Source: an uncultured Planctomycetia bacterium
Lineage (GTDB): Bacteria; Omnitrophota; Gorgyraeia; Tantalellales; Tantalellaceae
DNA: 25,643 bases
NCBI GenBank assembly: GCA_964388645.1
Contig: CAYMBK010000031.1
Location: 1 to 25,643 of the forward strand
Direction of reading: 5' to 3'
Shown here one piece after another: positions 1 to 25,643 of the stretch. The notes beneath the pieces are model-generated. The model ran no database searches. It saw nothing but the letters and a program-made list of their open reading frames with translations, and had not been told where the DNA came from. Made by a program: the position numbers and the translations under genes. Each line of letters starts with the position of its first letter. Within the stretch, counting starts at the first letter, position 1.

Positions 1-207
1 TATATGGCGCAGAATGTGAATGTCGGCGGAGCGGTAGATACTTATCTTCAGGAAAAGCCGGAAAAGCCTCCCGTACCGCATAAAGTTAGTGTCGGTGAGC
101 CCTCTGGCGAAACGGAGACAACCGTAGATATAGTTCCTGGAACACGTACGGTGCAGGGATCCGGGACAATAAGTGTTAAGCAGACCTATCGGCAGAGTGA
201 TAAATAA
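1..207 (+). CDS. 3' end of a hypothetical protein, probably truncated by the window edge
   Basis: Frame 1 is open from base 1 to TAA at 205-207 and converges on the STT3 operon. No family motif recognised. Confidence 0.4.
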   Translation, partial: YMAQNVNVGGAVDTYLQEKPEKPPVPHKVSVGEPSGETETTVDIVPGTRTVQGSGTISVKQTYRQSDK

Positions 208-255
208 GCGATATTCTGGATAGCGTAAATCCATCCCCGAAGAAGCCGTAAAATT

Positions 256-357
256 TCAGTCCTCCTTGGAAACCTCGAGCTCCGCCACCGTCTTCGCGAG
301 GAGATCCGAAGCCGCGGGTTCCGCATTGACAAAGCGATCTCTTACAGTAAAGGTCAT
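256..357 (-). CDS. possible 33-aa small protein coupled to the STT3 stop codon
   Basis: ATG at 357-355 overlaps the STT3 TGA (ATGA overlap). It reads MTFTVRDRFVNAEPAASDLLAKTVAELEVSKED* and is not in the supplied ORF track. An alternative ATG lies at 369. Confidence 0.25.
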   Translation of the reverse strand: MTFTVRDRFVNAEPAASDLLAKTVAELEVSKED

Positions 358-2819
358 TCTTCCGGCCATTTTATCCTGTATATCATGATCCTGGTCGCGA
401 GAGTGGGGTTCTCTTCCAGGATGAACGGTTCGAATAATGTCAAGCCTGTGCCGTTAAGGTAGTACAGCCTGAATATGACAGACTTCAGTACATGTGAAGG
501 GGCAACGATGCAGCTTGACCGATTGCCGCTTCGTCTGATGAAAAGAACGGAAAGCTTTATGTCAGGTTTTTCCATTTGTTTTTCCGAAAGGCCACCGCTG
601 ATCGGAAGAATGATACTTTCGGGGGTTCCTGATATTTGTCCTTCCAGGGAACTAATATATGCTGTCATTTTGGACGTATCAAGCGATACGCCGTTACTGA
701 AAAATAATGTCCCGTTATTTTCACGGATCTGAAAACTTTCTTCTCCTATGTAAGGCATGCCTCCTGAAATTCGCCACATCAAAGAGATATAATTTTTTGT
801 TCCGCGCACGAATGATCCGGATACCGGCGGAGGATCCAGATCACCGTTTCGGGCCGCCAGGGCTTTCGAGAAATCCCATTCAGAAACATAGTAGAGCCCC
901 AGTACATTTTTCATGAGGTCATTATAGATCAAGCAAAAAGAGGGAGGGGGAGGTCCGTGCGTGAGCGCTGCCAGTTGAAACGCTTTATCTTTGTCTAGGA
1001 ACTTTTCGGCGAATGAAACGGCTCCGGACTCGTTCCGGACGGCCATCTTTTTGAGCAATTCCACGGCTTCATCTTCGGCGAAACCTTCGGAAACAAGGAA
1101 GTCGAACGCCATGTTACCGCTGGTATTGAGCATGCGCAGTATTCCTGCGGCCTCACTTTCGTTATCACTCATAAAGAAACTCGCTACCCAGTAAGATTGC
1201 GGGACTTCGGGCGTAGCTCCGTCGAAAGTAACGCCGCGTTCGGCGATGGCTCTTATAAAATGCCCCGGAGGCCACCAGGAATTAACTATACTATTCTCCG
1301 GGGACATCGACTTGAGCGTTTTGAGAGCGGAGTCCCAGGTTTCGTTGAATATGGGTTTTATCCTGGAGGAGGAGATATGCGCTAAGACCATCGGCGGGGT
1401 CAGAAGCCCCGAAAATAAAATGGGATATACCGCTGTAAAAATACGGGGCCTTTTTTTAAAAAGCAAGCTAAGCCTTCTTCGCGTGTGGTTGTAGATCGAG
1501 TTGAGCCCGTATGCAAAACACAATGACGCCGGGCCTATGAGAAAGATCACGAATCGCTCGTTTTTTGCCGACATAAAAGCGAAAACCGCCGTAAAAACGC
1601 ATATAGAAGCTTTATATTCAAAAAACGCGTCGGTTCGTTTCCGGGGTAAAACGGAAAAAAACCCGTATATCGCGAAGAAAACGAAAAAAGGGCCTCCGGA
1701 AAGGTGCATTATTTTCAAGGGCGAGGCCCTCTTGAGTTCTCCGATGGTCAGGAAGATATCCGGCCATACATCTATCCGGGCAAGTGAAAATTTACCTGTT
1801 ATACCCAGAACCTCAGAAAGTGAAACTGACAGGCCTGACGGCGTCACTACAAAAGCCGATACTGCCAGGGTCCCCAGAAGGTAGATGGAATATCCGGCAA
1901 AAATATCACGGACGGGTTTTTTTGTGAAGACTCGGAAAAGGTATCCCGCGAAGAATGACAATGAAACAAGGAAGACAAGCAGCAGCCATCCCTGCCAGAA
2001 GACGGAGTAAATACCGTTCAGAAGAGATAAGGCCGCTATCCAAACTATTTTTTTGTTATGGTCGAATGCCTTGGCCATAAGAAAAAGGGCGGCCAGAGGG
2101 AATATGACATTGTAAGGGTCGGTGTCGTACCATCCCGCGCAGCTTCTCTGTATGAAAATGGGAGCCAGGGAAAAGAAAAAACCGCTTATAAGGACGGTCA
2201 TTCCGGGCATTTTTAATTTTTTACAGCACAGGATGAATAAAGCCAGGCATAACAGGTAAAGCACCATAGGAACAACGGACACCGAAAAAATGAGTTCGAT
2301 GTTCTCGTTGAACAGGAGCATGGCCTTGTGCACCAAAAATCCGGTATAGGGATGGATCTCAAAATTCCGCCATCGTCCTATTGGGGCGGTCATGAGAGGG
2401 TCGAAAAACCTTCCTCCCGACATTTTCTCGGCAAGGCGGCCTTTTCGCAGAAGATTTTTAGTGAGACGGTAGTAGTAATATGGATCCGCTCCGAGAAGAT
2501 ACAAGGCGCCGGAAGAAGTGAGATTTTCAGCGAGAACATTGACGGATCCCTCGAGGGCATCTCGGTCGGACCCTATAATGGCCTGAAGACGGACATCTGT
2601 TTTGGTCTTTTTTTCGGCCTCGTTTAAAAGGGGGTAGACGCGGGAAGTTTCCACGGCCAGCTCCTTTCGAAGATTAGCCAGGATGATCATGCGGCTTATC
2701 TTTAGATTGTGCCGCCGTATGTTTTGCGTTGCCGGGTAAGAACGGAAATAAAGCCCGAAAGAGGCGGTGATCGCGAAGATAGCAATAAAGACGGCCGATC
2801 TCTTGAAGTGTTCTGTCAT
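354..2819 (-). CDS. stt3: STT3/AglB/PglB-family oligosaccharyltransferase with a non-canonical WWPPG motif
   Basis: 821 aa polytopic membrane protein with a C-terminal soluble domain. Motifs in the expected order: GADPYY (D112), YDTD (D232/D234), TIGE (E361), ERF, NSWWPPGH (W515-G519), DLMK (D634/K637). Confidence 0.92.
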   Translation of the reverse strand: MTEHFKRSAVFIAIFAITASFGLYFRSYPATQNIRRHNLKISRMIILANLRKELAVETSRVYPLLNEAEKKTKTDVRLQAIIGSDRDALEGSVNVLAENLTSSGALYLLGADPYYYYRLTKNLLRKGRLAEKMSGGRFFDPLMTAPIGRWRNFEIHPYTGFLVHKAMLLFNENIELIFSVSVVPMVLYLLCLALFILCCKKLKMPGMTVLISGFFFSLAPIFIQRSCAGWYDTDPYNVIFPLAALFLMAKAFDHNKKIVWIAALSLLNGIYSVFWQGWLLLVFLVSLSFFAGYLFRVFTKKPVRDIFAGYSIYLLGTLAVSAFVVTPSGLSVSLSEVLGITGKFSLARIDVWPDIFLTIGELKRASPLKIMHLSGGPFFVFFAIYGFFSVLPRKRTDAFFEYKASICVFTAVFAFMSAKNERFVIFLIGPASLCFAYGLNSIYNHTRRRLSLLFKKRPRIFTAVYPILFSGLLTPPMVLAHISSSRIKPIFNETWDSALKTLKSMSPENSIVNSWWPPGHFIRAIAERGVTFDGATPEVPQSYWVASFFMSDNESEAAGILRMLNTSGNMAFDFLVSEGFAEDEAVELLKKMAVRNESGAVSFAEKFLDKDKAFQLAALTHGPPPPSFCLIYNDLMKNVLGLYYVSEWDFSKALAARNGDLDPPPVSGSFVRGTKNYISLMWRISGGMPYIGEESFQIRENNGTLFFSNGVSLDTSKMTAYISSLEGQISGTPESIILPISGGLSEKQMEKPDIKLSVLFIRRSGNRSSCIVAPSHVLKSVIFRLYYLNGTGLTLFEPFILEENPTLATRIMIYRIKWPEE

Positions 2820-2840
2820 GTTCCGCTCGAGTTTGGGGGG

Positions 2841-4103
2841 TTACTCTTGCATGGACTGCATTATTTGCCTGAGAACGAACATTCTTACGTCAGTTACATC
2901 ATCCGGGATAACGTAGTCCGGGGATATGCCGTCAAACCCCAGGAGTGTACCGTCAAAAATAAACGATTGGCCTGTCAAAAGCGCCAGCATAGATCCGTCT
3001 TCGAACCGTATTCCGCTTTTAAGATGGGCGGATCCCGCGGTGTTTTCCTTCCCCATTATCACGGCTCTTTTGTGTGCCTGGAGGGCGCCCGCGAGTATTT
3101 CCGAAGAGCTTCCGCTCTTGCCGTCCACCAGCACTATCATGCGCCCGGTGTACAGAATATCGGAAGCCGGCGTAACAAGGCCCGCTACCGGTTTGTCTCT
3201 CCTGACATAGTAAGATACGCGGGATTCAGGAGGGAGGAACAGCGCCAGTATTTCCCGCACGGCAAGAGGCGGTCCTCCGGGATTGTCTGTAACGTCCAGC
3301 ACTACGTATTCTATGTTCGTAACACCGTGCTGTTCGATGTATGCCTTGAGGTCATTGGCTGTTTCTTTGTTGAATTTATTGATCTTGAAATACGTTACTC
3401 CCGGCAGTCCCGTAGGAAACTCATCAACGGTTTCCGTGAAGAATTCTTTACAAACCAGGGTGTAGGGTTGTAGTCTGCGTTCTTCAATTATGGCTATTAT
3501 CATCTGCACTTCTGTATCCAGGGGGGGGGAAAGCAGTGATTCGATCTCCTGTTGTGAAAGGGTGTTCACCCCGGAGCCATTTATCGCCATTATCGCGTTA
3601 CCCGGGCGTATTCCTTTAGCGTACGCATCGGAACGGGCCTCGACATCGGTTATGACGAATATGTCGCCTGACATGTTGCCGGAAATGCCCAGGCCGTGTT
3701 CATAGCCGTAAACCTTTTTAGCGTACTCTTCGGCTTCTTTAGGCGGGATAAAATTCGTGAACGTATCCTCCGGGTCTTTCAGTTTTTCTACCAGCAGCCC
3801 GGAACCCAGATGGGCAAGCCAGCCGGTGCCGTCCGTCAAGGCCTGGACATCCGAAAGCCGGGTTTTTTTATAGTTTTTAATGAAGTCTTCATAAACTTCC
3901 CGTGAAACGGGCTTGTAGTATTCAGAGTCCATGCGTTCATAGACCATGGCGATAAAGTCGAGGTAAGGTTTCTGCAGGCGGTCAAGTTGTGCGTTAGTCC
4001 CGCCGTTCTGCGCGCATGATGCCAGGGATATAAGGCTCAGCGCCAGAGCCGATGCCCGTAATACATTCCCAAGGAAGACGTTTGTGGTATTGTTCTTATG
4101 CAT
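2841..4103 (-). CDS. S41-family (CtpA-like) C-terminal protease, PDZ domain, lipoprotein
   Basis: Lipobox LASC, PDZ-like GLGI...GIRPGNAIMAING, DVTDNPGG, SGSSSEILAGALQ. Start placed at 4103 because AGGA lies just upstream; the ORF track start at 4121 is the alternative. Confidence 0.88.
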   Translation of the reverse strand: MHKNNTTNVFLGNVLRASALALSLISLASCAQNGGTNAQLDRLQKPYLDFIAMVYERMDSEYYKPVSREVYEDFIKNYKKTRLSDVQALTDGTGWLAHLGSGLLVEKLKDPEDTFTNFIPPKEAEEYAKKVYGYEHGLGISGNMSGDIFVITDVEARSDAYAKGIRPGNAIMAINGSGVNTLSQQEIESLLSPPLDTEVQMIIAIIEERRLQPYTLVCKEFFTETVDEFPTGLPGVTYFKINKFNKETANDLKAYIEQHGVTNIEYVVLDVTDNPGGPPLAVREILALFLPPESRVSYYVRRDKPVAGLVTPASDILYTGRMIVLVDGKSGSSSEILAGALQAHKRAVIMGKENTAGSAHLKSGIRFEDGSMLALLTGQSFIFDGTLLGFDGISPDYVIPDDVTDVRMFVLRQIMQSMQE

Positions 4104-4415
4104 GAAATGCTCCTGTTGCATCTGAGTTTCAGAAAAGAAAAAGCTTAGTTTCTACGGATCGATACTCTGCTTCTATGCAAAAAGCATAGCACCGAGCTCC
4201 TTATTTATCAAGGGTTTTTGTCGCATCCGCTGTTCTTTTAGGATATTCCGGAAAAGTTCCGGACGCGATATATTGTGACACTTTATTGACACCGCCTGGA
4301 TTAAAACATTATTACGGGTTACGGAGCGGGAAGGAGGACGTCATTTCAAACGAAAGGGCATCTTGAAGCGGAAAAATGGGAGAGCCCGGATATTCGGGTA
4401 GTGTGTTCCTCGGAT

Positions 4416-4443
4416 TTGTAAACCGGGAGAATCGTGGTATACT
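4416..4443 (+). promoter_or_regulatory. sigma70-like promoter for the TPR-peptidase gene
   Basis: TTGTAA (4416-4421), 16 nt spacer, TG-n-TATACT (4435-4443). Confidence 0.5.
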
Positions 4444-4519
4444 TATTTTTCGGGGATACTGACACGGGAAGTCTGAATAAGGAGTGTTTTCGCCTTTTGG
4501 GGGCGGGGTGATATTGGGC

Positions 4520-5713
4520 ATGAAGATAAGAGGTAGTTTTTTTTTGGTTTTTCCGGCGTTATTCCTGGAATTGTCATTGGCAGTGTTTTCCGCGCCCGAT
4601 GCGGCAGCATCTCAGCAGGCTGCGTATCAGCATAATAGCCGAGGCATTGAAAAGCTTCAGTCCGGTGATTATGCCGGGGCCATAGAGGATCTCAGGGCAG
4701 CCCACCGATATCTCCCGGCAAATGAGGACATTAAACGGAATCTGGGGATAGCTTATAACAACTACGCCTTCTATCTAAAAACAAAAGGGGTTTTGCGGGA
4801 AGCCATCATACAGTACAAAAACGCTCTCCAATACGATAGCGACAATCCGTACACATATTATAACCTTGGCCAGGCGTACTATTTAACGCAGGACATGCCC
4901 ATGGCCAGGCACGCTCTGGAAAAAGCTCATAAACTGGATCCCGGACTCGAAGGCCTCGAGGTTTTGCTTGCCAGGGTAAAAGGTGAAGCCACCGCGGAAA
5001 GCGGATTTGACAAGATAGAAACCATGCATTTCATAGTAGCGGCCGACAGGACGGTTCCGAGCGCTAAAATTTCTTATATACGCACACACCTGGAGGAGGC
5101 CTATGGAAGGGTGGGGATGATATTGGATCATTATCCGAGGCAAAAGACAATTGCCGTAATTTTCTCAGAGGATAGCTACGCTCATATGCTTAAAGGTATC
5201 CCTCCTTGGGCGCTTGCCGTATACGACGGCAAAGTCCGTATTCCCGCGGACAGGACCAGATATGGGTCTCGGGACGTCATAAAAATAATATACCATGAGT
5301 ATGCCCATGTAGTGGTGCGGGACATAACCCGGGGGAAATGCCCTGTCTGGCTTAATGAGGGTATAGCGGGCCTTTCGGAAAGCCTGGTAGAACCCCAAAA
5401 AAAGGAAGTTATTCGAAAGTACATAGAAAAATTGGGAGTAGTCCCCTTAAGGCGCATTCCTGAGAGTTTCGCGGATATTAAGCAGCGTGAAGTGATGACG
5501 CTTTTGTACATGCAGTCCTATCTTCTGGCGGAGTTCATTGTGAAAAAAGTGGGATATAGCGGGTTACGCGATATTTTAGATGAACTTGGCAGGGGAACTA
5601 CGATATGGGCCGCCATAAGCGGCGTTTCAGGCCAGAGTATGGCTGATTTTGAGAAAGACTGGGGCAGGGCTCTCGCTTCTGAATACGGGTGGAAGGGTAC
5701 TGTTTCACCATGA
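4520..5713 (+). CDS. exported TPR-repeat zinc metallopeptidase (peptidase MA-like/gluzincin domain)
   Basis: Hydrophobic signal-like N-terminus. TPR helices (AYNNYAFY...A...Y..AL..D; YYNLGQAYY). HEYAH at 5294 followed by PVWLNEGIA. First ATG is at 4520; the ORF track start at 4484 is TTG. Confidence 0.85.
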   Translation: MKIRGSFFLVFPALFLELSLAVFSAPDAAASQQAAYQHNSRGIEKLQSGDYAGAIEDLRAAHRYLPANEDIKRNLGIAYNNYAFYLKTKGVLREAIIQYKNALQYDSDNPYTYYNLGQAYYLTQDMPMARHALEKAHKLDPGLEGLEVLLARVKGEATAESGFDKIETMHFIVAADRTVPSAKISYIRTHLEEAYGRVGMILDHYPRQKTIAVIFSEDSYAHMLKGIPPWALAVYDGKVRIPADRTRYGSRDVIKIIYHEYAHVVVRDITRGKCPVWLNEGIAGLSESLVEPQKKEVIRKYIEKLGVVPLRRIPESFADIKQREVMTLLYMQSYLLAEFIVKKVGYSGLRDILDELGRGTTIWAAISGVSGQSMADFEKDWGRALASEYGWKGTVSP

Positions 5714-5736
5714 TGCAGTTTTAGGCACAGGAGTAC

Positions 5737-5764
5737 TTGACTTGCCGGGTTTAAAAGGTAAACT
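5737..5764 (+). promoter_or_regulatory. sigma70-like promoter for the FecR-domain gene
   Basis: TTGACT (5737-5742), 16 nt spacer, TAAACT (5759-5764). Confidence 0.4.
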
Positions 5765-5857
5765 ATATTCTGCGGCTCTGCTCAAAGTAGGGCAAGGTAG
5801 TTTTTTTGTGGTTTTCAGTGAAGGGATGTATATGTGCGCCAAGGGAAGGGAAGAGGG

Positions 5858-6700
5858 ATGAAGAAAATATTTTTTTTAGTTTTTTTAATATCGGTCCTGC
5901 ATTTTTGCGATGTTGTGGCAGAGCCCGAAAAGGCAACGGTTTTTTCCACTCAGGGAAAAGTAAGCATGATACCCAAAGGAAGCACTTCGTCCATCGAAGC
6001 TTATCCCGGGATGCAGCTTAACGAGGGCGACTGGATAAAGACAGATAAAGCGTCTTCTGTGGCGATATCGTTCAATGAAGAAGACAGCAATGTTGTAAGC
6101 GTAAAGGAAAATACTCTTGTTATACTCAAGCTTGACGGATATTTCAAGATACATCTTCTTTCCGGTGAGATATACGCTTTTTTAGAAAGCGTTGAGAAAG
6201 ATGAGTCTTTCAGAGTGCTCATGCCTTCGGTGGTCACGGAATCAGCAAGCAGCGGGTGGGGAGCTACTACTGACGGCAGTTATACCAATGTTATGGTCTT
6301 TGAAAATCAGGCTTTTATTTGTGGTATCAATATGGACGGTAGTGTCGATGATAAGAAGTTCTGGATAGACGAAGGTTTTCAGCGCAAGACCATAAAGTTC
6401 CAGGACCCCGGTGCGATCAGGCCTGTTCCTAAGGATGTCGCCACATGGTTCAAGGAACAGGTAGTCGCCCATCATCTCGAAAAGTCCCTCTCACGCGATA
6501 TTAAGACAAGCCCCCCGGTGCCTGCTTCCCCGGGAAGAACTGACAATAAAGGGCCCGCTAAAGATGTTGACGCCCAAAAGGAAGAGGACTTTAATGGGTC
6601 AGCCGGGCCGTCCCATCATGCTCCCGGTGTTTTTGTAACGGACGGAGAAGAGATCAATCTCGTGGAGTATCTTTACAGGGAGAGGCTCAGGCAGAGGTAA
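5858..6700 (+). CDS. exported FecR-domain protein
   Basis: Signal peptide MKKIFFLVFLISVLHFCDVVA. FecR-like pattern QGKV...GMQLNEGDWIKT...SSVAISF...SNVVSVKENT. GAGGG RBS before the ATG at 5858. Confidence 0.75.
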   Translation: MKKIFFLVFLISVLHFCDVVAEPEKATVFSTQGKVSMIPKGSTSSIEAYPGMQLNEGDWIKTDKASSVAISFNEEDSNVVSVKENTLVILKLDGYFKIHLLSGEIYAFLESVEKDESFRVLMPSVVTESASSGWGATTDGSYTNVMVFENQAFICGINMDGSVDDKKFWIDEGFQRKTIKFQDPGAIRPVPKDVATWFKEQVVAHHLEKSLSRDIKTSPPVPASPGRTDNKGPAKDVDAQKEEDFNGSAGPSHHAPGVFVTDGEEINLVEYLYRERLRQR

Positions 6701-6718
6701 TTCTTAAGAAGACCGTCT

Positions 6719-7492
6719 CTAGGGAAGCCATTCTTGCAGCGTCAGGTTCAACGGCCGCCGGATTATCCTGGGGTCATAGAAGTTCTTAACTCCCGCTCTT
6801 GTCCATTTGGTCATTTCATCTTCGATAGCTACCGTGCTGCTCGTTTCAAGCCCCTTTACGGAGGAATCGCTGTACACTATAAGGGTAGGCTCTTTGTAGC
6901 TTAGAAGGCTCTCTACTGTTTCCTTGAATTTTTCGGGGGAAGAAATGATGTGGGCTAGATGCGCGATAACGCATTTGTATTTTTTGCTTTTTCCGGCCCG
7001 CACCATTTCGGCTTCATCCTTGACGGTCTTGGTGTCATAGCCGTGTTTGTCAAAGATCCTGGATATTTTTTCGGTAACATGAGGAGAATCCGTCATAAGC
7101 AAGGCTTTGTTGCGGGTGAGGTCCTTAGCCGCCGAAACAAGATCCTGTTTTTCGACGGGTTTTGCCAGAAATCCATCGGCTCCGCAGGAAAGAAAAGTGT
7201 CAGACATACCGGATCTGCCGGAAACGACAAGAACAGGAAGATTCCGGGTGCTAGAGGCTGATCTCAGAGATTTGAATACGGAAAAACCGTCTAACTTGGG
7301 CAGAATAATGTCGAGTACGACAAGGTCGAATTTGTCTCTTTGCAGGAGCTTTATCGCCGTTTCCCCGTCCTCTGCCGGAATGACCGAAAATCCCCCGCTC
7401 TCAAGCATCGCTTTAGAAACATCCAGAAGATCCGAGTCATCCTCTACTAAAAGCACTCTTTTTGGGGGTTGATCTTTTGCGGGTATGTTCAT
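6719..7492 (-). CDS. response regulator: intact receiver plus degenerate second receiver, no output domain
   Basis: VLLVEDD, LVVLD61IILP, VVSG and LAKP conserved in domain 1. Domain 2 has the same layout with His178 at the phosphoacceptor position. Confidence 0.87.
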   Translation of the reverse strand: MNIPAKDQPPKRVLLVEDDSDLLDVSKAMLESGGFSVIPAEDGETAIKLLQRDKFDLVVLDIILPKLDGFSVFKSLRSASSTRNLPVLVVSGRSGMSDTFLSCGADGFLAKPVEKQDLVSAAKDLTRNKALLMTDSPHVTEKISRIFDKHGYDTKTVKDEAEMVRAGKSKKYKCVIAHLAHIISSPEKFKETVESLLSYKEPTLIVYSDSSVKGLETSSTVAIEDEMTKWTRAGVKNFYDPRIIRRPLNLTLQEWLP

Positions 7493-7636
7493 ATTCTTAT
7501 CCTTTCTTTCTCTAAACCCGGATCGTTAACAGCGTTTTTGACCATAAAAACCCGGGGGGCCGGTCAAAAGTTAGATATATTATTACCATGTGTAGGAAAA
7601 CGTGTCAATTCTTTTTGTGGATTACGAAGAAACCTC

Positions 7637-7665
7637 TTGCGCGTATCGGATCTATCTGCTACAAT
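7637..7665 (+). promoter_or_regulatory. promoter of the tRNA gene
   Basis: TTGCGC (7637-7642), 17 nt spacer, TG-n-TACAAT (7657-7665), 20 nt upstream of the tRNA. Confidence 0.7.
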
Positions 7666-7685
7666 CGTGTCCTTGAAGATAAGGA

Positions 7686-7760
7686 CGCGGGGTGGAGCAG
7701 AGGTAGCTCGTGAGGCTCATAACCTCAAGGTCGGAGGTTCGATTCCTCCCCCCGCAACCA
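7686..7760 (+). tRNA. initiator tRNA-fMet (CAT)
   Basis: Full cloverleaf: acceptor CGCGGGG/CCCCGCA with C1xA72 mismatch, A11-U24 pair, anticodon arm TGAGG-CTCATAA-CCTCA, T arm GGAGG-TTCGATT-CCTCC, encoded CCA. Confidence 0.98.
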
Positions 7761-7765
7761 GTATA

Positions 7766-7807
7766 AATAAAGCGGAGATAGTCATTTACGATTATCTCCG
7801 CTTTATT
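7766..7807 (+). terminator. intrinsic terminator-like hairpin after the tRNA
   Basis: AATAAAGCGGAGATAGTC / GATTATCTCCGCTTTATT form an 18-bp stem with one G-U pair and a 6-nt loop, followed by a T-rich tail. Confidence 0.75.
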
Positions 7808-7831
7808 CTTTAGGGCAGTCTTTACGGGCTG

Positions 7832-7850
7832 TGCTAACACTATGCTAACA
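7832..7850. repeat. tandem TGCTAACA direct repeat with 11-bp period
   Basis: TGCTAACA at 7832-7839 and 7843-7850, about 70 nt past the tRNA 3' end. Confidence 0.6.
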
Positions 7851-8011
7851 AAGTTGATCTAGGAGCCTTTCCGCAGGTCGTTCAAATATCTATTTTCGCC
7901 CCCGCCAAAGAAGAAGCTTTTTGAAATAGAACCGCCTCGGTCAAACCCACCTTGAGGGCATCAATTAAGCACAAACAAAAAACACCGCTTAAATTAAAAC
8001 GGTATAAATTC

Positions 8012-8040
8012 TTGAGCAATGCCCTTGCAAGAGCTATAAT
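8012..8040 (+). promoter_or_regulatory. sigma70-like promoter upstream of the small membrane-protein genes
   Basis: TTGAGC (8012-8017), 17 nt spacer, TATAAT (8035-8040). Confidence 0.5.
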
Positions 8041-8270
8041 CTGTTATGGTTATGAGGAAGTGGCCTGGTGGGAAGATGGGAAGCAGGCTCTTGATCATTA
8101 TCCAAGGCGATCTTACGCGGAACGGGGGATGTTGCCTTGTTTATTGTTTTATAAGAGGTTCCGGGGGGATTCAGCCTTGCGCTGATAATGTTTGTGATGA
8201 AGAGGGAAAAATAGCGCCGCTGTGATGAAAGTCGTCCGGGTTTGGAGCAACCGAAGACAAGGAGGCTTAT

Positions 8271-8561
8271 ATGCCGAAAGAAAACCTTAGTGATCTCTTT
8301 AAAGGGGTGAAGTGGTATGAGATAATTCTGTCGTGTTGGCCGCTTGTTCTAATGTTTATGGGGGGCGCGGTCGGGGGAGCGTGCGGAGCCGCAGCCTGCT
8401 ATTTTAATCTTCATTTGTTCAAGAAGGACATGAAGAGGCCTCTCAAATATTTATTTAGTGTTCTTATCGGCGCGGGCAGTGTTCTTTTGTATGCTATTAT
8501 TATATGGGTTCTTGCTGCTTTTTTCCCTGATCTATTTGCCGGGTCCGATGGGCAGGGTTAA
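8271..8561 (+). CDS. small hypothetical membrane protein (2-3 TM)
   Basis: AGGAGG RBS. 96 aa, hydrophobic, with a glycine-zipper-like MGGAVGGACGAAA stretch. Confidence 0.8.
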   Translation: MPKENLSDLFKGVKWYEIILSCWPLVLMFMGGAVGGACGAAACYFNLHLFKKDMKRPLKYLFSVLIGAGSVLLYAIIIWVLAAFFPDLFAGSDGQG

Positions 8562-8630
8562 TAGTTACTTGAGCGCGGTATGTAGATATTTTTTAAGAAG
8601 GTAAGTTCCTGCGATTGCGAGGAGGTTGTC

Positions 8631-8840
8631 ATGGAAGGATCTCTTGCTGTATTGATCATGGCATTGCTAGCGATATTCAGTTTATTTTTCTATTTTTTGC
8701 CGTCTATAGCGGGAAGGAGAAAAAGGAATGCCGGAGCGATCTTTATATTAAATTTGTTGCTTGGCTGGACTTTTATAGGATGGGTGGTAGCTTTAGTCTG
8801 GGCGCTATGCAAGGATCCTGAGCCTGTAAAACAGTGTTGA
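8631..8840 (+). CDS. superinfection immunity protein (phage T4 Imm-like family)
   Basis: AGGAGG RBS. Family signature YFLPSIA...N..AIFILNLLLGWTFIGWVVALVWA. Confidence 0.85.
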   Translation: MEGSLAVLIMALLAIFSLFFYFLPSIAGRRKRNAGAIFILNLLLGWTFIGWVVALVWALCKDPEPVKQC

Positions 8841-8875
8841 AACAATGCTGTCCGGAGAGAATCTAAAAAACCGCC

Positions 8876-9035
8876 CATTGAGAGGGATCGAAGCGACCGA
8901 AGCCCTTCGTTCTGTGGAAATATATATGGCTCAGGATTTCGGCAGACTTAGCCTGTAGCAGAAGCAATCTTTTGAAATGTTTGATTTTGCTGGGGATCGC
9001 TTCGTCACTCTTTTCAGCCGTTCCCCGCGATGACA
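8876..9035. repeat. inverted pair of degenerate REP-like elements
   Basis: CATTGAGAGGGATCGAAGCGACCGAAGC (+, from 8876) faces TGTCATCGCGGGGAACGGCTGAAAAGAGTGACGAAGCGATCCCC (-, 9035-8992). A GAAGCAATCT fragment sits at 8961-8970. Confidence 0.45.
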
Positions 9036-9246
9036 CCGTCAGGTCTAATTATCGATATAATTTTCACCCTATAAAAACGATTGACGCACTTGTTCTAAAA
9101 CCCCTGGTTTATGAGGCTCACAGGATACGGTTAGAGTCCAGATGATAGATTTCTTGTTTTTCCCGAACAGCATTGTTACAAAGTTGAAGATCATGGTATG
9201 GGAAACTCGCTTTTCTTTGTTAGAAACAAAAAAAGTTAAAATCCTC

Positions 9247-9276
9247 AAATAGTGTGATACAATGATCTCACTTTTT
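9247..9276 (+). promoter_or_regulatory. extended -10 promoter of the giant gene, overlapped by an inverted repeat
   Basis: TG-n-TACAAT (9255-9263). Arms AAATAGTGTGAT (9247-9258) and ATCTCACTTTTT (9265-9276) are complementary at 10/12 positions. Confidence 0.55.
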
Positions 9277-9382
9277 TGAAGCCGCCCTTAGGCGTTGAAG
9301 GGCACTATGCGTGGCAGGGCTACGTTCGCGGCAGAGAGAATGAGTAAGACATTGTTGATCGGGGCACATCTTTCGGAGGAGA

Positions 9383-12300
9383 ATGGTGAGATATTTTTTG
9401 GTGAATTACAGGGCATGTGTTAGGGCCATTGCTATCTGCGTTGCCGTGAGCTTTTTCTGCCAGAACGTCGTTTTGGCCGCGGGTACGGATATTCCGATGC
9501 CGGGCAATCTTCTTCCTTCTTCCGGGTTCAATTTCATAACGGGAACATCCGTTCCCGGTGAGTTCGAAGTGACGGCTTTTCTGAAATACTTGCAACATCG
9601 GATAGGGGTGTTACGGAAAAAATATCCGAAACGGTTTTTAACGCCCGAACTCATCAGGGATCTTCTGTCCGAACAATTCACTCAGGGTATTCCGGGATTT
9701 GACCCTCAAAAAATGTACCCACAGGGCAACGAACTGGTCATGCCCCTTTGGGATCGTGAGATACGCATATCCCTGCCCGATGGACGAACAAGGATCGATG
9801 GCGAGAGCGAACTGACCGTCTCGGAAGCGTCCCCGGCGAAAGACGAGCACGTCATGCGCAGCGGTCCTGGAAGCGGCCCGGACCACTTTAGGGGGGAGCC
9901 AAAGGATCGTGGTCCCCGAGAACGAATAAGGATGTACACCCATTTTACGGATGATCAGCTTATTGAAGAGATCGTAAAGACAAGGGATGAGTTTCTTGCC
10001 CGGAAAGACGAAGAGGGCTACTCACGAGAGACAGGCAAGACCCCGAATTTTAACCTTGCCGCGTTGAAAAAAACCAATCTCCGTCTTTACGACTATCTGC
10101 TCAACCACGACAAGAAGAATCTACTGCACCAGATACCATTTTTGCCGGGCAAGGAAGATCTCGAGACGGATATCGGCGGCGGTATGGAAGATCTCCCCGC
10201 CACATCTTCGGGCGCGGAGTGGTCTGCCTCTTTTGTCGAAGAAATATTTGACGGTGGATTTCTGACAGCAACAGAAAAAACGATCTTAACGCTTTTTTTC
10301 GGTCTGGGCGGGCAATGGTCAGCAAAAGCCCCGGTAATAGCCCGTGAACTCAACCTTACACGACAACGGATAGATCAGCTCAGAGAAAAGGCAATTGACA
10401 AGATAAGAAGGTGGATCGCCACGAGAGATCTGGCCATTTTCGGGTTTTCGCCGGGCGAAGCGGCTTGGATATTGTCCTTTTATCCGACCATGGATGGATT
10501 CGCTCAAAGAATATCCCGCGTGAGGAGGATGCTCAGGGTTTCTGATGATGCCGCTTCGTCTTTTACCCCGGAAGAAAGGAAAAACCTGGCCAGATCCGTT
10601 TTGGAAGAACCGTGGCCACCGGAGGCGAGGTCGTCTGAAAGAACGCGAAGGCCGAACGGCAGGGGCAGGTCCGCTTCCGCGCGTATCACGCCACTCGTCG
10701 CGATAACGGGCATCGCTATCGGCGCGGCTATCTTCCTGCCGGCGATATCCGCCGCCGCGCGAGGGCTTTATCATTATCTTGCATCCTCAGGTATCTCCGG
10801 GTTTTTGCCCGGAGGAGGTGAAGTGACGCTCATTTTAGGGTTGCCTCTTCTTGGATCCGTTTTTTCCGCGCGGGGCCCAGGCAACGAAGCGAGAAAAATT
10901 GAAGAGGCTCTGTCCGCCGTGCGCGATATGACCGCGGGGAGGGACGAATATGATCCCGCGGAAGGACGCAATCCAAAAGAACGGAAGATACTGGAGGTGT
11001 ACGGCGAGCTTCAGAGAGAGAAAGGAACCGGCTATGTACCTGATCTCACAGAATTGGCCGAACGGGCGGAGATCGGCACATCGACACTTAAGTCCCGTTT
11101 GTTCAGGATGAACCTGGACAGGAACGACAGGTATCTGAAAGCTCTTGTCTACAGAGGATCTGACCTTCCTCAAGTTGGAGGCAAAAGGGGTTACGCTTCA
11201 CTGGGCTGGATGGGAGAGGATCTGGGCTTTGTCTATTCTCCGTTCCTGCATGCCCCTGTACTTGAAGAACTTTTCAAGGTCGGTATACCGCTCGCTATTT
11301 TTAATATCCTGAGCTTTATTACTCCGGAACTGCCGGCTCTTAATCTTTCCGTTTTTGTATCCACGTCTGTGATCTTGGCTTTTGTTTTTCTTGCCGCGCA
11401 CCTTCTGAACGAGGATGGGCCTTACAGCGTAGACAGGCCGTTCTCCCTGGCGTCCGCGCAAATAAGAGCCGTGTTTTTACGGCACCCTCTCATGGCCGCT
11501 AAAAAAGTACATAAGACATGGCATTACATAAAAGTGACGAGGGGTACCCATTATCTGGCTTTCAACATCCTTGCGGCGCCGGCCTACTCGGCGGCATTCG
11601 GAATTTTGCTGTCACTGCCTTTTGTGGTGTTTCTGGGGCCTTCGGTTTTCAATATCATTCCGTTATTCCTGAGCATGCTTCTGCACTATTTTCAGAACCG
11701 CCGCATAAAAATGATAAACGAAAAAGAGAGGAGGACGATAAGGTATGCCTCTCTCCCGGGATGGGTTAAAATGGTCTTTCCTCATGGTAAAGAAGCGATC
11801 AGGACGATCTTCTCGAAAAATACAACATTCGGAACAACCGCTCATCCGCGCAGTCCTCAAAGGCTTGCCCGGTGGTCACCTTTTGAGGACGGAGTTCCGA
11901 TGGCATCGGATAGTTCCAGCCCCGACGGTATAAGGCCGCTTGGTGGCCCGGAAGAAGAAGCCGCGCGCGCCGCGTCCGGGAAAAAGCGATCTCTGGAAGA
12001 GTTGATCGCATCAGGCGATATCGCGAAGGGGACTTCGGAATACGTGTCTCCCGCGACAGCCAGGCAGACAATGGAAAAAGCGGGACAAGTACTCACGCGG
12101 GAAGAGGAACAAACTCTTTTTCGGGCACTTCATTCCGCGTGGAGGCCTGAGGACAAGCCGGTCAAACGCGCTGTTGTAGATATGATCGTCATGAAAAACC
12201 AGGGTTTGGTGTGGTCGGCCGTCAGAAAATTTGTGTATACCGAAGACAAGAATGTCATAGCCGATGCCGTTCAGGACGGGAACCTGGGTCTTCTGGAAGC

Positions 12301-15300
12301 CATACTGCGTTTCGGTTATGAGTTCAATCATAAGTTCTCGACTTACGCCTCGCACTGGATAAAAAAGTACATCAAGGAAGGATCGAAAATCATTACCGAA
12401 AGCATCCATATCCCGAGAAAGGAGGTGGAGAGATCGGACCGCTTGAAAAAATTTGTGGTATCGTTGCAAAATACGCTGGGCAGAGTTCCATGCGTCGATG
12501 AAATAGCGGAAAAGGCCGGCCTGGCAGTTAGTGAAGTTGTACGGCTTTTAGGAGTAAGGGCCATTCAGCCCGATTCTCTGTATGTGCCTGTAAAAAAGAC
12601 GCTGGGGTCGGGGAAGAAAACAGTTCACCTCGGAGACCTGATCGCCGGTTCCGGCGGTGTTCACTATCAGGAAGATATTTCAAGCAAAGAGGTACTTTCG
12701 TATCTTTTTGCCAGTCTGACATTCACACAGCGCGTTGTTGTCAAGATGAGAAACGGCATAGGCACAGTGAGGGACAAGAGGTACTCAGTTCGAGAGATAG
12801 GGAGCCTGATCGGCTGTAGCGGCGCGAATGTACACCTTATTGAAAAGGAGGCCCTAAGAGTTTTAGGTAGAGCTGTCTCCAGGAAGAAGGACAGCGAGGT
12901 CACGACCGAAGGGGTCGATAATACCGATGTTCATATTGCCGAGATATTACAGATCAGCCCTCTGAAACAAGGAGATCTCTTCGAGAAAGAGTTCCGGCGT
13001 ATCAGAGAGGAAAGGTTAAAGGATGAGAGGGCATCGGACGGAACAGATGACAGCGGGCTCACACTGGAGGAAGAGACACAAGCCCTTTCTTCCGTAAGCC
13101 ATGATCCTAAACGTCCGGTCAGCGTAAGAGGAACAATAGCGCGGGTGTTCGGAAAGGACGTGAAGCCGGGCGTTGTGGACATAGGTTCGCTGCACGGATC
13201 GTTCGTGAAGGATTTTCTGGACATGCACGGAGATGTGGTCGGCGAGATGATAGGGATAGACACGGTATACGACAGGAGCAGGATAACTGCCGATATTGCC
13301 GACGCCATGCATGAGGAAGGGATCTGGTCTGAATATGAACGTGCCTACTACGCCGGGGAAGAAAGCCCCCTTATGAGCGTGGACGAGGTAATGGGGGACC
13401 CGTCCAGAAAAGGAACTTTCGGCGTGGCCACCATTAACAAACCGCCGGGCGGAATGGATGATTTTAAGGCTATGGTAGATGAAGCCGTTTATTTGGGAGC
13501 GCGCCTGATATTTCTCGACGCTAACGCTCGAGATATTCAGGAAGAGGGTTTGGAATATCTTCGGAGCCTGGGATATGACATTGTTGAGATGCCTGGCAAG
13601 CCCGAAGATTACCCCGCCACGGAGCAGATGAGAGTGGTTGTGAGAGAAAGGTTCTTTGTTTGCGAAAGAAAGGTAGAGCCCGAGGAAATAAACCCCGAAG
13701 AGGTCCGCGTTGAGGGTCTGCCCGTAGTGTGGTCCGGCGGCAAAGACGGCTCCGGACGAGGGGTGGCCGGCGTCCAGATCGATGTGGGAAGTATTTCCGG
13801 GAATACCGTGAGAATGGCCGGCATTGTCGAAGCTTTGGCCAGTCTGGGGCGGAAAGCCCCCGGGCTTGTAATATTCCCGGAACAGATAGACGAAGACTAC
13901 ATGAGCTGGACGGATGAGATCGCGGGAAAAAGGAGAGAGATACTCAGACAGAAGGCCATAGCCACAGGTATAGCCATAGGTTACGGTATTGAGCATTTGC
14001 CCGGAGGGGACTATGAGAGAGGGAGTGTTTTCTACGAGATAGTAAAGCCCGTGGGATTGGGATCGGAACTGACCCGGTTCAGAAAATATGACTACGTGAA
14101 GGAGAACCGCCTGGTCGAGATAAACGGTACAAAGATCGCCGTTCTTATATGCGGAGAGGCCGAAGCCCTGCTGGCGCCGCGGTCGCGCGGCATCAGAACA
14201 GACAGTGATATCAGCCGGGCTGACCTGCTCATTGTCCCGTCCACAACGGATATGTGGTCCGCGAAGTTCTGGCCTGGCGCTTTGTTCGAAAAATACGGTG
14301 TTCCGGCAGCTTTTATCAACCGGGCCGACATAACGAACGCGGGCAACCCCTGGCACGACGGGTTTACGCCTTCACGATACCGGGAACCGCCTGATGAGGC
14401 AACTATTTTGAGCGCCGGAGAACAGATAATGATTTTAGCCCCCGGGTGTGTTTCGGACAATGTAACGGGAGATAAGGAAGCTATGGCCTCGGATCGGAGC
14501 GAACGCGAGGCGATAGAACGCGTTTCCTGCGCGCTGCGCAGCGTCCAACACAGCGGTTTAAGCGCCTTTGATATTGACGGTATGGCACACAGAGCGGTAA
14601 GCGCCATGGCCGAGGTGATCCTCTCGACGGAAAAGGACTTTCCGGTAATGTCAGGGAGGATGAAGGATCTTGCCGACGGCCTCGTGGAACGATCAAAGGC
14701 CTTTCGAGTAGAAAGAACAAGTTTTGACTCCGCTTCCGAAGACGGAGCATTGACCGCGGAGGCCGCCGAAGGATATGCCAGGGCGATAGCCGAATATGGA
14801 CAGGCCGTGCGGGATATCAGGACTGAGGCGGAAAAGCTTGTCTCGGATCCCGTAGAGCGGACCTATCCCGGTATCGAAGGGATAATGGGTTTATACCGAG
14901 AAGTATGGAAGGAGATGGATCGTCTTTCAGAAGCGGTCAAAAGCCGTTCTGAGCTTGCTTCCGGTACGGGGTCTACGGATCTGATCCCCGTATCTGAGGT
15001 GATCCGCCTGGTTGTAAGTGGAAGGCCGTACGTTACGATGGAGAACGAACTCGCGCCGGACGTCCTGCTCGAGGGTAACCGTTTGTCGTTTGCCGGAGCC
15101 GTGGCGAACATCGTCGACAATGCGGTGTTCTTTGCCGCGAAACGGCGGACAAACGACGGGACCCCGGCCTTTGTCACGATCACCCTGGCCGAGGAAAAAG
15201 GGAATATCAGGATAGATATAACCGATACAGGCGGAGGGATCTCACATGATCTGCTAGTAGCGGATTATGTAATGCAAAGGCCGAGATTTTTCAACCTTGA

Positions 15301-17737
15301 TGTTTCGCGCAGGGAAGGGGGAACGGGCCTTGGTGCCACCGAGGCCTGGTACGCCGTAAAGGATATGGAAGGCAGTATCAACGTCAGTTCCGCGCCCGGC
15401 GAGGGCACTACTTTCACTATCGGCGTGCCGATCGCCACGTCTATTCCGACCGAGGTTAAGGCGAAGTTCCATAAACCCGGCGGGCCGGGCCTGCCGCAAC
15501 TGGCGAAACTTCCGCCCGAGGCTGAAGCGACGTTCCGCAATTCCGGTGACACAATACCTGATTCGACGAAAGAGATAAGTAATGTGTTCCCGGAACTTCC
15601 AACACCCGATGCGGCAAGGGGTTCGGATGAAGTGAAACGTTCTCGTAGTACGATAGAGGATCTAAAACCGGAACGGACCGTGCGGATTTTAGATATAGGG
15701 AGCGGTACCGGTGCGGAGAGTCGCTGGGGGAGTGGTGCGTCGCATAGAGAAATCAAAGAGGTCGTCCGGAGAAGAACGGCAAAAGACGACGAAGAAGTAA
15801 GAGTTGAGCTTATTGGAATAGATAAAGACGCTGAAGAAGTTCGTCGAGGGAAAGCCCTTGGCTTTGATATCAGGGAGATGGACGCGCGAAAAAGCACCGG
15901 TTTCAAGGAAAAAAGTTTTGACCTTATAACCCGTTATAACCCTTCCACTACAAAAGATATCTTAGATATTCTGCCGGAAGTAAAAAGAGTTTTAAAGCCG
16001 GAAGGTGAATTTTGGGTTGCTCCCTGGCTTGAGGACTATGACGAATTTCTGAATGTATGGAGGAGGGATCCGAAATACCTACAGCACTATGTGGATGCGT
16101 TGGAGGCGAATGGTTTTTCAGCGGAAGTCATAGAAGAACATCGGCCTGATATGCCACCCGTACTTATTGTCGCCAGGCTGATACCGCACGTCCCGCTCGA
16201 GGTTCGCGCGAAAGCCCGGCGCGAAGGCGGTTTGCGCCTCGCAAAAATACCGCCCGAAGGAGATCAGGCATTCGAGCAGGAACAGGCAAAAGCGGTGATG
16301 ACGGAAGGCGCAAAGCCGCTTTTGCGCGATATCAAGACACAAAACAGAGGCGAGATCTATCCTCAATGCACCGCTTATTCGCATATAACCGCGGAGAAAT
16401 TCAGACAAATGGTCGAATGCTTGGCAGGCGGAAAAATAGGCGATGAAGAAGAAAAAGAGCTGGTAAGATTTGACAAAGTTTTAGAAGAACTGGAGCTTGT
16501 CAGGCAAAGGCTTAATGGAGGGCATTACAACAGATTATATCACTCGGTATCATGTTTCGAAGCCTCGAAAGAGACGATCGATGTCCTCAGCAGGAACGGT
16601 TTTTCATCCGTGCAATTGATAAGACGAAAATTCATCGACGACAAAATACCAAGCAAAATTTTCGGACCGGCCAGTGCCTTTTTGTACGGGTCATGGATAG
16701 ACGATGATGGGGATACGTATGCTCATTCATACGTGGTCGCCAGGATCGCCGGGGAGTACTTCGTAATAGACCTGTCGGCCGGACAGTTCCTGACGGAACA
16801 GTTATGGGACTACAAAGACCTCGGAATATTCATTGTTCCGATAAAAGACCTTGATGAGCATTCCTGGCCTTACGCGATGGGCGATGTGTTCCTCAACGAT
16901 AAAGAAGAGGCTCTAGAGCTTGTTAGCGGAGATGAGAAAGCTCTCGAAGCCATTATGAACCCACGGGGAACGGTGCCTGAGGGTGTTATGAGCTACGCGG
17001 CGGAATATTCAAATGAGCGGAATAACACTCCCGGGACACGGGTGCCGGACGATACGGATACCGAGGGCATGGCAGACCATGCCGCGCAGGATGATCCGGT
17101 AACGGAAACGCTTTCGTTGCCTCCTGCGTCGCGGGAACAGCCCGAGATGGAACTTATAAAGGAGCTTATACTAACAAGCGAGATCATCGCATCGGCTTCG
17201 CTCACGGGCGAACCGGTCATAGTGGGTATCGATACTAGCTGGGTGCCGGCCGAGCAGAGAGCTCTCGATTCTTTCGGGGCCATGCTAAGACAGCTCAAGG
17301 GTCTGCCGGCGAAGCTGGGAGCTCACCACATAACCATCTTGACGGCAAGCGATCCGGAGGTCCTGAGCGGGGAAATAGACCGGGTCATCAAAAAAAGAGA
17401 CAAGACTGTGAAAATGTCTAACATACTCCTCATAGGCCAGTTCGACGGTATAGACGGGTCAAAGAACACATCTTATGACAGGTTCAAGACGTCTCCGGAA
17501 GGCGAGAGCGCGTGTTTCGCGCATATTGTTGTTCCTGCGGTCAGTGCCGGAAAACATTATGACGTGGACATGCAGAGTATTCTCAGGCTGGCGCTCGCCG
17601 AACACAGGGCCATTCACCGGCAGGGAGGCAAGAGGTTTTTTTATCTGAATTTACCCGGTGCCGGACAGGACGGGTTAACTGTCAAAGAGCTTCATGATCG
17701 CCATAGAGCCAGGAACTATGCTCTAAAAATGGCCTAA
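9383..17737 (+). CDS. giant 2784-aa multidomain membrane-associated protein (sigma70, MTase, nitrilase-fold, HATPase and transglutaminase-like modules)
   Basis: 8355-nt uninterrupted ORF with GGAGGAG RBS. Signal-like N-terminus (RAIAICVAVSFFCQNVVLA-AG), hydrophobic TM block, and the domain motifs listed as separate features. Confidence 0.95.
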   Translation: MVRYFLVNYRACVRAIAICVAVSFFCQNVVLAAGTDIPMPGNLLPSSGFNFITGTSVPGEFEVTAFLKYLQHRIGVLRKKYPKRFLTPELIRDLLSEQFTQGIPGFDPQKMYPQGNELVMPLWDREIRISLPDGRTRIDGESELTVSEASPAKDEHVMRSGPGSGPDHFRGEPKDRGPRERIRMYTHFTDDQLIEEIVKTRDEFLARKDEEGYSRETGKTPNFNLAALKKTNLRLYDYLLNHDKKNLLHQIPFLPGKEDLETDIGGGMEDLPATSSGAEWSASFVEEIFDGGFLTATEKTILTLFFGLGGQWSAKAPVIARELNLTRQRIDQLREKAIDKIRRWIATRDLAIFGFSPGEAAWILSFYPTMDGFAQRISRVRRMLRVSDDAASSFTPEERKNLARSVLEEPWPPEARSSERTRRPNGRGRSASARITPLVAITGIAIGAAIFLPAISAAARGLYHYLASSGISGFLPGGGEVTLILGLPLLGSVFSARGPGNEARKIEEALSAVRDMTAGRDEYDPAEGRNPKERKILEVYGELQREKGTGYVPDLTELAERAEIGTSTLKSRLFRMNLDRNDRYLKALVYRGSDLPQVGGKRGYASLGWMGEDLGFVYSPFLHAPVLEELFKVGIPLAIFNILSFITPELPALNLSVFVSTSVILAFVFLAAHLLNEDGPYSVDRPFSLASAQIRAVFLRHPLMAAKKVHKTWHYIKVTRGTHYLAFNILAAPAYSAAFGILLSLPFVVFLGPSVFNIIPLFLSMLLHYFQNRRIKMINEKERRTIRYASLPGWVKMVFPHGKEAIRTIFSKNTTFGTTAHPRSPQRLARWSPFEDGVPMASDSSSPDGIRPLGGPEEEAARAASGKKRSLEELIASGDIAKGTSEYVSPATARQTMEKAGQVLTREEEQTLFRALHSAWRPEDKPVKRAVVDMIVMKNQGLVWSAVRKFVYTEDKNVIADAVQDGNLGLLEAILRFGYEFNHKFSTYASHWIKKYIKEGSKIITESIHIPRKEVERSDRLKKFVVSLQNTLGRVPCVDEIAEKAGLAVSEVVRLLGVRAIQPDSLYVPVKKTLGSGKKTVHLGDLIAGSGGVHYQEDISSKEVLSYLFASLTFTQRVVVKMRNGIGTVRDKRYSVREIGSLIGCSGANVHLIEKEALRVLGRAVSRKKDSEVTTEGVDNTDVHIAEILQISPLKQGDLFEKEFRRIREERLKDERASDGTDDSGLTLEEETQALSSVSHDPKRPVSVRGTIARVFGKDVKPGVVDIGSLHGSFVKDFLDMHGDVVGEMIGIDTVYDRSRITADIADAMHEEGIWSEYERAYYAGEESPLMSVDEVMGDPSRKGTFGVATINKPPGGMDDFKAMVDEAVYLGARLIFLDANARDIQEEGLEYLRSLGYDIVEMPGKPEDYPATEQMRVVVRERFFVCERKVEPEEINPEEVRVEGLPVVWSGGKDGSGRGVAGVQIDVGSISGNTVRMAGIVEALASLGRKAPGLVIFPEQIDEDYMSWTDEIAGKRREILRQKAIATGIAIGYGIEHLPGGDYERGSVFYEIVKPVGLGSELTRFRKYDYVKENRLVEINGTKIAVLICGEAEALLAPRSRGIRTDSDISRADLLIVPSTTDMWSAKFWPGALFEKYGVPAAFINRADITNAGNPWHDGFTPSRYREPPDEATILSAGEQIMILAPGCVSDNVTGDKEAMASDRSEREAIERVSCALRSVQHSGLSAFDIDGMAHRAVSAMAEVILSTEKDFPVMSGRMKDLADGLVERSKAFRVERTSFDSASEDGALTAEAAEGYARAIAEYGQAVRDIRTEAEKLVSDPVERTYPGIEGIMGLYREVWKEMDRLSEAVKSRSELASGTGSTDLIPVSEVIRLVVSGRPYVTMENELAPDVLLEGNRLSFAGAVANIVDNAVFFAAKRRTNDGTPAFVTITLAEEKGNIRIDITDTGGGISHDLLVADYVMQRPRFFNLDVSRREGGTGLGATEAWYAVKDMEGSINVSSAPGEGTTFTIGVPIATSIPTEVKAKFHKPGGPGLPQLAKLPPEAEATFRNSGDTIPDSTKEISNVFPELPTPDAARGSDEVKRSRSTIEDLKPERTVRILDIGSGTGAESRWGSGASHREIKEVVRRRTAKDDEEVRVELIGIDKDAEEVRRGKALGFDIREMDARKSTGFKEKSFDLITRYNPSTTKDILDILPEVKRVLKPEGEFWVAPWLEDYDEFLNVWRRDPKYLQHYVDALEANGFSAEVIEEHRPDMPPVLIVARLIPHVPLEVRAKARREGGLRLAKIPPEGDQAFEQEQAKAVMTEGAKPLLRDIKTQNRGEIYPQCTAYSHITAEKFRQMVECLAGGKIGDEEEKELVRFDKVLEELELVRQRLNGGHYNRLYHSVSCFEASKETIDVLSRNGFSSVQLIRRKFIDDKIPSKIFGPASAFLYGSWIDDDGDTYAHSYVVARIAGEYFVIDLSAGQFLTEQLWDYKDLGIFIVPIKDLDEHSWPYAMGDVFLNDKEEALELVSGDEKALEAIMNPRGTVPEGVMSYAAEYSNERNNTPGTRVPDDTDTEGMADHAAQDDPVTETLSLPPASREQPEMELIKELILTSEIIASASLTGEPVIVGIDTSWVPAEQRALDSFGAMLRQLKGLPAKLGAHHITILTASDPEVLSGEIDRVIKKRDKTVKMSNILLIGQFDGIDGSKNTSYDRFKTSPEGESACFAHIVVPAVSAGKHYDVDMQSILRLALAEHRAIHRQGGKRFFYLNLPGAGQDGLTVKELHDRHRARNYALKMA
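10262..10410 (+). other. domain in giant protein: isolated sigma70 region 4 HTH
   Basis: LTATEKTILTLFFGL...IARELNLTRQRIDQLREKAIDKIR matches the L..RE..VL.LRFGL...EIG..L.LTRERVRQI...AL.KLR pattern. Confidence 0.8.
12050..12870 (+). other. domain in giant protein: RpoD/RpoS-like sigma70 core (regions 1.2, 2, 3, 4)
   Basis: LTREEEQTL (1.2); KNQGLVWSAVRKF...DAVQDGNLGLLEAILRF...KFSTYASHWIKKYI (2); IHIP...LGRVPCVDEIAEKAG (3); LTFTQRVVVKMRNGI...YSVREIGSLIG...IEKEALRVL (4). Confidence 0.9.
13150..13640 (+). other. domain in giant protein: divergent class I SAM-methyltransferase-like fold
   Basis: VVDIGSLHG (motif I variant), MIGID (motif II), later GTFGVATINKP. Confidence 0.5.
13763..14440 (+). other. 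domain in giant protein: nitrilase/carbon-nitrogen hydrolase fold
   Basis: VAGVQ...LVIFPE1500...FRK1568Y...GTKIAVLIC1590GE...ADLLIVPS; the E-K-C triad is present. Confidence 0.8.
14483..15430 (+). other. domain in giant protein: histidine-kinase-like helical region plus HATPase_c
   Basis: N box ANIVDNA, G1 DTGGGI, F box RFF, G2 GTGLG, terminal GSINVSSAPGEGTTFTI. Possible H-box GMAH at 14579-14590. Confidence 0.85.
15680..16175 (+). other. domain in giant protein: class I SAM-dependent methyltransferase
   Basis: VRILDIGSGTG, LIGID, EMDAR...FKEKSFDLIT, LPEVKRVLKPEG. Confidence 0.88.
16500..16900 (+). other. domain in giant protein: transglutaminase/papain-like Cys-His-Asp domain
   Basis: SC2391FEAS..TIDVLSRNG, AH2448SYVV, VID2463LSAGQF, with the order and spacing typical of this fold. 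Confidence 0.6.
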
Positions 17738-17767
17738 ATTTCTCGCCGCGACCCAAAAAAAGATGTA

Positions 17768-17795
17768 GACGATCGGCCGTTCGTCCGGTTTTTTT
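17768..17795 (+). terminator. possible weak intrinsic terminator after the giant gene
   Basis: GACGA/TCGTC stem followed 3 nt later by a T7 tract. The stem is short. Confidence 0.35.
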
Positions 17796-18019
17796 GTCGG
17801 AAGGATCGAAAAACTTTAATGCCATACGGCCGATTTAATTTCGAACAAAGTATACAGGGCCTATTGTTAAGTGGCTGGCTTTTCGACGGTGTGACCTGAC
17901 GGCAAGAAGGTGTTTGCACTTTTTTGTCCTATTTTGAGCTGAACGTCAGGGTATTTTTTGCGGATCTATCCAGTATCGTCCGGGGATTTCGGGTATTCTT
18001 TTCGCAAGGTCCAATCTAA

Positions 18020-18048
18020 TTGACACCAATCAACAGGTATGATATAAA
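18020..18048 (+). promoter_or_regulatory. sigma70 promoter of the pur operon
   Basis: TTGACA (18020-18025), 17 nt spacer, TG-n-TATAAA (18040-18048). Confidence 0.65.
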
Positions 18049-18104
18049 AAAAGCTCCCGTTCGGTGGGATTTTAACTAAAACATCCGAAAAAAGAGGTGA
18101 GAGG

Positions 18105-19397
18105 ATGATAAAGAGATATTCCAGGCCCGGGATGGCTTGCATATGGGACGAGGAGAACAGATTCCGGAAGATGCTGGATGTGGAGATACTGGCCTGCGAA
18201 GCCTTCGCGGAACTCGGCATAATCCCCAAAGAAGCGGCGAAAACGATAAGAGAAAAAGCTTCTTTCAGCGTCGAGAGGATAAATGAGATAGAAAAGGTCA
18301 CCAATCACGATGTGGTGGCGTTCATTAAGAGCGTGTCGGAGAACGTAGGGGAAGATGCCCGATATTTTCATTACGGCCTCACTTCAAGCGATGTTCTTGA
18401 TACCGCGCTGTCTATACAGATGGTGGAGGCGGCCGATCTTTTGATAGAGGGTATAGAAAAACTTATGAAAGCTCTCAAGGAGAAGGCGATAGAACATAAA
18501 AAGACACCCATGATGGGACGTTCTCACGGGGTGCACGCGGAACCTATATCTTTTGGGCTTAAGATGGCCCTTTATTACAGAGAAATGGGCAGGAACCTTG
18601 ACCGCATGAAAAAGGCCAGGGAAACTGTGGCCGTAGGGAAAATATCCGGTTCAGTAGGCACCTTCGCCAACGTAGATCCCGGCGTAGAGGAATATGTCTG
18701 CAAGAAACTGGGTTTTGAGCCGGCTGGTGTCGCCAATCAGGTGATACAAAGGGACCGGCACGCTTATTATCTCAACGTTGTAGCGCTGACCGGGGCGACT
18801 CTGGAAAAAATAGCTCTTGAAGTAAGAGGTCTTCAGAAAACCGAAATAAACGAAGTACAGGAATATTTCTCAAAAGGGCAGACCGGTTCTTCGAGCATGC
18901 CGCACAAGAAAAACCCCATAATATGCGAGAGGATAACAGGACTTGCCCGGGTGTTGCGCGGTAACGCTACGGCGGCAATTGAGAATGTGGCTCTTTGGCA
19001 CGAGAGGGATATATCACATTCTTCGGTTGAAAGGGTGATATTGCCGGATTCCACCATTCTGCTTGATTATATGCTTGGCAAGTCGGAGGATCTTGTGTCT
19101 AACCTCATAGTTAACAAGGAGAATATGCTGAGGAATATGCAGGTTTCTAAAGGGCTTGTTTATTCCCAGCATATAATGCTTGAACTGATAAAAAAGGGCG
19201 CGACGAGGCTGGAGGCTTACGATCTTATTCAGGGAGCGGCTCTTGAATGTCACTCCGGAGATAAAGATTTCAAAGACCTTGTCATGAATGATAAGGGAGT
19301 TAGAAGTTATCTAAGTGAAAAAGAAATAAGCGATTGCTTCAGCCTGGATTACCATTTAAGGCACGTCGACAGAATATTCAAGAACATAGGCCTTTGA
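18105..19397 (+). CDS. purB: adenylosuccinate lyase
   Basis: MIKRYS start, HDVVAF, HYGLTSSD, GRSHGVHAEP, signature GSSSMPHKKNPI. Confidence 0.97.
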   Translation: MIKRYSRPGMACIWDEENRFRKMLDVEILACEAFAELGIIPKEAAKTIREKASFSVERINEIEKVTNHDVVAFIKSVSENVGEDARYFHYGLTSSDVLDTALSIQMVEAADLLIEGIEKLMKALKEKAIEHKKTPMMGRSHGVHAEPISFGLKMALYYREMGRNLDRMKKARETVAVGKISGSVGTFANVDPGVEEYVCKKLGFEPAGVANQVIQRDRHAYYLNVVALTGATLEKIALEVRGLQKTEINEVQEYFSKGQTGSSSMPHKKNPIICERITGLARVLRGNATAAIENVALWHERDISHSSVERVILPDSTILLDYMLGKSEDLVSNLIVNKENMLRNMQVSKGLVYSQHIMLELIKKGATRLEAYDLIQGAALECHSGDKDFKDLVMNDKGVRSYLSEKEISDCFSLDYHLRHVDRIFKNIGL

Positions 19398-19461
19398 CGC
19401 GGGTAACGCGCAAGAAAAGGGCAGTGGTTAAACGAACTTTCCCGCGGAATTCGAGAAGATA

Positions 19462-20505
19462 ATGAAAAAGGACGAGGAAATGAAAAAAAAGAGAACGGTC
19501 ACATATAAGACGGCCGGAGTGGATATATCCAAGGCCGATCGGTTGATAAAGAGCATGACGCCGCTCATAGAGAGCACCAGGGTGAAGGGCAGTATGGGGT
19601 CGATCGGAGGGTTCGGGGGGTTTTTTGACCTTTTCGCCGCGGGAGAGAAAGATCCTCTTTTGGTAGCCTCCACCGACGGAGTTGGGACTAAGCTTAAGAT
19701 CGCCGAAATATCCGGAAAGCATGATACCATAGGCATAGACCTTGTGGCGATGTGTGTTAATGATCTGCTTTGCTGCGGGGCAAGGCCTTTGTTCTTTCTG
19801 GACTACTTTGCTTGCGGAAAGCTCGAAGGAAAAATATGGTCAGAAGTCCTTAAGGGGATAGTCGCGGGCTGCAAAGACGCGGGCTGCGCGCTTTTGGGCG
19901 GGGAGACCGCGGAAATGCCGGGGATGTATAAAAAGGGCGAATATGACCTGGCTGGATTTTCGGTGGGCGCGGTCTCAAGAAAAAAAGCTATAACAGGGAA
20001 AAAAATAAGGCCGGGAGATGTTATTTTAGGCATGGCCTCGAGCGGGCTGCATTCCAACGGCTACTCGCTGGTCAGGAAGATCTTCACCAAAAAAGAGATA
20101 AAACAACGCTGCAGGGCCTTGCTTGCTCCGACGATAATATATGTCAGGCCATTCCTGGAAGCAGCGGGTATAGCGGAGATAAAAGGAGCCGCGAACATAA
20201 CAGGAGGCGGCTTGCAGGAAAACATTCCCAGGATATTGCCTGAGGGAGCGAGAGCGGTTATACGCTCCGGAAGCTGGGATGTGCCGCGTATTTTTCAGGA
20301 GATGGCAGAAAAAGCGGGAATAGGGCATAAAGAGCTTCACAGGACCTTCAATATGGGTCTGGGCATGGTGCTGGTTATCTCAGACAATGATGCCGTGAAG
20401 GTAAAAAAGATGCTGAAAGAAAAATTCGGTATAAAAAGCTGGGTAATAGGTGATATAGCCAAAGGTAAAAAAGGCATTGAGATAGTAGGAGGAGATTTCA
20501 AATGA
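19462..20505 (+). CDS. purM: phosphoribosylformylglycinamidine cyclo-ligase (AIR synthetase)
   Basis: YKTAGVDI, TDGVGTK, DLVAMCVND, GGETAEMPG, SSGLHSNGYSL, TFNMGLGM. The true start may be the ATG at 19480. Confidence 0.97.
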   Translation: MKKDEEMKKKRTVTYKTAGVDISKADRLIKSMTPLIESTRVKGSMGSIGGFGGFFDLFAAGEKDPLLVASTDGVGTKLKIAEISGKHDTIGIDLVAMCVNDLLCCGARPLFFLDYFACGKLEGKIWSEVLKGIVAGCKDAGCALLGGETAEMPGMYKKGEYDLAGFSVGAVSRKKAITGKKIRPGDVILGMASSGLHSNGYSLVRKIFTKKEIKQRCRALLAPTIIYVRPFLEAAGIAEIKGAANITGGGLQENIPRILPEGARAVIRSGSWDVPRIFQEMAEKAGIGHKELHRTFNMGLGMVLVISDNDAVKVKKMLKEKFGIKSWVIGDIAKGKKGIEIVGGDFK

Positions 20506-21779
20506 AGATACTCGTTATAGGTTCGGGGGGGCGCGAGCATGCCATTTGCTGGAAGTTAAGGCAAAGCCCAAAGGTGACCGATCTTTACTGCGCCCCGGGC
20601 AACGGCGGAACGGGGTTTCACGCGACGAACATAGAGGTGGATATTACCAGGCATAAAAAGGTGGTGGCTTTTTGCAGGAAAAACAATATAGATCTTGTTG
20701 TCGTCGGCCCTGAAGCCCCTCTTGCGATGGGCATAGCGGACGATCTAAGGCGCGCTGGCGTGGCTGTCTTCGGACCGTCATATGCGGCCGCCCGGCTGGA
20801 ATCCAGCAAGATATTCGCAAAGGAAATGATGGGGGCTAATAATATCCCTACGGCTAAGTTCAGGGTTTTCAACGATTTCAAGAAAGCGAAGGAATATATC
20901 AGTTCTCATGAGGAACCTCTTGTCGTTAAAGCGTACGGCCTCGCCGCCGGCAAAGGAGTTGTCGTAGCCGAGAGCAGAGAAGATGCCGTTGACGCCGCGG
21001 AAAGGATGCTTGTTAAAAAGGAATTTGGCTCTGCGGGAGGAAGGATAATAGTAGAAGAGTTCTTACGCGGCAGGGAAGTATCCATAATGGTGGTAACCGA
21101 TGGTGAAACCGTTATACCGCTGGCTTCCAGCCAGGATCACAAGAGGGCATATGACGGCGATACGGGGCCCAACACCGGAGGTATGGGGGCATTTTCACCT
21201 TCGCCCGATATAGACGGAAAAACCTTCGACGATATCCTGGAAACGATAATAATGCCCACGATCAGCGGCCTCAAGAAAGATAAAATAGGTTATCGAGGAG
21301 TGCTGTACGCTGGGATAATGATGACGGAAGCGGGTCCGAAAGTTCTGGAATACAATGTGCGTTTCGGCGACCCCGAAACCCAGGCAATACTACCCAGGAT
21401 AAAGTCGGATTTCGCTGAATTGCTCATGAGTGCCGCGAAAGGACAGCTTACCGGAACGGATATCGAGTGGGACAGCTCGGAATGTGTATGTGTGGTGCTG
21501 GCTTCTGAGGGATATCCGGGCGAATACGAAAAAGGTAAAGAGGTAACAGGGATAATCGATGCTATGGAAACACAGGCGATCATATTTCATGCCGGGACAA
21601 AGTATGAAGGACAGAGCCTTGTTACCTGTGGAGGAAGGGTCATGAACGTTGTGGGTATGGCTGCCGATATCAAAAGCGCTTCTAAAAAGGCTTATCAGGG
21701 GGCTTGCAAAATACATTTTGATGGTGTGTGGTTCCGCAAAGATATAGGGACGGTCGAAATAAACAAGGTGAGTGCCTGA
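20502..21779 (+). CDS. purD: phosphoribosylamine--glycine ligase
   Basis: [55 protein letters not shown] overlap with purM. Confidence 0.97.
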
Positions 21780-21795
21780 AGGAGGTAGATAGAAT

Positions 21796-22299
21796 ATGTC
21801 CGGGAAGCCGTTAATAAGCGTGGTTATGGGGAGCGATTCAGATCTCCCCGCGATGAAGGAAACGATGAGTGTACTGGAAAAATTTGATCTGCCGTATGAG
21901 GTAAAGATACTTTCAGCCCACCGGTGTCCGGAAAAAACCGCGGCTTTTGCCAAGTCGGCCAGAAAGAGGGGAATTAATGTCATAATCGCGGCAGCCGGCG
22001 GAGCGGCTCATCTTGCCGGTGTGATCGCGGCGCACACCACACTTCCGGTCATAGGGGTCCCGATGGATTCACAGCTTGACGGCCTGGATTCACTTCTTTC
22101 TACGGTGCAGATGCCTTCCGGCATACCGGTAGCTACTGTGGCCATAGGAAAAGCCGGCGCGGTAAACGCGGGTATTCTCGCGGCACAGATATTGGGGATA
22201 ACCTGCGCTTCCGTGGAAAAGAAGTTAAAGGGCCACAAGCAGGAACTTGTCAAAAAAGTCGAGGAAAAGAACCGCAAACTGGCTTCAGGGAAAAAATGA
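21796..22299 (+). CDS. purE: N5-CAIR mutase (class I PurE)
   Basis: [45 protein letters not shown]. Confidence 0.97.
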
Positions 22300-22757
22300 A
22301 GAACATCAGAAGGATACTTTTCGTGTGTACCGGGAACAGTTGCCGGAGTATAATGGCGGAAGCTTATCTTAATAAGCTTTCAGCCGATCATGGGGGGGCA
22401 TTTGAGGTTAGGTCAGCCGGGACTTTGGGGATAGAGGGTAACGCTCCTTCAAAAGAAGTGATAACCCTTCTTGCCAGGGAAGGAATAGATACTTCTTTCT
22501 ACATCTCCAAGGGGTTGACCCCGGAGGTTGTAGCTTGGGCGGAACTTATACTCGTTATGGCTCCGGAACATAAACTAGCCGTTCTTGATCTGGATCCCGG
22601 AGCAGAAAGTAAAGTCAGGTACCTTGGTGAGTTCAACCCCGAAAGAGGCGAGATAATAATACCCGACCCCATAGGGAGGTCTTTGGCGTTCTATGTGTCG
22701 TCGTTTCGGGTCATAAAACAGTCTATAGAGGAGTTGGTAAAATGGTTGGAAGAATAG
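22296..22757 (+). CDS. low-molecular-weight protein phosphatase (PtpA/YwlE-like)
   Basis: P-loop [30 protein letters not shown]...Y. Position before rpiB-glyA matches the B. subtilis ywlE-ywlF-glyA arrangement. Confidence 0.88.
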
Positions 22758-23203
22758 CCATAGGTGCGGATCACGGCGGATTCAGGTTAAAGAACTCTCT
22801 TGTTGAAAAACTTAAGAAGTGGGGATATGGAGTGTATGATGTGGGGACTCACAGCGAGGATGCGTGCGACTATCCGGAAGCCGGGTTCGAATGTGCCCTC
22901 AGGGTGTCCCGAAAAAAAGAACCGCGCGGAATACTGATATGTAGAACGGGGATAGGTATGGCAGTTATAGCCAATAAACTTTCCGGGGTCAGGGCGGGTG
23001 TCTGCTCGGGGGTTTCCGAAGCTATAAGCGCGAGGGAGCATAATGATATAAATGTGCTTGTCCTTGCCGCTGATGTGATATCCGAAAAGGATTCCGAAAA
23101 GATCGTTAAGGCCTGGCTTAGAACCCCGGCGCTAAAGGGACGGCACGCCAGGCGTGTGCGGCTCATAAAAGATTATGAGAAAAAAGTATTTAAAAAAACG
23201 TAG
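22742..23203 (+). CDS. rpiB: ribose-5-phosphate isomerase B
   Basis: [38 protein letters not shown]. Confidence 0.95.
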   Translation: MVGRIAIGADHGGFRLKNSLVEKLKKWGYGVYDVGTHSEDACDYPEAGFECALRVSRKKEPRGILICRTGIGMAVIANKLSGVRAGVCSGVSEAISAREHNDINVLVLAADVISEKDSEKIVKAWLRTPALKGRHARRVRLIKDYEKKVFKKT

Positions 23204-23233
23204 ATAGCATGGGCAAAAATATCGGGAGAAGAC

Positions 23234-24502
23234 ATGAAATACCTGTACAAGGAAGACCCTGAAATATTTTCAGCTATACTTGATGAGACCAGACGCGAGG
23301 AAGAGGGCATAGAGCTGATCGCAAGCGAAAACTTTGTTTCCAGAGCCGTCATGGAGGCGGTATCCTCGGTCATGACCAATAAATATGCCGAGGGATATCC
23401 CGGAGCCAGGTATTATGGGGGCTGTGATAAAGTGGATGTGGCTGAAAACATCGCGATACAGAGGGCTAAGGAACTTTTCGGCGCCGAGCATGTCAATGTG
23501 CAGCCTCATTCCGGGTCACAGGCCAACCTCGCGGTATATTATGCCGCGGTACAGCCCGGCGACACCGTTCTTGCGATGGACCTCGCCTGCGGAGGGCATC
23601 TAACCCATGGCCACCCGAAAAATTTTTCAGGAATGTACTACAACATGGTTTTTTACGGCGTTTCCGGAAAAAGTGAAATGCTGGATTTTGATGAGATAAG
23701 GGAAAAAGCGTTAAAGGCGAGGCCTAAGATGATAATAGCCGGAGCTTCGGCATATCCAAGAACAATAGATTTCGGCAAGTTCAGGGAAATATGCGACGAG
23801 ACAGGAGCTGTGCTGATGGTAGATATGGCTCACATAGCCGGGCTTGTGGCCGCGGGAGAACATCCTAATCCCGTCGAGGTCGCTGAGTTCGTCACCACTA
23901 CGACGCATAAAACACTCAGGGGGCCCAGATCGGGTATGGTCATGTGCCGTGAGCAATTCGCCAAGAAAATAAATTCTGTAGTGTTCCCGGGAATACAGGG
24001 CGGGCCGCTTATGCACGTCATCGCGGCGAAGGCAGTGGCTTTTAAAGAGGCGCTTAAACCGGAGTTTAAGGTTTATCAGAAAAAAGTCCTGGCTAACGCG
24101 ACGAAGTTATCAGAAGAGCTTGCCGCGCGTGGGTTCAGGATAGTGTCCGGAGGCACCGACAATCATTTAATGCTGGTTGACTTGACGGATAAGGGAGTAA
24201 GCGGTAAAGAAGCCGAGGTCTTGCTGGATAAGGCGGGGATAACAGTTAATAAAAACCTCATACCCTTTGACAAGAAAAGCCCCTTTGTGACAAGCGGGGT
24301 GCGGTTGGGAACACCCGCTGTGACTACAAGGGGAATGGGGGAGAAGGAAATGGGGGCAATAGCCTCTTTTATTGACCGGGCGATAGCGGCCGGCAATGAC
24401 GAAGACAAGCTTTCGGGCATAAGGAACGAAGTAAAAGAAATGCTGAAAAATTTCCCTCTTTATGCCGGACTTATAAAAGAGATGGAGAGTATAAAGCAAT
24501 GA
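23234..24502 (+). CDS. glyA: serine hydroxymethyltransferase
   Basis: [60 protein letters not shown]. Confidence 0.98.
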
Positions 24503-25011
24503 TCCTCAGGCAAAAAAAAGTGCGTAAAGCTAAAGCAAGGAATAAAGACGGCATTCGGACAAATAAAAAACGTCCCAGTTGGGATGAGTATTTTCTGAGT
24601 ATCGCCCATCTTGTGGCCACAAGGTCAACTTGTTTAAGAAGGCAGGTGGGAGCGGTGGTCGTTAAGAACAAGCAGATATTGGCGACCGGGTACAACGGCG
24701 CTCCCATGGGAATAACGCATTGTGACGAGGTGGGTTGTCTGAGGGAAAAAATGAATATACCCTCAGGGGAGAGGCATGAGCTTTGCCGGGCGCTCCATGC
24801 CGAGCAGAACGCTTTTTTGCAAGCGGCCCGGCACGGGGTGAACCTCGACGGGTCAGTTCTTTACGTTACGATCCAGCCATGCGCCATATGCGCGAAGATG
24901 ATAATAAACGCCGGAATAAAAAAGATAGTGATAGAGGGGGAATATCCGGACAGGTTCGCCCTGGGGTTTCTTGAGGATGCAGGTATCCAGATGGTGGTAA
25001 TGACCCGATGA
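24499..25011 (+). CDS. dCMP deaminase family (ComEB-like) cytidine/deoxycytidylate deaminase
   Basis: [35 protein letters not shown] zinc motifs. ATGA overlap with glyA. Confidence 0.93.
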
Positions 25012-25457
25012 AGTGCCCTTTTTGCGCGCATATTGACGACAAGGTAATAGATTCCAGAATGAGTGCCGAGGGTTTGAGTATCCGCAGAAGGCGTGAATGC
25101 CTTAAGTGCGGGAAAAGGTTTACTACGTACGAGTATGTGGAAAACGCTCCCATGATGGTGGTCAAGCGCGACGGAACACGCAAAAGGTTTGACATGGAAA
25201 AGATCAAAGACGGCATAATTAAGGCCTGTGAGAAGCGCCCGGTGAGTGTGGATAAGATAGAGGAGATAGCCGAAGAGATATCCAAAGAGGTGCACAAAAA
25301 AGCTGAAAGAGAAGTAAAGACCACGCTTATAGGCAAGATGGTAATGGATAAATTGTACGAGCTTGACGAGGTAGCTTATGTCAGATTTGCCTCAGTGTAC
25401 AGAAGATTTAAAGACGTCTCCCACTTCAAAAAAGAACTCGAAAAATTCCTCGGGTAA
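25008..25457 (+). CDS. nrdR: transcriptional repressor NrdR
   Basis: [31 protein letters not shown] cone (VVKRDG...F...K), [10 protein letters not shown]. Confidence 0.97.
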
Positions 25458-25467
25458 CCCGCAGTCC

Positions 25468-25563
25468 CGCGCCACAGCCTGGCCACTAACTTGTGACAAA
25501 CAGCGGTGTAGGGGCCTGACCCCTGACTGGCACTAACTTGCGCGCCACAGCCTGGCCACTAAC
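25468..25563. repeat. short direct-repeat/palindrome cluster (REP/BIME-like)
   Basis: CGCGCCACAGCCTGGCCACTAAC is exact at 25468-25490 and 25541-25563. A partial CTGGCACTAACTTG sits at 25527-25540 and the palindrome AGGGG-CCTGA-CCCCT at 25510-25524. Confidence 0.75.
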
Positions 25564-25643
25564 CTGCACCCGCGCGGCCTCTTCGATCTTTCCCCGCGGG
25601 AATTTTCTCACGCCTTTCTCCGTCCATTTTTAGATCTTGCGAA

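Follow-up and report, generated by a model that had tools for sequence, protein, structure and literature searches.

The window analysed here (the whole 25,643-nt stretch of DNA) encodes an 821-amino-acid protein of the oligosaccharyltransferase (OST) family, and our analysis suggests that the STT3-like clade to which it belongs probably glycosylates by a rule other than Asn-X-Ser/Thr. This is indicated by two features found together in every clade member examined, namely the retention of the catalytic residues and the rebuilding of the acceptor pocket. Taken together, the data are best explained by an enzyme that would transfer a lipid-linked glycan to peptide without the canonical +2 clamp, partnered by a protease and placed at a secretion machine; we give this explanation as a whole a probability of roughly 0.55.

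An STT3-family glycosyltransferase with conserved catalytic residues

The following features of the protein were located in the window.

354–2819, minus strand: gene for an STT3/AglB/PglB-like GT-C glycosyltransferase (P0001; ORF, PF02516, AF2, Foldseek)
2484–2486, minus strand: D112, the first-loop catalytic Asp (= PglB D56, STT3A D49), invariant in 140/140
2118–2126, minus strand: D232-T-D234, DxD metal-binding motif, aligned to RSVAGSYDNE of STT3A
1737–1748, minus strand: T358-I-G-E361, TIXE motif of external loop 5 (PglB E319), E361 in 140/140
1554–1556, minus strand: R422, putative phosphate-binding Arg (= PglB R375), 140/140, in E-R-F
1212–1223, minus strand: D533-G534-A-T536, in the place of the DGGK / DNxT motif, at the same spacing from WW as the PglB DGGK

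The open reading frame was uninterrupted, and its product matched the Pfam STT3 family PF02516 with an E value of 1.4e-24 (87.8 bits; cut-off 24.5). Profile searches matched it to STT3A, AfAglB and PglB as well. The AF2 model of the protein had a pLDDT of 95.3 and a pTM of 0.93, and the best Foldseek matches of this model were full-length PglB (5ogl/6gxc/3rce), followed by STT3A and AfAglB. Two narrower models scored below their cut-offs, the NCBIfam PglB model (NF050801) with 35 bits against 1300 and the archaeosortase-linked STT3 model (TIGR04154) with 51 bits against 450. These results place the protein firmly in the STT3/AglB/PglB lineage (CAZy GT66, GT-C fold) as a single-subunit membrane glycosyltransferase. 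Its membrane part has many helices, and its C-terminal domain, of the alpha/beta type, should face the periplasm by analogy with PglB.

In the literature, we found no description of a WWPPG motif or of an oligosaccharyltransferase of Omnitrophota, and STT3 is unmentioned in a survey of this phylum (PMC10066038) and in the giant-gene preprint. Bacterial homologues were mentioned by Lombard 2016 merely as "a few".

Conservation was counted in 140 aligned family members, down to 26% identity, and motifs were counted in 215 collected homologues. D112 aligns with D49 of human STT3A and is also invariant in the sister clade from DPANN archaea. The D232-T-D234 motif, equivalent to D154 and D156 of PglB, sits within R225-S-x-x-G-W-Y-D-T-D, in which R225 and D234 were each found in 140/140 members and D232 in 137/140. 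The family consensus around E361 is W-P-D-x-F-L-T-V-G-E-L; the equivalence of this loop to TIXE was established via the sister clade, whose T-T-V-A-E aligns with TIME of C. lari PglB, and R422 was placed in the same way, the sister-clade G-V-R-F aligning with G-L-R-F of PglB. At the DGAT site, 203 members showed Asp (201/203) and Gly (202/203), then A/G and then T/S, without the Lys of the DGGK motif known from PglB and euryarchaeal AglB. By alignment, the residues that in solved OSTs serve the metal, the lipid phosphate and the acceptor Asn amide are thus kept (D112, D232/D234, E361, R422), and the DPANN sister clade has this catalytic set too. The sequence-only reading, which had described D112, D232-T-D234 and TIGE361 as intact, was confirmed.

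A catalytically dead STT3 relic, serving as a scaffold or receptor, would fit the absence of a residue that neither PglB nor yeast Stt3 can do without (PMC3527161). We consider such a relic very improbable, as the metal, phosphate and amide-activating residues are invariant throughout the aligned family, the STT3-like ORFs are unbroken in almost every carrier genome, and the AF2 model is confident and has the OST fold.

The WWPPG site and the DK/MI helix

In the WWD[Y/F/W]G motif, it is the Asp that binds the hydroxyl of the +2 Ser/Thr. How WWD and the DK/MI motifs facing it contribute to Ser/Thr binding has been described, and the N-x-S/T sequon that they read is held to be common to all three domains (PMC8342417, PMC7226087). 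By alignment, two features of the window correspond to the sites of these motifs.

1263–1277, minus strand: W515-W516-P517-P518-G519, in the canonical WWDYG position (alignment to solved OSTs)
894–920, minus strand: helix D634-L635-M-K637-N638-V-L-G-L642, which holds DLMK (residues 634–637, 920–909; column counts, hhalign, joint alignment)

The plus strand at 1263–1277 reads CCCCGGAGGCCACCA, the reverse complement of which is TGG TGG CCT CCG GGG. Both phmmer and profile searches aligned WWPPG column by column with WWDYG of P. furiosus AglB, C. jejuni PglB, human STT3A and A. fulgidus AglB, which agrees with the earlier proposal that WWPPG at 1277–1263 occupies the WWDxG position. The pattern WW[PSCAT]PG was present in 203/215 of the collected homologues, almost all labelled Omnitrophota. 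W515, W516, P518 and G519 were invariant and residue 517 was P, S, C, A or T; Asp was found there in none of the 203 clade members and in none of the 140 aligned sequences, so that the loss of the Asp first noted in a single protein holds throughout the clade. The surroundings of the motif (G-H-F-I...R...D-G) were kept as well. A sequencing error or a pseudogene was ruled out by this conservation and by the intact ORF. Moreover, contigs from two DNA runs of two studies, one of which may be the source sample, were identical to the window over 1096–1398, the stretch covered by this comparison, with the DLMK codons (905–1093) lying outside it. The homologues and the runs together indicate that WWPPG is genuine.

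In the tree, for which the outgroup consisted of two sequences only, the WW[PSCAT]PG clade was monophyletic (SH-aLRT 99) and sister to the DPANN-archaeal STT3s, which have WWDFG in 122/127 motif matches. The family was present in 109/301 sampled Omnitrophota genomes. It was reported that D459V, Y460N/C and G461D, each alone, inactivate C. jejuni PglB (PMC3527161). As single changes in WWDYG have this effect, a natural WWPPG enzyme with the catalytic set very likely binds its acceptor in a manner different from that of canonical OSTs.

The sequence-only reading had also assigned an archaeal/eukaryal-type DK motif to this protein. The letters DLMK are indeed present, but Lys was found at residue 637 in 11 of the 140 family members (E in 80, D in 34), and hhalign and the joint alignment show K637 to be shifted by one residue relative to the Lys that is invariant in the DPANN D-M-x-x-K-x-x-x-W helix. 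We took this register from the sister clade, together with the i, i+3, i+7 spacing known from published work. The register-correct DK/MI positions in the query are L635-x-x-N638-x-x-x-L642, column 638 being Q, K or N in the clade with average variability, and a literal D634-x-x-K637 reading would place Gly at i+7. In the sister-clade register, neither a DK (DxxKxxxM) nor an MI (MxxIxxxV/I/W) motif is recognised in the query. When P0100 and P0101, both with a canonical DK motif, were aligned directly to the clade with MAFFT, the DK region was misplaced because these sequences are without the helical insert; this alignment was rejected.

In DPANN the helix D-M-x-x-K-x-x-x-W-x-H-F-G is invariant, whereas the aligned Omnitrophota columns fall at the 22nd–53rd conservation percentile. 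Y632 is 96% conserved in the clade, at a position where the DPANN sister clade always has Ser. The AF2 model has a strand at 627–632 and then a broken helix (633–637/639–646). The column comparison thus shows a DK/MI helix that has lost the conserved Lys and aromatics, and in addition a new conserved Tyr at 632. An invariant helix in DPANN and a variable one in Omnitrophota suggest that the whole +2 pocket was rebuilt, beyond the Asp alone. As read from the alignments, this Ser/Thr-reading pocket now has a small non-conserved residue and an invariant Pro where the Asp motif had stood.

It may be argued that the protein is still a canonical N-x-S/T OST, in which the two Trp and a recruited residue (Y632, or E/D at 637) replace the Asp. 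The invariance of W515 and W516, the kept surroundings of the motif, the high conservation of Y632 and an E or D at 637 in 114/140 members would all suit such an enzyme. However, residue 637 is K, R, T, N or Q in the query's own subclade and in others, which means that a carboxylate at 637 is not conserved. In addition, the entire DK/MI helix is relaxed, PglB does not tolerate the single Asp or Tyr changes cited above, and the pseudopilins of 80 clade loci carry no sequon excess, as described below. We therefore regard a fully canonical enzyme as unlikely. Since both of the +2-hydroxyl-bonding Trp residues were kept, some residual Ser/Thr preference could survive.

Gene neighbourhood and sequon searches

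Two neighbouring genes of the window bear on the function of the STT3-like protein.

2841–4121, minus strand: S41 C-terminal-processing peptidase with a PDZ domain and a lipoprotein signal, LISLASC (Pfam S41 3e-30, PDZ)
1–207, plus strand: 3' end of a convergent gene for an exported TPR protein (match to a TPR protein in a related locus, L002)

The S41 peptidase gene is located upstream of the STT3 gene, co-directional with it and 21 nt from its start, and its product has a lipobox. Among 74 related loci, the directly upstream co-directional gene encoded a protease in 58, either S41 (14) or S1 trypsin-like (44). The product of 1–207 matched the C-terminal end of the TPR protein found at the same place in L002 with 46% identity (E 3e-15). 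This TPR gene closes a type II secretion / type IV pilus-like operon. The contig breaks off at this gene, and the remaining operon genes were found on contigs C197 and C178 of the same genome.

Gene order in 80 loci indicated that STT3 usually lies at the tail of such an operon, with at least three T2SS/T4P genes within 8 kb of STT3 in 53/80. The arrangement is mostly convergent and not co-transcribed. In seven loci STT3 lies inside the operon, with GspK and an S41 peptidase downstream and a GT2 and DUF2304 pair alongside. A co-loss of STT3 and the secretion operon was ruled out, as one genome of the same genus (G271) and one of the same family (G073) keep the operon without the STT3/protease/TPR tail. 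The PilMN profile was found in 279/301 genomes and STT3 in 109/301, which indicates that the link of STT3 to the secretion machine is one of synteny only.

Occurrences of N-x-S/T in the neighbouring proteins of the 80 loci were compared with 300 shuffles. In these loci no N-x-S/T excess was found in the pseudopilins or GspK (ratios 0.82–1.24, z below 2), a count that speaks neither for nor against a changed sequon rule. The cytoplasmic GspE showed an apparent excess of 1.87x, which illustrates that conserved homologous positions inflate sequon counts. A scan of all N-x-Z patterns showed N-x-P and N-x-N to be over-represented in pseudopilins, an enrichment that probably reflects motifs conserved within the family. 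No conserved Asn motif was found in the terminal TPR protein.

The enzyme might also act on a non-protein acceptor, either water, as a lipid-linked-oligosaccharide hydrolase releasing free periplasmic glycans, or a lipid or cell-envelope polymer. Canonical OSTs have been shown to hydrolyse the donor without bound peptide, and DK-motif mutations modulate this hydrolysis (PMC8342417), which would be in agreement with a degraded peptide-reading pocket beside invariant donor and metal sites and with neighbours lacking a sequon signal. On the other hand, the T-[VI]-G-E loop is invariant, E361 included; in solved OSTs the TIXE loop is paired with the backbone of the acceptor peptide and serves to activate its Asn amide (PMC8342417, PMC7226087). 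The strong constraint on WW-x-P-G and its surroundings is unexpected for an abandoned pocket, and the exported protease that constantly accompanies STT3 speaks for a substrate that is a protein. A non-protein acceptor hence seems unlikely as well.

Proposed function and comparison with characterised systems

We propose that the enzyme would take up a polyprenyl-phosphate-linked glycan as donor and that the acceptor would be a peptide lying along the TIxE loop, most likely through an Asn. With the canonical hydroxyl clamp missing, the +2 rule would be relaxed or different. The gene order suggests an accessory module with the exported serine protease, of which the targets may be proteins of the type II secretion / type IV pilus-like machine or its exports. 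The wider scenario, in which an archaeal-type, DPANN-related N-oligosaccharyltransferase became a non-sequon protein glycosylation enzyme that would act, alongside an exported serine protease, on parts of the secretion machine or on its cargo, is put forward tentatively.

If the non-sequon reading is true, a different acceptor code would be seen here for the first time in a natural member of the STT3 family. A large natural clade in which the catalytic residues were kept and the pocket rewritten offers a direct route to how OST acceptor choice is encoded and evolves, and it may yield glyco-engineering enzymes with new site rules. The clade also points to an unstudied envelope modification in Omnitrophota, a widespread and uncultured phylum of which a part is predatory or symbiotic. 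It likewise points to an exchange of genes between this phylum and the DPANN archaea.

The closest relatives outside the clade are DPANN STT3/AglB-like proteins (Nanoarchaeota / Woesearchaeota; HLD79068.1, MBI1969218.1), with 23–25% identity to the query over about 95% of the length (E 1e-57 to 1e-61) and an hhalign probability of 100 over 818 columns between the two families. Both groups have an extended N-terminal loop, a G-I-L-R-M-L-N helix, an inserted helical bundle, T-H-[GC]..P-P and W-D-F. The DPANN proteins differ in keeping WWDFG and the invariant D-M-x-x-K-x-x-x-W helix, and many of them have a PpiC-type rotamase domain. They are archaeal and themselves uncharacterised.

Some pilin glycosylation enzymes are encoded beside pilin genes, among them the O-oligosaccharyltransferases PilO/TfpO and PglL, and TfpW, and archaeal AglB modifies archaellins and pilins. 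These enzymes and the query have in common a lipid-linked-glycan transferase adjoining type IV filament genes. PilO and PglL are of a different family (Wzy_C), and the query differs in that its filament-gene link is one of synteny only and the machine also occurs without the STT3-like enzyme.

Archaeal AglB (A. fulgidus AglB-L, 3waj/5gmy/7e9s; P. furiosus C-domain, 2zag) is likewise a single-subunit GT66 enzyme; it shares the catalytic motifs with the query (D, DxD-type, TIXE, Arg), and its WW..G block aligns. The Ser/Thr pocket of AglB is built from WWDYG together with a DK or MI motif (PMC8342417), whereas in the query the Asp and Tyr of WWDYG are replaced and the helix is unconserved. Campylobacter PglB (3rce, 5ogl, 6gxc) is the best structural match (Foldseek E 2e-19, target TM 0.68–0.71) and resembles the query in being bacterial, single-subunit and periplasm-facing, the query's side being assigned by analogy. 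However, the two are only about 13% identical, and PglB has WWDYG and an M-x-x-I-x-x-x-V motif, requires D/E at −2, and is encoded within a dedicated pgl glycan-synthesis cluster.

The WWPPG motif in the STT3-like protein

P0001, the STT3-like protein of the window, was encoded by 821 codons without interruption at 354-2819 (-), according to the ORF and its translation. Its motifs are given below, and they were present where the sequence-only reading had put them.

Motifs of P0001 (residue numbers of P0001; all in the translation)
D112
D232-T-D234
T358-I-G-E361
W515-W-P-P-G; window 1263-1277 (-), reverse complement TGG TGG CCT CCG GGG
D634-L-M-K

Residues 104-365 matched the STT3 family of Pfam (PF02516, 1.4e-24), and the STT3/PglB/AglB core-domain models gave a weak match near the WW motif. 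An AlphaFold2 model obtained from a 140-sequence alignment (pLDDT 95.3, pTM 0.93) had full-length C. lari PglB as its top PDB match in Foldseek (E 2e-19, target TM 0.68-0.71), with human STT3A, A. fulgidus AglB and yeast Stt3 also among the best, whereas the other GT-C enzymes DPY19, AftA, ArnT and ALG9/12 were far poorer matches. The protein has the oligosaccharyltransferase (OST) fold, and its metal, phosphate and amide-activating set is intact.

In the phmmer comparison with solved structures, the P0001 segment S-W-W-P-P-G-H-F-I lined up with two WWDYG stretches: S-W-W-D-Y-G-Y-W-I in P. furiosus AglB and T-W-W-D-Y-G-Y-P-V in C. jejuni PglB. The family profile likewise paired WWPPG with the WWD motif of human STT3A and A. 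fulgidus AglB, D112 with D49 of STT3A, and R-S-x-x-G-W-Y-D-T-D with R-S-V-A-G-S-Y-D-N-E of STT3A. It follows from these alignments that WWPPG sits at the WWDxG position, as had been proposed.

Among 215 relatives collected by two database searches, 203 carried WW[P/S/C/A/T]PG (WWPPG in 149, WWSPG in 30, WWCPG in 13, WWAPG in 8 and WWTPG in 3), and none of the 203 had Asp at the third position. Contigs from two DNA runs, each of a separate study (an aquatic metagenome and a freshwater sediment metagenome; one is possibly the source sample), showed 0 differences over positions 1096-1398. Both results speak against a sequencing error. An exhaustive search at E<=1e-30 returned 703 cluster representatives. 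In the alignment of 140 full-length members, with identity down to 26%, D112, R225, W230, D234, W275, P353, E361, R422, W495, W515, W516, P518, G519, R528 and W544 were invariant (140/140). A catalytically dead scaffold is strongly countered by the invariant catalytic residues and is very improbable. No description of WWPPG or of an Omnitrophota STT3 was found in the published literature, and databases annotate the family as 'STT3 domain-containing protein' and nothing further.

Gene neighbourhood and distribution

Other features of the window
1-204, C-terminus of a TPR protein, at the contig end
4484-5713 (+), TPR protein carrying a Peptidase_MA_2 domain, upstream of the S41 peptidase gene
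5834-6700 (+), FecR-like protein, upstream of the S41 peptidase gene
6719-7492 (-), response regulator
9383-17737 (+), one 2784-aa ORF with sigma-70 regions 2 and 4, histidine-kinase-type ATPase and SAM methyltransferase domains
18105-25457 (+), ordinary housekeeping run: purB, purM, purD, purE, low-molecular-weight phosphotyrosine phosphatase, RpiB, serine hydroxymethyltransferase, dCMP/cytidine deaminase, NrdR

The TPR/Peptidase_MA_2, FecR-like and response-regulator gene order is the same in L002, the locus of a 62%-identical relative. The 2784-aa ORF has an odd domain mix, and most of its length is without a Pfam match; Omnitrophota have been noted for giant genes (bioRxiv 10.1101/2023.11.21.568195).

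The gene of an S41 C-terminal-processing peptidase, with a PDZ domain and a lipoprotein signal, ends 21 nt before the STT3 start. Of 74 related loci, 44 had a gene for an S1 trypsin-like peptidase directly upstream and co-directional and 14 had one for an S41 peptidase there, and thus two unrelated serine proteases occupy the same slot. The STT3-like gene is paired with an exported protease.

A conserved operon lies downstream of STT3, mostly convergent, in the order exported TPR protein, PilO, PilM-PilN fusion, GspK, two pseudopilins, GspG, GspF and GspE with a PilZ domain; at least three of these genes were within the flanks in 53 of 80 loci. Those following the truncated TPR gene of the window were found on contigs C197 and C178 of its own genome. 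In 7 loci the operon is co-directional and encloses STT3, with GspK and the S41 peptidase after it. A GT2 (235 aa) and a DUF2304 membrane protein adjoin STT3 divergently in these 7, and a second GT2 is downstream in at least one (L050). These proteins are candidates for making a polyprenyl-phosphate sugar donor.

GT2/DUF2304 regions at in-operon loci
L077:6781-7921 (-)
L050:6910-7969 (-)
L050:10874-11914 (+)

The phylum was sampled evenly: of 301 genomes, the PilM-PilN profile matched in 279 and the STT3-like family was present in 109 (87/247 when only high-quality genomes were counted). G271 (same genus, 96% complete; locus L088, C9:20000-39999) and G073 (same family; L089, C50) are without the STT3-like gene; they keep GspE-GspF-GspG-pseudopilin-GspK-PilMN-PilO and lack the TPR/STT3/protease tail, and large ORFs of other kinds, in G271 of 1023 and 857 aa, come after PilO. 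The STT3 and protease pair is an accessory module, and its link to the secretion operon is not obligate. The neighbouring pseudopilins and GspK showed no N-x-S/T excess over shuffles (ratios 0.82-1.24).

The 80 loci, from species-representative genomes, were nearly always labelled Omnitrophota, with some automated 'uncultured Planctomycetia' labels. The host genome (1.41 Mb, 76% complete; the window is its contig 31) has one STT3 gene, and only 3 of the 17 sampled genomes of its taxonomic family have one. In Omnitrophota the family is widespread but patchy, not universal. Some genomes (G060, G104, G138, G239, G194 and others) gave 2-4 matches each, with tandem copies on one contig in G060:C68; such cases may be paralogues or split genes.

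The DK helix and the acceptor pocket

The published DK motif is D-x-x-K-x-x-x-M (PMC8342417) and its bacterial counterpart is M568-x-x-I571-x-x-x-V575 (PMC3527161), which gives the pattern i, i+3, i+7. In the sister clade, the WWDFG-bearing STT3s of DPANN archaea, D711-M712-x-x-K715-x-x-x-W719-x-H721-F722-G723 is invariant, and M712/K715/W719 follow this pattern. The register was taken from hhalign and a joint MAFFT alignment, gap-free from T-H-G to W-D-F.

Paired helix residues (DPANN, P0001)
D711, D634
M712, L635
K715, N638
W719, L642

Because K715 pairs with N638, K637 is one residue off the homologous Lys. Across the family, column 637 held E 80, D 34, K 11 and R 5, and column 638 held Q 36, K 35 and N 34; K637 characterises the subclade that holds the query. 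The archaeal/eukaryal-type DK motif read earlier from DLMK was therefore not upheld. When conservation was ranked by entropy in each clade separately, the DPANN helix columns were among the most conserved 5-9%, while the aligned Omnitrophota columns ranked at 22-53%.

Fixed differences (position, Omnitrophota, DPANN)
518, P, F
521, F, W
522, I, F
632, Y, S
360, G, A

The catalytic residues are the same in both clades. Judging from the aligned columns, the Ser/Thr pocket has been rebuilt as a whole in the Omnitrophota clade, beyond one residue. This rebuilding, with the catalytic residues shared, strengthens the main proposal of the sequence-only reading, altered sequon recognition, and removes its DK part.

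It was reported that D459V, Y460N/C and G461D each singly abolish the activity of C. jejuni PglB (PMC3527161). By analogy with these inactivating changes, canonical acceptor binding seems unlikely in a WWPPG enzyme. N-x-S/T use may have been retained through a recruited hydrogen-bond partner, which we regard as unlikely, and an acceptor that is not protein, or dedicated donor hydrolysis, is slightly more doubtful. We presume instead that a lipid-linked glycan is passed, probably to an Asn, on a peptide acceptor that lies along the T-I-G-E loop and would be bound without the canonical hydroxyl clamp; at +2, the Ser/Thr position of the sequon, the rule would then be relaxed or different.

Relationship to the DPANN STT3 proteins

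The closest WWD-keeping proteins were DPANN-archaeal STT3 homologues, with the source names Nanoarchaeia, Nanoarchaeota or Woesearchaeota; WWDFG made up 122 of 127 motif hits in the DPANN-type set. A maximum-likelihood tree of 74 sequences, resulting from a quick search, comprised 45 Omnitrophota sequences chosen by motif, 27 DPANN-like sequences and just two WWDYG sequences as root, too few to tell which way the gene passed between the domains. The 45 formed a single clade (SH-aLRT 99) with the 27 as its sister (SH-aLRT 98). The family has a single evolutionary origin, and its monophyly beside a WWD-bearing sister points to one loss of the Asp, at the base of the Omnitrophota clade.

Most sister-clade STT3s (P0239, P0250, P0255 and many others) carry a fused peptidyl-prolyl isomerase domain of the PpiC/parvulin type (PF00639, PF13145, PF13616), which suggests coupled glycosylation and folding of exported proteins in DPANN archaea.

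The two groups aligned by hhalign with probability 100 and E 2e-128 over 818 columns, and the DPANN STT3s resemble the Omnitrophota clade in the common G-I-L-R-M-L-N helix, the helical insert, T-H-[GC]..P-P and W-D-F.

What the first reader, a model, noticed from the sequence alone, without database searches (positions are those of the whole stretch)
9383..17737. Giant export-signal protein carrying a cargo train of cytoplasmic enzymes and a whole sigma factor
Seen, in order: signal-like N-terminus, sigma region 4, two hydrophobic segments, HTH, four hydrophobic segments, sigma70 core, MTase-like fold, nitrilase fold, kinase ATPase, MTase, Cys-His-Asp domain, C-terminal alpha/beta domain. Known: these modules act on DNA/RNA polymerase, SAM and ATP, which are cytoplasmic. 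Very large proteins are reported in Omnitrophota, proposed to be host-associated or predatory, and MARTX toxins set a precedent for multi-effector polyproteins. Inference: a modular effector polyprotein delivered into or anchored at a host or prey cell to rewire transcription, signalling and metabolism. I know no characterised protein with this architecture.
Basis: partly seen in the sequence, partly recalled or inferred. Interest (0 to 1): 0.93.

Follow-up and report, generated by a model that had tools for sequence, protein, structure and literature searches.

The report
Sigma factor inside Omnitrophota modular protein
A real 2,784-residue gene of an uncultured Omnitrophota bacterium strings an export-type leader, membrane helices, a complete sigma factor and several cytoplasm-type enzymes between two conserved end domains; it belongs to a large undescribed family, and it is small enough to test at the bench whether such enzyme trains sit inside or outside the cell.

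Summary
ORF 9383-17737 (+) is intact, with a GGAGG site before the start and a terminator-like hairpin after the stop. Two metagenome runs tile it without conflict. Ten of the twelve listed modules were confirmed by HMM, profile, fold, language-model or motif evidence. The HTH is untested. The Cys-His-Asp call is only a lead.

New here:
- The four-helix block carries the three motifs of CPBP/PrsW-type intramembrane proteases.
- The leader plus N-domain and the C-terminal alpha/beta "cap" define a family. It has 537 cluster representatives, and the cap was at the extreme C-terminus in all 150 listed.
- 48 of 54 genomes of the window's own Omnitrophota family carry 1-12 copies, with shuffled cargo.
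- Sigma modules and an RNA polymerase alpha-CTD recur in relatives.

The effector reading is only partly supported. The predicted shared ends with differing cargo exist, and the leader looks like a cleavable Sec signal. But the charge distribution places the sigma-to-cap train on the producer's cytoplasmic side (K+R in/out 13/5 or 18/0, against 3/18 if exported). No secretion genes flank the gene.

Best reading: a membrane-anchored, cytoplasm-facing regulatory and enzymatic scaffold. Localisation remains unresolved.

This scan has already noted sigma modules and the same conserved-ends family in other Omnitrophota genomes. The two preprints I searched do not mention sigma.

The parts
9375..9379 (+). 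Shine-Dalgarno-like GGAGG just upstream of the ATG at 9383
   Evidence: read directly from the sequence
9383..9481 (+). Sec-type leader, aa 1-33: Arg-rich n-region, hydrophobic core, VLA|AG
   Evidence: hydropathy; conserved in paralogues C79 and C266; about 80% of full-length-looking family members have it, with consensus K/R..FL.N[DN].S[FY]A
9482..9817 (+). Family N-domain, aa 34-145: LLPSSGF motif, then helices matching the family pattern FxEDAxFxYLxxLI...GLKxLI
   Evidence: 47-50% identity to paralogue C79; family alignments; no Pfam, NCBIfam or PDB-sequence match
10151..10441 (+). Extra sigma region 3.2/4-like domain, aa 257-353
   Evidence: Pfam Sigma70_r4 at 294-342; about 30% identity to the C-terminal ~100 aa of RpoD in nearly every genome of the family
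10688..10870 (+). Hydrophobic pair H1 (436-460) and H2 (480-496), preceded by an Arg-rich stretch at 420-434
   Evidence: both segments are conserved in paralogue C79
11045..11101 (+). HTH-like stretch, aa 555-573 (unverified)
   Evidence: seen by eye only; no HMM hit
11225..11707 (+). Four-helix block with CPBP/PrsW-type intramembrane protease motifs: E628-E629-x-x-K, F669-x3-H673, H768-x3-N772
   Evidence: the FxxxH and HxxxN His/Asn are invariant and the EE pair nearly so in 7 homologous blocks from other long ORFs; one homologue hits PF02517 at 1.8e-5 and another PrsW at 0.054; hhalign against canonical CPBPs of the clade aligns the three motifs in order, but P is only 0.019
12065..12886 (+). 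Complete sigma-70 module, regions 1.2-4.2, aa 895-1168
   Evidence: Pfam r2 and r4, weak r3; NCBIfam RpoD_Cterm 2.3e-30; colinear alignment with the genome's own RpoD; YASHWI replaces YATWWI and SGANVHLIE replaces TRERVRQIE
13088..13657 (+). Probable class I SAM-methyltransferase-like module, aa ~1236-1425
   Evidence: language-model neighbours are all class I MTases at 0.94; no HMM hit; AF2 pLDDT low; no homologue in 54 family genomes
13691..14368 (+). Nitrilase-superfamily (CN-hydrolase) module, aa 1437-1662, with E1500, K1568, C1590 and E1592
   Evidence: alignment A2; profile against PDB sequences hits 9wpn at 1.5e-3 and 5kha at 2.5e-3; 4 of 8 members hit PF00795; AF2 plus Foldseek gives 5e-11 and TM 0.67 to 2w1v
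14489..15445 (+). Histidine-kinase-like module, aa 1703-2021: helical part with invariant H1723, then HATPase_c N, G1 and G2 boxes
   Evidence: Pfam HATPase_c 1.7e-14; alignment with 5 homologous modules; 46% identity to paralogue C220
15473..15535 (+). Linker copy 1, aa 2031-2051, before the MTase module
15653..16168 (+). Class I SAM methyltransferase, aa ~2091-2262, with motif I DIGSGTG
   Evidence: Pfam Methyltransf_11 at 26.2 bits, cut-off 21.2
16220..16273 (+). Linker copy 2, aa 2280-2297, after the MTase module
16367..16897 (+). Candidate papain/transglutaminase-like Cys-His-Asp module, aa ~2329-2505 (C2391, H2448, D2463)
   Evidence: the single homologue, G068:C104, keeps Cys and His and has Glu for Asp; language-model lead at 0.88-0.90; AF2 model poor
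17126..17737 (+). Family C-terminal cap, aa 2582-2784, with the GIDTSWxPxxQ motif, plus the stop codon
   Evidence: A4; 537 representatives, and the cap is at the extreme C-terminus in all 150 listed; AF2 pLDDT 90-97 for a three-layer alpha/beta fold; best structural matches are weak (Z <= 6.7), several of them VWA/MIDAS domains; language-model lead to VWA at 0.84
17771..17790 (+). Terminator-like hairpin plus T-run after the stop codon

Best explanation
The gene encodes a mid-sized member of an Omnitrophota-specific family of modular long proteins.

Shown:
- The family is defined by a Sec-type leader plus a ~100-aa N-domain at one end and a ~200-aa alpha/beta cap at the other.
- Between the two ends lie protein-sized modules that are shuffled, duplicated and replaced from genome to genome.
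- This member carries, in order: an extra sigma region-4 domain, a pair of hydrophobic helices, a four-helix block with CPBP/PrsW-type protease motifs, a flexible ~120-aa linker, a complete sigma-70 module, an MTase-like module, a nitrilase-superfamily amidase or hydrolase with an intact E-K-C-E tetrad, a histidine-kinase-like module, a SAM methyltransferase, and a possible papain-like module.

Inferred:
- The protein is inserted in the producer's inner membrane and residues ~771-2784 lie on the cytoplasmic face. There ATP, SAM and RNA polymerase are available.
- It therefore works as a membrane-tethered regulatory and enzymatic scaffold that holds a sigma factor at the membrane.

Speculative:
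- The sigma module, or other modules, may be freed by proteolysis in the linkers, possibly by the adjacent intramembrane protease block. This would resemble regulated proteolysis of anti-sigma or pro-sigma factors.
For: Identity and family:
- Paralogue fragments share only the N-terminus (C79, C266), or the HK module plus cap (C220).
- The same modules occur in other long ORFs of the family in other orders and copy numbers. Examples are three nitrilase modules plus cap in G007:C3 and two HK modules plus cap in G007:C32.
- The cap profile finds 537 representatives, and the cap is C-terminal in all 150 listed. 48 of 54 family genomes carry 1-12 copies.
- The leader and N-domain are conserved across 82 members.
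- The clade is Omnitrophota by record titles.

Cytoplasmic train:
- K+R in 15-aa flanks, inside/outside, is 13/5 for leader plus five helices and 18/0 for six helices without a leader. It is 3/18 for the exported-train topology.
- All three protease motifs lie at the K/R-rich face.
- Family-wide, the outer flanks of helix hairpins have 21% K+R, against 11% in the loops and 14% background. The flank after the last helix holds 103 K+R against 61 before it.
- A stand-alone cap gene has no leader.
- Other sigma-bearing relatives exist: P0025, P0112, and G052:C14 with two canonical sigma modules. G017:C4 carries an RNA polymerase alpha-CTD.
- The Nielsen & Lui 2026 preprint (10.64898/2026.06.07.730766) reads MTase plus HATPase_c 'Module 1' giants as compatible with inner-membrane anchoring and a cytoplasmic face.

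Gene integrity.
Against: - The N-terminus looks like a cleavable Sec signal, and its c-region obeys the SPase I rule across the family.
- With the leader and all six later helices, the train would be outside.
- If the leader works, either H2 is not a membrane helix, or the sigma-4-like domain and an Arg-rich stretch are periplasmic. Both are awkward.
- Some family members have the leader and no other hydrophobic segment, yet carry PAS-GAF-HisKA-HATPase_c-REC or MTases. By the standard rules those proteins would be wholly exported.
- My helix and charge counts are crude hydropathy rules, not a trained predictor.
- Sigma-protease adjacency is not conserved in the other sigma-bearing relatives, so release by the neighbouring block is unsupported.
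- The region 4.2 recognition helix and one melting Trp are replaced, so promoter-directed activity is uncertain.
- No expression data were available.
Confidence: 0.5

Rival explanations
1. Exported effector polyprotein. The Sec leader launches the chain. The conserved N-domain and C-cap serve secretion or delivery. The variable middle is cargo that acts in or on a prey or host cell, and a Cys-protease-like module may cut it up. The logic is MARTX-like.
For: - The leader is canonical-looking and has a conserved SPase I site.
- The ends are conserved and the cargo is variable.
- Some members have the leader only and still carry cytoplasm-type domains.
- The family is multi-copy, with tandem arrays and fast turnover. 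No orthologue was found in three genomes of the same genus.
- The language-model neighbours of the Cys-His-Asp module include papain-fold toxin families.
- The genome has SecA, an SPase I fragment and two secretins.
- Both preprints report many Omnitrophota giants predicted as signal peptide plus TM, or extracellular.
Against: - The exported-train topology puts 18 of 21 flanking K/R outside. The family-wide charge bias points the same way.
- Six or seven hydrophobic helices would arrest a Sec substrate in the producer's membrane.
- Pfam found no RTX repeats and no C80 CPD at E <= 1, and no T1SS or other secretion genes lie in the window.
- The Cys-His-Asp module is not a family feature: one homologue in 54 genomes, and it is absent from paralogue C220.
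- A stand-alone cap gene has no leader.
Confidence: 0.27
2. Cytoplasmic polyprotein precursor. The chain is made at the membrane and then cut at the linkers into free proteins (a free sigma factor, a kinase, methyltransferases, an amidase). The fusion would be a way of co-expressing parts, not a working scaffold.
For: - Modules are separated by long linkers rich in Gly, Ser, Pro or acidic residues.
- 'ASD' occurs four times, three of them in linkers, against 0.98 expected (P = 0.017).
- Two candidate protease modules are on board.
- A repeated linker brackets the MTase module.
- Earlier notes of this scan on other Omnitrophota giants propose cutting at repeated junction motifs.
Against: - No cleavage site is known.
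- The [SA]SPL junction motif reported elsewhere in this scan is absent here.
- The protease assignments are weak.
- No proteomic evidence is available.
Confidence: 0.2
3. Conflict or defence protein. A fast-evolving multi-domain sensor and effector of an anti-phage or inter-bacterial system, with a sigma-like module as in MzaA.
For: - PADLOC MzaA 5.7e-15 and mad2 1.2e-7; NCBIfam MzaA 1.1e-21.
- Rapid turnover and module shuffling.
Against: - The MzaA matches cover only the generic sigma-70 part (model positions 438-660), and housekeeping RpoD models score better.
- The mad2 match is the generic MTase fold.
- No partner genes of those systems are in the window.
Confidence: 0.05
4. Artefact: a chimeric assembly, or several genes fused by sequencing errors.
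For: - The genome is a fragmented MAG (272 contigs, 76% complete).
- Depth is only 3-8.
Against: - The frame is open for 8.35 kb, with a ribosome-binding site and a terminator.
- Contigs from two runs match at 100% identity and bridge several module junctions, with no joints or loose ends.
- The ORF has the family's N- and C-terminal domains at its two ends.
- Relatives have equally long intact ORFs on contigs of up to 127 kb.
Confidence: 0.03

Closest known systems
Very long multi-enzyme, membrane-associated proteins of Omnitrophota: West-Roberts et al. 2023 preprint (10.1101/2023.11.21.568195); Nielsen & Lui 2026 preprint (10.64898/2026.06.07.730766), 'class 1' and Pfam 'Module 1'
   Same: Same phylum. 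A signal peptide and/or TM helices. Many unrelated cytoplasm-type enzyme domains in one chain, including the PF08241 plus PF02518 pair. Sequence-unique and modular. The same unresolved inside/outside question.
   Different: At 2,784 aa it lies far below their 10,000-aa catalogue threshold. Neither text contains the word 'sigma'. In the passages I read, neither describes a family defined by a shared leader/N-domain and C-terminal cap.
MARTX toxins
   Same: Conserved ends, swappable internal modules, and a possible internal Cys protease.
   Different: Pfam found no RTX or glycine-rich repeats and no C80 CPD at E <= 1. No T1SS genes are nearby. This protein has a Sec-type leader and internal TM helices instead. 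Its cargo is housekeeping-type regulators and enzymes.
Membrane-controlled sigma factors: pro-sigma-K/SpoIVFB, RsiW cleaved by PrsW and RasP, and ECF sigmas with fused transmembrane extensions (from my own knowledge)
   Same: A sigma-70-family domain is held at the membrane next to, or under the control of, an intramembrane metalloprotease-type element.
   Different: Here the sigma is group 1/2-like in layout (r1.2-r4), not ECF. It is covalently embedded in a 2,784-aa multi-enzyme chain. No anti-sigma domain was recognised. Proteolytic release is untested.
CPBP / Rce1-like / PrsW intramembrane proteases (Pfam PF02517, PF13367)
   Same: The three motifs occur in order in consecutive membrane helices: EExxK (PrsW-like), FxxxH, HxxxN. 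They are conserved in 7 homologous blocks.
   Different: This protein gives no Pfam hit. Motif 1-2 spacing is longer and there is a 47-aa insert. Profile-profile support is weak.
Nitrilase superfamily amidases (Nit2, AmiF, Nesterenkonia amidase)
   Same: Same fold and the same E-K-C-E catalytic tetrad.
   Different: Only 14-18% identity. It is embedded as a module, and it occurs in up to three tandem copies in a relative. The substrate is unknown.

Membership tests
Sigma-70 family | Region 2 (core binding and -10 recognition) detectable | tested here: met
   PF04542 at 34.7 bits, cut-off 24, aa 936-998; DGNLGLLEA and KFSTYASHWI align with the genome's own RpoD
Sigma-70 family | Regions 3 and 4 colinear after region 2 | tested here: met
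   PF04545 is above its cut-off. PF04539 is below its cut-off (17.4 against 25.3). NCBIfam RpoD_Cterm covers aa 934-1168 at 2.3e-30.
Sigma-70 family | Canonical promoter-contact residues: the Trp pair of region 2.3 and the R-E-R..RQ helix of region 4.2 | tested here: not met
   YASHWI replaces YATWWI and SGANVHLIE replaces TRERVRQIE. The sigma modules of the G052 giant keep the canonical residues.
Nitrilase / CN-hydrolase superfamily | Alpha-beta-beta-alpha sandwich fold | tested here: met
   AF2 pLDDT 80-93 over the module; Foldseek 5.2e-11, TM 0.67 to 2w1v
Nitrilase / CN-hydrolase superfamily | Catalytic Glu-Lys-Cys plus second Glu | tested here: met
   E1500, K1568, C1590 and E1592 are invariant in 8 sequences
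Histidine kinase | HATPase_c with N, G1 and G2 boxes | tested here: met
   PF02518 at 54.6 bits; the boxes are conserved in 6 modules
Histidine kinase | HisKA-type dimerisation domain with a phospho-accepting His | tested here: inconclusive
   No HisKA hit. One invariant His (H1723, motif RSxxH) lies in a helical stretch ~190 aa before the N box.
Class I SAM methyltransferase (aa ~2091-2262) | Pfam model above its cut-off and motif I GxGxG | tested here: met
   PF08241 at 26.2 bits, cut-off 21.2; motif DIGSGTG
CPBP / Rce1-like intramembrane protease | EExxxR/K, FxxxH and HxxxN motifs in successive TM helices | tested here: met
   E628/E629/K632, F669/H673 and H768/N772, conserved in A1
CPBP / Rce1-like intramembrane protease | Significant match to the family model | tested here: inconclusive
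   No hit for this protein. A homologue scores 20.3 bits against a cut-off of 22.4, E = 1.8e-5 as an isolated segment. hhalign P = 0.019.
MARTX-type effector polyprotein | RTX/glycine-rich terminal repeats, a C80 autoprocessing domain, and an adjacent T1SS | tested here: not met
   No such Pfam hits at E <= 1. The neighbours are pur genes, peptidases, a response regulator and an STT3-like protein.
Omnitrophota long multi-enzyme membrane proteins (Nielsen & Lui class 1) | Omnitrophota genome; signal peptide and/or TM helices; many distinct enzyme Pfams in one chain | tested here: met
Omnitrophota long multi-enzyme membrane proteins (Nielsen & Lui class 1) | Length of at least 10,000 aa (their catalogue threshold) | tested here: not met
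   2,784 aa
Sec/SPase I signal peptide | Positive n-region, 7-15 aa h-region, and small residues at -3 and -1 | tested here: met
   By inspection of P0001 and of 82 aligned family N-termini. No trained predictor was available.
Sec/SPase I signal peptide | Actual translocation and cleavage | not testable with these tools
   Needs N-terminal proteomics or reporter fusions.
VWA/MIDAS domain (C-terminal cap) | VWA fold with a DxSxS...T...D metal site | tested here: inconclusive
   The confident alpha/beta model has only weak matches (Z 5.0-5.8 to Rea1/MDN1 MIDAS, Z 5.3 to p34). Foldseek gives no hit at E <= 0.001. Only D-T-S of the motif is present.

The most novel reading that the evidence does not exclude
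The leader/N-domain plus C-cap family is a Sec-launched system of modular effector polyproteins. Through it, predatory or epibiotic Omnitrophota would place sigma factors, RNA polymerase alpha-CTD modules, kinases, methyltransferases and amidases outside their own cytoplasm, at or in a prey cell. That would make it a new delivery class with MARTX-like logic but unrelated parts.
Probability: 0.25. Interest if true: 0.92.

Novelty: new variant of a known kind. Interest (0 to 1): 0.66.

Why it matters
Omnitrophota are known for enormous multi-enzyme genes, but nobody knows whether the enzyme trains work inside the cell, in the periplasm or in prey, or whether they are cut into pieces. The giants themselves are too large to handle.

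This 8.4-kb gene has the same design at a clonable size. It also belongs to a family whose two conserved ends give a handle for finding all members.

It carries an easily assayed passenger, a complete sigma factor. Topology reporters, RNA polymerase binding assays and cleavage mapping on this one protein could therefore answer the general question.

If sigma factors, and an alpha-CTD in relatives, really work while tethered to such chains, that would be a new way of organising transcription control. If they are exported, it would be a new class of effector.

Tried and rejected
- Word-indexed homologue searches, on the whole protein and on residues 2230-2784, found only the protein itself. The family was reached through genome searches and a profile search instead.
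- Pfam and NCBIfam on the isolated unknown pieces gave nothing.
- The N-domain profile found nothing credible among PDB sequences.
- The CPBP profile against PDB sequences gave no Rce1 hit. hhalign gave only weak support. I therefore file the block as 'motifs met, model match inconclusive'.
- AF2 modelled the first MTase-like module and the Cys-His-Asp module poorly, so there is no fold evidence for either.
- The cap model has no convincing structural relative in PDB or AFDB clusters.
- Apparent Cys-His-Asp homologues P0069 and P0104 turned out to be spill-over from the cap alignment.
- The idea that sigma modules are always paired with a protease block was rejected. Other sigma-bearing relatives lack it.
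- The [SA]SPL junction motif reported for other giants in this scan is absent here.
- The MzaA and mad2 defence matches cover only generic sigma and MTase folds.
- Short 'stand-alone' caps are mostly contig-end fragments. Only P0108 is clearly a separate gene.
- 'TM' calls at ~residue 80 in P0025 and P0112 are the amphipathic helix of the N-domain, not membrane helices.
Full report
**The gene.** The window is a whole 25.6-kb contig (C31) of a fragmented MAG: 1.41 Mb, 272 contigs, 76% complete. ORF 9383-17737 on the + strand is open for 2,784 codons. GGAGG lies just before the ATG, and a hairpin with a T-run follows the stop. Downstream lie purB, purM, purD, purE and a phosphotyrosine phosphatase. 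Upstream lie tRNA-Met, a response regulator, a FecR-like protein, a TPR peptidase, an S41 peptidase and an STT3-like protein. No secretion genes flank the gene.

Logan contigs of two metagenome runs (aquatic, freshwater sediment) match at 100% identity. They show no joints or loose ends, and single pieces bridge the sigma/MTase-like junction and the nitrilase/kinase/MTase junctions. Depth is only 3-8, the piece boundaries in the two runs are nearly the same, and some short gaps are not bridged by the listed pieces. I see no sign of a chimera, but long reads are still wanted.

**The modules.** HMMs confirm four calls:
- sigma region 4 at 294-342;
- sigma-70 regions 2-4 at 925-1168, colinear with RpoD from region 1.2 on;
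- HATPase_c at 1905-2017;
- a class I methyltransferase at 2141-2211.

The first region-4 domain is a true sigma fragment. Residues 257-353 align with the last ~100 residues of the housekeeping RpoD of nearly every genome of the family.

The 'nitrilase fold' is right. Seven homologous modules from other long ORFs share invariant FPE, K and LICxE motifs. Their profile finds CN-hydrolases among PDB sequences, and four of the eight members hit PF00795. The AF2 model matches Nit2 and amidases at 5e-11.

The first 'MTase-like' module has no HMM hit and no good model. Its language-model neighbours are uniformly class I methyltransferases at 0.94.

The kinase module has one invariant His, H1723, in its helical part. 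This is not the His that a sister note proposed.

The Cys-His-Asp module has a single homologue, which keeps Cys and His and has Glu for Asp. Its papain/transglutaminase-like language-model neighbours are a lead only.

The sigma module has His for one of the two melting Trp and a rewritten region 4.2 helix. Two sigma modules inside a giant ORF of another family of the class are canonical.

**A new call: the four-helix block.** Residues ~615-775 recur in long ORFs of six other genomes. In seven copies the FxxxH and HxxxN residues are invariant and the acidic pair of the AP-x-x-EE-x-x-K motif is conserved in all but one. Each motif lies in a hydrophobic helix. This is the motif set of CPBP/Rce1-like and PrsW intramembrane metalloproteases. 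One homologue hits PF02517 at 1.8e-5 and another hits PrsW at 0.054. hhalign against canonical CPBPs of the clade aligns the three motifs in order, but only at P = 0.019. I treat this as probable, not proven.

**The family.**
- The genome holds fragments of paralogues. C79 and C266 share only the N-terminal ~140 residues. C220 shares the kinase module joined directly to the C-terminal domain.
- No orthologue exists in three genomes of the same genus. The modules do turn up, in other orders and numbers, in long ORFs across the family.
- A profile of the C-terminal domain finds 537 cluster representatives among 1.84 billion proteins. In all 150 listed, the domain ends at the last residues of proteins of up to 6,685 aa.
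- 48 of 54 genomes of the family have 1-12 copies, some in tandem arrays.
- About 80% of full-length-looking members begin with the same leader: K/R, a 12-14-residue hydrophobic core, then N[DN]xS[FY]A. A conserved ~100-aa domain follows.
- Record titles place the family in Candidatus Omnitrophota.
- Neither end matches Pfam, NCBIfam or PDB sequences.
- The cap folds confidently (pLDDT 90-97) into a three-layer alpha/beta domain. Its structural matches are weak and include several VWA/MIDAS domains.
- Cargo in relatives includes PAS-GAF-HisKA-HATPase_c-REC, HEAT repeats, M20 peptidase, protein kinase, RNA polymerase alpha-CTD, guanylate kinase, methyltransferases and further sigma modules.

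**Inside or outside?** This is the crux, and the evidence conflicts.

For export:
- The leader obeys the rules of a cleavable Sec signal, and its cleavage-site pattern is conserved.
- Some members have the leader and no other hydrophobic segment, yet carry a complete hybrid kinase.

For a cytoplasmic train in this protein, I counted K+R in 15-residue flanks, inside/outside:
- 13/5 with the leader plus five helices;
- 18/0 with six helices and no functional leader;
- 3/18 if the leader and all six helices are used and the train is outside.

The three protease motifs all sit at the K/R-rich face. Across the family, the outer flanks of helix hairpins carry 21% K+R, against 11% in the hairpin loops and 14% background. 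The flank after the last helix holds 103 K+R against 61 before it. One cap occurs as a separate gene without a leader.

The domain chemistry (ATP, SAM, RNA polymerase) also argues for the cytoplasm. The genome has SecA, SPase I and two secretins, so export is possible but not indicated. I put about two in three on a cytoplasmic train for this protein. My topology rules are crude.

**Mechanism.** My best reading is a membrane-anchored, cytoplasm-facing scaffold. It tethers a sigma factor by a ~120-residue flexible linker next to a protease-like membrane block, and it carries a kinase-like ATPase, two methyltransferases and an amidase. Release of parts by proteolysis is plausible: the linkers are long, 'ASD' occurs four times against one expected, and two candidate proteases are on board. 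It is untested, however. The sigma-protease pairing is not conserved, and the junction motif reported elsewhere in this scan is absent here. A repeated linker brackets the second methyltransferase, and paralogue C220 lacks that module. This suggests cassette gain or loss by recombination between linkers.

**Comparison and novelty.** Two preprints describe Omnitrophota giants as multi-enzyme, mostly membrane-associated proteins. They record the MTase plus HATPase_c combination and the same localisation puzzle. Neither text mentions sigma factors. This protein lies below their size threshold.

This scan has already noted sigma modules in Omnitrophota giants and the same conserved-ends family on other genomes: 54 notes in at least 44 genomes. 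Within the scan this is therefore a repeat. Its particular value is its small size, its complete ends and the protease-like block.

I class it as a new variant of a known kind.

Noticed in passing
L035 (G052:C14) 1-9576: A 5'-open ORF of more than 3,192 aa in another family of the same class. It carries two canonical sigma-70 modules (regions 1.2-4, with intact TRERVRQIE) and a PrmA-like methyltransferase.
   Followed up: partly
L036 (G017:C4) 2357-11050: A 2,898-aa cap-family protein with a Ser/Thr protein kinase domain, an acyltransferase and an RNA polymerase alpha-subunit C-terminal domain.
   Followed up: partly
P0091 (cap-family representative, 1,680 aa): It has a Sec-type leader and no other hydrophobic segment, yet carries a complete PAS-GAF-HisKA-HATPase_c-REC hybrid kinase before the cap. 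By the usual rules it would be wholly exported, which makes no sense for a kinase.
   Followed up: partly
L040 (G007:C3) 3324-9293 and L041 (G007:C32) 2225-6232: The first protein has three tandem nitrilase-like modules plus the cap. The second has two tandem kinase-like modules plus the cap. This shows module duplication within the family.
   Followed up: partly
G012:C24, about 29-40 kb: Four cap-bearing genes of ~900-1,300 aa lie in a row, forming a tandem array of family members.
   Followed up: no
window 15473-15535 and 16220-16273: Two copies of a linker, (K/R)AK..GG..L.LAK[LI]PPE...AF, bracket the second methyltransferase module. Paralogue C220 joins the kinase module directly to the cap.
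   Followed up: partly
window 11903-11911, 13031-13039, 14486-14494, 17345-17353: The tripeptide ASD occurs four times, three of them in inter-module linkers. Shuffles give 0.98 (P = 0.017).
   Followed up: partly
window 7686-7760 and 8271-8840: tRNA-Met (CAT). Two small ORFs, 8271-8561 and 8631-8840, encode very hydrophobic peptides in the otherwise gene-poor 1.5 kb before the big gene.
   Followed up: no
genome G000, contigs C170, C62, C63, C137, C100 and others: Many contigs are filled end to end by open frames of 1,000-3,960 aa that run off the contig. The genome holds several much larger genes that broke the assembly.
   Followed up: no
P0108 (214 aa; ENA contig of 1,481 bp): The cap domain occurs as a separate gene with no leader. 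It starts 9 bp after a divergently oriented PEMT-like gene.
   Followed up: partly

Follow-up and report, generated by a model that had tools for sequence, protein, structure and literature searches.

A divergent sigma70-family module embedded in a long, membrane-anchored mosaic protein of an uncultured Omnitrophota bacterium

We identified a divergent sigma70-family module inside a mosaic, membrane-anchored protein of 2,784 residues encoded by an uncultured Omnitrophota bacterium. The window analyzed here is a stretch of DNA of 25,643 nucleotides, and the protein is translated from one open reading frame in it (9383-17737, plus strand) without an internal stop. The module belongs to a distinct clade of sigma modules found only within very long mosaic proteins, most of which are labelled Omnitrophota; in this copy alone, nearly all residues presumed to read DNA have been exchanged. 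In the reading that we favor, to which we give about an even chance, the module would be a membrane-held unit on the cytoplasmic side that docks on RNA polymerase (RNAP) and is unable to read canonical -10/-35 promoters. The features of the protein are collected in Table 1.

Contigs that were independently assembled from two public DNA runs match positions 9000-18000 throughout at 100% identity and show neither joints nor loose ends there. One independent piece (11930-13180) contains the entire sigma module, and single pieces bridge the transmembrane (TM) block to the pre-sigma segment and the sigma module to the next module. This agreement argues against an assembly chimera in which unrelated genes were joined into one frame, as does the recurrence of the same kind of architecture in other assemblies; although the source MAG is fragmented (272 contigs, 76% complete) and its depth is low (~5-8x), we consider such an artifact exceedingly improbable. 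A search of public runs recovered the sequence from DNA runs and from no RNA run. The gene is species-specific and lies at a synteny break: it is absent from three same-genus genomes, and no ortholog was found there or among 1.8 billion representatives, where the top non-self match is 39% identical. Antisense frames inside the gene gave no Pfam matches, and an Rfam scan of the window returned tRNA-Met and nothing else.

Table 1. Features of the long reading frame and of the embedded sigma module (nucleotide positions refer to the window).
Feature	Position (nt)	Residues (aa)	Strand	Remarks
Long mosaic protein ORF	9383..17737		+	GGAGGAG directly 5' of ATG
Hydrophobic N-terminal segment		11-35		Resembles a signal peptide
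Orphan sigma70 region 4	10262..10408	294-342	+	Pfam Sigma70_r4; near-canonical recognition helix LTRQRIDQL
First hydrophobic pair	10691..10867	437-460 and weaker 477-495	+	K/R-rich loop before it
Recurrent four-helix TM module	11180..11767	~600-795	+	CPBP motifs 1-3: AP..EE..K/R-VG.P, F...H, H...N
Flanks of TM module		603-607; 787-791		GYASL; RYASL
Sigma-module leader	11888..12019	836-879	+	Clade-conserved x(L/I)RP
Internal GGAG, 5 nt, ATG	11891..11902	M840 of MASD motif	+	40 codons 5' of sigma module
Region 1.2-like segment	12020..12187		+	Clade signature LT.EEE..LFRALH(A/S)
Sigma region 2	12188..12376	936-998	+	Helix 2.2 QDGNLGLLEA kept; 2.3/2.4 altered
Sigma region 3	12434..12598	1018-1072	+	Extended -10 residue H455 replaced by K
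Region 3.2 finger	12575..12652		+	Basic, KKTLGSGKKT; modelled as beta hairpin
Sigma region 4	12695..12877	~1105-1165	+	Recognition helix SGANVHLIE
RASD motif	13028..13039	1216-1219	+	Just 3' of sigma module; brackets it with MASD at aa 840
Recurrent module of other giant ORFs of the family	13691..14368	1437-1662	+	Candidate nitrilase-like (sequence-only reading)
Kinase-like module	14483..15433		+	HATPase_c (aa 1905-2017) at its end
Class I methyltransferase domain	15680..16021	2100-2213	+	
C-terminal domain	17129..17731	2583-2783	+	Common to many long ORFs of related genomes

The sequence-only reading had described sigma regions 1.2 to 4 as colinear, and Pfam, NCBIfam and a phmmer alignment against the PDB bear this out: a colinear module running from region 1.2 to region 4.2 lies at residues ~880-1180. 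In Pfam, Sigma70_r2 (PF04542) scores 34.7 bits against a cut-off of 24, and Sigma70_r4 (PF04545) scores 32.9 bits against 24.1, the latter matching two stretches, the orphan one and one in the module. Sigma70_r3 (PF04539) stays under its cut-off (17.4 versus 25.3 bits), but the region still aligns colinearly, and region 1.2 (VLTREEEQTLFRAL) is present too. On aa 860-1190 the RpoD/SigA-type NCBIfam models align over nearly their full length (E 1e-27 to 1e-25), the only model above its cut-off being that of the superfamily (TIGR02937, 59.1 bits versus 42.9). In the PDB alignment aa 926-1164 are colinear with RpoD/SigA (E 1.6e-22); the motifs quoted earlier, QDGNLGLLEA, KFSTYASHW and SGANVHLIE, are all found there opposite QEGNIGLMKA, KFSTYATWW and TRERIRQIE. 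The extent first proposed (12050-12870, aa 890-1163) proved somewhat short: by homology the module covers aa 836-1193 (nt 11888-12961), and homology to the N-terminus of protein P0005 begins at aa 836. An AF2 model of the module reaches a pLDDT of 88.4, which is partly an effect of the supplied alignment of canonical sigmas, and predicts an intact sigma2/sigma3/sigma4 fold; the top Foldseek matches of this predicted model are sigmaA and sigmaS in holoenzymes (E 1e-13). By the superfamily models for regions 2 and 4, the 2-3-4 order and the predicted fold, we regard the module as confirmed to be a real, divergent sigma70-family unit.

The module had also been called group 1/2-like and primary-type, and these labels have to be abandoned. 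In a maximum-likelihood tree one clade (96/98) holds the 51 canonical rows and none of the 12 embedded modules; the query lies outside this clade of RpoD, RpoS and RpoH and clusters with 11 other sigma modules, all of them in proteins of 861-4,033 aa and mostly labelled Omnitrophota. It groups with P0006 and P0007 (96/85) on an end branch of 1.55, which is long compared with 0.74-0.90 in its sisters; the gene context of P0007 gave no informative clue. Its closest relatives all reside in long proteins (861-4,033 aa) with at most three full sigma modules per chain, and the named ones are Omnitrophota. The NCBIfam cut-offs for the RpoD/SigA/RpoS families are all missed widely (best RpoD/SigA model 97.1 bits against 384.5; RpoD_Cterm 94.9 against 354), as is that of group 3 (SigB/F/G, FliA; TIGR02980, 83.9 bits against 234). 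We define the giant-protein-embedded sigma clade by an x(L/I)RP leader, LFRAL(H/Y), KMR.GIGT in region 4.1 and a host protein of more than 800 aa, and alignments and tree place the query within it on every count. A phage origin was considered and rejected, as the matches of a tblastn search of 50,697 phage records were all at ~30% identity, no nearer than cellular RpoD. Besides the module, the genome encodes a normal RpoD and a group-2-like sigma of 287 aa. A literature search turned up no account of embedded sigma modules.

With RpoD/SigA and RpoS the module shares colinear regions 1.2, 2.1-2.4, 3.0-3.2 and 4.1-4.2, its best HMM and PDB matches, the predicted fold and helix 2.2. It differs from them in having neither region 1.1 nor the non-conserved region, in being embedded at aa 880-1180, in standing outside their clade and far under their family cut-offs, and in the replacement of the -10, finger and -35 contacts. 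The proposal that the residues contacting the promoter have been exchanged, with the fold and the core-binding helix 2.2 preserved, stands on the strength of the alignment, a count of conserved columns and the AF2 model. Helix 2.2 retains D403, Q406 and N409, with E407D and M413L; the sigma4 core is intact in sequence, and Y430, W434 and E458 are kept. In regions 2.3/2.4 (E. coli numbering) the changes are E420G, R423F, Y425H, W433H, Q437K, T440K and R441E, and in the recognition helix SGANVHLIE they are R584G, E585A, R586N, R588H and Q589L, so that the group 1/2 contacts W433, Q437, R584, E585, R586, R588 and Q589 have become H, K, G, A, N, H and L. Among 17 embedded modules the query is the sole one without R586 and Q589, both of which the other 16 keep. 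Its finger is several residues longer than those of its sisters and is basic, where theirs and that of RpoD are acidic. F563N and E555Q presumably fall at flap-contact positions and so count against docking on the core.

The query departs from 32 of 107 conserved columns, compared with 21-27 in its sisters, 28 in E. coli RpoH and 40 in E. coli FliA, and its erosion is therefore no greater than the range of these two. Such a degree of deviation, which falls within the span of working alternative sigmas, would suit a bona fide alternative sigma that acquires a new promoter specificity after release, perhaps for the genes of the giant proteins themselves. The intact fold and helix 2.2 and the retention of Y430, W434 and E458 point the same way, and the clustering of the changes at contact residues suggests re-specification rather than uniform erosion. 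However, three arginines of the -35 helix have turned into G, N and H, so that this helix carries less positive charge, the finger has gone from acidic to basic, and the absence of the gene from three same-genus genomes means that any regulon would be species-specific. We consider an alternative sigma of this kind possible but somewhat unlikely.

Approximately 13 changes are unique to the query (D420G, G424N, W433H, Q437K, R441E, H455K, D516K, L548F, E555Q, E585A, R586N, R588H and Q589L), and about 10 of these 13 are at what we take to be contact positions for the -10, the extended -10 and the -35 elements or in the finger. Such a distribution, concentrated on presumed nucleic-acid contacts and not evenly spread, argues against a vestigial or purely structural module that was shuffled in and drifts without any role at RNAP, as do the 2,784 codons free of stops and frameshifts, the preserved hydrophobic cores and helix 2.2, and the confident predicted model. 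Drift would be consistent with the longest end branch among the sisters, with the loss of the WW melting residues in several clade members, and with the free shuffling of modules in this protein family and the species-specific occurrence of the gene at a synteny break; on balance we find it unlikely.

In the favored reading, the module most likely still docks on the RNAP core, judging by its sequence: helix 2.2, with which a sigma engages the clamp helices of beta-prime, is kept. Canonical -10/-35 promoters would not be readable with R586, Q589, W433 and neighboring -10 residues lost and the finger basic. The orphan region 4 on the same chain might supply a -35-type DNA contact.

Topology analysis agrees with the earlier statement that the module comes after the TM block, which is multi-pass and immediately precedes it. 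The positive-inside rule, applied to the K/R-rich loops at aa 415-436, 681-722 and 773-800, assigns the sigma module to the cytoplasmic face, while the hydrophobic segment at aa 11-35 is at odds with a simple arrangement in which aa 36-436 would be entirely cytoplasmic. This signal-peptide-like N-terminus, together with an N-terminal module that is 47-50% identical to one in another ORF of the same genome, raises the idea of an exported cargo: the protein or pieces of it would be delivered to prey or host, whose RNAP would then be captured by the sigma unit. A core-binding sigma that reads no promoter would make an effective inhibitor, and a predatory or parasitic lifestyle, with giant surface proteins, has been proposed for Omnitrophota (bioRxiv 10.1101/2023.11.21.568195; PMC10066038). 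The same rule, though, puts the sigma module, like the loops on either side of it, in the cytoplasm of the producer itself, a Pfam scan of the protein detected no secretion or injection module, and a 2026 preprint describes long proteins of the methyltransferase/HATPase type as facing the cytoplasm (10.64898/2026.06.07.730766). Export therefore appears very unlikely to us.

The TM block is a candidate protease of the CPBP/Rce1/Abi type (PF02517). Like these enzymes it has four core helices, and its motifs EE(x3)R/K, FxxxH and HxxxN agree with theirs in order and in the helices that carry them; the EExxxR, FxxxH, HxxxN triad lies on core helices 1, 2 and 4 and is invariant in 14 copies of the module. 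In hhalign comparisons the three motifs are in register with Omnitrophota CPBP domains (P 7e-4 to 5e-3), and Rce1-like clusters make up 71 of the 100 nearest in the ESM-Atlas, at a score (0.82) under the level that the tool trusts. It differs from known CPBP proteins in a 40-aa cytoplasmic insert, in the G[YF]A[ST]L motifs on either side, in its occurrence only in giant proteins (999-16,618 aa in length, from 12 of 301 genomes of the phylum) and in the lack of a Pfam HMM or fold-search match. Pfam gave no match to the block even at E 10, a PF02517 search of the genome matched only a separate 256-aa gene, a PDB profile search was empty, and four fold searches (Foldseek against PDB and AFDB, VIA-wide, and the atlas) returned no specific match for a model with pLDDT 76 built on a 14-sequence alignment.

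The motif [YFMR]AS[LD] occurs six times in the protein, where 0.39 occurrences would be expected: at aa 604, 788, 840, 1216 and 1701 and, inside the sigma module, at aa 1109. Release of the sigma unit by proteolysis is thus possible, at putative sites: an altered-specificity sigma could be held inactive until it is freed by cleavage at the bracketing xAS[DL] sites, possibly by the adjacent CPBP-like module. A cut after the TM block alone leaves the sigma module fused to ~1,600 aa, unless the chain is also cut at aa 1216. We rejected xASD as a family-wide cleavage signal, as eight further giants with sigma modules show no enrichment of this linker motif; among motifs of this kind, only G[YF]A[ST]L on either side of the TM module recurs elsewhere. 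A second route of freeing would be translation from the Shine-Dalgarno sequence and ATG at M840, which are possibly an internal start or a relic of gene fusion. The unit may, alternatively, act as a non-initiating decoy or tether.

Comparable arrangements are known from Bacillus, where pro-sigmaK and pro-sigmaE are membrane-associated precursors activated by the membrane proteases SpoIVFB and SpoIIGA (PMC6242693, PMC12632252). These systems and the present one have in common an N-terminal leader and a membrane-held sigma next to a candidate intramembrane protease, which makes activation by cleavage a natural hypothesis. Here, however, the putative protease is of the CPBP type instead of S2P or aspartic and belongs to the sigma's own chain, ~840 aa precede and ~1,600 aa follow the sigma module, and cleavage is putative.

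The protein also resembles the Omnitrophota giants in its phylum, its TM-studded architecture, the joint presence of PF08241 and PF02518, and the sharing and shuffling of modules between long ORFs; its kinase-like module, for example, is 46% identical to a paralogous 1,432-aa frame of the same genome. A recent preprint defines a "Module 1" of methyltransferase and HATPase_c as a TM-anchored cytoplasmic type (10.64898/2026.06.07.730766). At 2.8 kAA the present protein is under the size thresholds of both papers on such giants (10.1101/2023.11.21.568195, West-Roberts et al. 2023; 10.64898/2026.06.07.730766), neither of which mentions sigma domains. We considered the HATPase_c domain as a cis-acting anti-sigma kinase of the SpoIIAB/RsbW type and discarded this idea: the match is to PF02518, a long kinase-like part precedes it, and the same module recurs in long ORFs where no sigma match was seen. 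MzaA of the MZA anti-phage system likewise combines a domain of sigma70 regions 2-4 with a large portion unrelated to sigma, but membership was rejected (NF041931, 72.2 bits against a cut-off of 800; PADLOC, 52.6 bits), with the generic sigma part alone matching; no MZA partner genes were found in the window.

To our knowledge, a sigma factor is regarded as a small, free subunit, and membrane-linked precursors are known only from the sporulation pro-sigmas. We suggest, as a rather improbable but far-reaching generalization, that Omnitrophota and perhaps neighboring phyla evolved a dedicated lineage of sigma modules in membrane-anchored multi-enzyme giants, where the modules would either dock on RNAP and so couple transcription to the giants or be released by a built-in CPBP-type protease, the copy in the window being non-initiating or re-targeted. 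If true, this would be a new deployment of sigma factors, a self-processing membrane polyprotein that carries its own sigma. Full sigma modules in proteins of 0.9-35 kAA, several per chain in some, would add a new architecture of transcription control, and the poorly understood Omnitrophota giants would gain a testable link to RNAP. By its sequence, the copy described here appears to be a natural separation-of-function variant, with core-binding elements kept and DNA-reading elements replaced, which would make it a convenient first construct for the question of RNAP binding.

The long open reading frame in this Omnitrophota contig (see table below) carries, at about residues 880-1180, a sigma70-family module whose clade and architecture are both new. 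In a phmmer search against PDB chains, residues 926-1164 align colinearly with RpoD/SigA (E 1.6e-22), and all of the motifs quoted in the sequence-only reading are present in that alignment. RpoD/SigA-type models of NCBIfam span the module nearly end to end (E 1e-27 to 1e-25) with scores far under their cut-offs, the superfamily model alone being above its cut-off. AlphaFold2, given an alignment of 57 sequences, models the module (mean pLDDT 88.4) with confident helices in sigma2, sigma3 and sigma4 and the finger as a hairpin, and the top Foldseek matches of this model are sigmaA and sigmaS of initiation complexes (E 1e-13).

Features of the giant gene (aa, residues of its product) and of its surroundings (nt, positions in the window)
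Feature	Position	Strand	Source or remark
FecR-like protein and response regulator	nt 5834-7492		response regulator divergently oriented
tRNA-Met	nt 7686-7760		Rfam
Stretch without convincing gene	nt 7813-9382		about 1.5 kb
Small ORF	nt 8271-8561		96 aa
Giant ORF	nt 9383-17737	+	uninterrupted, 2,784 aa; GGAGGAG directly 5' of ATG
Orphan Sigma70_r4	aa 294-342		Pfam
TM module	aa 600-795 (nt 11180-11767)		four-helix block
Sigma70_r2	aa 936-998		Pfam
Sigma70_r3	aa 1018-1072		Pfam
Second Sigma70_r4			Pfam; C-terminal to r3 in the sigma module
Antisense ORF	nt 13016-14356	-	446 aa
HATPase_c	aa 1905-2017		Pfam
Class I methyltransferase	aa 2100-2213		Pfam

When HMMER was run exhaustively over 1.84 billion representatives, the nearest relatives of this module proved to be modules within other long proteins rather than free sigmas. 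These proteins are P0005 (1,903 aa, 39% identity), P0006 (861 aa), P0007 (2,965 aa), P0009 (2,133 aa), P0003 (3,915 aa), P0020 (4,033 aa), P0011 (2,384 aa, with two full sigma modules) and P0004 (3,581 aa, with three full sigma modules and extra region-4 units). Where these proteins bear names they are assigned to Candidatus Omnitrophota, except for one assigned to Elusimicrobia, and some are already labeled 'sigma-70 family RNA polymerase sigma factor' by the NCBI pipeline. We placed the module in a tree of 64 rows (IQ-TREE, LG+C20, careful search), whose 51 canonical rows include RpoD, RpoS and RpoH of E. coli and both sigmas of this genome, a canonical RpoD (544 aa, every motif canonical) and a 287-aa group-2-like sigma. 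A well-supported branch (96/98) parts all 51 canonical rows from all 12 embedded modules, with FliA on the embedded side. Our module groups with those of P0006 and P0007 (96/85), followed by P0005 and P0003, and its end branch is long (1.55 vs 0.74-0.90 in its sisters). Members of the embedded clade have in common the signature LT.EEE..LFRAL(H/Y), a KMR.GIGT motif in region 4.1 and a leader containing x(L/I)RP. Given the tree and these features, the earlier description of the module as group 1/2-like fits its architecture, not its membership: it lies outside the canonical rows and misses the NCBIfam cut-offs of RpoD/SigA type. We are highly confident that it is a real sigma-family module belonging to a separate, embedded clade. 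When a profile of this clade was run over 301 genomes of the phylum, clear clade-type modules were found in only a few, two of them within a single 2,399-aa frame and others within frames of 3,346 aa and 7,637 aa; a further sigma module within a 35,009-aa frame (genome and contig G227:C9) scores no higher than free RpoD genes do.

The module keeps the residues of helix 2.2 (D403, Q406, E407D, G408, N409 and M413L, in E. coli numbering) and departs from RpoD in regions 2.3/2.4 (E420G, R423F, Y425H, W433H, Q437K, T440K, R441E), in region 3.0 (H455K) and in the recognition helix of region 4.2 (R584G, E585A, R586N, R588H, Q589L). Its region 3.2 finger is basic (KKTLGSGKKT) and several residues longer than in its sisters, while the finger is acidic in RpoD and the sisters. 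Of 107 columns at which canonical sigmas are conserved, the module deviates at 32, compared with 21-27 in four sister modules, 28 in E. coli RpoH and 40 in E. coli FliA. Thirteen deviations are private to it, the sisters retaining the canonical class at those columns, and about ten of these thirteen (420, 433, 437, 441, 455, 516, 585, 586, 588 and 589) are, by established knowledge of how sigma70 contacts DNA, nucleic-acid contact positions. Among 17 embedded modules, R586 and Q589 are kept in all but this one, and the WW pair in only about 6. This pattern points to DNA-reading residues having been replaced selectively while the scaffold was preserved, rather than to uniform erosion, and would fit re-targeting or loss of DNA reading alike.

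No ortholog of the module was found among the 1.84 billion representatives (the best non-self match is 39% identical), and three genomes of the same genus (90-98% complete) gave only RpoD-level matches. Downstream of the giant gene lie the housekeeping genes purB, purM, purD and glyA. In the best-assembled genome of the genus purB-purM is syntenic, and none of the genes upstream of it in the window, the giant gene included, is encoded within 15 kb of this pair. Because it is absent there and has no ortholog in the same-genus genomes, we regard the giant gene as accessory and species-specific, located where synteny breaks off. Synteny with same-genus genomes begins exactly at purB (17738-18105; loci L081 and L082), and the contig of one relative stops 0.4 kb upstream of purB.

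The window is chromosomal DNA from a bacterium with a small genome (source assembly 1.41 Mb, 272 contigs, 76% complete). In two public DNA runs, contigs identical (100%) to positions 9000-18000 show no joints, and the entire sigma module is covered by a single piece. Upstream are encoded an STT3-type transferase, an S41 peptidase, a FecR-like protein, a response regulator and tRNA-Met; despite the FecR-like gene, there is no ECF sigma within the window. The stretch immediately 5' of the giant gene is unusual for a reduced genome: its small ORF has no Pfam match, and no Rfam family other than tRNA-Met was found nearby. The antisense ORF, inside the giant gene directly after the sigma module, likewise has no Pfam match. 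Modules have been shuffled among paralogous long genes of this genome. A 1,432-aa frame (G000:C220, L025 2809-7104, minus strand) shares the kinase-like and C-terminal modules at 44-46% identity, and a 525-aa frame (G000:C79, L026 1-1575, minus strand) shares the N-terminal 140 aa at 50% identity.

Hydropathy analysis yields transmembrane segments at residues 437-460, 477-495 (weak), 629-650, 655-677, 725-745 and 750-770, and loops rich in K/R at 415-436, 681-722 and 773-800. By the positive-inside rule the sigma module is therefore predicted to be cytoplasmic; an N-terminal hydrophobic segment (residues 11-35) is at odds with this simple topology. Of 301 genomes of the phylum, 12 contain the TM module, only inside frames of 999-16,618 aa, sometimes in two or three copies per frame (three in one 11,160-aa frame; loci L029-L048). 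Its helices 2 and 3 are separated by a cytoplasmic insert whose length varies, and G[YF]A[ST]L flanks the module on either side. Its invariant residues across 14 copies, AP..E(E/D)..(K/R)VG.P, F...H and H...N, match the three motifs that mark CPBP/Rce1 proteases and lie on the helices where these are expected. The Pfam HMM for CPBP does not match it; hhalign against 20 CPBP domains of Omnitrophota puts the three motifs in register at only P 7e-4 to 5e-3. In the ESM-Atlas 71 of the 100 nearest clusters are Rce1-like (score 0.82, a lead only by the tool's own grading), and four fold searches with a model of the module (pLDDT 76) returned nothing specific. On these mixed results, the chances that it is a CPBP-type protease seem about even.

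Proteolysis is one route by which the sigma module might be freed. The motif [YFMR]AS[LD] occurs six times in the giant protein, against 0.39 expected, and five of these sites lie at module borders: residues 604 and 788 on either side of the TM module, 840 and 1216 on either side of the sigma module, and 1701 ahead of the kinase-like module. The sixth (residue 1109) lies within the sigma module. In the other sigma-bearing giants xASD is not enriched, and it is therefore no general signal. We consider release by proteolysis rather unlikely. Internal initiation could be another route: GGAG stands 5 nt ahead of the M840 codon, and this start is possibly still usable. Homology to the N-terminus of P0005, a protein headed by its sigma module, begins at residue 836; therefore the giant gene resembles a fusion of a membrane part (residues 1-835) with a 'sigma-first' long protein. 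The second MASD methionine, M1701, has an SD-like AGGA 4 nt ahead (14474-14485), like M840, and both SD-like sites may be relics of former gene starts. Linker-like motifs (GIRPLGG, SRSELASG, LAKLPPE/LAKIPPE) were seen at residues 846-853, 1855-1860, 2040-2050 and 2275-2285, and P0020 carries SRSELR at the corresponding place before its own sigma module.

Long proteins studded with transmembrane segments, in which methyltransferase and HATPase_c domains abound, have been described in Omnitrophota (West-Roberts et al. 2023, bioRxiv 10.1101/2023.11.21.568195; likewise a 2026 preprint, 10.64898/2026.06.07.730766). Sigma is unmentioned in the text of both and in Seymour et al. 2023 (PMC10066038), and a full-text literature search found no account of embedded sigma modules in long proteins of this kind. 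The nearest mechanistic analogues of a membrane-held sigma module are pro-sigmaK/SpoIVFB and pro-sigmaE/SpoIIGA of Bacillus (e.g. PMC6242693).

The observation itself is borne out, and the initial interpretation has partial support: group 1/2 membership aside, DNA-reading residues are replaced, helix 2.2 is kept, and the module is predicted to lie in the cytoplasm after the transmembrane block. Canonical -10/-35 reading has probably been lost, while retention of core docking could go either way. We favor the view that the sigma module is a membrane-held, cytoplasm-facing unit that would still dock on the RNAP core and no longer read canonical promoters; the orphan region 4, with its near-canonical helix, could add -35-type contacts. 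It would then act as a sigma of altered specificity, inactive until freed, or else as a non-initiating tether or decoy.

Follow-up and report, generated by a model that had tools for sequence, protein, structure and literature searches.

How does an enzyme domain come to lie inside a long multi-enzyme protein, and does a peptide repeated on its two sides tell how? The question is raised by one ORF, P0001, in the window of 25,643 nucleotides that was analysed here. The sequence-only reading of this DNA saw an AT-rich methyltransferase bracketed by two copies of a linker and proposed that it had been inserted from a foreign source by a general mechanism of cassette shuffling. The analysis supports the insertion of a module in P0001 but gives no support to a general mechanism of shuffling by linkers. 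The elements concerned are as follows.

9383-17737, plus strand: P0001, multi-enzyme ORF of 2,784 aa, with Pfam matches to sigma-70 regions 4, 2 and 3, HATPase_c and Methyltransf_11
14495-15430, plus strand: kinase-like module, aa 1705-2016, with C-terminal HATPase_c; 46% identity to a paralogue that the same genome carries on contig C220
15431-17062, plus strand: extra block of 544 aa, aa 2017-2560, where the paralogue has 9 residues
15443-15535, plus strand: linker copy L1, aa 2021-2051, with no predicted structure (pLDDT 33-40; the model was built on seven sequences, and low confidence does not prove disorder)
15515-16168, plus strand: the 218-codon window of the ORF with the lowest third-codon-position GC (GC3, 0.422), from codon 2045
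15536-15604, plus strand: spacer 1, aa 2052-2074, predicted to be disordered; the low-GC3 stretch starts here
15605-16186, plus strand: class I SAM methyltransferase cassette, aa 2075-2268, matching the standalone 175-aa protein P0006 end to end; GC3 0.43
16190-16273, plus strand: linker copy L2, aa 2270-2297, with a short helix predicted at aa 2272-2281 at low confidence
16364-16966, plus strand: Cys-His (papain-like) module, aa 2328-2528, with C2391 and H2448 invariant and homologues in other long ORFs
17063-17731, plus strand: conserved tail domain, aa 2561-2783, 44% identity to the tail of the C220 paralogue

The methyltransferase cassette and the extra block

Comparison with the C220 paralogue delimits the block. 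P0001 aa 1705-2016 align with paralogue residues 872-1197, and aa 2561-2783 with residues 1207-1431; between kinase module and tail there are 544 residues in P0001 versus 9 in the paralogue. The block consists, in this order, of L1, a spacer, the methyltransferase, L2, a spacer, the papain-like module and an acidic spacer. L1 adjoins the C-terminal end of the kinase ATPase and L2 that of the methyltransferase, each within a few residues: HATPase_c (54.6 bits, above the Pfam cut-off) ends at aa 2017, homology to the paralogue at aa 2016, and L1 begins at aa 2021; P0006 ends opposite aa 2266-2268, and L2 begins at aa 2270. Contigs of two metagenome DNA runs match the window without a difference and span both linker junctions, thus excluding an assembly chimera. 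None of these contigs has a joint that skips the cassette; a gap in their cover near 15950-16040 carries no weight. Among the sequencing runs listed as carrying this DNA there is none of RNA. The direction, insertion in P0001 rather than loss from the paralogue, is an inference, since a loss would leave the same pattern, and more distant relatives lend little support to it (tail match E 0.059). No P0001 orthologue is found in three genomes of the same genus.

The cassette belongs to the class I SAM-dependent methyltransferases. Methyltransf_11 scores 31.5 bits at aa 2141-2211 (curated cut-off 21.2) and 26.2 bits, likewise above the cut-off, in the Pfam results for the whole polypeptide; between L1 and L2 all Pfam families are of methyltransferases. 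In the structure model the core, of a Rossmann-like alpha/beta fold, alternates strands and helices with pLDDT of 80-96, and its top Foldseek matches are all class I methyltransferases with probability 1.0, covering rRNA, quinone, protein and lipid methyltransferases. The glycine-rich SAM loop, D-x-G-x-G, is invariant in the alignment. The cassette is rare, since a set of 1.84 billion representatives yields relatives in no more than six other clusters, and its contexts are independent. The standalone P0006 is a real gene, flanked on four contigs by folP-like and formyltransferase genes; the cassette is also found in unrelated contexts in two other long proteins, and in one incomplete protein, and the linker accompanies it in none of these. 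A search of 400 other genomes of the phylum finds it in none at E <= 1e-8. Other contents of the segment were considered and rejected, namely an antisense gene (a minus-strand ORF of 213 aa lies in the cassette and has no Pfam family) and an RNA element (no Rfam match). Sites resembling promoters or terminators are no more frequent in the cassette than expected.

The base composition adds to this picture at the third codon position. The hand-counted GC values of the sequence-only reading are reproduced exactly: 65.0% at 15421-15540 and 66.7% at 16201-16260 in the linkers, 36.7% at 15781-15840 and 31.7% at 15901-15960 in the methyltransferase. The 60-nt windows among these were picked by hand. 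The whole segment between the linkers has a GC of 47.7%, which is at the 39th percentile of same-size genome windows (genome 48.2%), and total GC was rejected as a sign of a foreign cassette. The high GC of the linkers is mainly due to their Pro, Gly, Ala, Glu and Val codons, which are GC-rich at the first position (GC1 0.71 and 0.82), and their GC3, 0.71 in L1 and 0.61 in L2, is host-like. Hence, the word "AT-rich" fails for total GC but survives for GC3, which is 0.427 over aa 2052-2269 (spacer and methyltransferase) versus 0.575 in the ORF outside the extra block. No other part of the ORF has a significant trough (scan-corrected P 0.0014 for this one), and at most 3% of genome windows have a GC3 as low; the ORF windows with GC3 below 0.46 all begin at codons 2019-2087. 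The GC of the relatives' loci, 40-54%, decides nothing. The earlier claim of an inserted methyltransferase cassette is thus upheld by the residues missing in the paralogue, the match to a complete standalone gene, the absence from the other phylum genomes and the unique GC3 trough.

The linker repeat

Both linker peptides lie in frame 1 of the ORF, and their positions were reproduced. Gapped local alignment gives 14 identical residues in 28 columns with a BLOSUM62 score of 66; the 15 identities counted earlier are obtained with the gap placement used there. Both copies are rich in the same few residues (Pro, Gly, Ala, Lys, Glu), and BLASTP self-comparison of the protein returns the identity match alone, both of which would suit a similarity arisen by chance or as a by-product of composition; detection of the pair took Smith-Waterman alignment and tblastn. 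However, a score of at least 66 is reached by none of 200 comparisons of L1 with shuffles of the whole protein (maxima of 30 +/- 4.3) and by none of 20,000 composition-preserving shuffles of the two linkers (18.9 +/- 4.1, top 50). When 60-aa windows of P0001 are compared all against all, the L1/L2 pair ranks first (66; runner-up 49), and the null maximum of 45.3 +/- 3.7, with a top value of 62, does not reach 66 in any of 300 runs. Run against the whole genome, tblastn finds the pair at E 0.001. Codons are identical at 9 of the 14 identical residues versus 5.1 expected (P 0.03), and this excess argues for common descent at the DNA level. A chance or compositional origin is therefore hardly credible, being refuted at the level reached by the shuffle, tblastn and codon tests.

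Substitution rates over the 28 codons (dS about 1.0, dN about 0.5, dN/dS about 0.5) show the duplication to be old and its constraint loose. At the DNA level the copies, of 84-93 nt, are 58% identical, and a flanking duplication of this kind corresponds to no standard insertion mechanism. The conserved positions are clustered in a hydrophobic-Pro-x-Glu...Phe unit present four times, in an invariant Gly-Gly and in LAK; four copies of the 9-residue unit compare with 0.35 expected for a pattern that was picked post hoc. Such clustering may point to a function beyond tethering. As for a double-glycine leader or a ubiquitin-like Gly-Gly cleavage site, the residues preceding Gly-Gly do not seem to fit the leader pattern.

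The proposal that the linker is a general device for cassette shuffling finds no support. An occurrence nowhere else is among the outcomes that the sequence-only reading had itself named as refuting, and it is what the searches give. In the profile scan that the sequence-only reading had asked for, L1 and L2 together give at best 0.005 against 400 phylum genomes, a partial match at chance level for 400 genomes. Beyond P0001, the next best match in its own genome has E 0.15 and contains a stop codon (tblastn). Among long proteins (1,531-4,872 aa) of a database of 5.8 billion clusters the linker matches itself only. Four methyltransferase homologues, the kinase modules of six relatives and seven other long ORFs with a Cys-His homologue were also compared, and the flanks of these modules hold no credible linker. 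Within P0001 the motif is absent from the remaining module junctions, and a remnant at the junction of the C220 paralogue is not significant (P 0.3-0.6). The core P-x-E-V-R/K has three matches versus 0.1 expected, one of them at a junction near aa 1438; a third linker copy there was rejected, the surrounding peptide being unlike L1 and L2 (P > 0.5). A linker private to one gene cannot be a recombination or processing signal of the whole phylum. As far as sequence comparison goes, L1 and L2 thus appear to be a local scar or tether rather than a general shuffling signal.

Origin of the cassette and its linkers

We suggest, with a probability of about one half, that L1 and L2 are old, diverged copies of a linker private to this gene, probably disordered, which surround a captured cassette of whole-gene size, were copied at its splicing and serve as flexible tethers. 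The methyltransferase would have been captured separately, as a whole gene with its own third-position base composition, and spliced into or beside an existing linker. The linker would most likely have been copied at this step, and both copies would now act as flexible tethers. If a single event produced both, the dS of about 1 between the copies sits uneasily with a GC3 trough that is still off the level of the host.

The same arrangement might have been brought in ready-made. The whole block, or a unit of linker plus module, would then stem from a donor gene outside the sampled ones, where this linker is the standard junction, and would have been either imported from that gene or duplicated inside it, so that L1 with the methyltransferase and L2 with the Cys-His module are two successive units and the linkers their leaders. 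The block opens four residues before L1, which may make L1 part of the insert rather than of the kinase module, and each linker is followed by a spacer and then a module. Duplication of units does occur in these genes, as in one genome of the same family the kinase modules are in tandem triplication. However, no donor is found, the linker being absent both from the 400 phylum genomes and from the database proteins of 1,531-4,872 aa, and its GC3 is host-like, unlike that of the methyltransferase. Native linkers around a foreign cassette are favoured because of this difference, and we consider the import unlikely.

That the linkers are functional motifs in themselves, either recognition or cleavage sites freeing the methyltransferase from a polyprotein or docking sites for a partner, is doubtful. 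The clustering of conserved positions, the invariant Gly-Gly and the (post hoc) 9-residue unit would fit such a role, as would dN/dS of about 0.5 at dS of about 1 and the start of both linkers exactly at module ends. The cutter might be the neighbouring Cys-His module or another protease. The former follows L2, has an invariant Cys and His, and gives weak fold matches to papain/transglutaminase-type thiol enzymes; but these do not reach significance (best E 0.02, low pLDDT) and include deamidases and acetyltransferases as well as proteases. Homologues of this module lie within other long ORFs, of 1,980 to 59,091 aa, but in the seven other long ORFs compared no such peptide adjoins them. Only two copies of the linker exist, in a single gene, and the other junctions of P0001 lack it. 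The narrower proposal, that L1 and L2 are cis-acting processing sites and that a cut at Gly-Gly or at the hydrophobic-Pro-x-Glu units, which might be made by the adjacent Cys-His module, releases a free methyltransferase, is rather improbable. If it were true, each giant gene of these bacteria would carry a private cleavage code.

Known long proteins and insertion systems

The source genome, of an uncultured bacterium, is Omnitrophota-like by its sequence matches. The SHMT encoded in the window has its single best match among named Omnitrophota MAGs (61-71% identity), MAGs of other phyla scoring similarly, and searches at the phylum level yield giant ORFs, the longest of 59,091 aa. For Omnitrophota, West-Roberts et al. 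(2023, bioRxiv 10.1101/2023.11.21.568195) describe long and giant multi-enzyme proteins of the 'Archaeovorin' type, and a second preprint (bioRxiv 10.64898/2026.06.07.730766) 'multi-enzyme metabolic clusters'. P0001 likewise strings several unrelated enzyme domains in one polypeptide (Pfam), including PF08241 and PF02518, which also stand together in co-occurrence module 1 of the latter preprint. With its 2,784 aa it falls far short of the giants stressed in these papers. A word search of both papers finds no mention of linkers, shuffling, fusion or recombination, therefore a duplicated linker around one cassette is a detail that they leave undescribed. One of the two names the incorporation of new domains into such proteins as an open question.

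For this question the locus offers one concrete, datable case, with four marks together: a spliced enzyme of gene size, an empty site in the paralogue, a trough in codon composition and a duplicated linker at both joints. General domain shuffling and fusion share with P0001 a complete enzyme of standalone-gene size, set in frame between flexible linkers and found elsewhere in varied neighbourhoods. A recognisable duplicated linker of 28-31 residues, however, is not a standard fusion signature. Target-site duplications of transposons are similar in being direct repeats around an insert of deviating composition, whereas the P0001 repeats are longer (84-93 nt), 58% identical and in frame, and the insert is a coding module. 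Transposon insertion was rejected: the repeats are not near-identical, Pfam finds no mobility gene, neither a transposase nor terminal inverted repeats were seen in the segment that the linkers enclose, and the repeat scan shows no inverted pair where the cassette ends. Should recent cassettes in such genes lie between linker copies as a rule, these copies could mark module gain for tracing.

Other parts of P0001 were compared as well. The RSExR-type motif (Arg-Ser/Ala/Pro-Glu-hydrophobic-Arg/Lys) has no occurrence in P0001, its paralogue, P0003 or P0005, and neither head nor tail of P0001 is similar to P0003 (BLASTP). The tail has a weak match in a relative of the same family (E 0.059) and matches of 28-34% identity in genomes of the same genus, and a copy of the head (aa 1-140) with 50% identity lies on contig C79.

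The repeated linker and its range

P0001, a multi-enzyme protein, carries two in-frame copies of a linker, L1 and L2, which flank a methyltransferase cassette (aa 2075-2268).

Features of P0001 and its own-genome relatives (aa numbers refer to P0001)
9383-17737, +: P0001 ORF, 8,355 nt, 2,784 aa
aa 294-342: sigma-70 region 4 (Pfam)
aa 936-1072: sigma-70 regions 2 and 3 (Pfam)
aa 1905-2017: HATPase_c (Pfam)
aa 2021-2051 (15443-15535): linker copy L1, in frame
aa 2141-2211: Methyltransf_11 (Pfam)
aa 2270-2297 (16190-16273): linker copy L2, in frame
aa 2328-2528 (16364-16966): Cys-His module, with homologues in 9 genomes of the 400 from the phylum
G000 C220:2812-4491, -: paralogue segment, only kinase module and tail in common with P0001
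G000 C79:1093-1512, -: head copy, 50% identical to the N-terminal 140 residues of P0001

The similarity of the two linkers, claimed in the sequence-only reading, is borne out. Their alignment scores 66, with 14 identities in 28 columns and one 3-residue gap, and this score is never reached in three null models: L1 against shuffled P0001 (30 +/- 4.3; 0/200), shuffles preserving each linker peptide's own composition (18.9 +/- 4.1, highest 50; 0/20,000) and all-against-all comparison of 60-residue windows over the whole of P0001 (null maximum 45.3 +/- 3.7, highest 62; 0/300). Hence, the similarity depends on residue order and is the strongest internal repeat of P0001, the next best window pair scoring 49. 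Chance resemblance is excluded at the level of the shuffle tests. The two copies are 58% identical in DNA and use the same codon at 9 of the 14 conserved residues (5.1 expected, P 0.03), with dN about 0.5 and dS about 1.0 (Nei-Gojobori, noisy over 28 codons). These values point to an old duplication under loose constraint at most.

A 9-residue unit (hydrophobic-Pro-x-Glu, then four residues, then Phe or Ala) occurs twice in each linker; four copies in the linkers and one near aa 57 compare with 0.35 expected for a pattern that was set post hoc, after seeing the data. The core of both linkers, P-x-E-V-R/K, occurs a third time at 13694-13708 (aa 1438-1442), directly before the nitrilase-like module (3 matches in P0001 versus 0.1 expected). 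The peptide around this junction near aa 1438 has no significant similarity to the linkers. A 16-nt inverted repeat (16224-16239 and 16306-16321, 81% complementary, 66 nt apart) covers the end of L2 and the second spacer, and is probably due to chance.

The proposal that the linker is a general shuffling device is not supported, as it is found nowhere else in the own genome, 400 phylum genomes or the long proteins of the database, an outcome named beforehand as speaking against it. A two-copy profile returns only the two copies from the own genome, where the next best tblastn match (E 0.15) contains a stop. The best other profile match among the 400 phylum genomes is partial with E 0.005, about the chance yield of 400 genome searches, and among database proteins of 1,531-4,872 aa only P0001 itself shares words with either linker. 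The linker is also absent at the matching borders of the methyltransferase homologues, the kinase-module relatives and the Cys-His-module relatives, and the junction of the C220 paralogue has no significant similarity to it. P0001 also lacks the RSExR junction motif. Judged from these searches, the linker is private to the P0001 gene.

The extra block and its modules

In the own genome, contig C220 encodes a paralogous ORF that is truncated at its 5' end by the end of the contig and spans at least 1,432 aa. Residues 872-1197 of the paralogue match the kinase module (aa 1705-2016, 46% identity) and residues 1207-1431 match the tail (aa 2561-2783, 44%). The two are separated by 9 residues in this paralogue versus 544 in P0001 (aa 2017-2560, 15431-17062), where the extra block holds, in order, L1, a spacer, the methyltransferase, L2, a spacer, the Cys-His module and an acidic spacer. 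We read this block as a probable insertion, because both extra modules are rare, neither is found in the own family, both sit in unrelated contexts elsewhere and one deviates in GC3. Alternatively, the paralogue may have lost the block by deletion, and more distant relatives lend the insertion weak support (tail match E 0.059). The suggestion of a foreign cassette with linker shuffling is partly right: module insertion is supported, chiefly from the paralogue and not from GC, and a general linker-mediated device is not.

Head and tail paralogues of P0001 are present in the own genome and genus, and the head copy on the short contig C79 may be the head of the C220 gene. The three same-genus genomes contain no P0001 orthologue and give module-level matches only (26-39% identity), hence the gene is either species-specific or evolving very fast. 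Metagenome contigs from two runs, each of a different study, all have the identical sequence and bridge both linker junctions, and a cassette-free form is not seen in them.

In a representative search of 1.84 billion proteins, aa 2015-2305 had relatives in only six further clusters, four of which align well. None of the 400 other phylum genomes sampled gave a match to the methyltransferase subfamily at E <= 1e-8.

Well-aligned relatives of the cassette
P0003: multi-enzyme protein, 3,232 aa, relative at about aa 1105-1270
P0004: incomplete protein, 493 aa
P0005: 1,384-aa protein, relative at aa 149-323
P0006: 175-aa protein, standalone relative

P0006 is a true standalone gene between folP-like and formyltransferase genes on four contigs from different samples, and this conserved order hints at a housekeeping role of the ancestral enzyme. 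Its organism is not close to that of the window, since the two share housekeeping genes at only 46-48% identity. At L030:1455-1982 the 175-aa gene, the closest standalone methyltransferase relative, overlaps the end of the folP-like gene and is followed by the formyltransferase gene.

L2 starts at aa 2270, just past the point where P0006 ends (opposite aa 2266-2268), and L1 starts at aa 2021, just past the end of the HATPase_c match at aa 2017. Hence, each linker begins at the end of a folded module. In a structure model built from a 7-sequence alignment the methyltransferase core has pLDDT of 80-96, L1 has 33-40 without secondary structure, and L2 forms only a short helix of low confidence. 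Foldseek matches group the core with class I SAM methyltransferases and indicate no substrate.

Homologues of the Cys-His module occur in other families of the class, most of them within long ORFs that measure 1,980 to 59,091 aa; among the 400 phylum genomes, those of the own family have none. Cys2391, His2448 and a Gln-Phe pair are invariant among them. In fold searches it gave weak matches, none of them significant (best E 0.02), including the Pasteurella toxin C3 domain (a deamidase), SseI, arylamine acetyltransferases and LapG.

Base composition of the cassette

The four hand-counted GC values of the sequence-only reading are reproduced exactly. The cassette described as AT-rich is not so in total GC, as the sequence enclosed by the linkers is at 47.7%, equal to the genome mean and at the 39th percentile of genome windows of the same size; what stands is a GC3 trough over the spacer and methyltransferase. 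P0001 is itself GC-rich for the genome (52.3% versus 48.2%; GC3 0.56 versus 0.533 for genes). The amino acids of the linkers account for most of their GC spike, through first codon positions (GC1 0.71 in L1 and 0.82 in L2), and their GC3 of 0.71 and 0.61, each from about 30 codons, does not clearly exceed that of P0001.

GC3 of aa 2052-2269 is 0.427 versus 0.575 for P0001 outside the extra block. The lowest 218-codon window begins at codon 2045, all windows with GC3 below 0.46 start within codons 2019-2087, and a minimum as low appears in 0.14% of codon-order permutations. Among long-ORF windows genome-wide (mean 0.535, SD 0.047), 2.9% are as low. The trough is real, moderately unusual and localised to the spacer and methyltransferase; the vanishing of the dip under full analysis, named beforehand as speaking against the cassette, is not observed for GC3. 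GC3 also rises to 0.65 around codons 1440-1657, so that P0001 is compositionally patchy beyond the cassette.

Proposed origin of the block and its setting

The best reading is a local splice event, in which a gene-sized methyltransferase would have entered a modular protein within or next to a flexible linker that was already there, leaving the linker on both sides of the cassette; the direction, insertion, is inferred. It fits because the linkers are host-like and the cassette low in GC3, and because both copies sit at module ends. It is weakened in that flanking duplications of this length (about 90 nt) are not a known product of any standard mechanism, and in that the GC3 trough persists although the two copies are long diverged (dS near 1). 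It is weakened further since the extra block starts 4 residues before L1, so that L1 may belong to the insert. This last point supports the rival reading of two successive linker-plus-module units from an unsampled donor. Unit duplication does occur in these genes, as a same-family genome has three tandem kinase-ATPase modules in one 1,336-aa open frame (L002, G007:C32:11287-15204). The linkers may instead be functional, as processing or docking motifs; the thiol-enzyme-like Cys-His module adjoining L2 is a candidate for the protease.

We consider the locus a new, modest example among an already known kind of protein, whose significance grows if cleavage or recurrent use of private linkers is true. 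PF08241 and PF02518 are combined in long Omnitrophota proteins according to two preprints (West-Roberts et al. 2023, bioRxiv 10.1101/2023.11.21.568195; bioRxiv 10.64898/2026.06.07.730766). A word search of both finds no mention of linkers, shuffling, mosaic, fusion, recombination or the like, and one of the two calls the incorporation of new domains an open question. Our phylum-level searches also returned ORFs with lengths in the tens of thousands of residues.

P0001 contains a whole sigma-70 core (NCBIfam). On either side of its ORF lie unremarkable genes, for an STT3-like transferase, an S41 peptidase and purine synthesis, SHMT among them. The genome was assembled from a metagenome and is fragmented (1.41 Mb, 272 contigs, 48.2% GC, 76% complete). 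SHMT of the window is 61-71% identical to that of MAGs labelled Omnitrophota or Omnitrophica, a set that includes the single best match, and MAGs of other phyla score near these.
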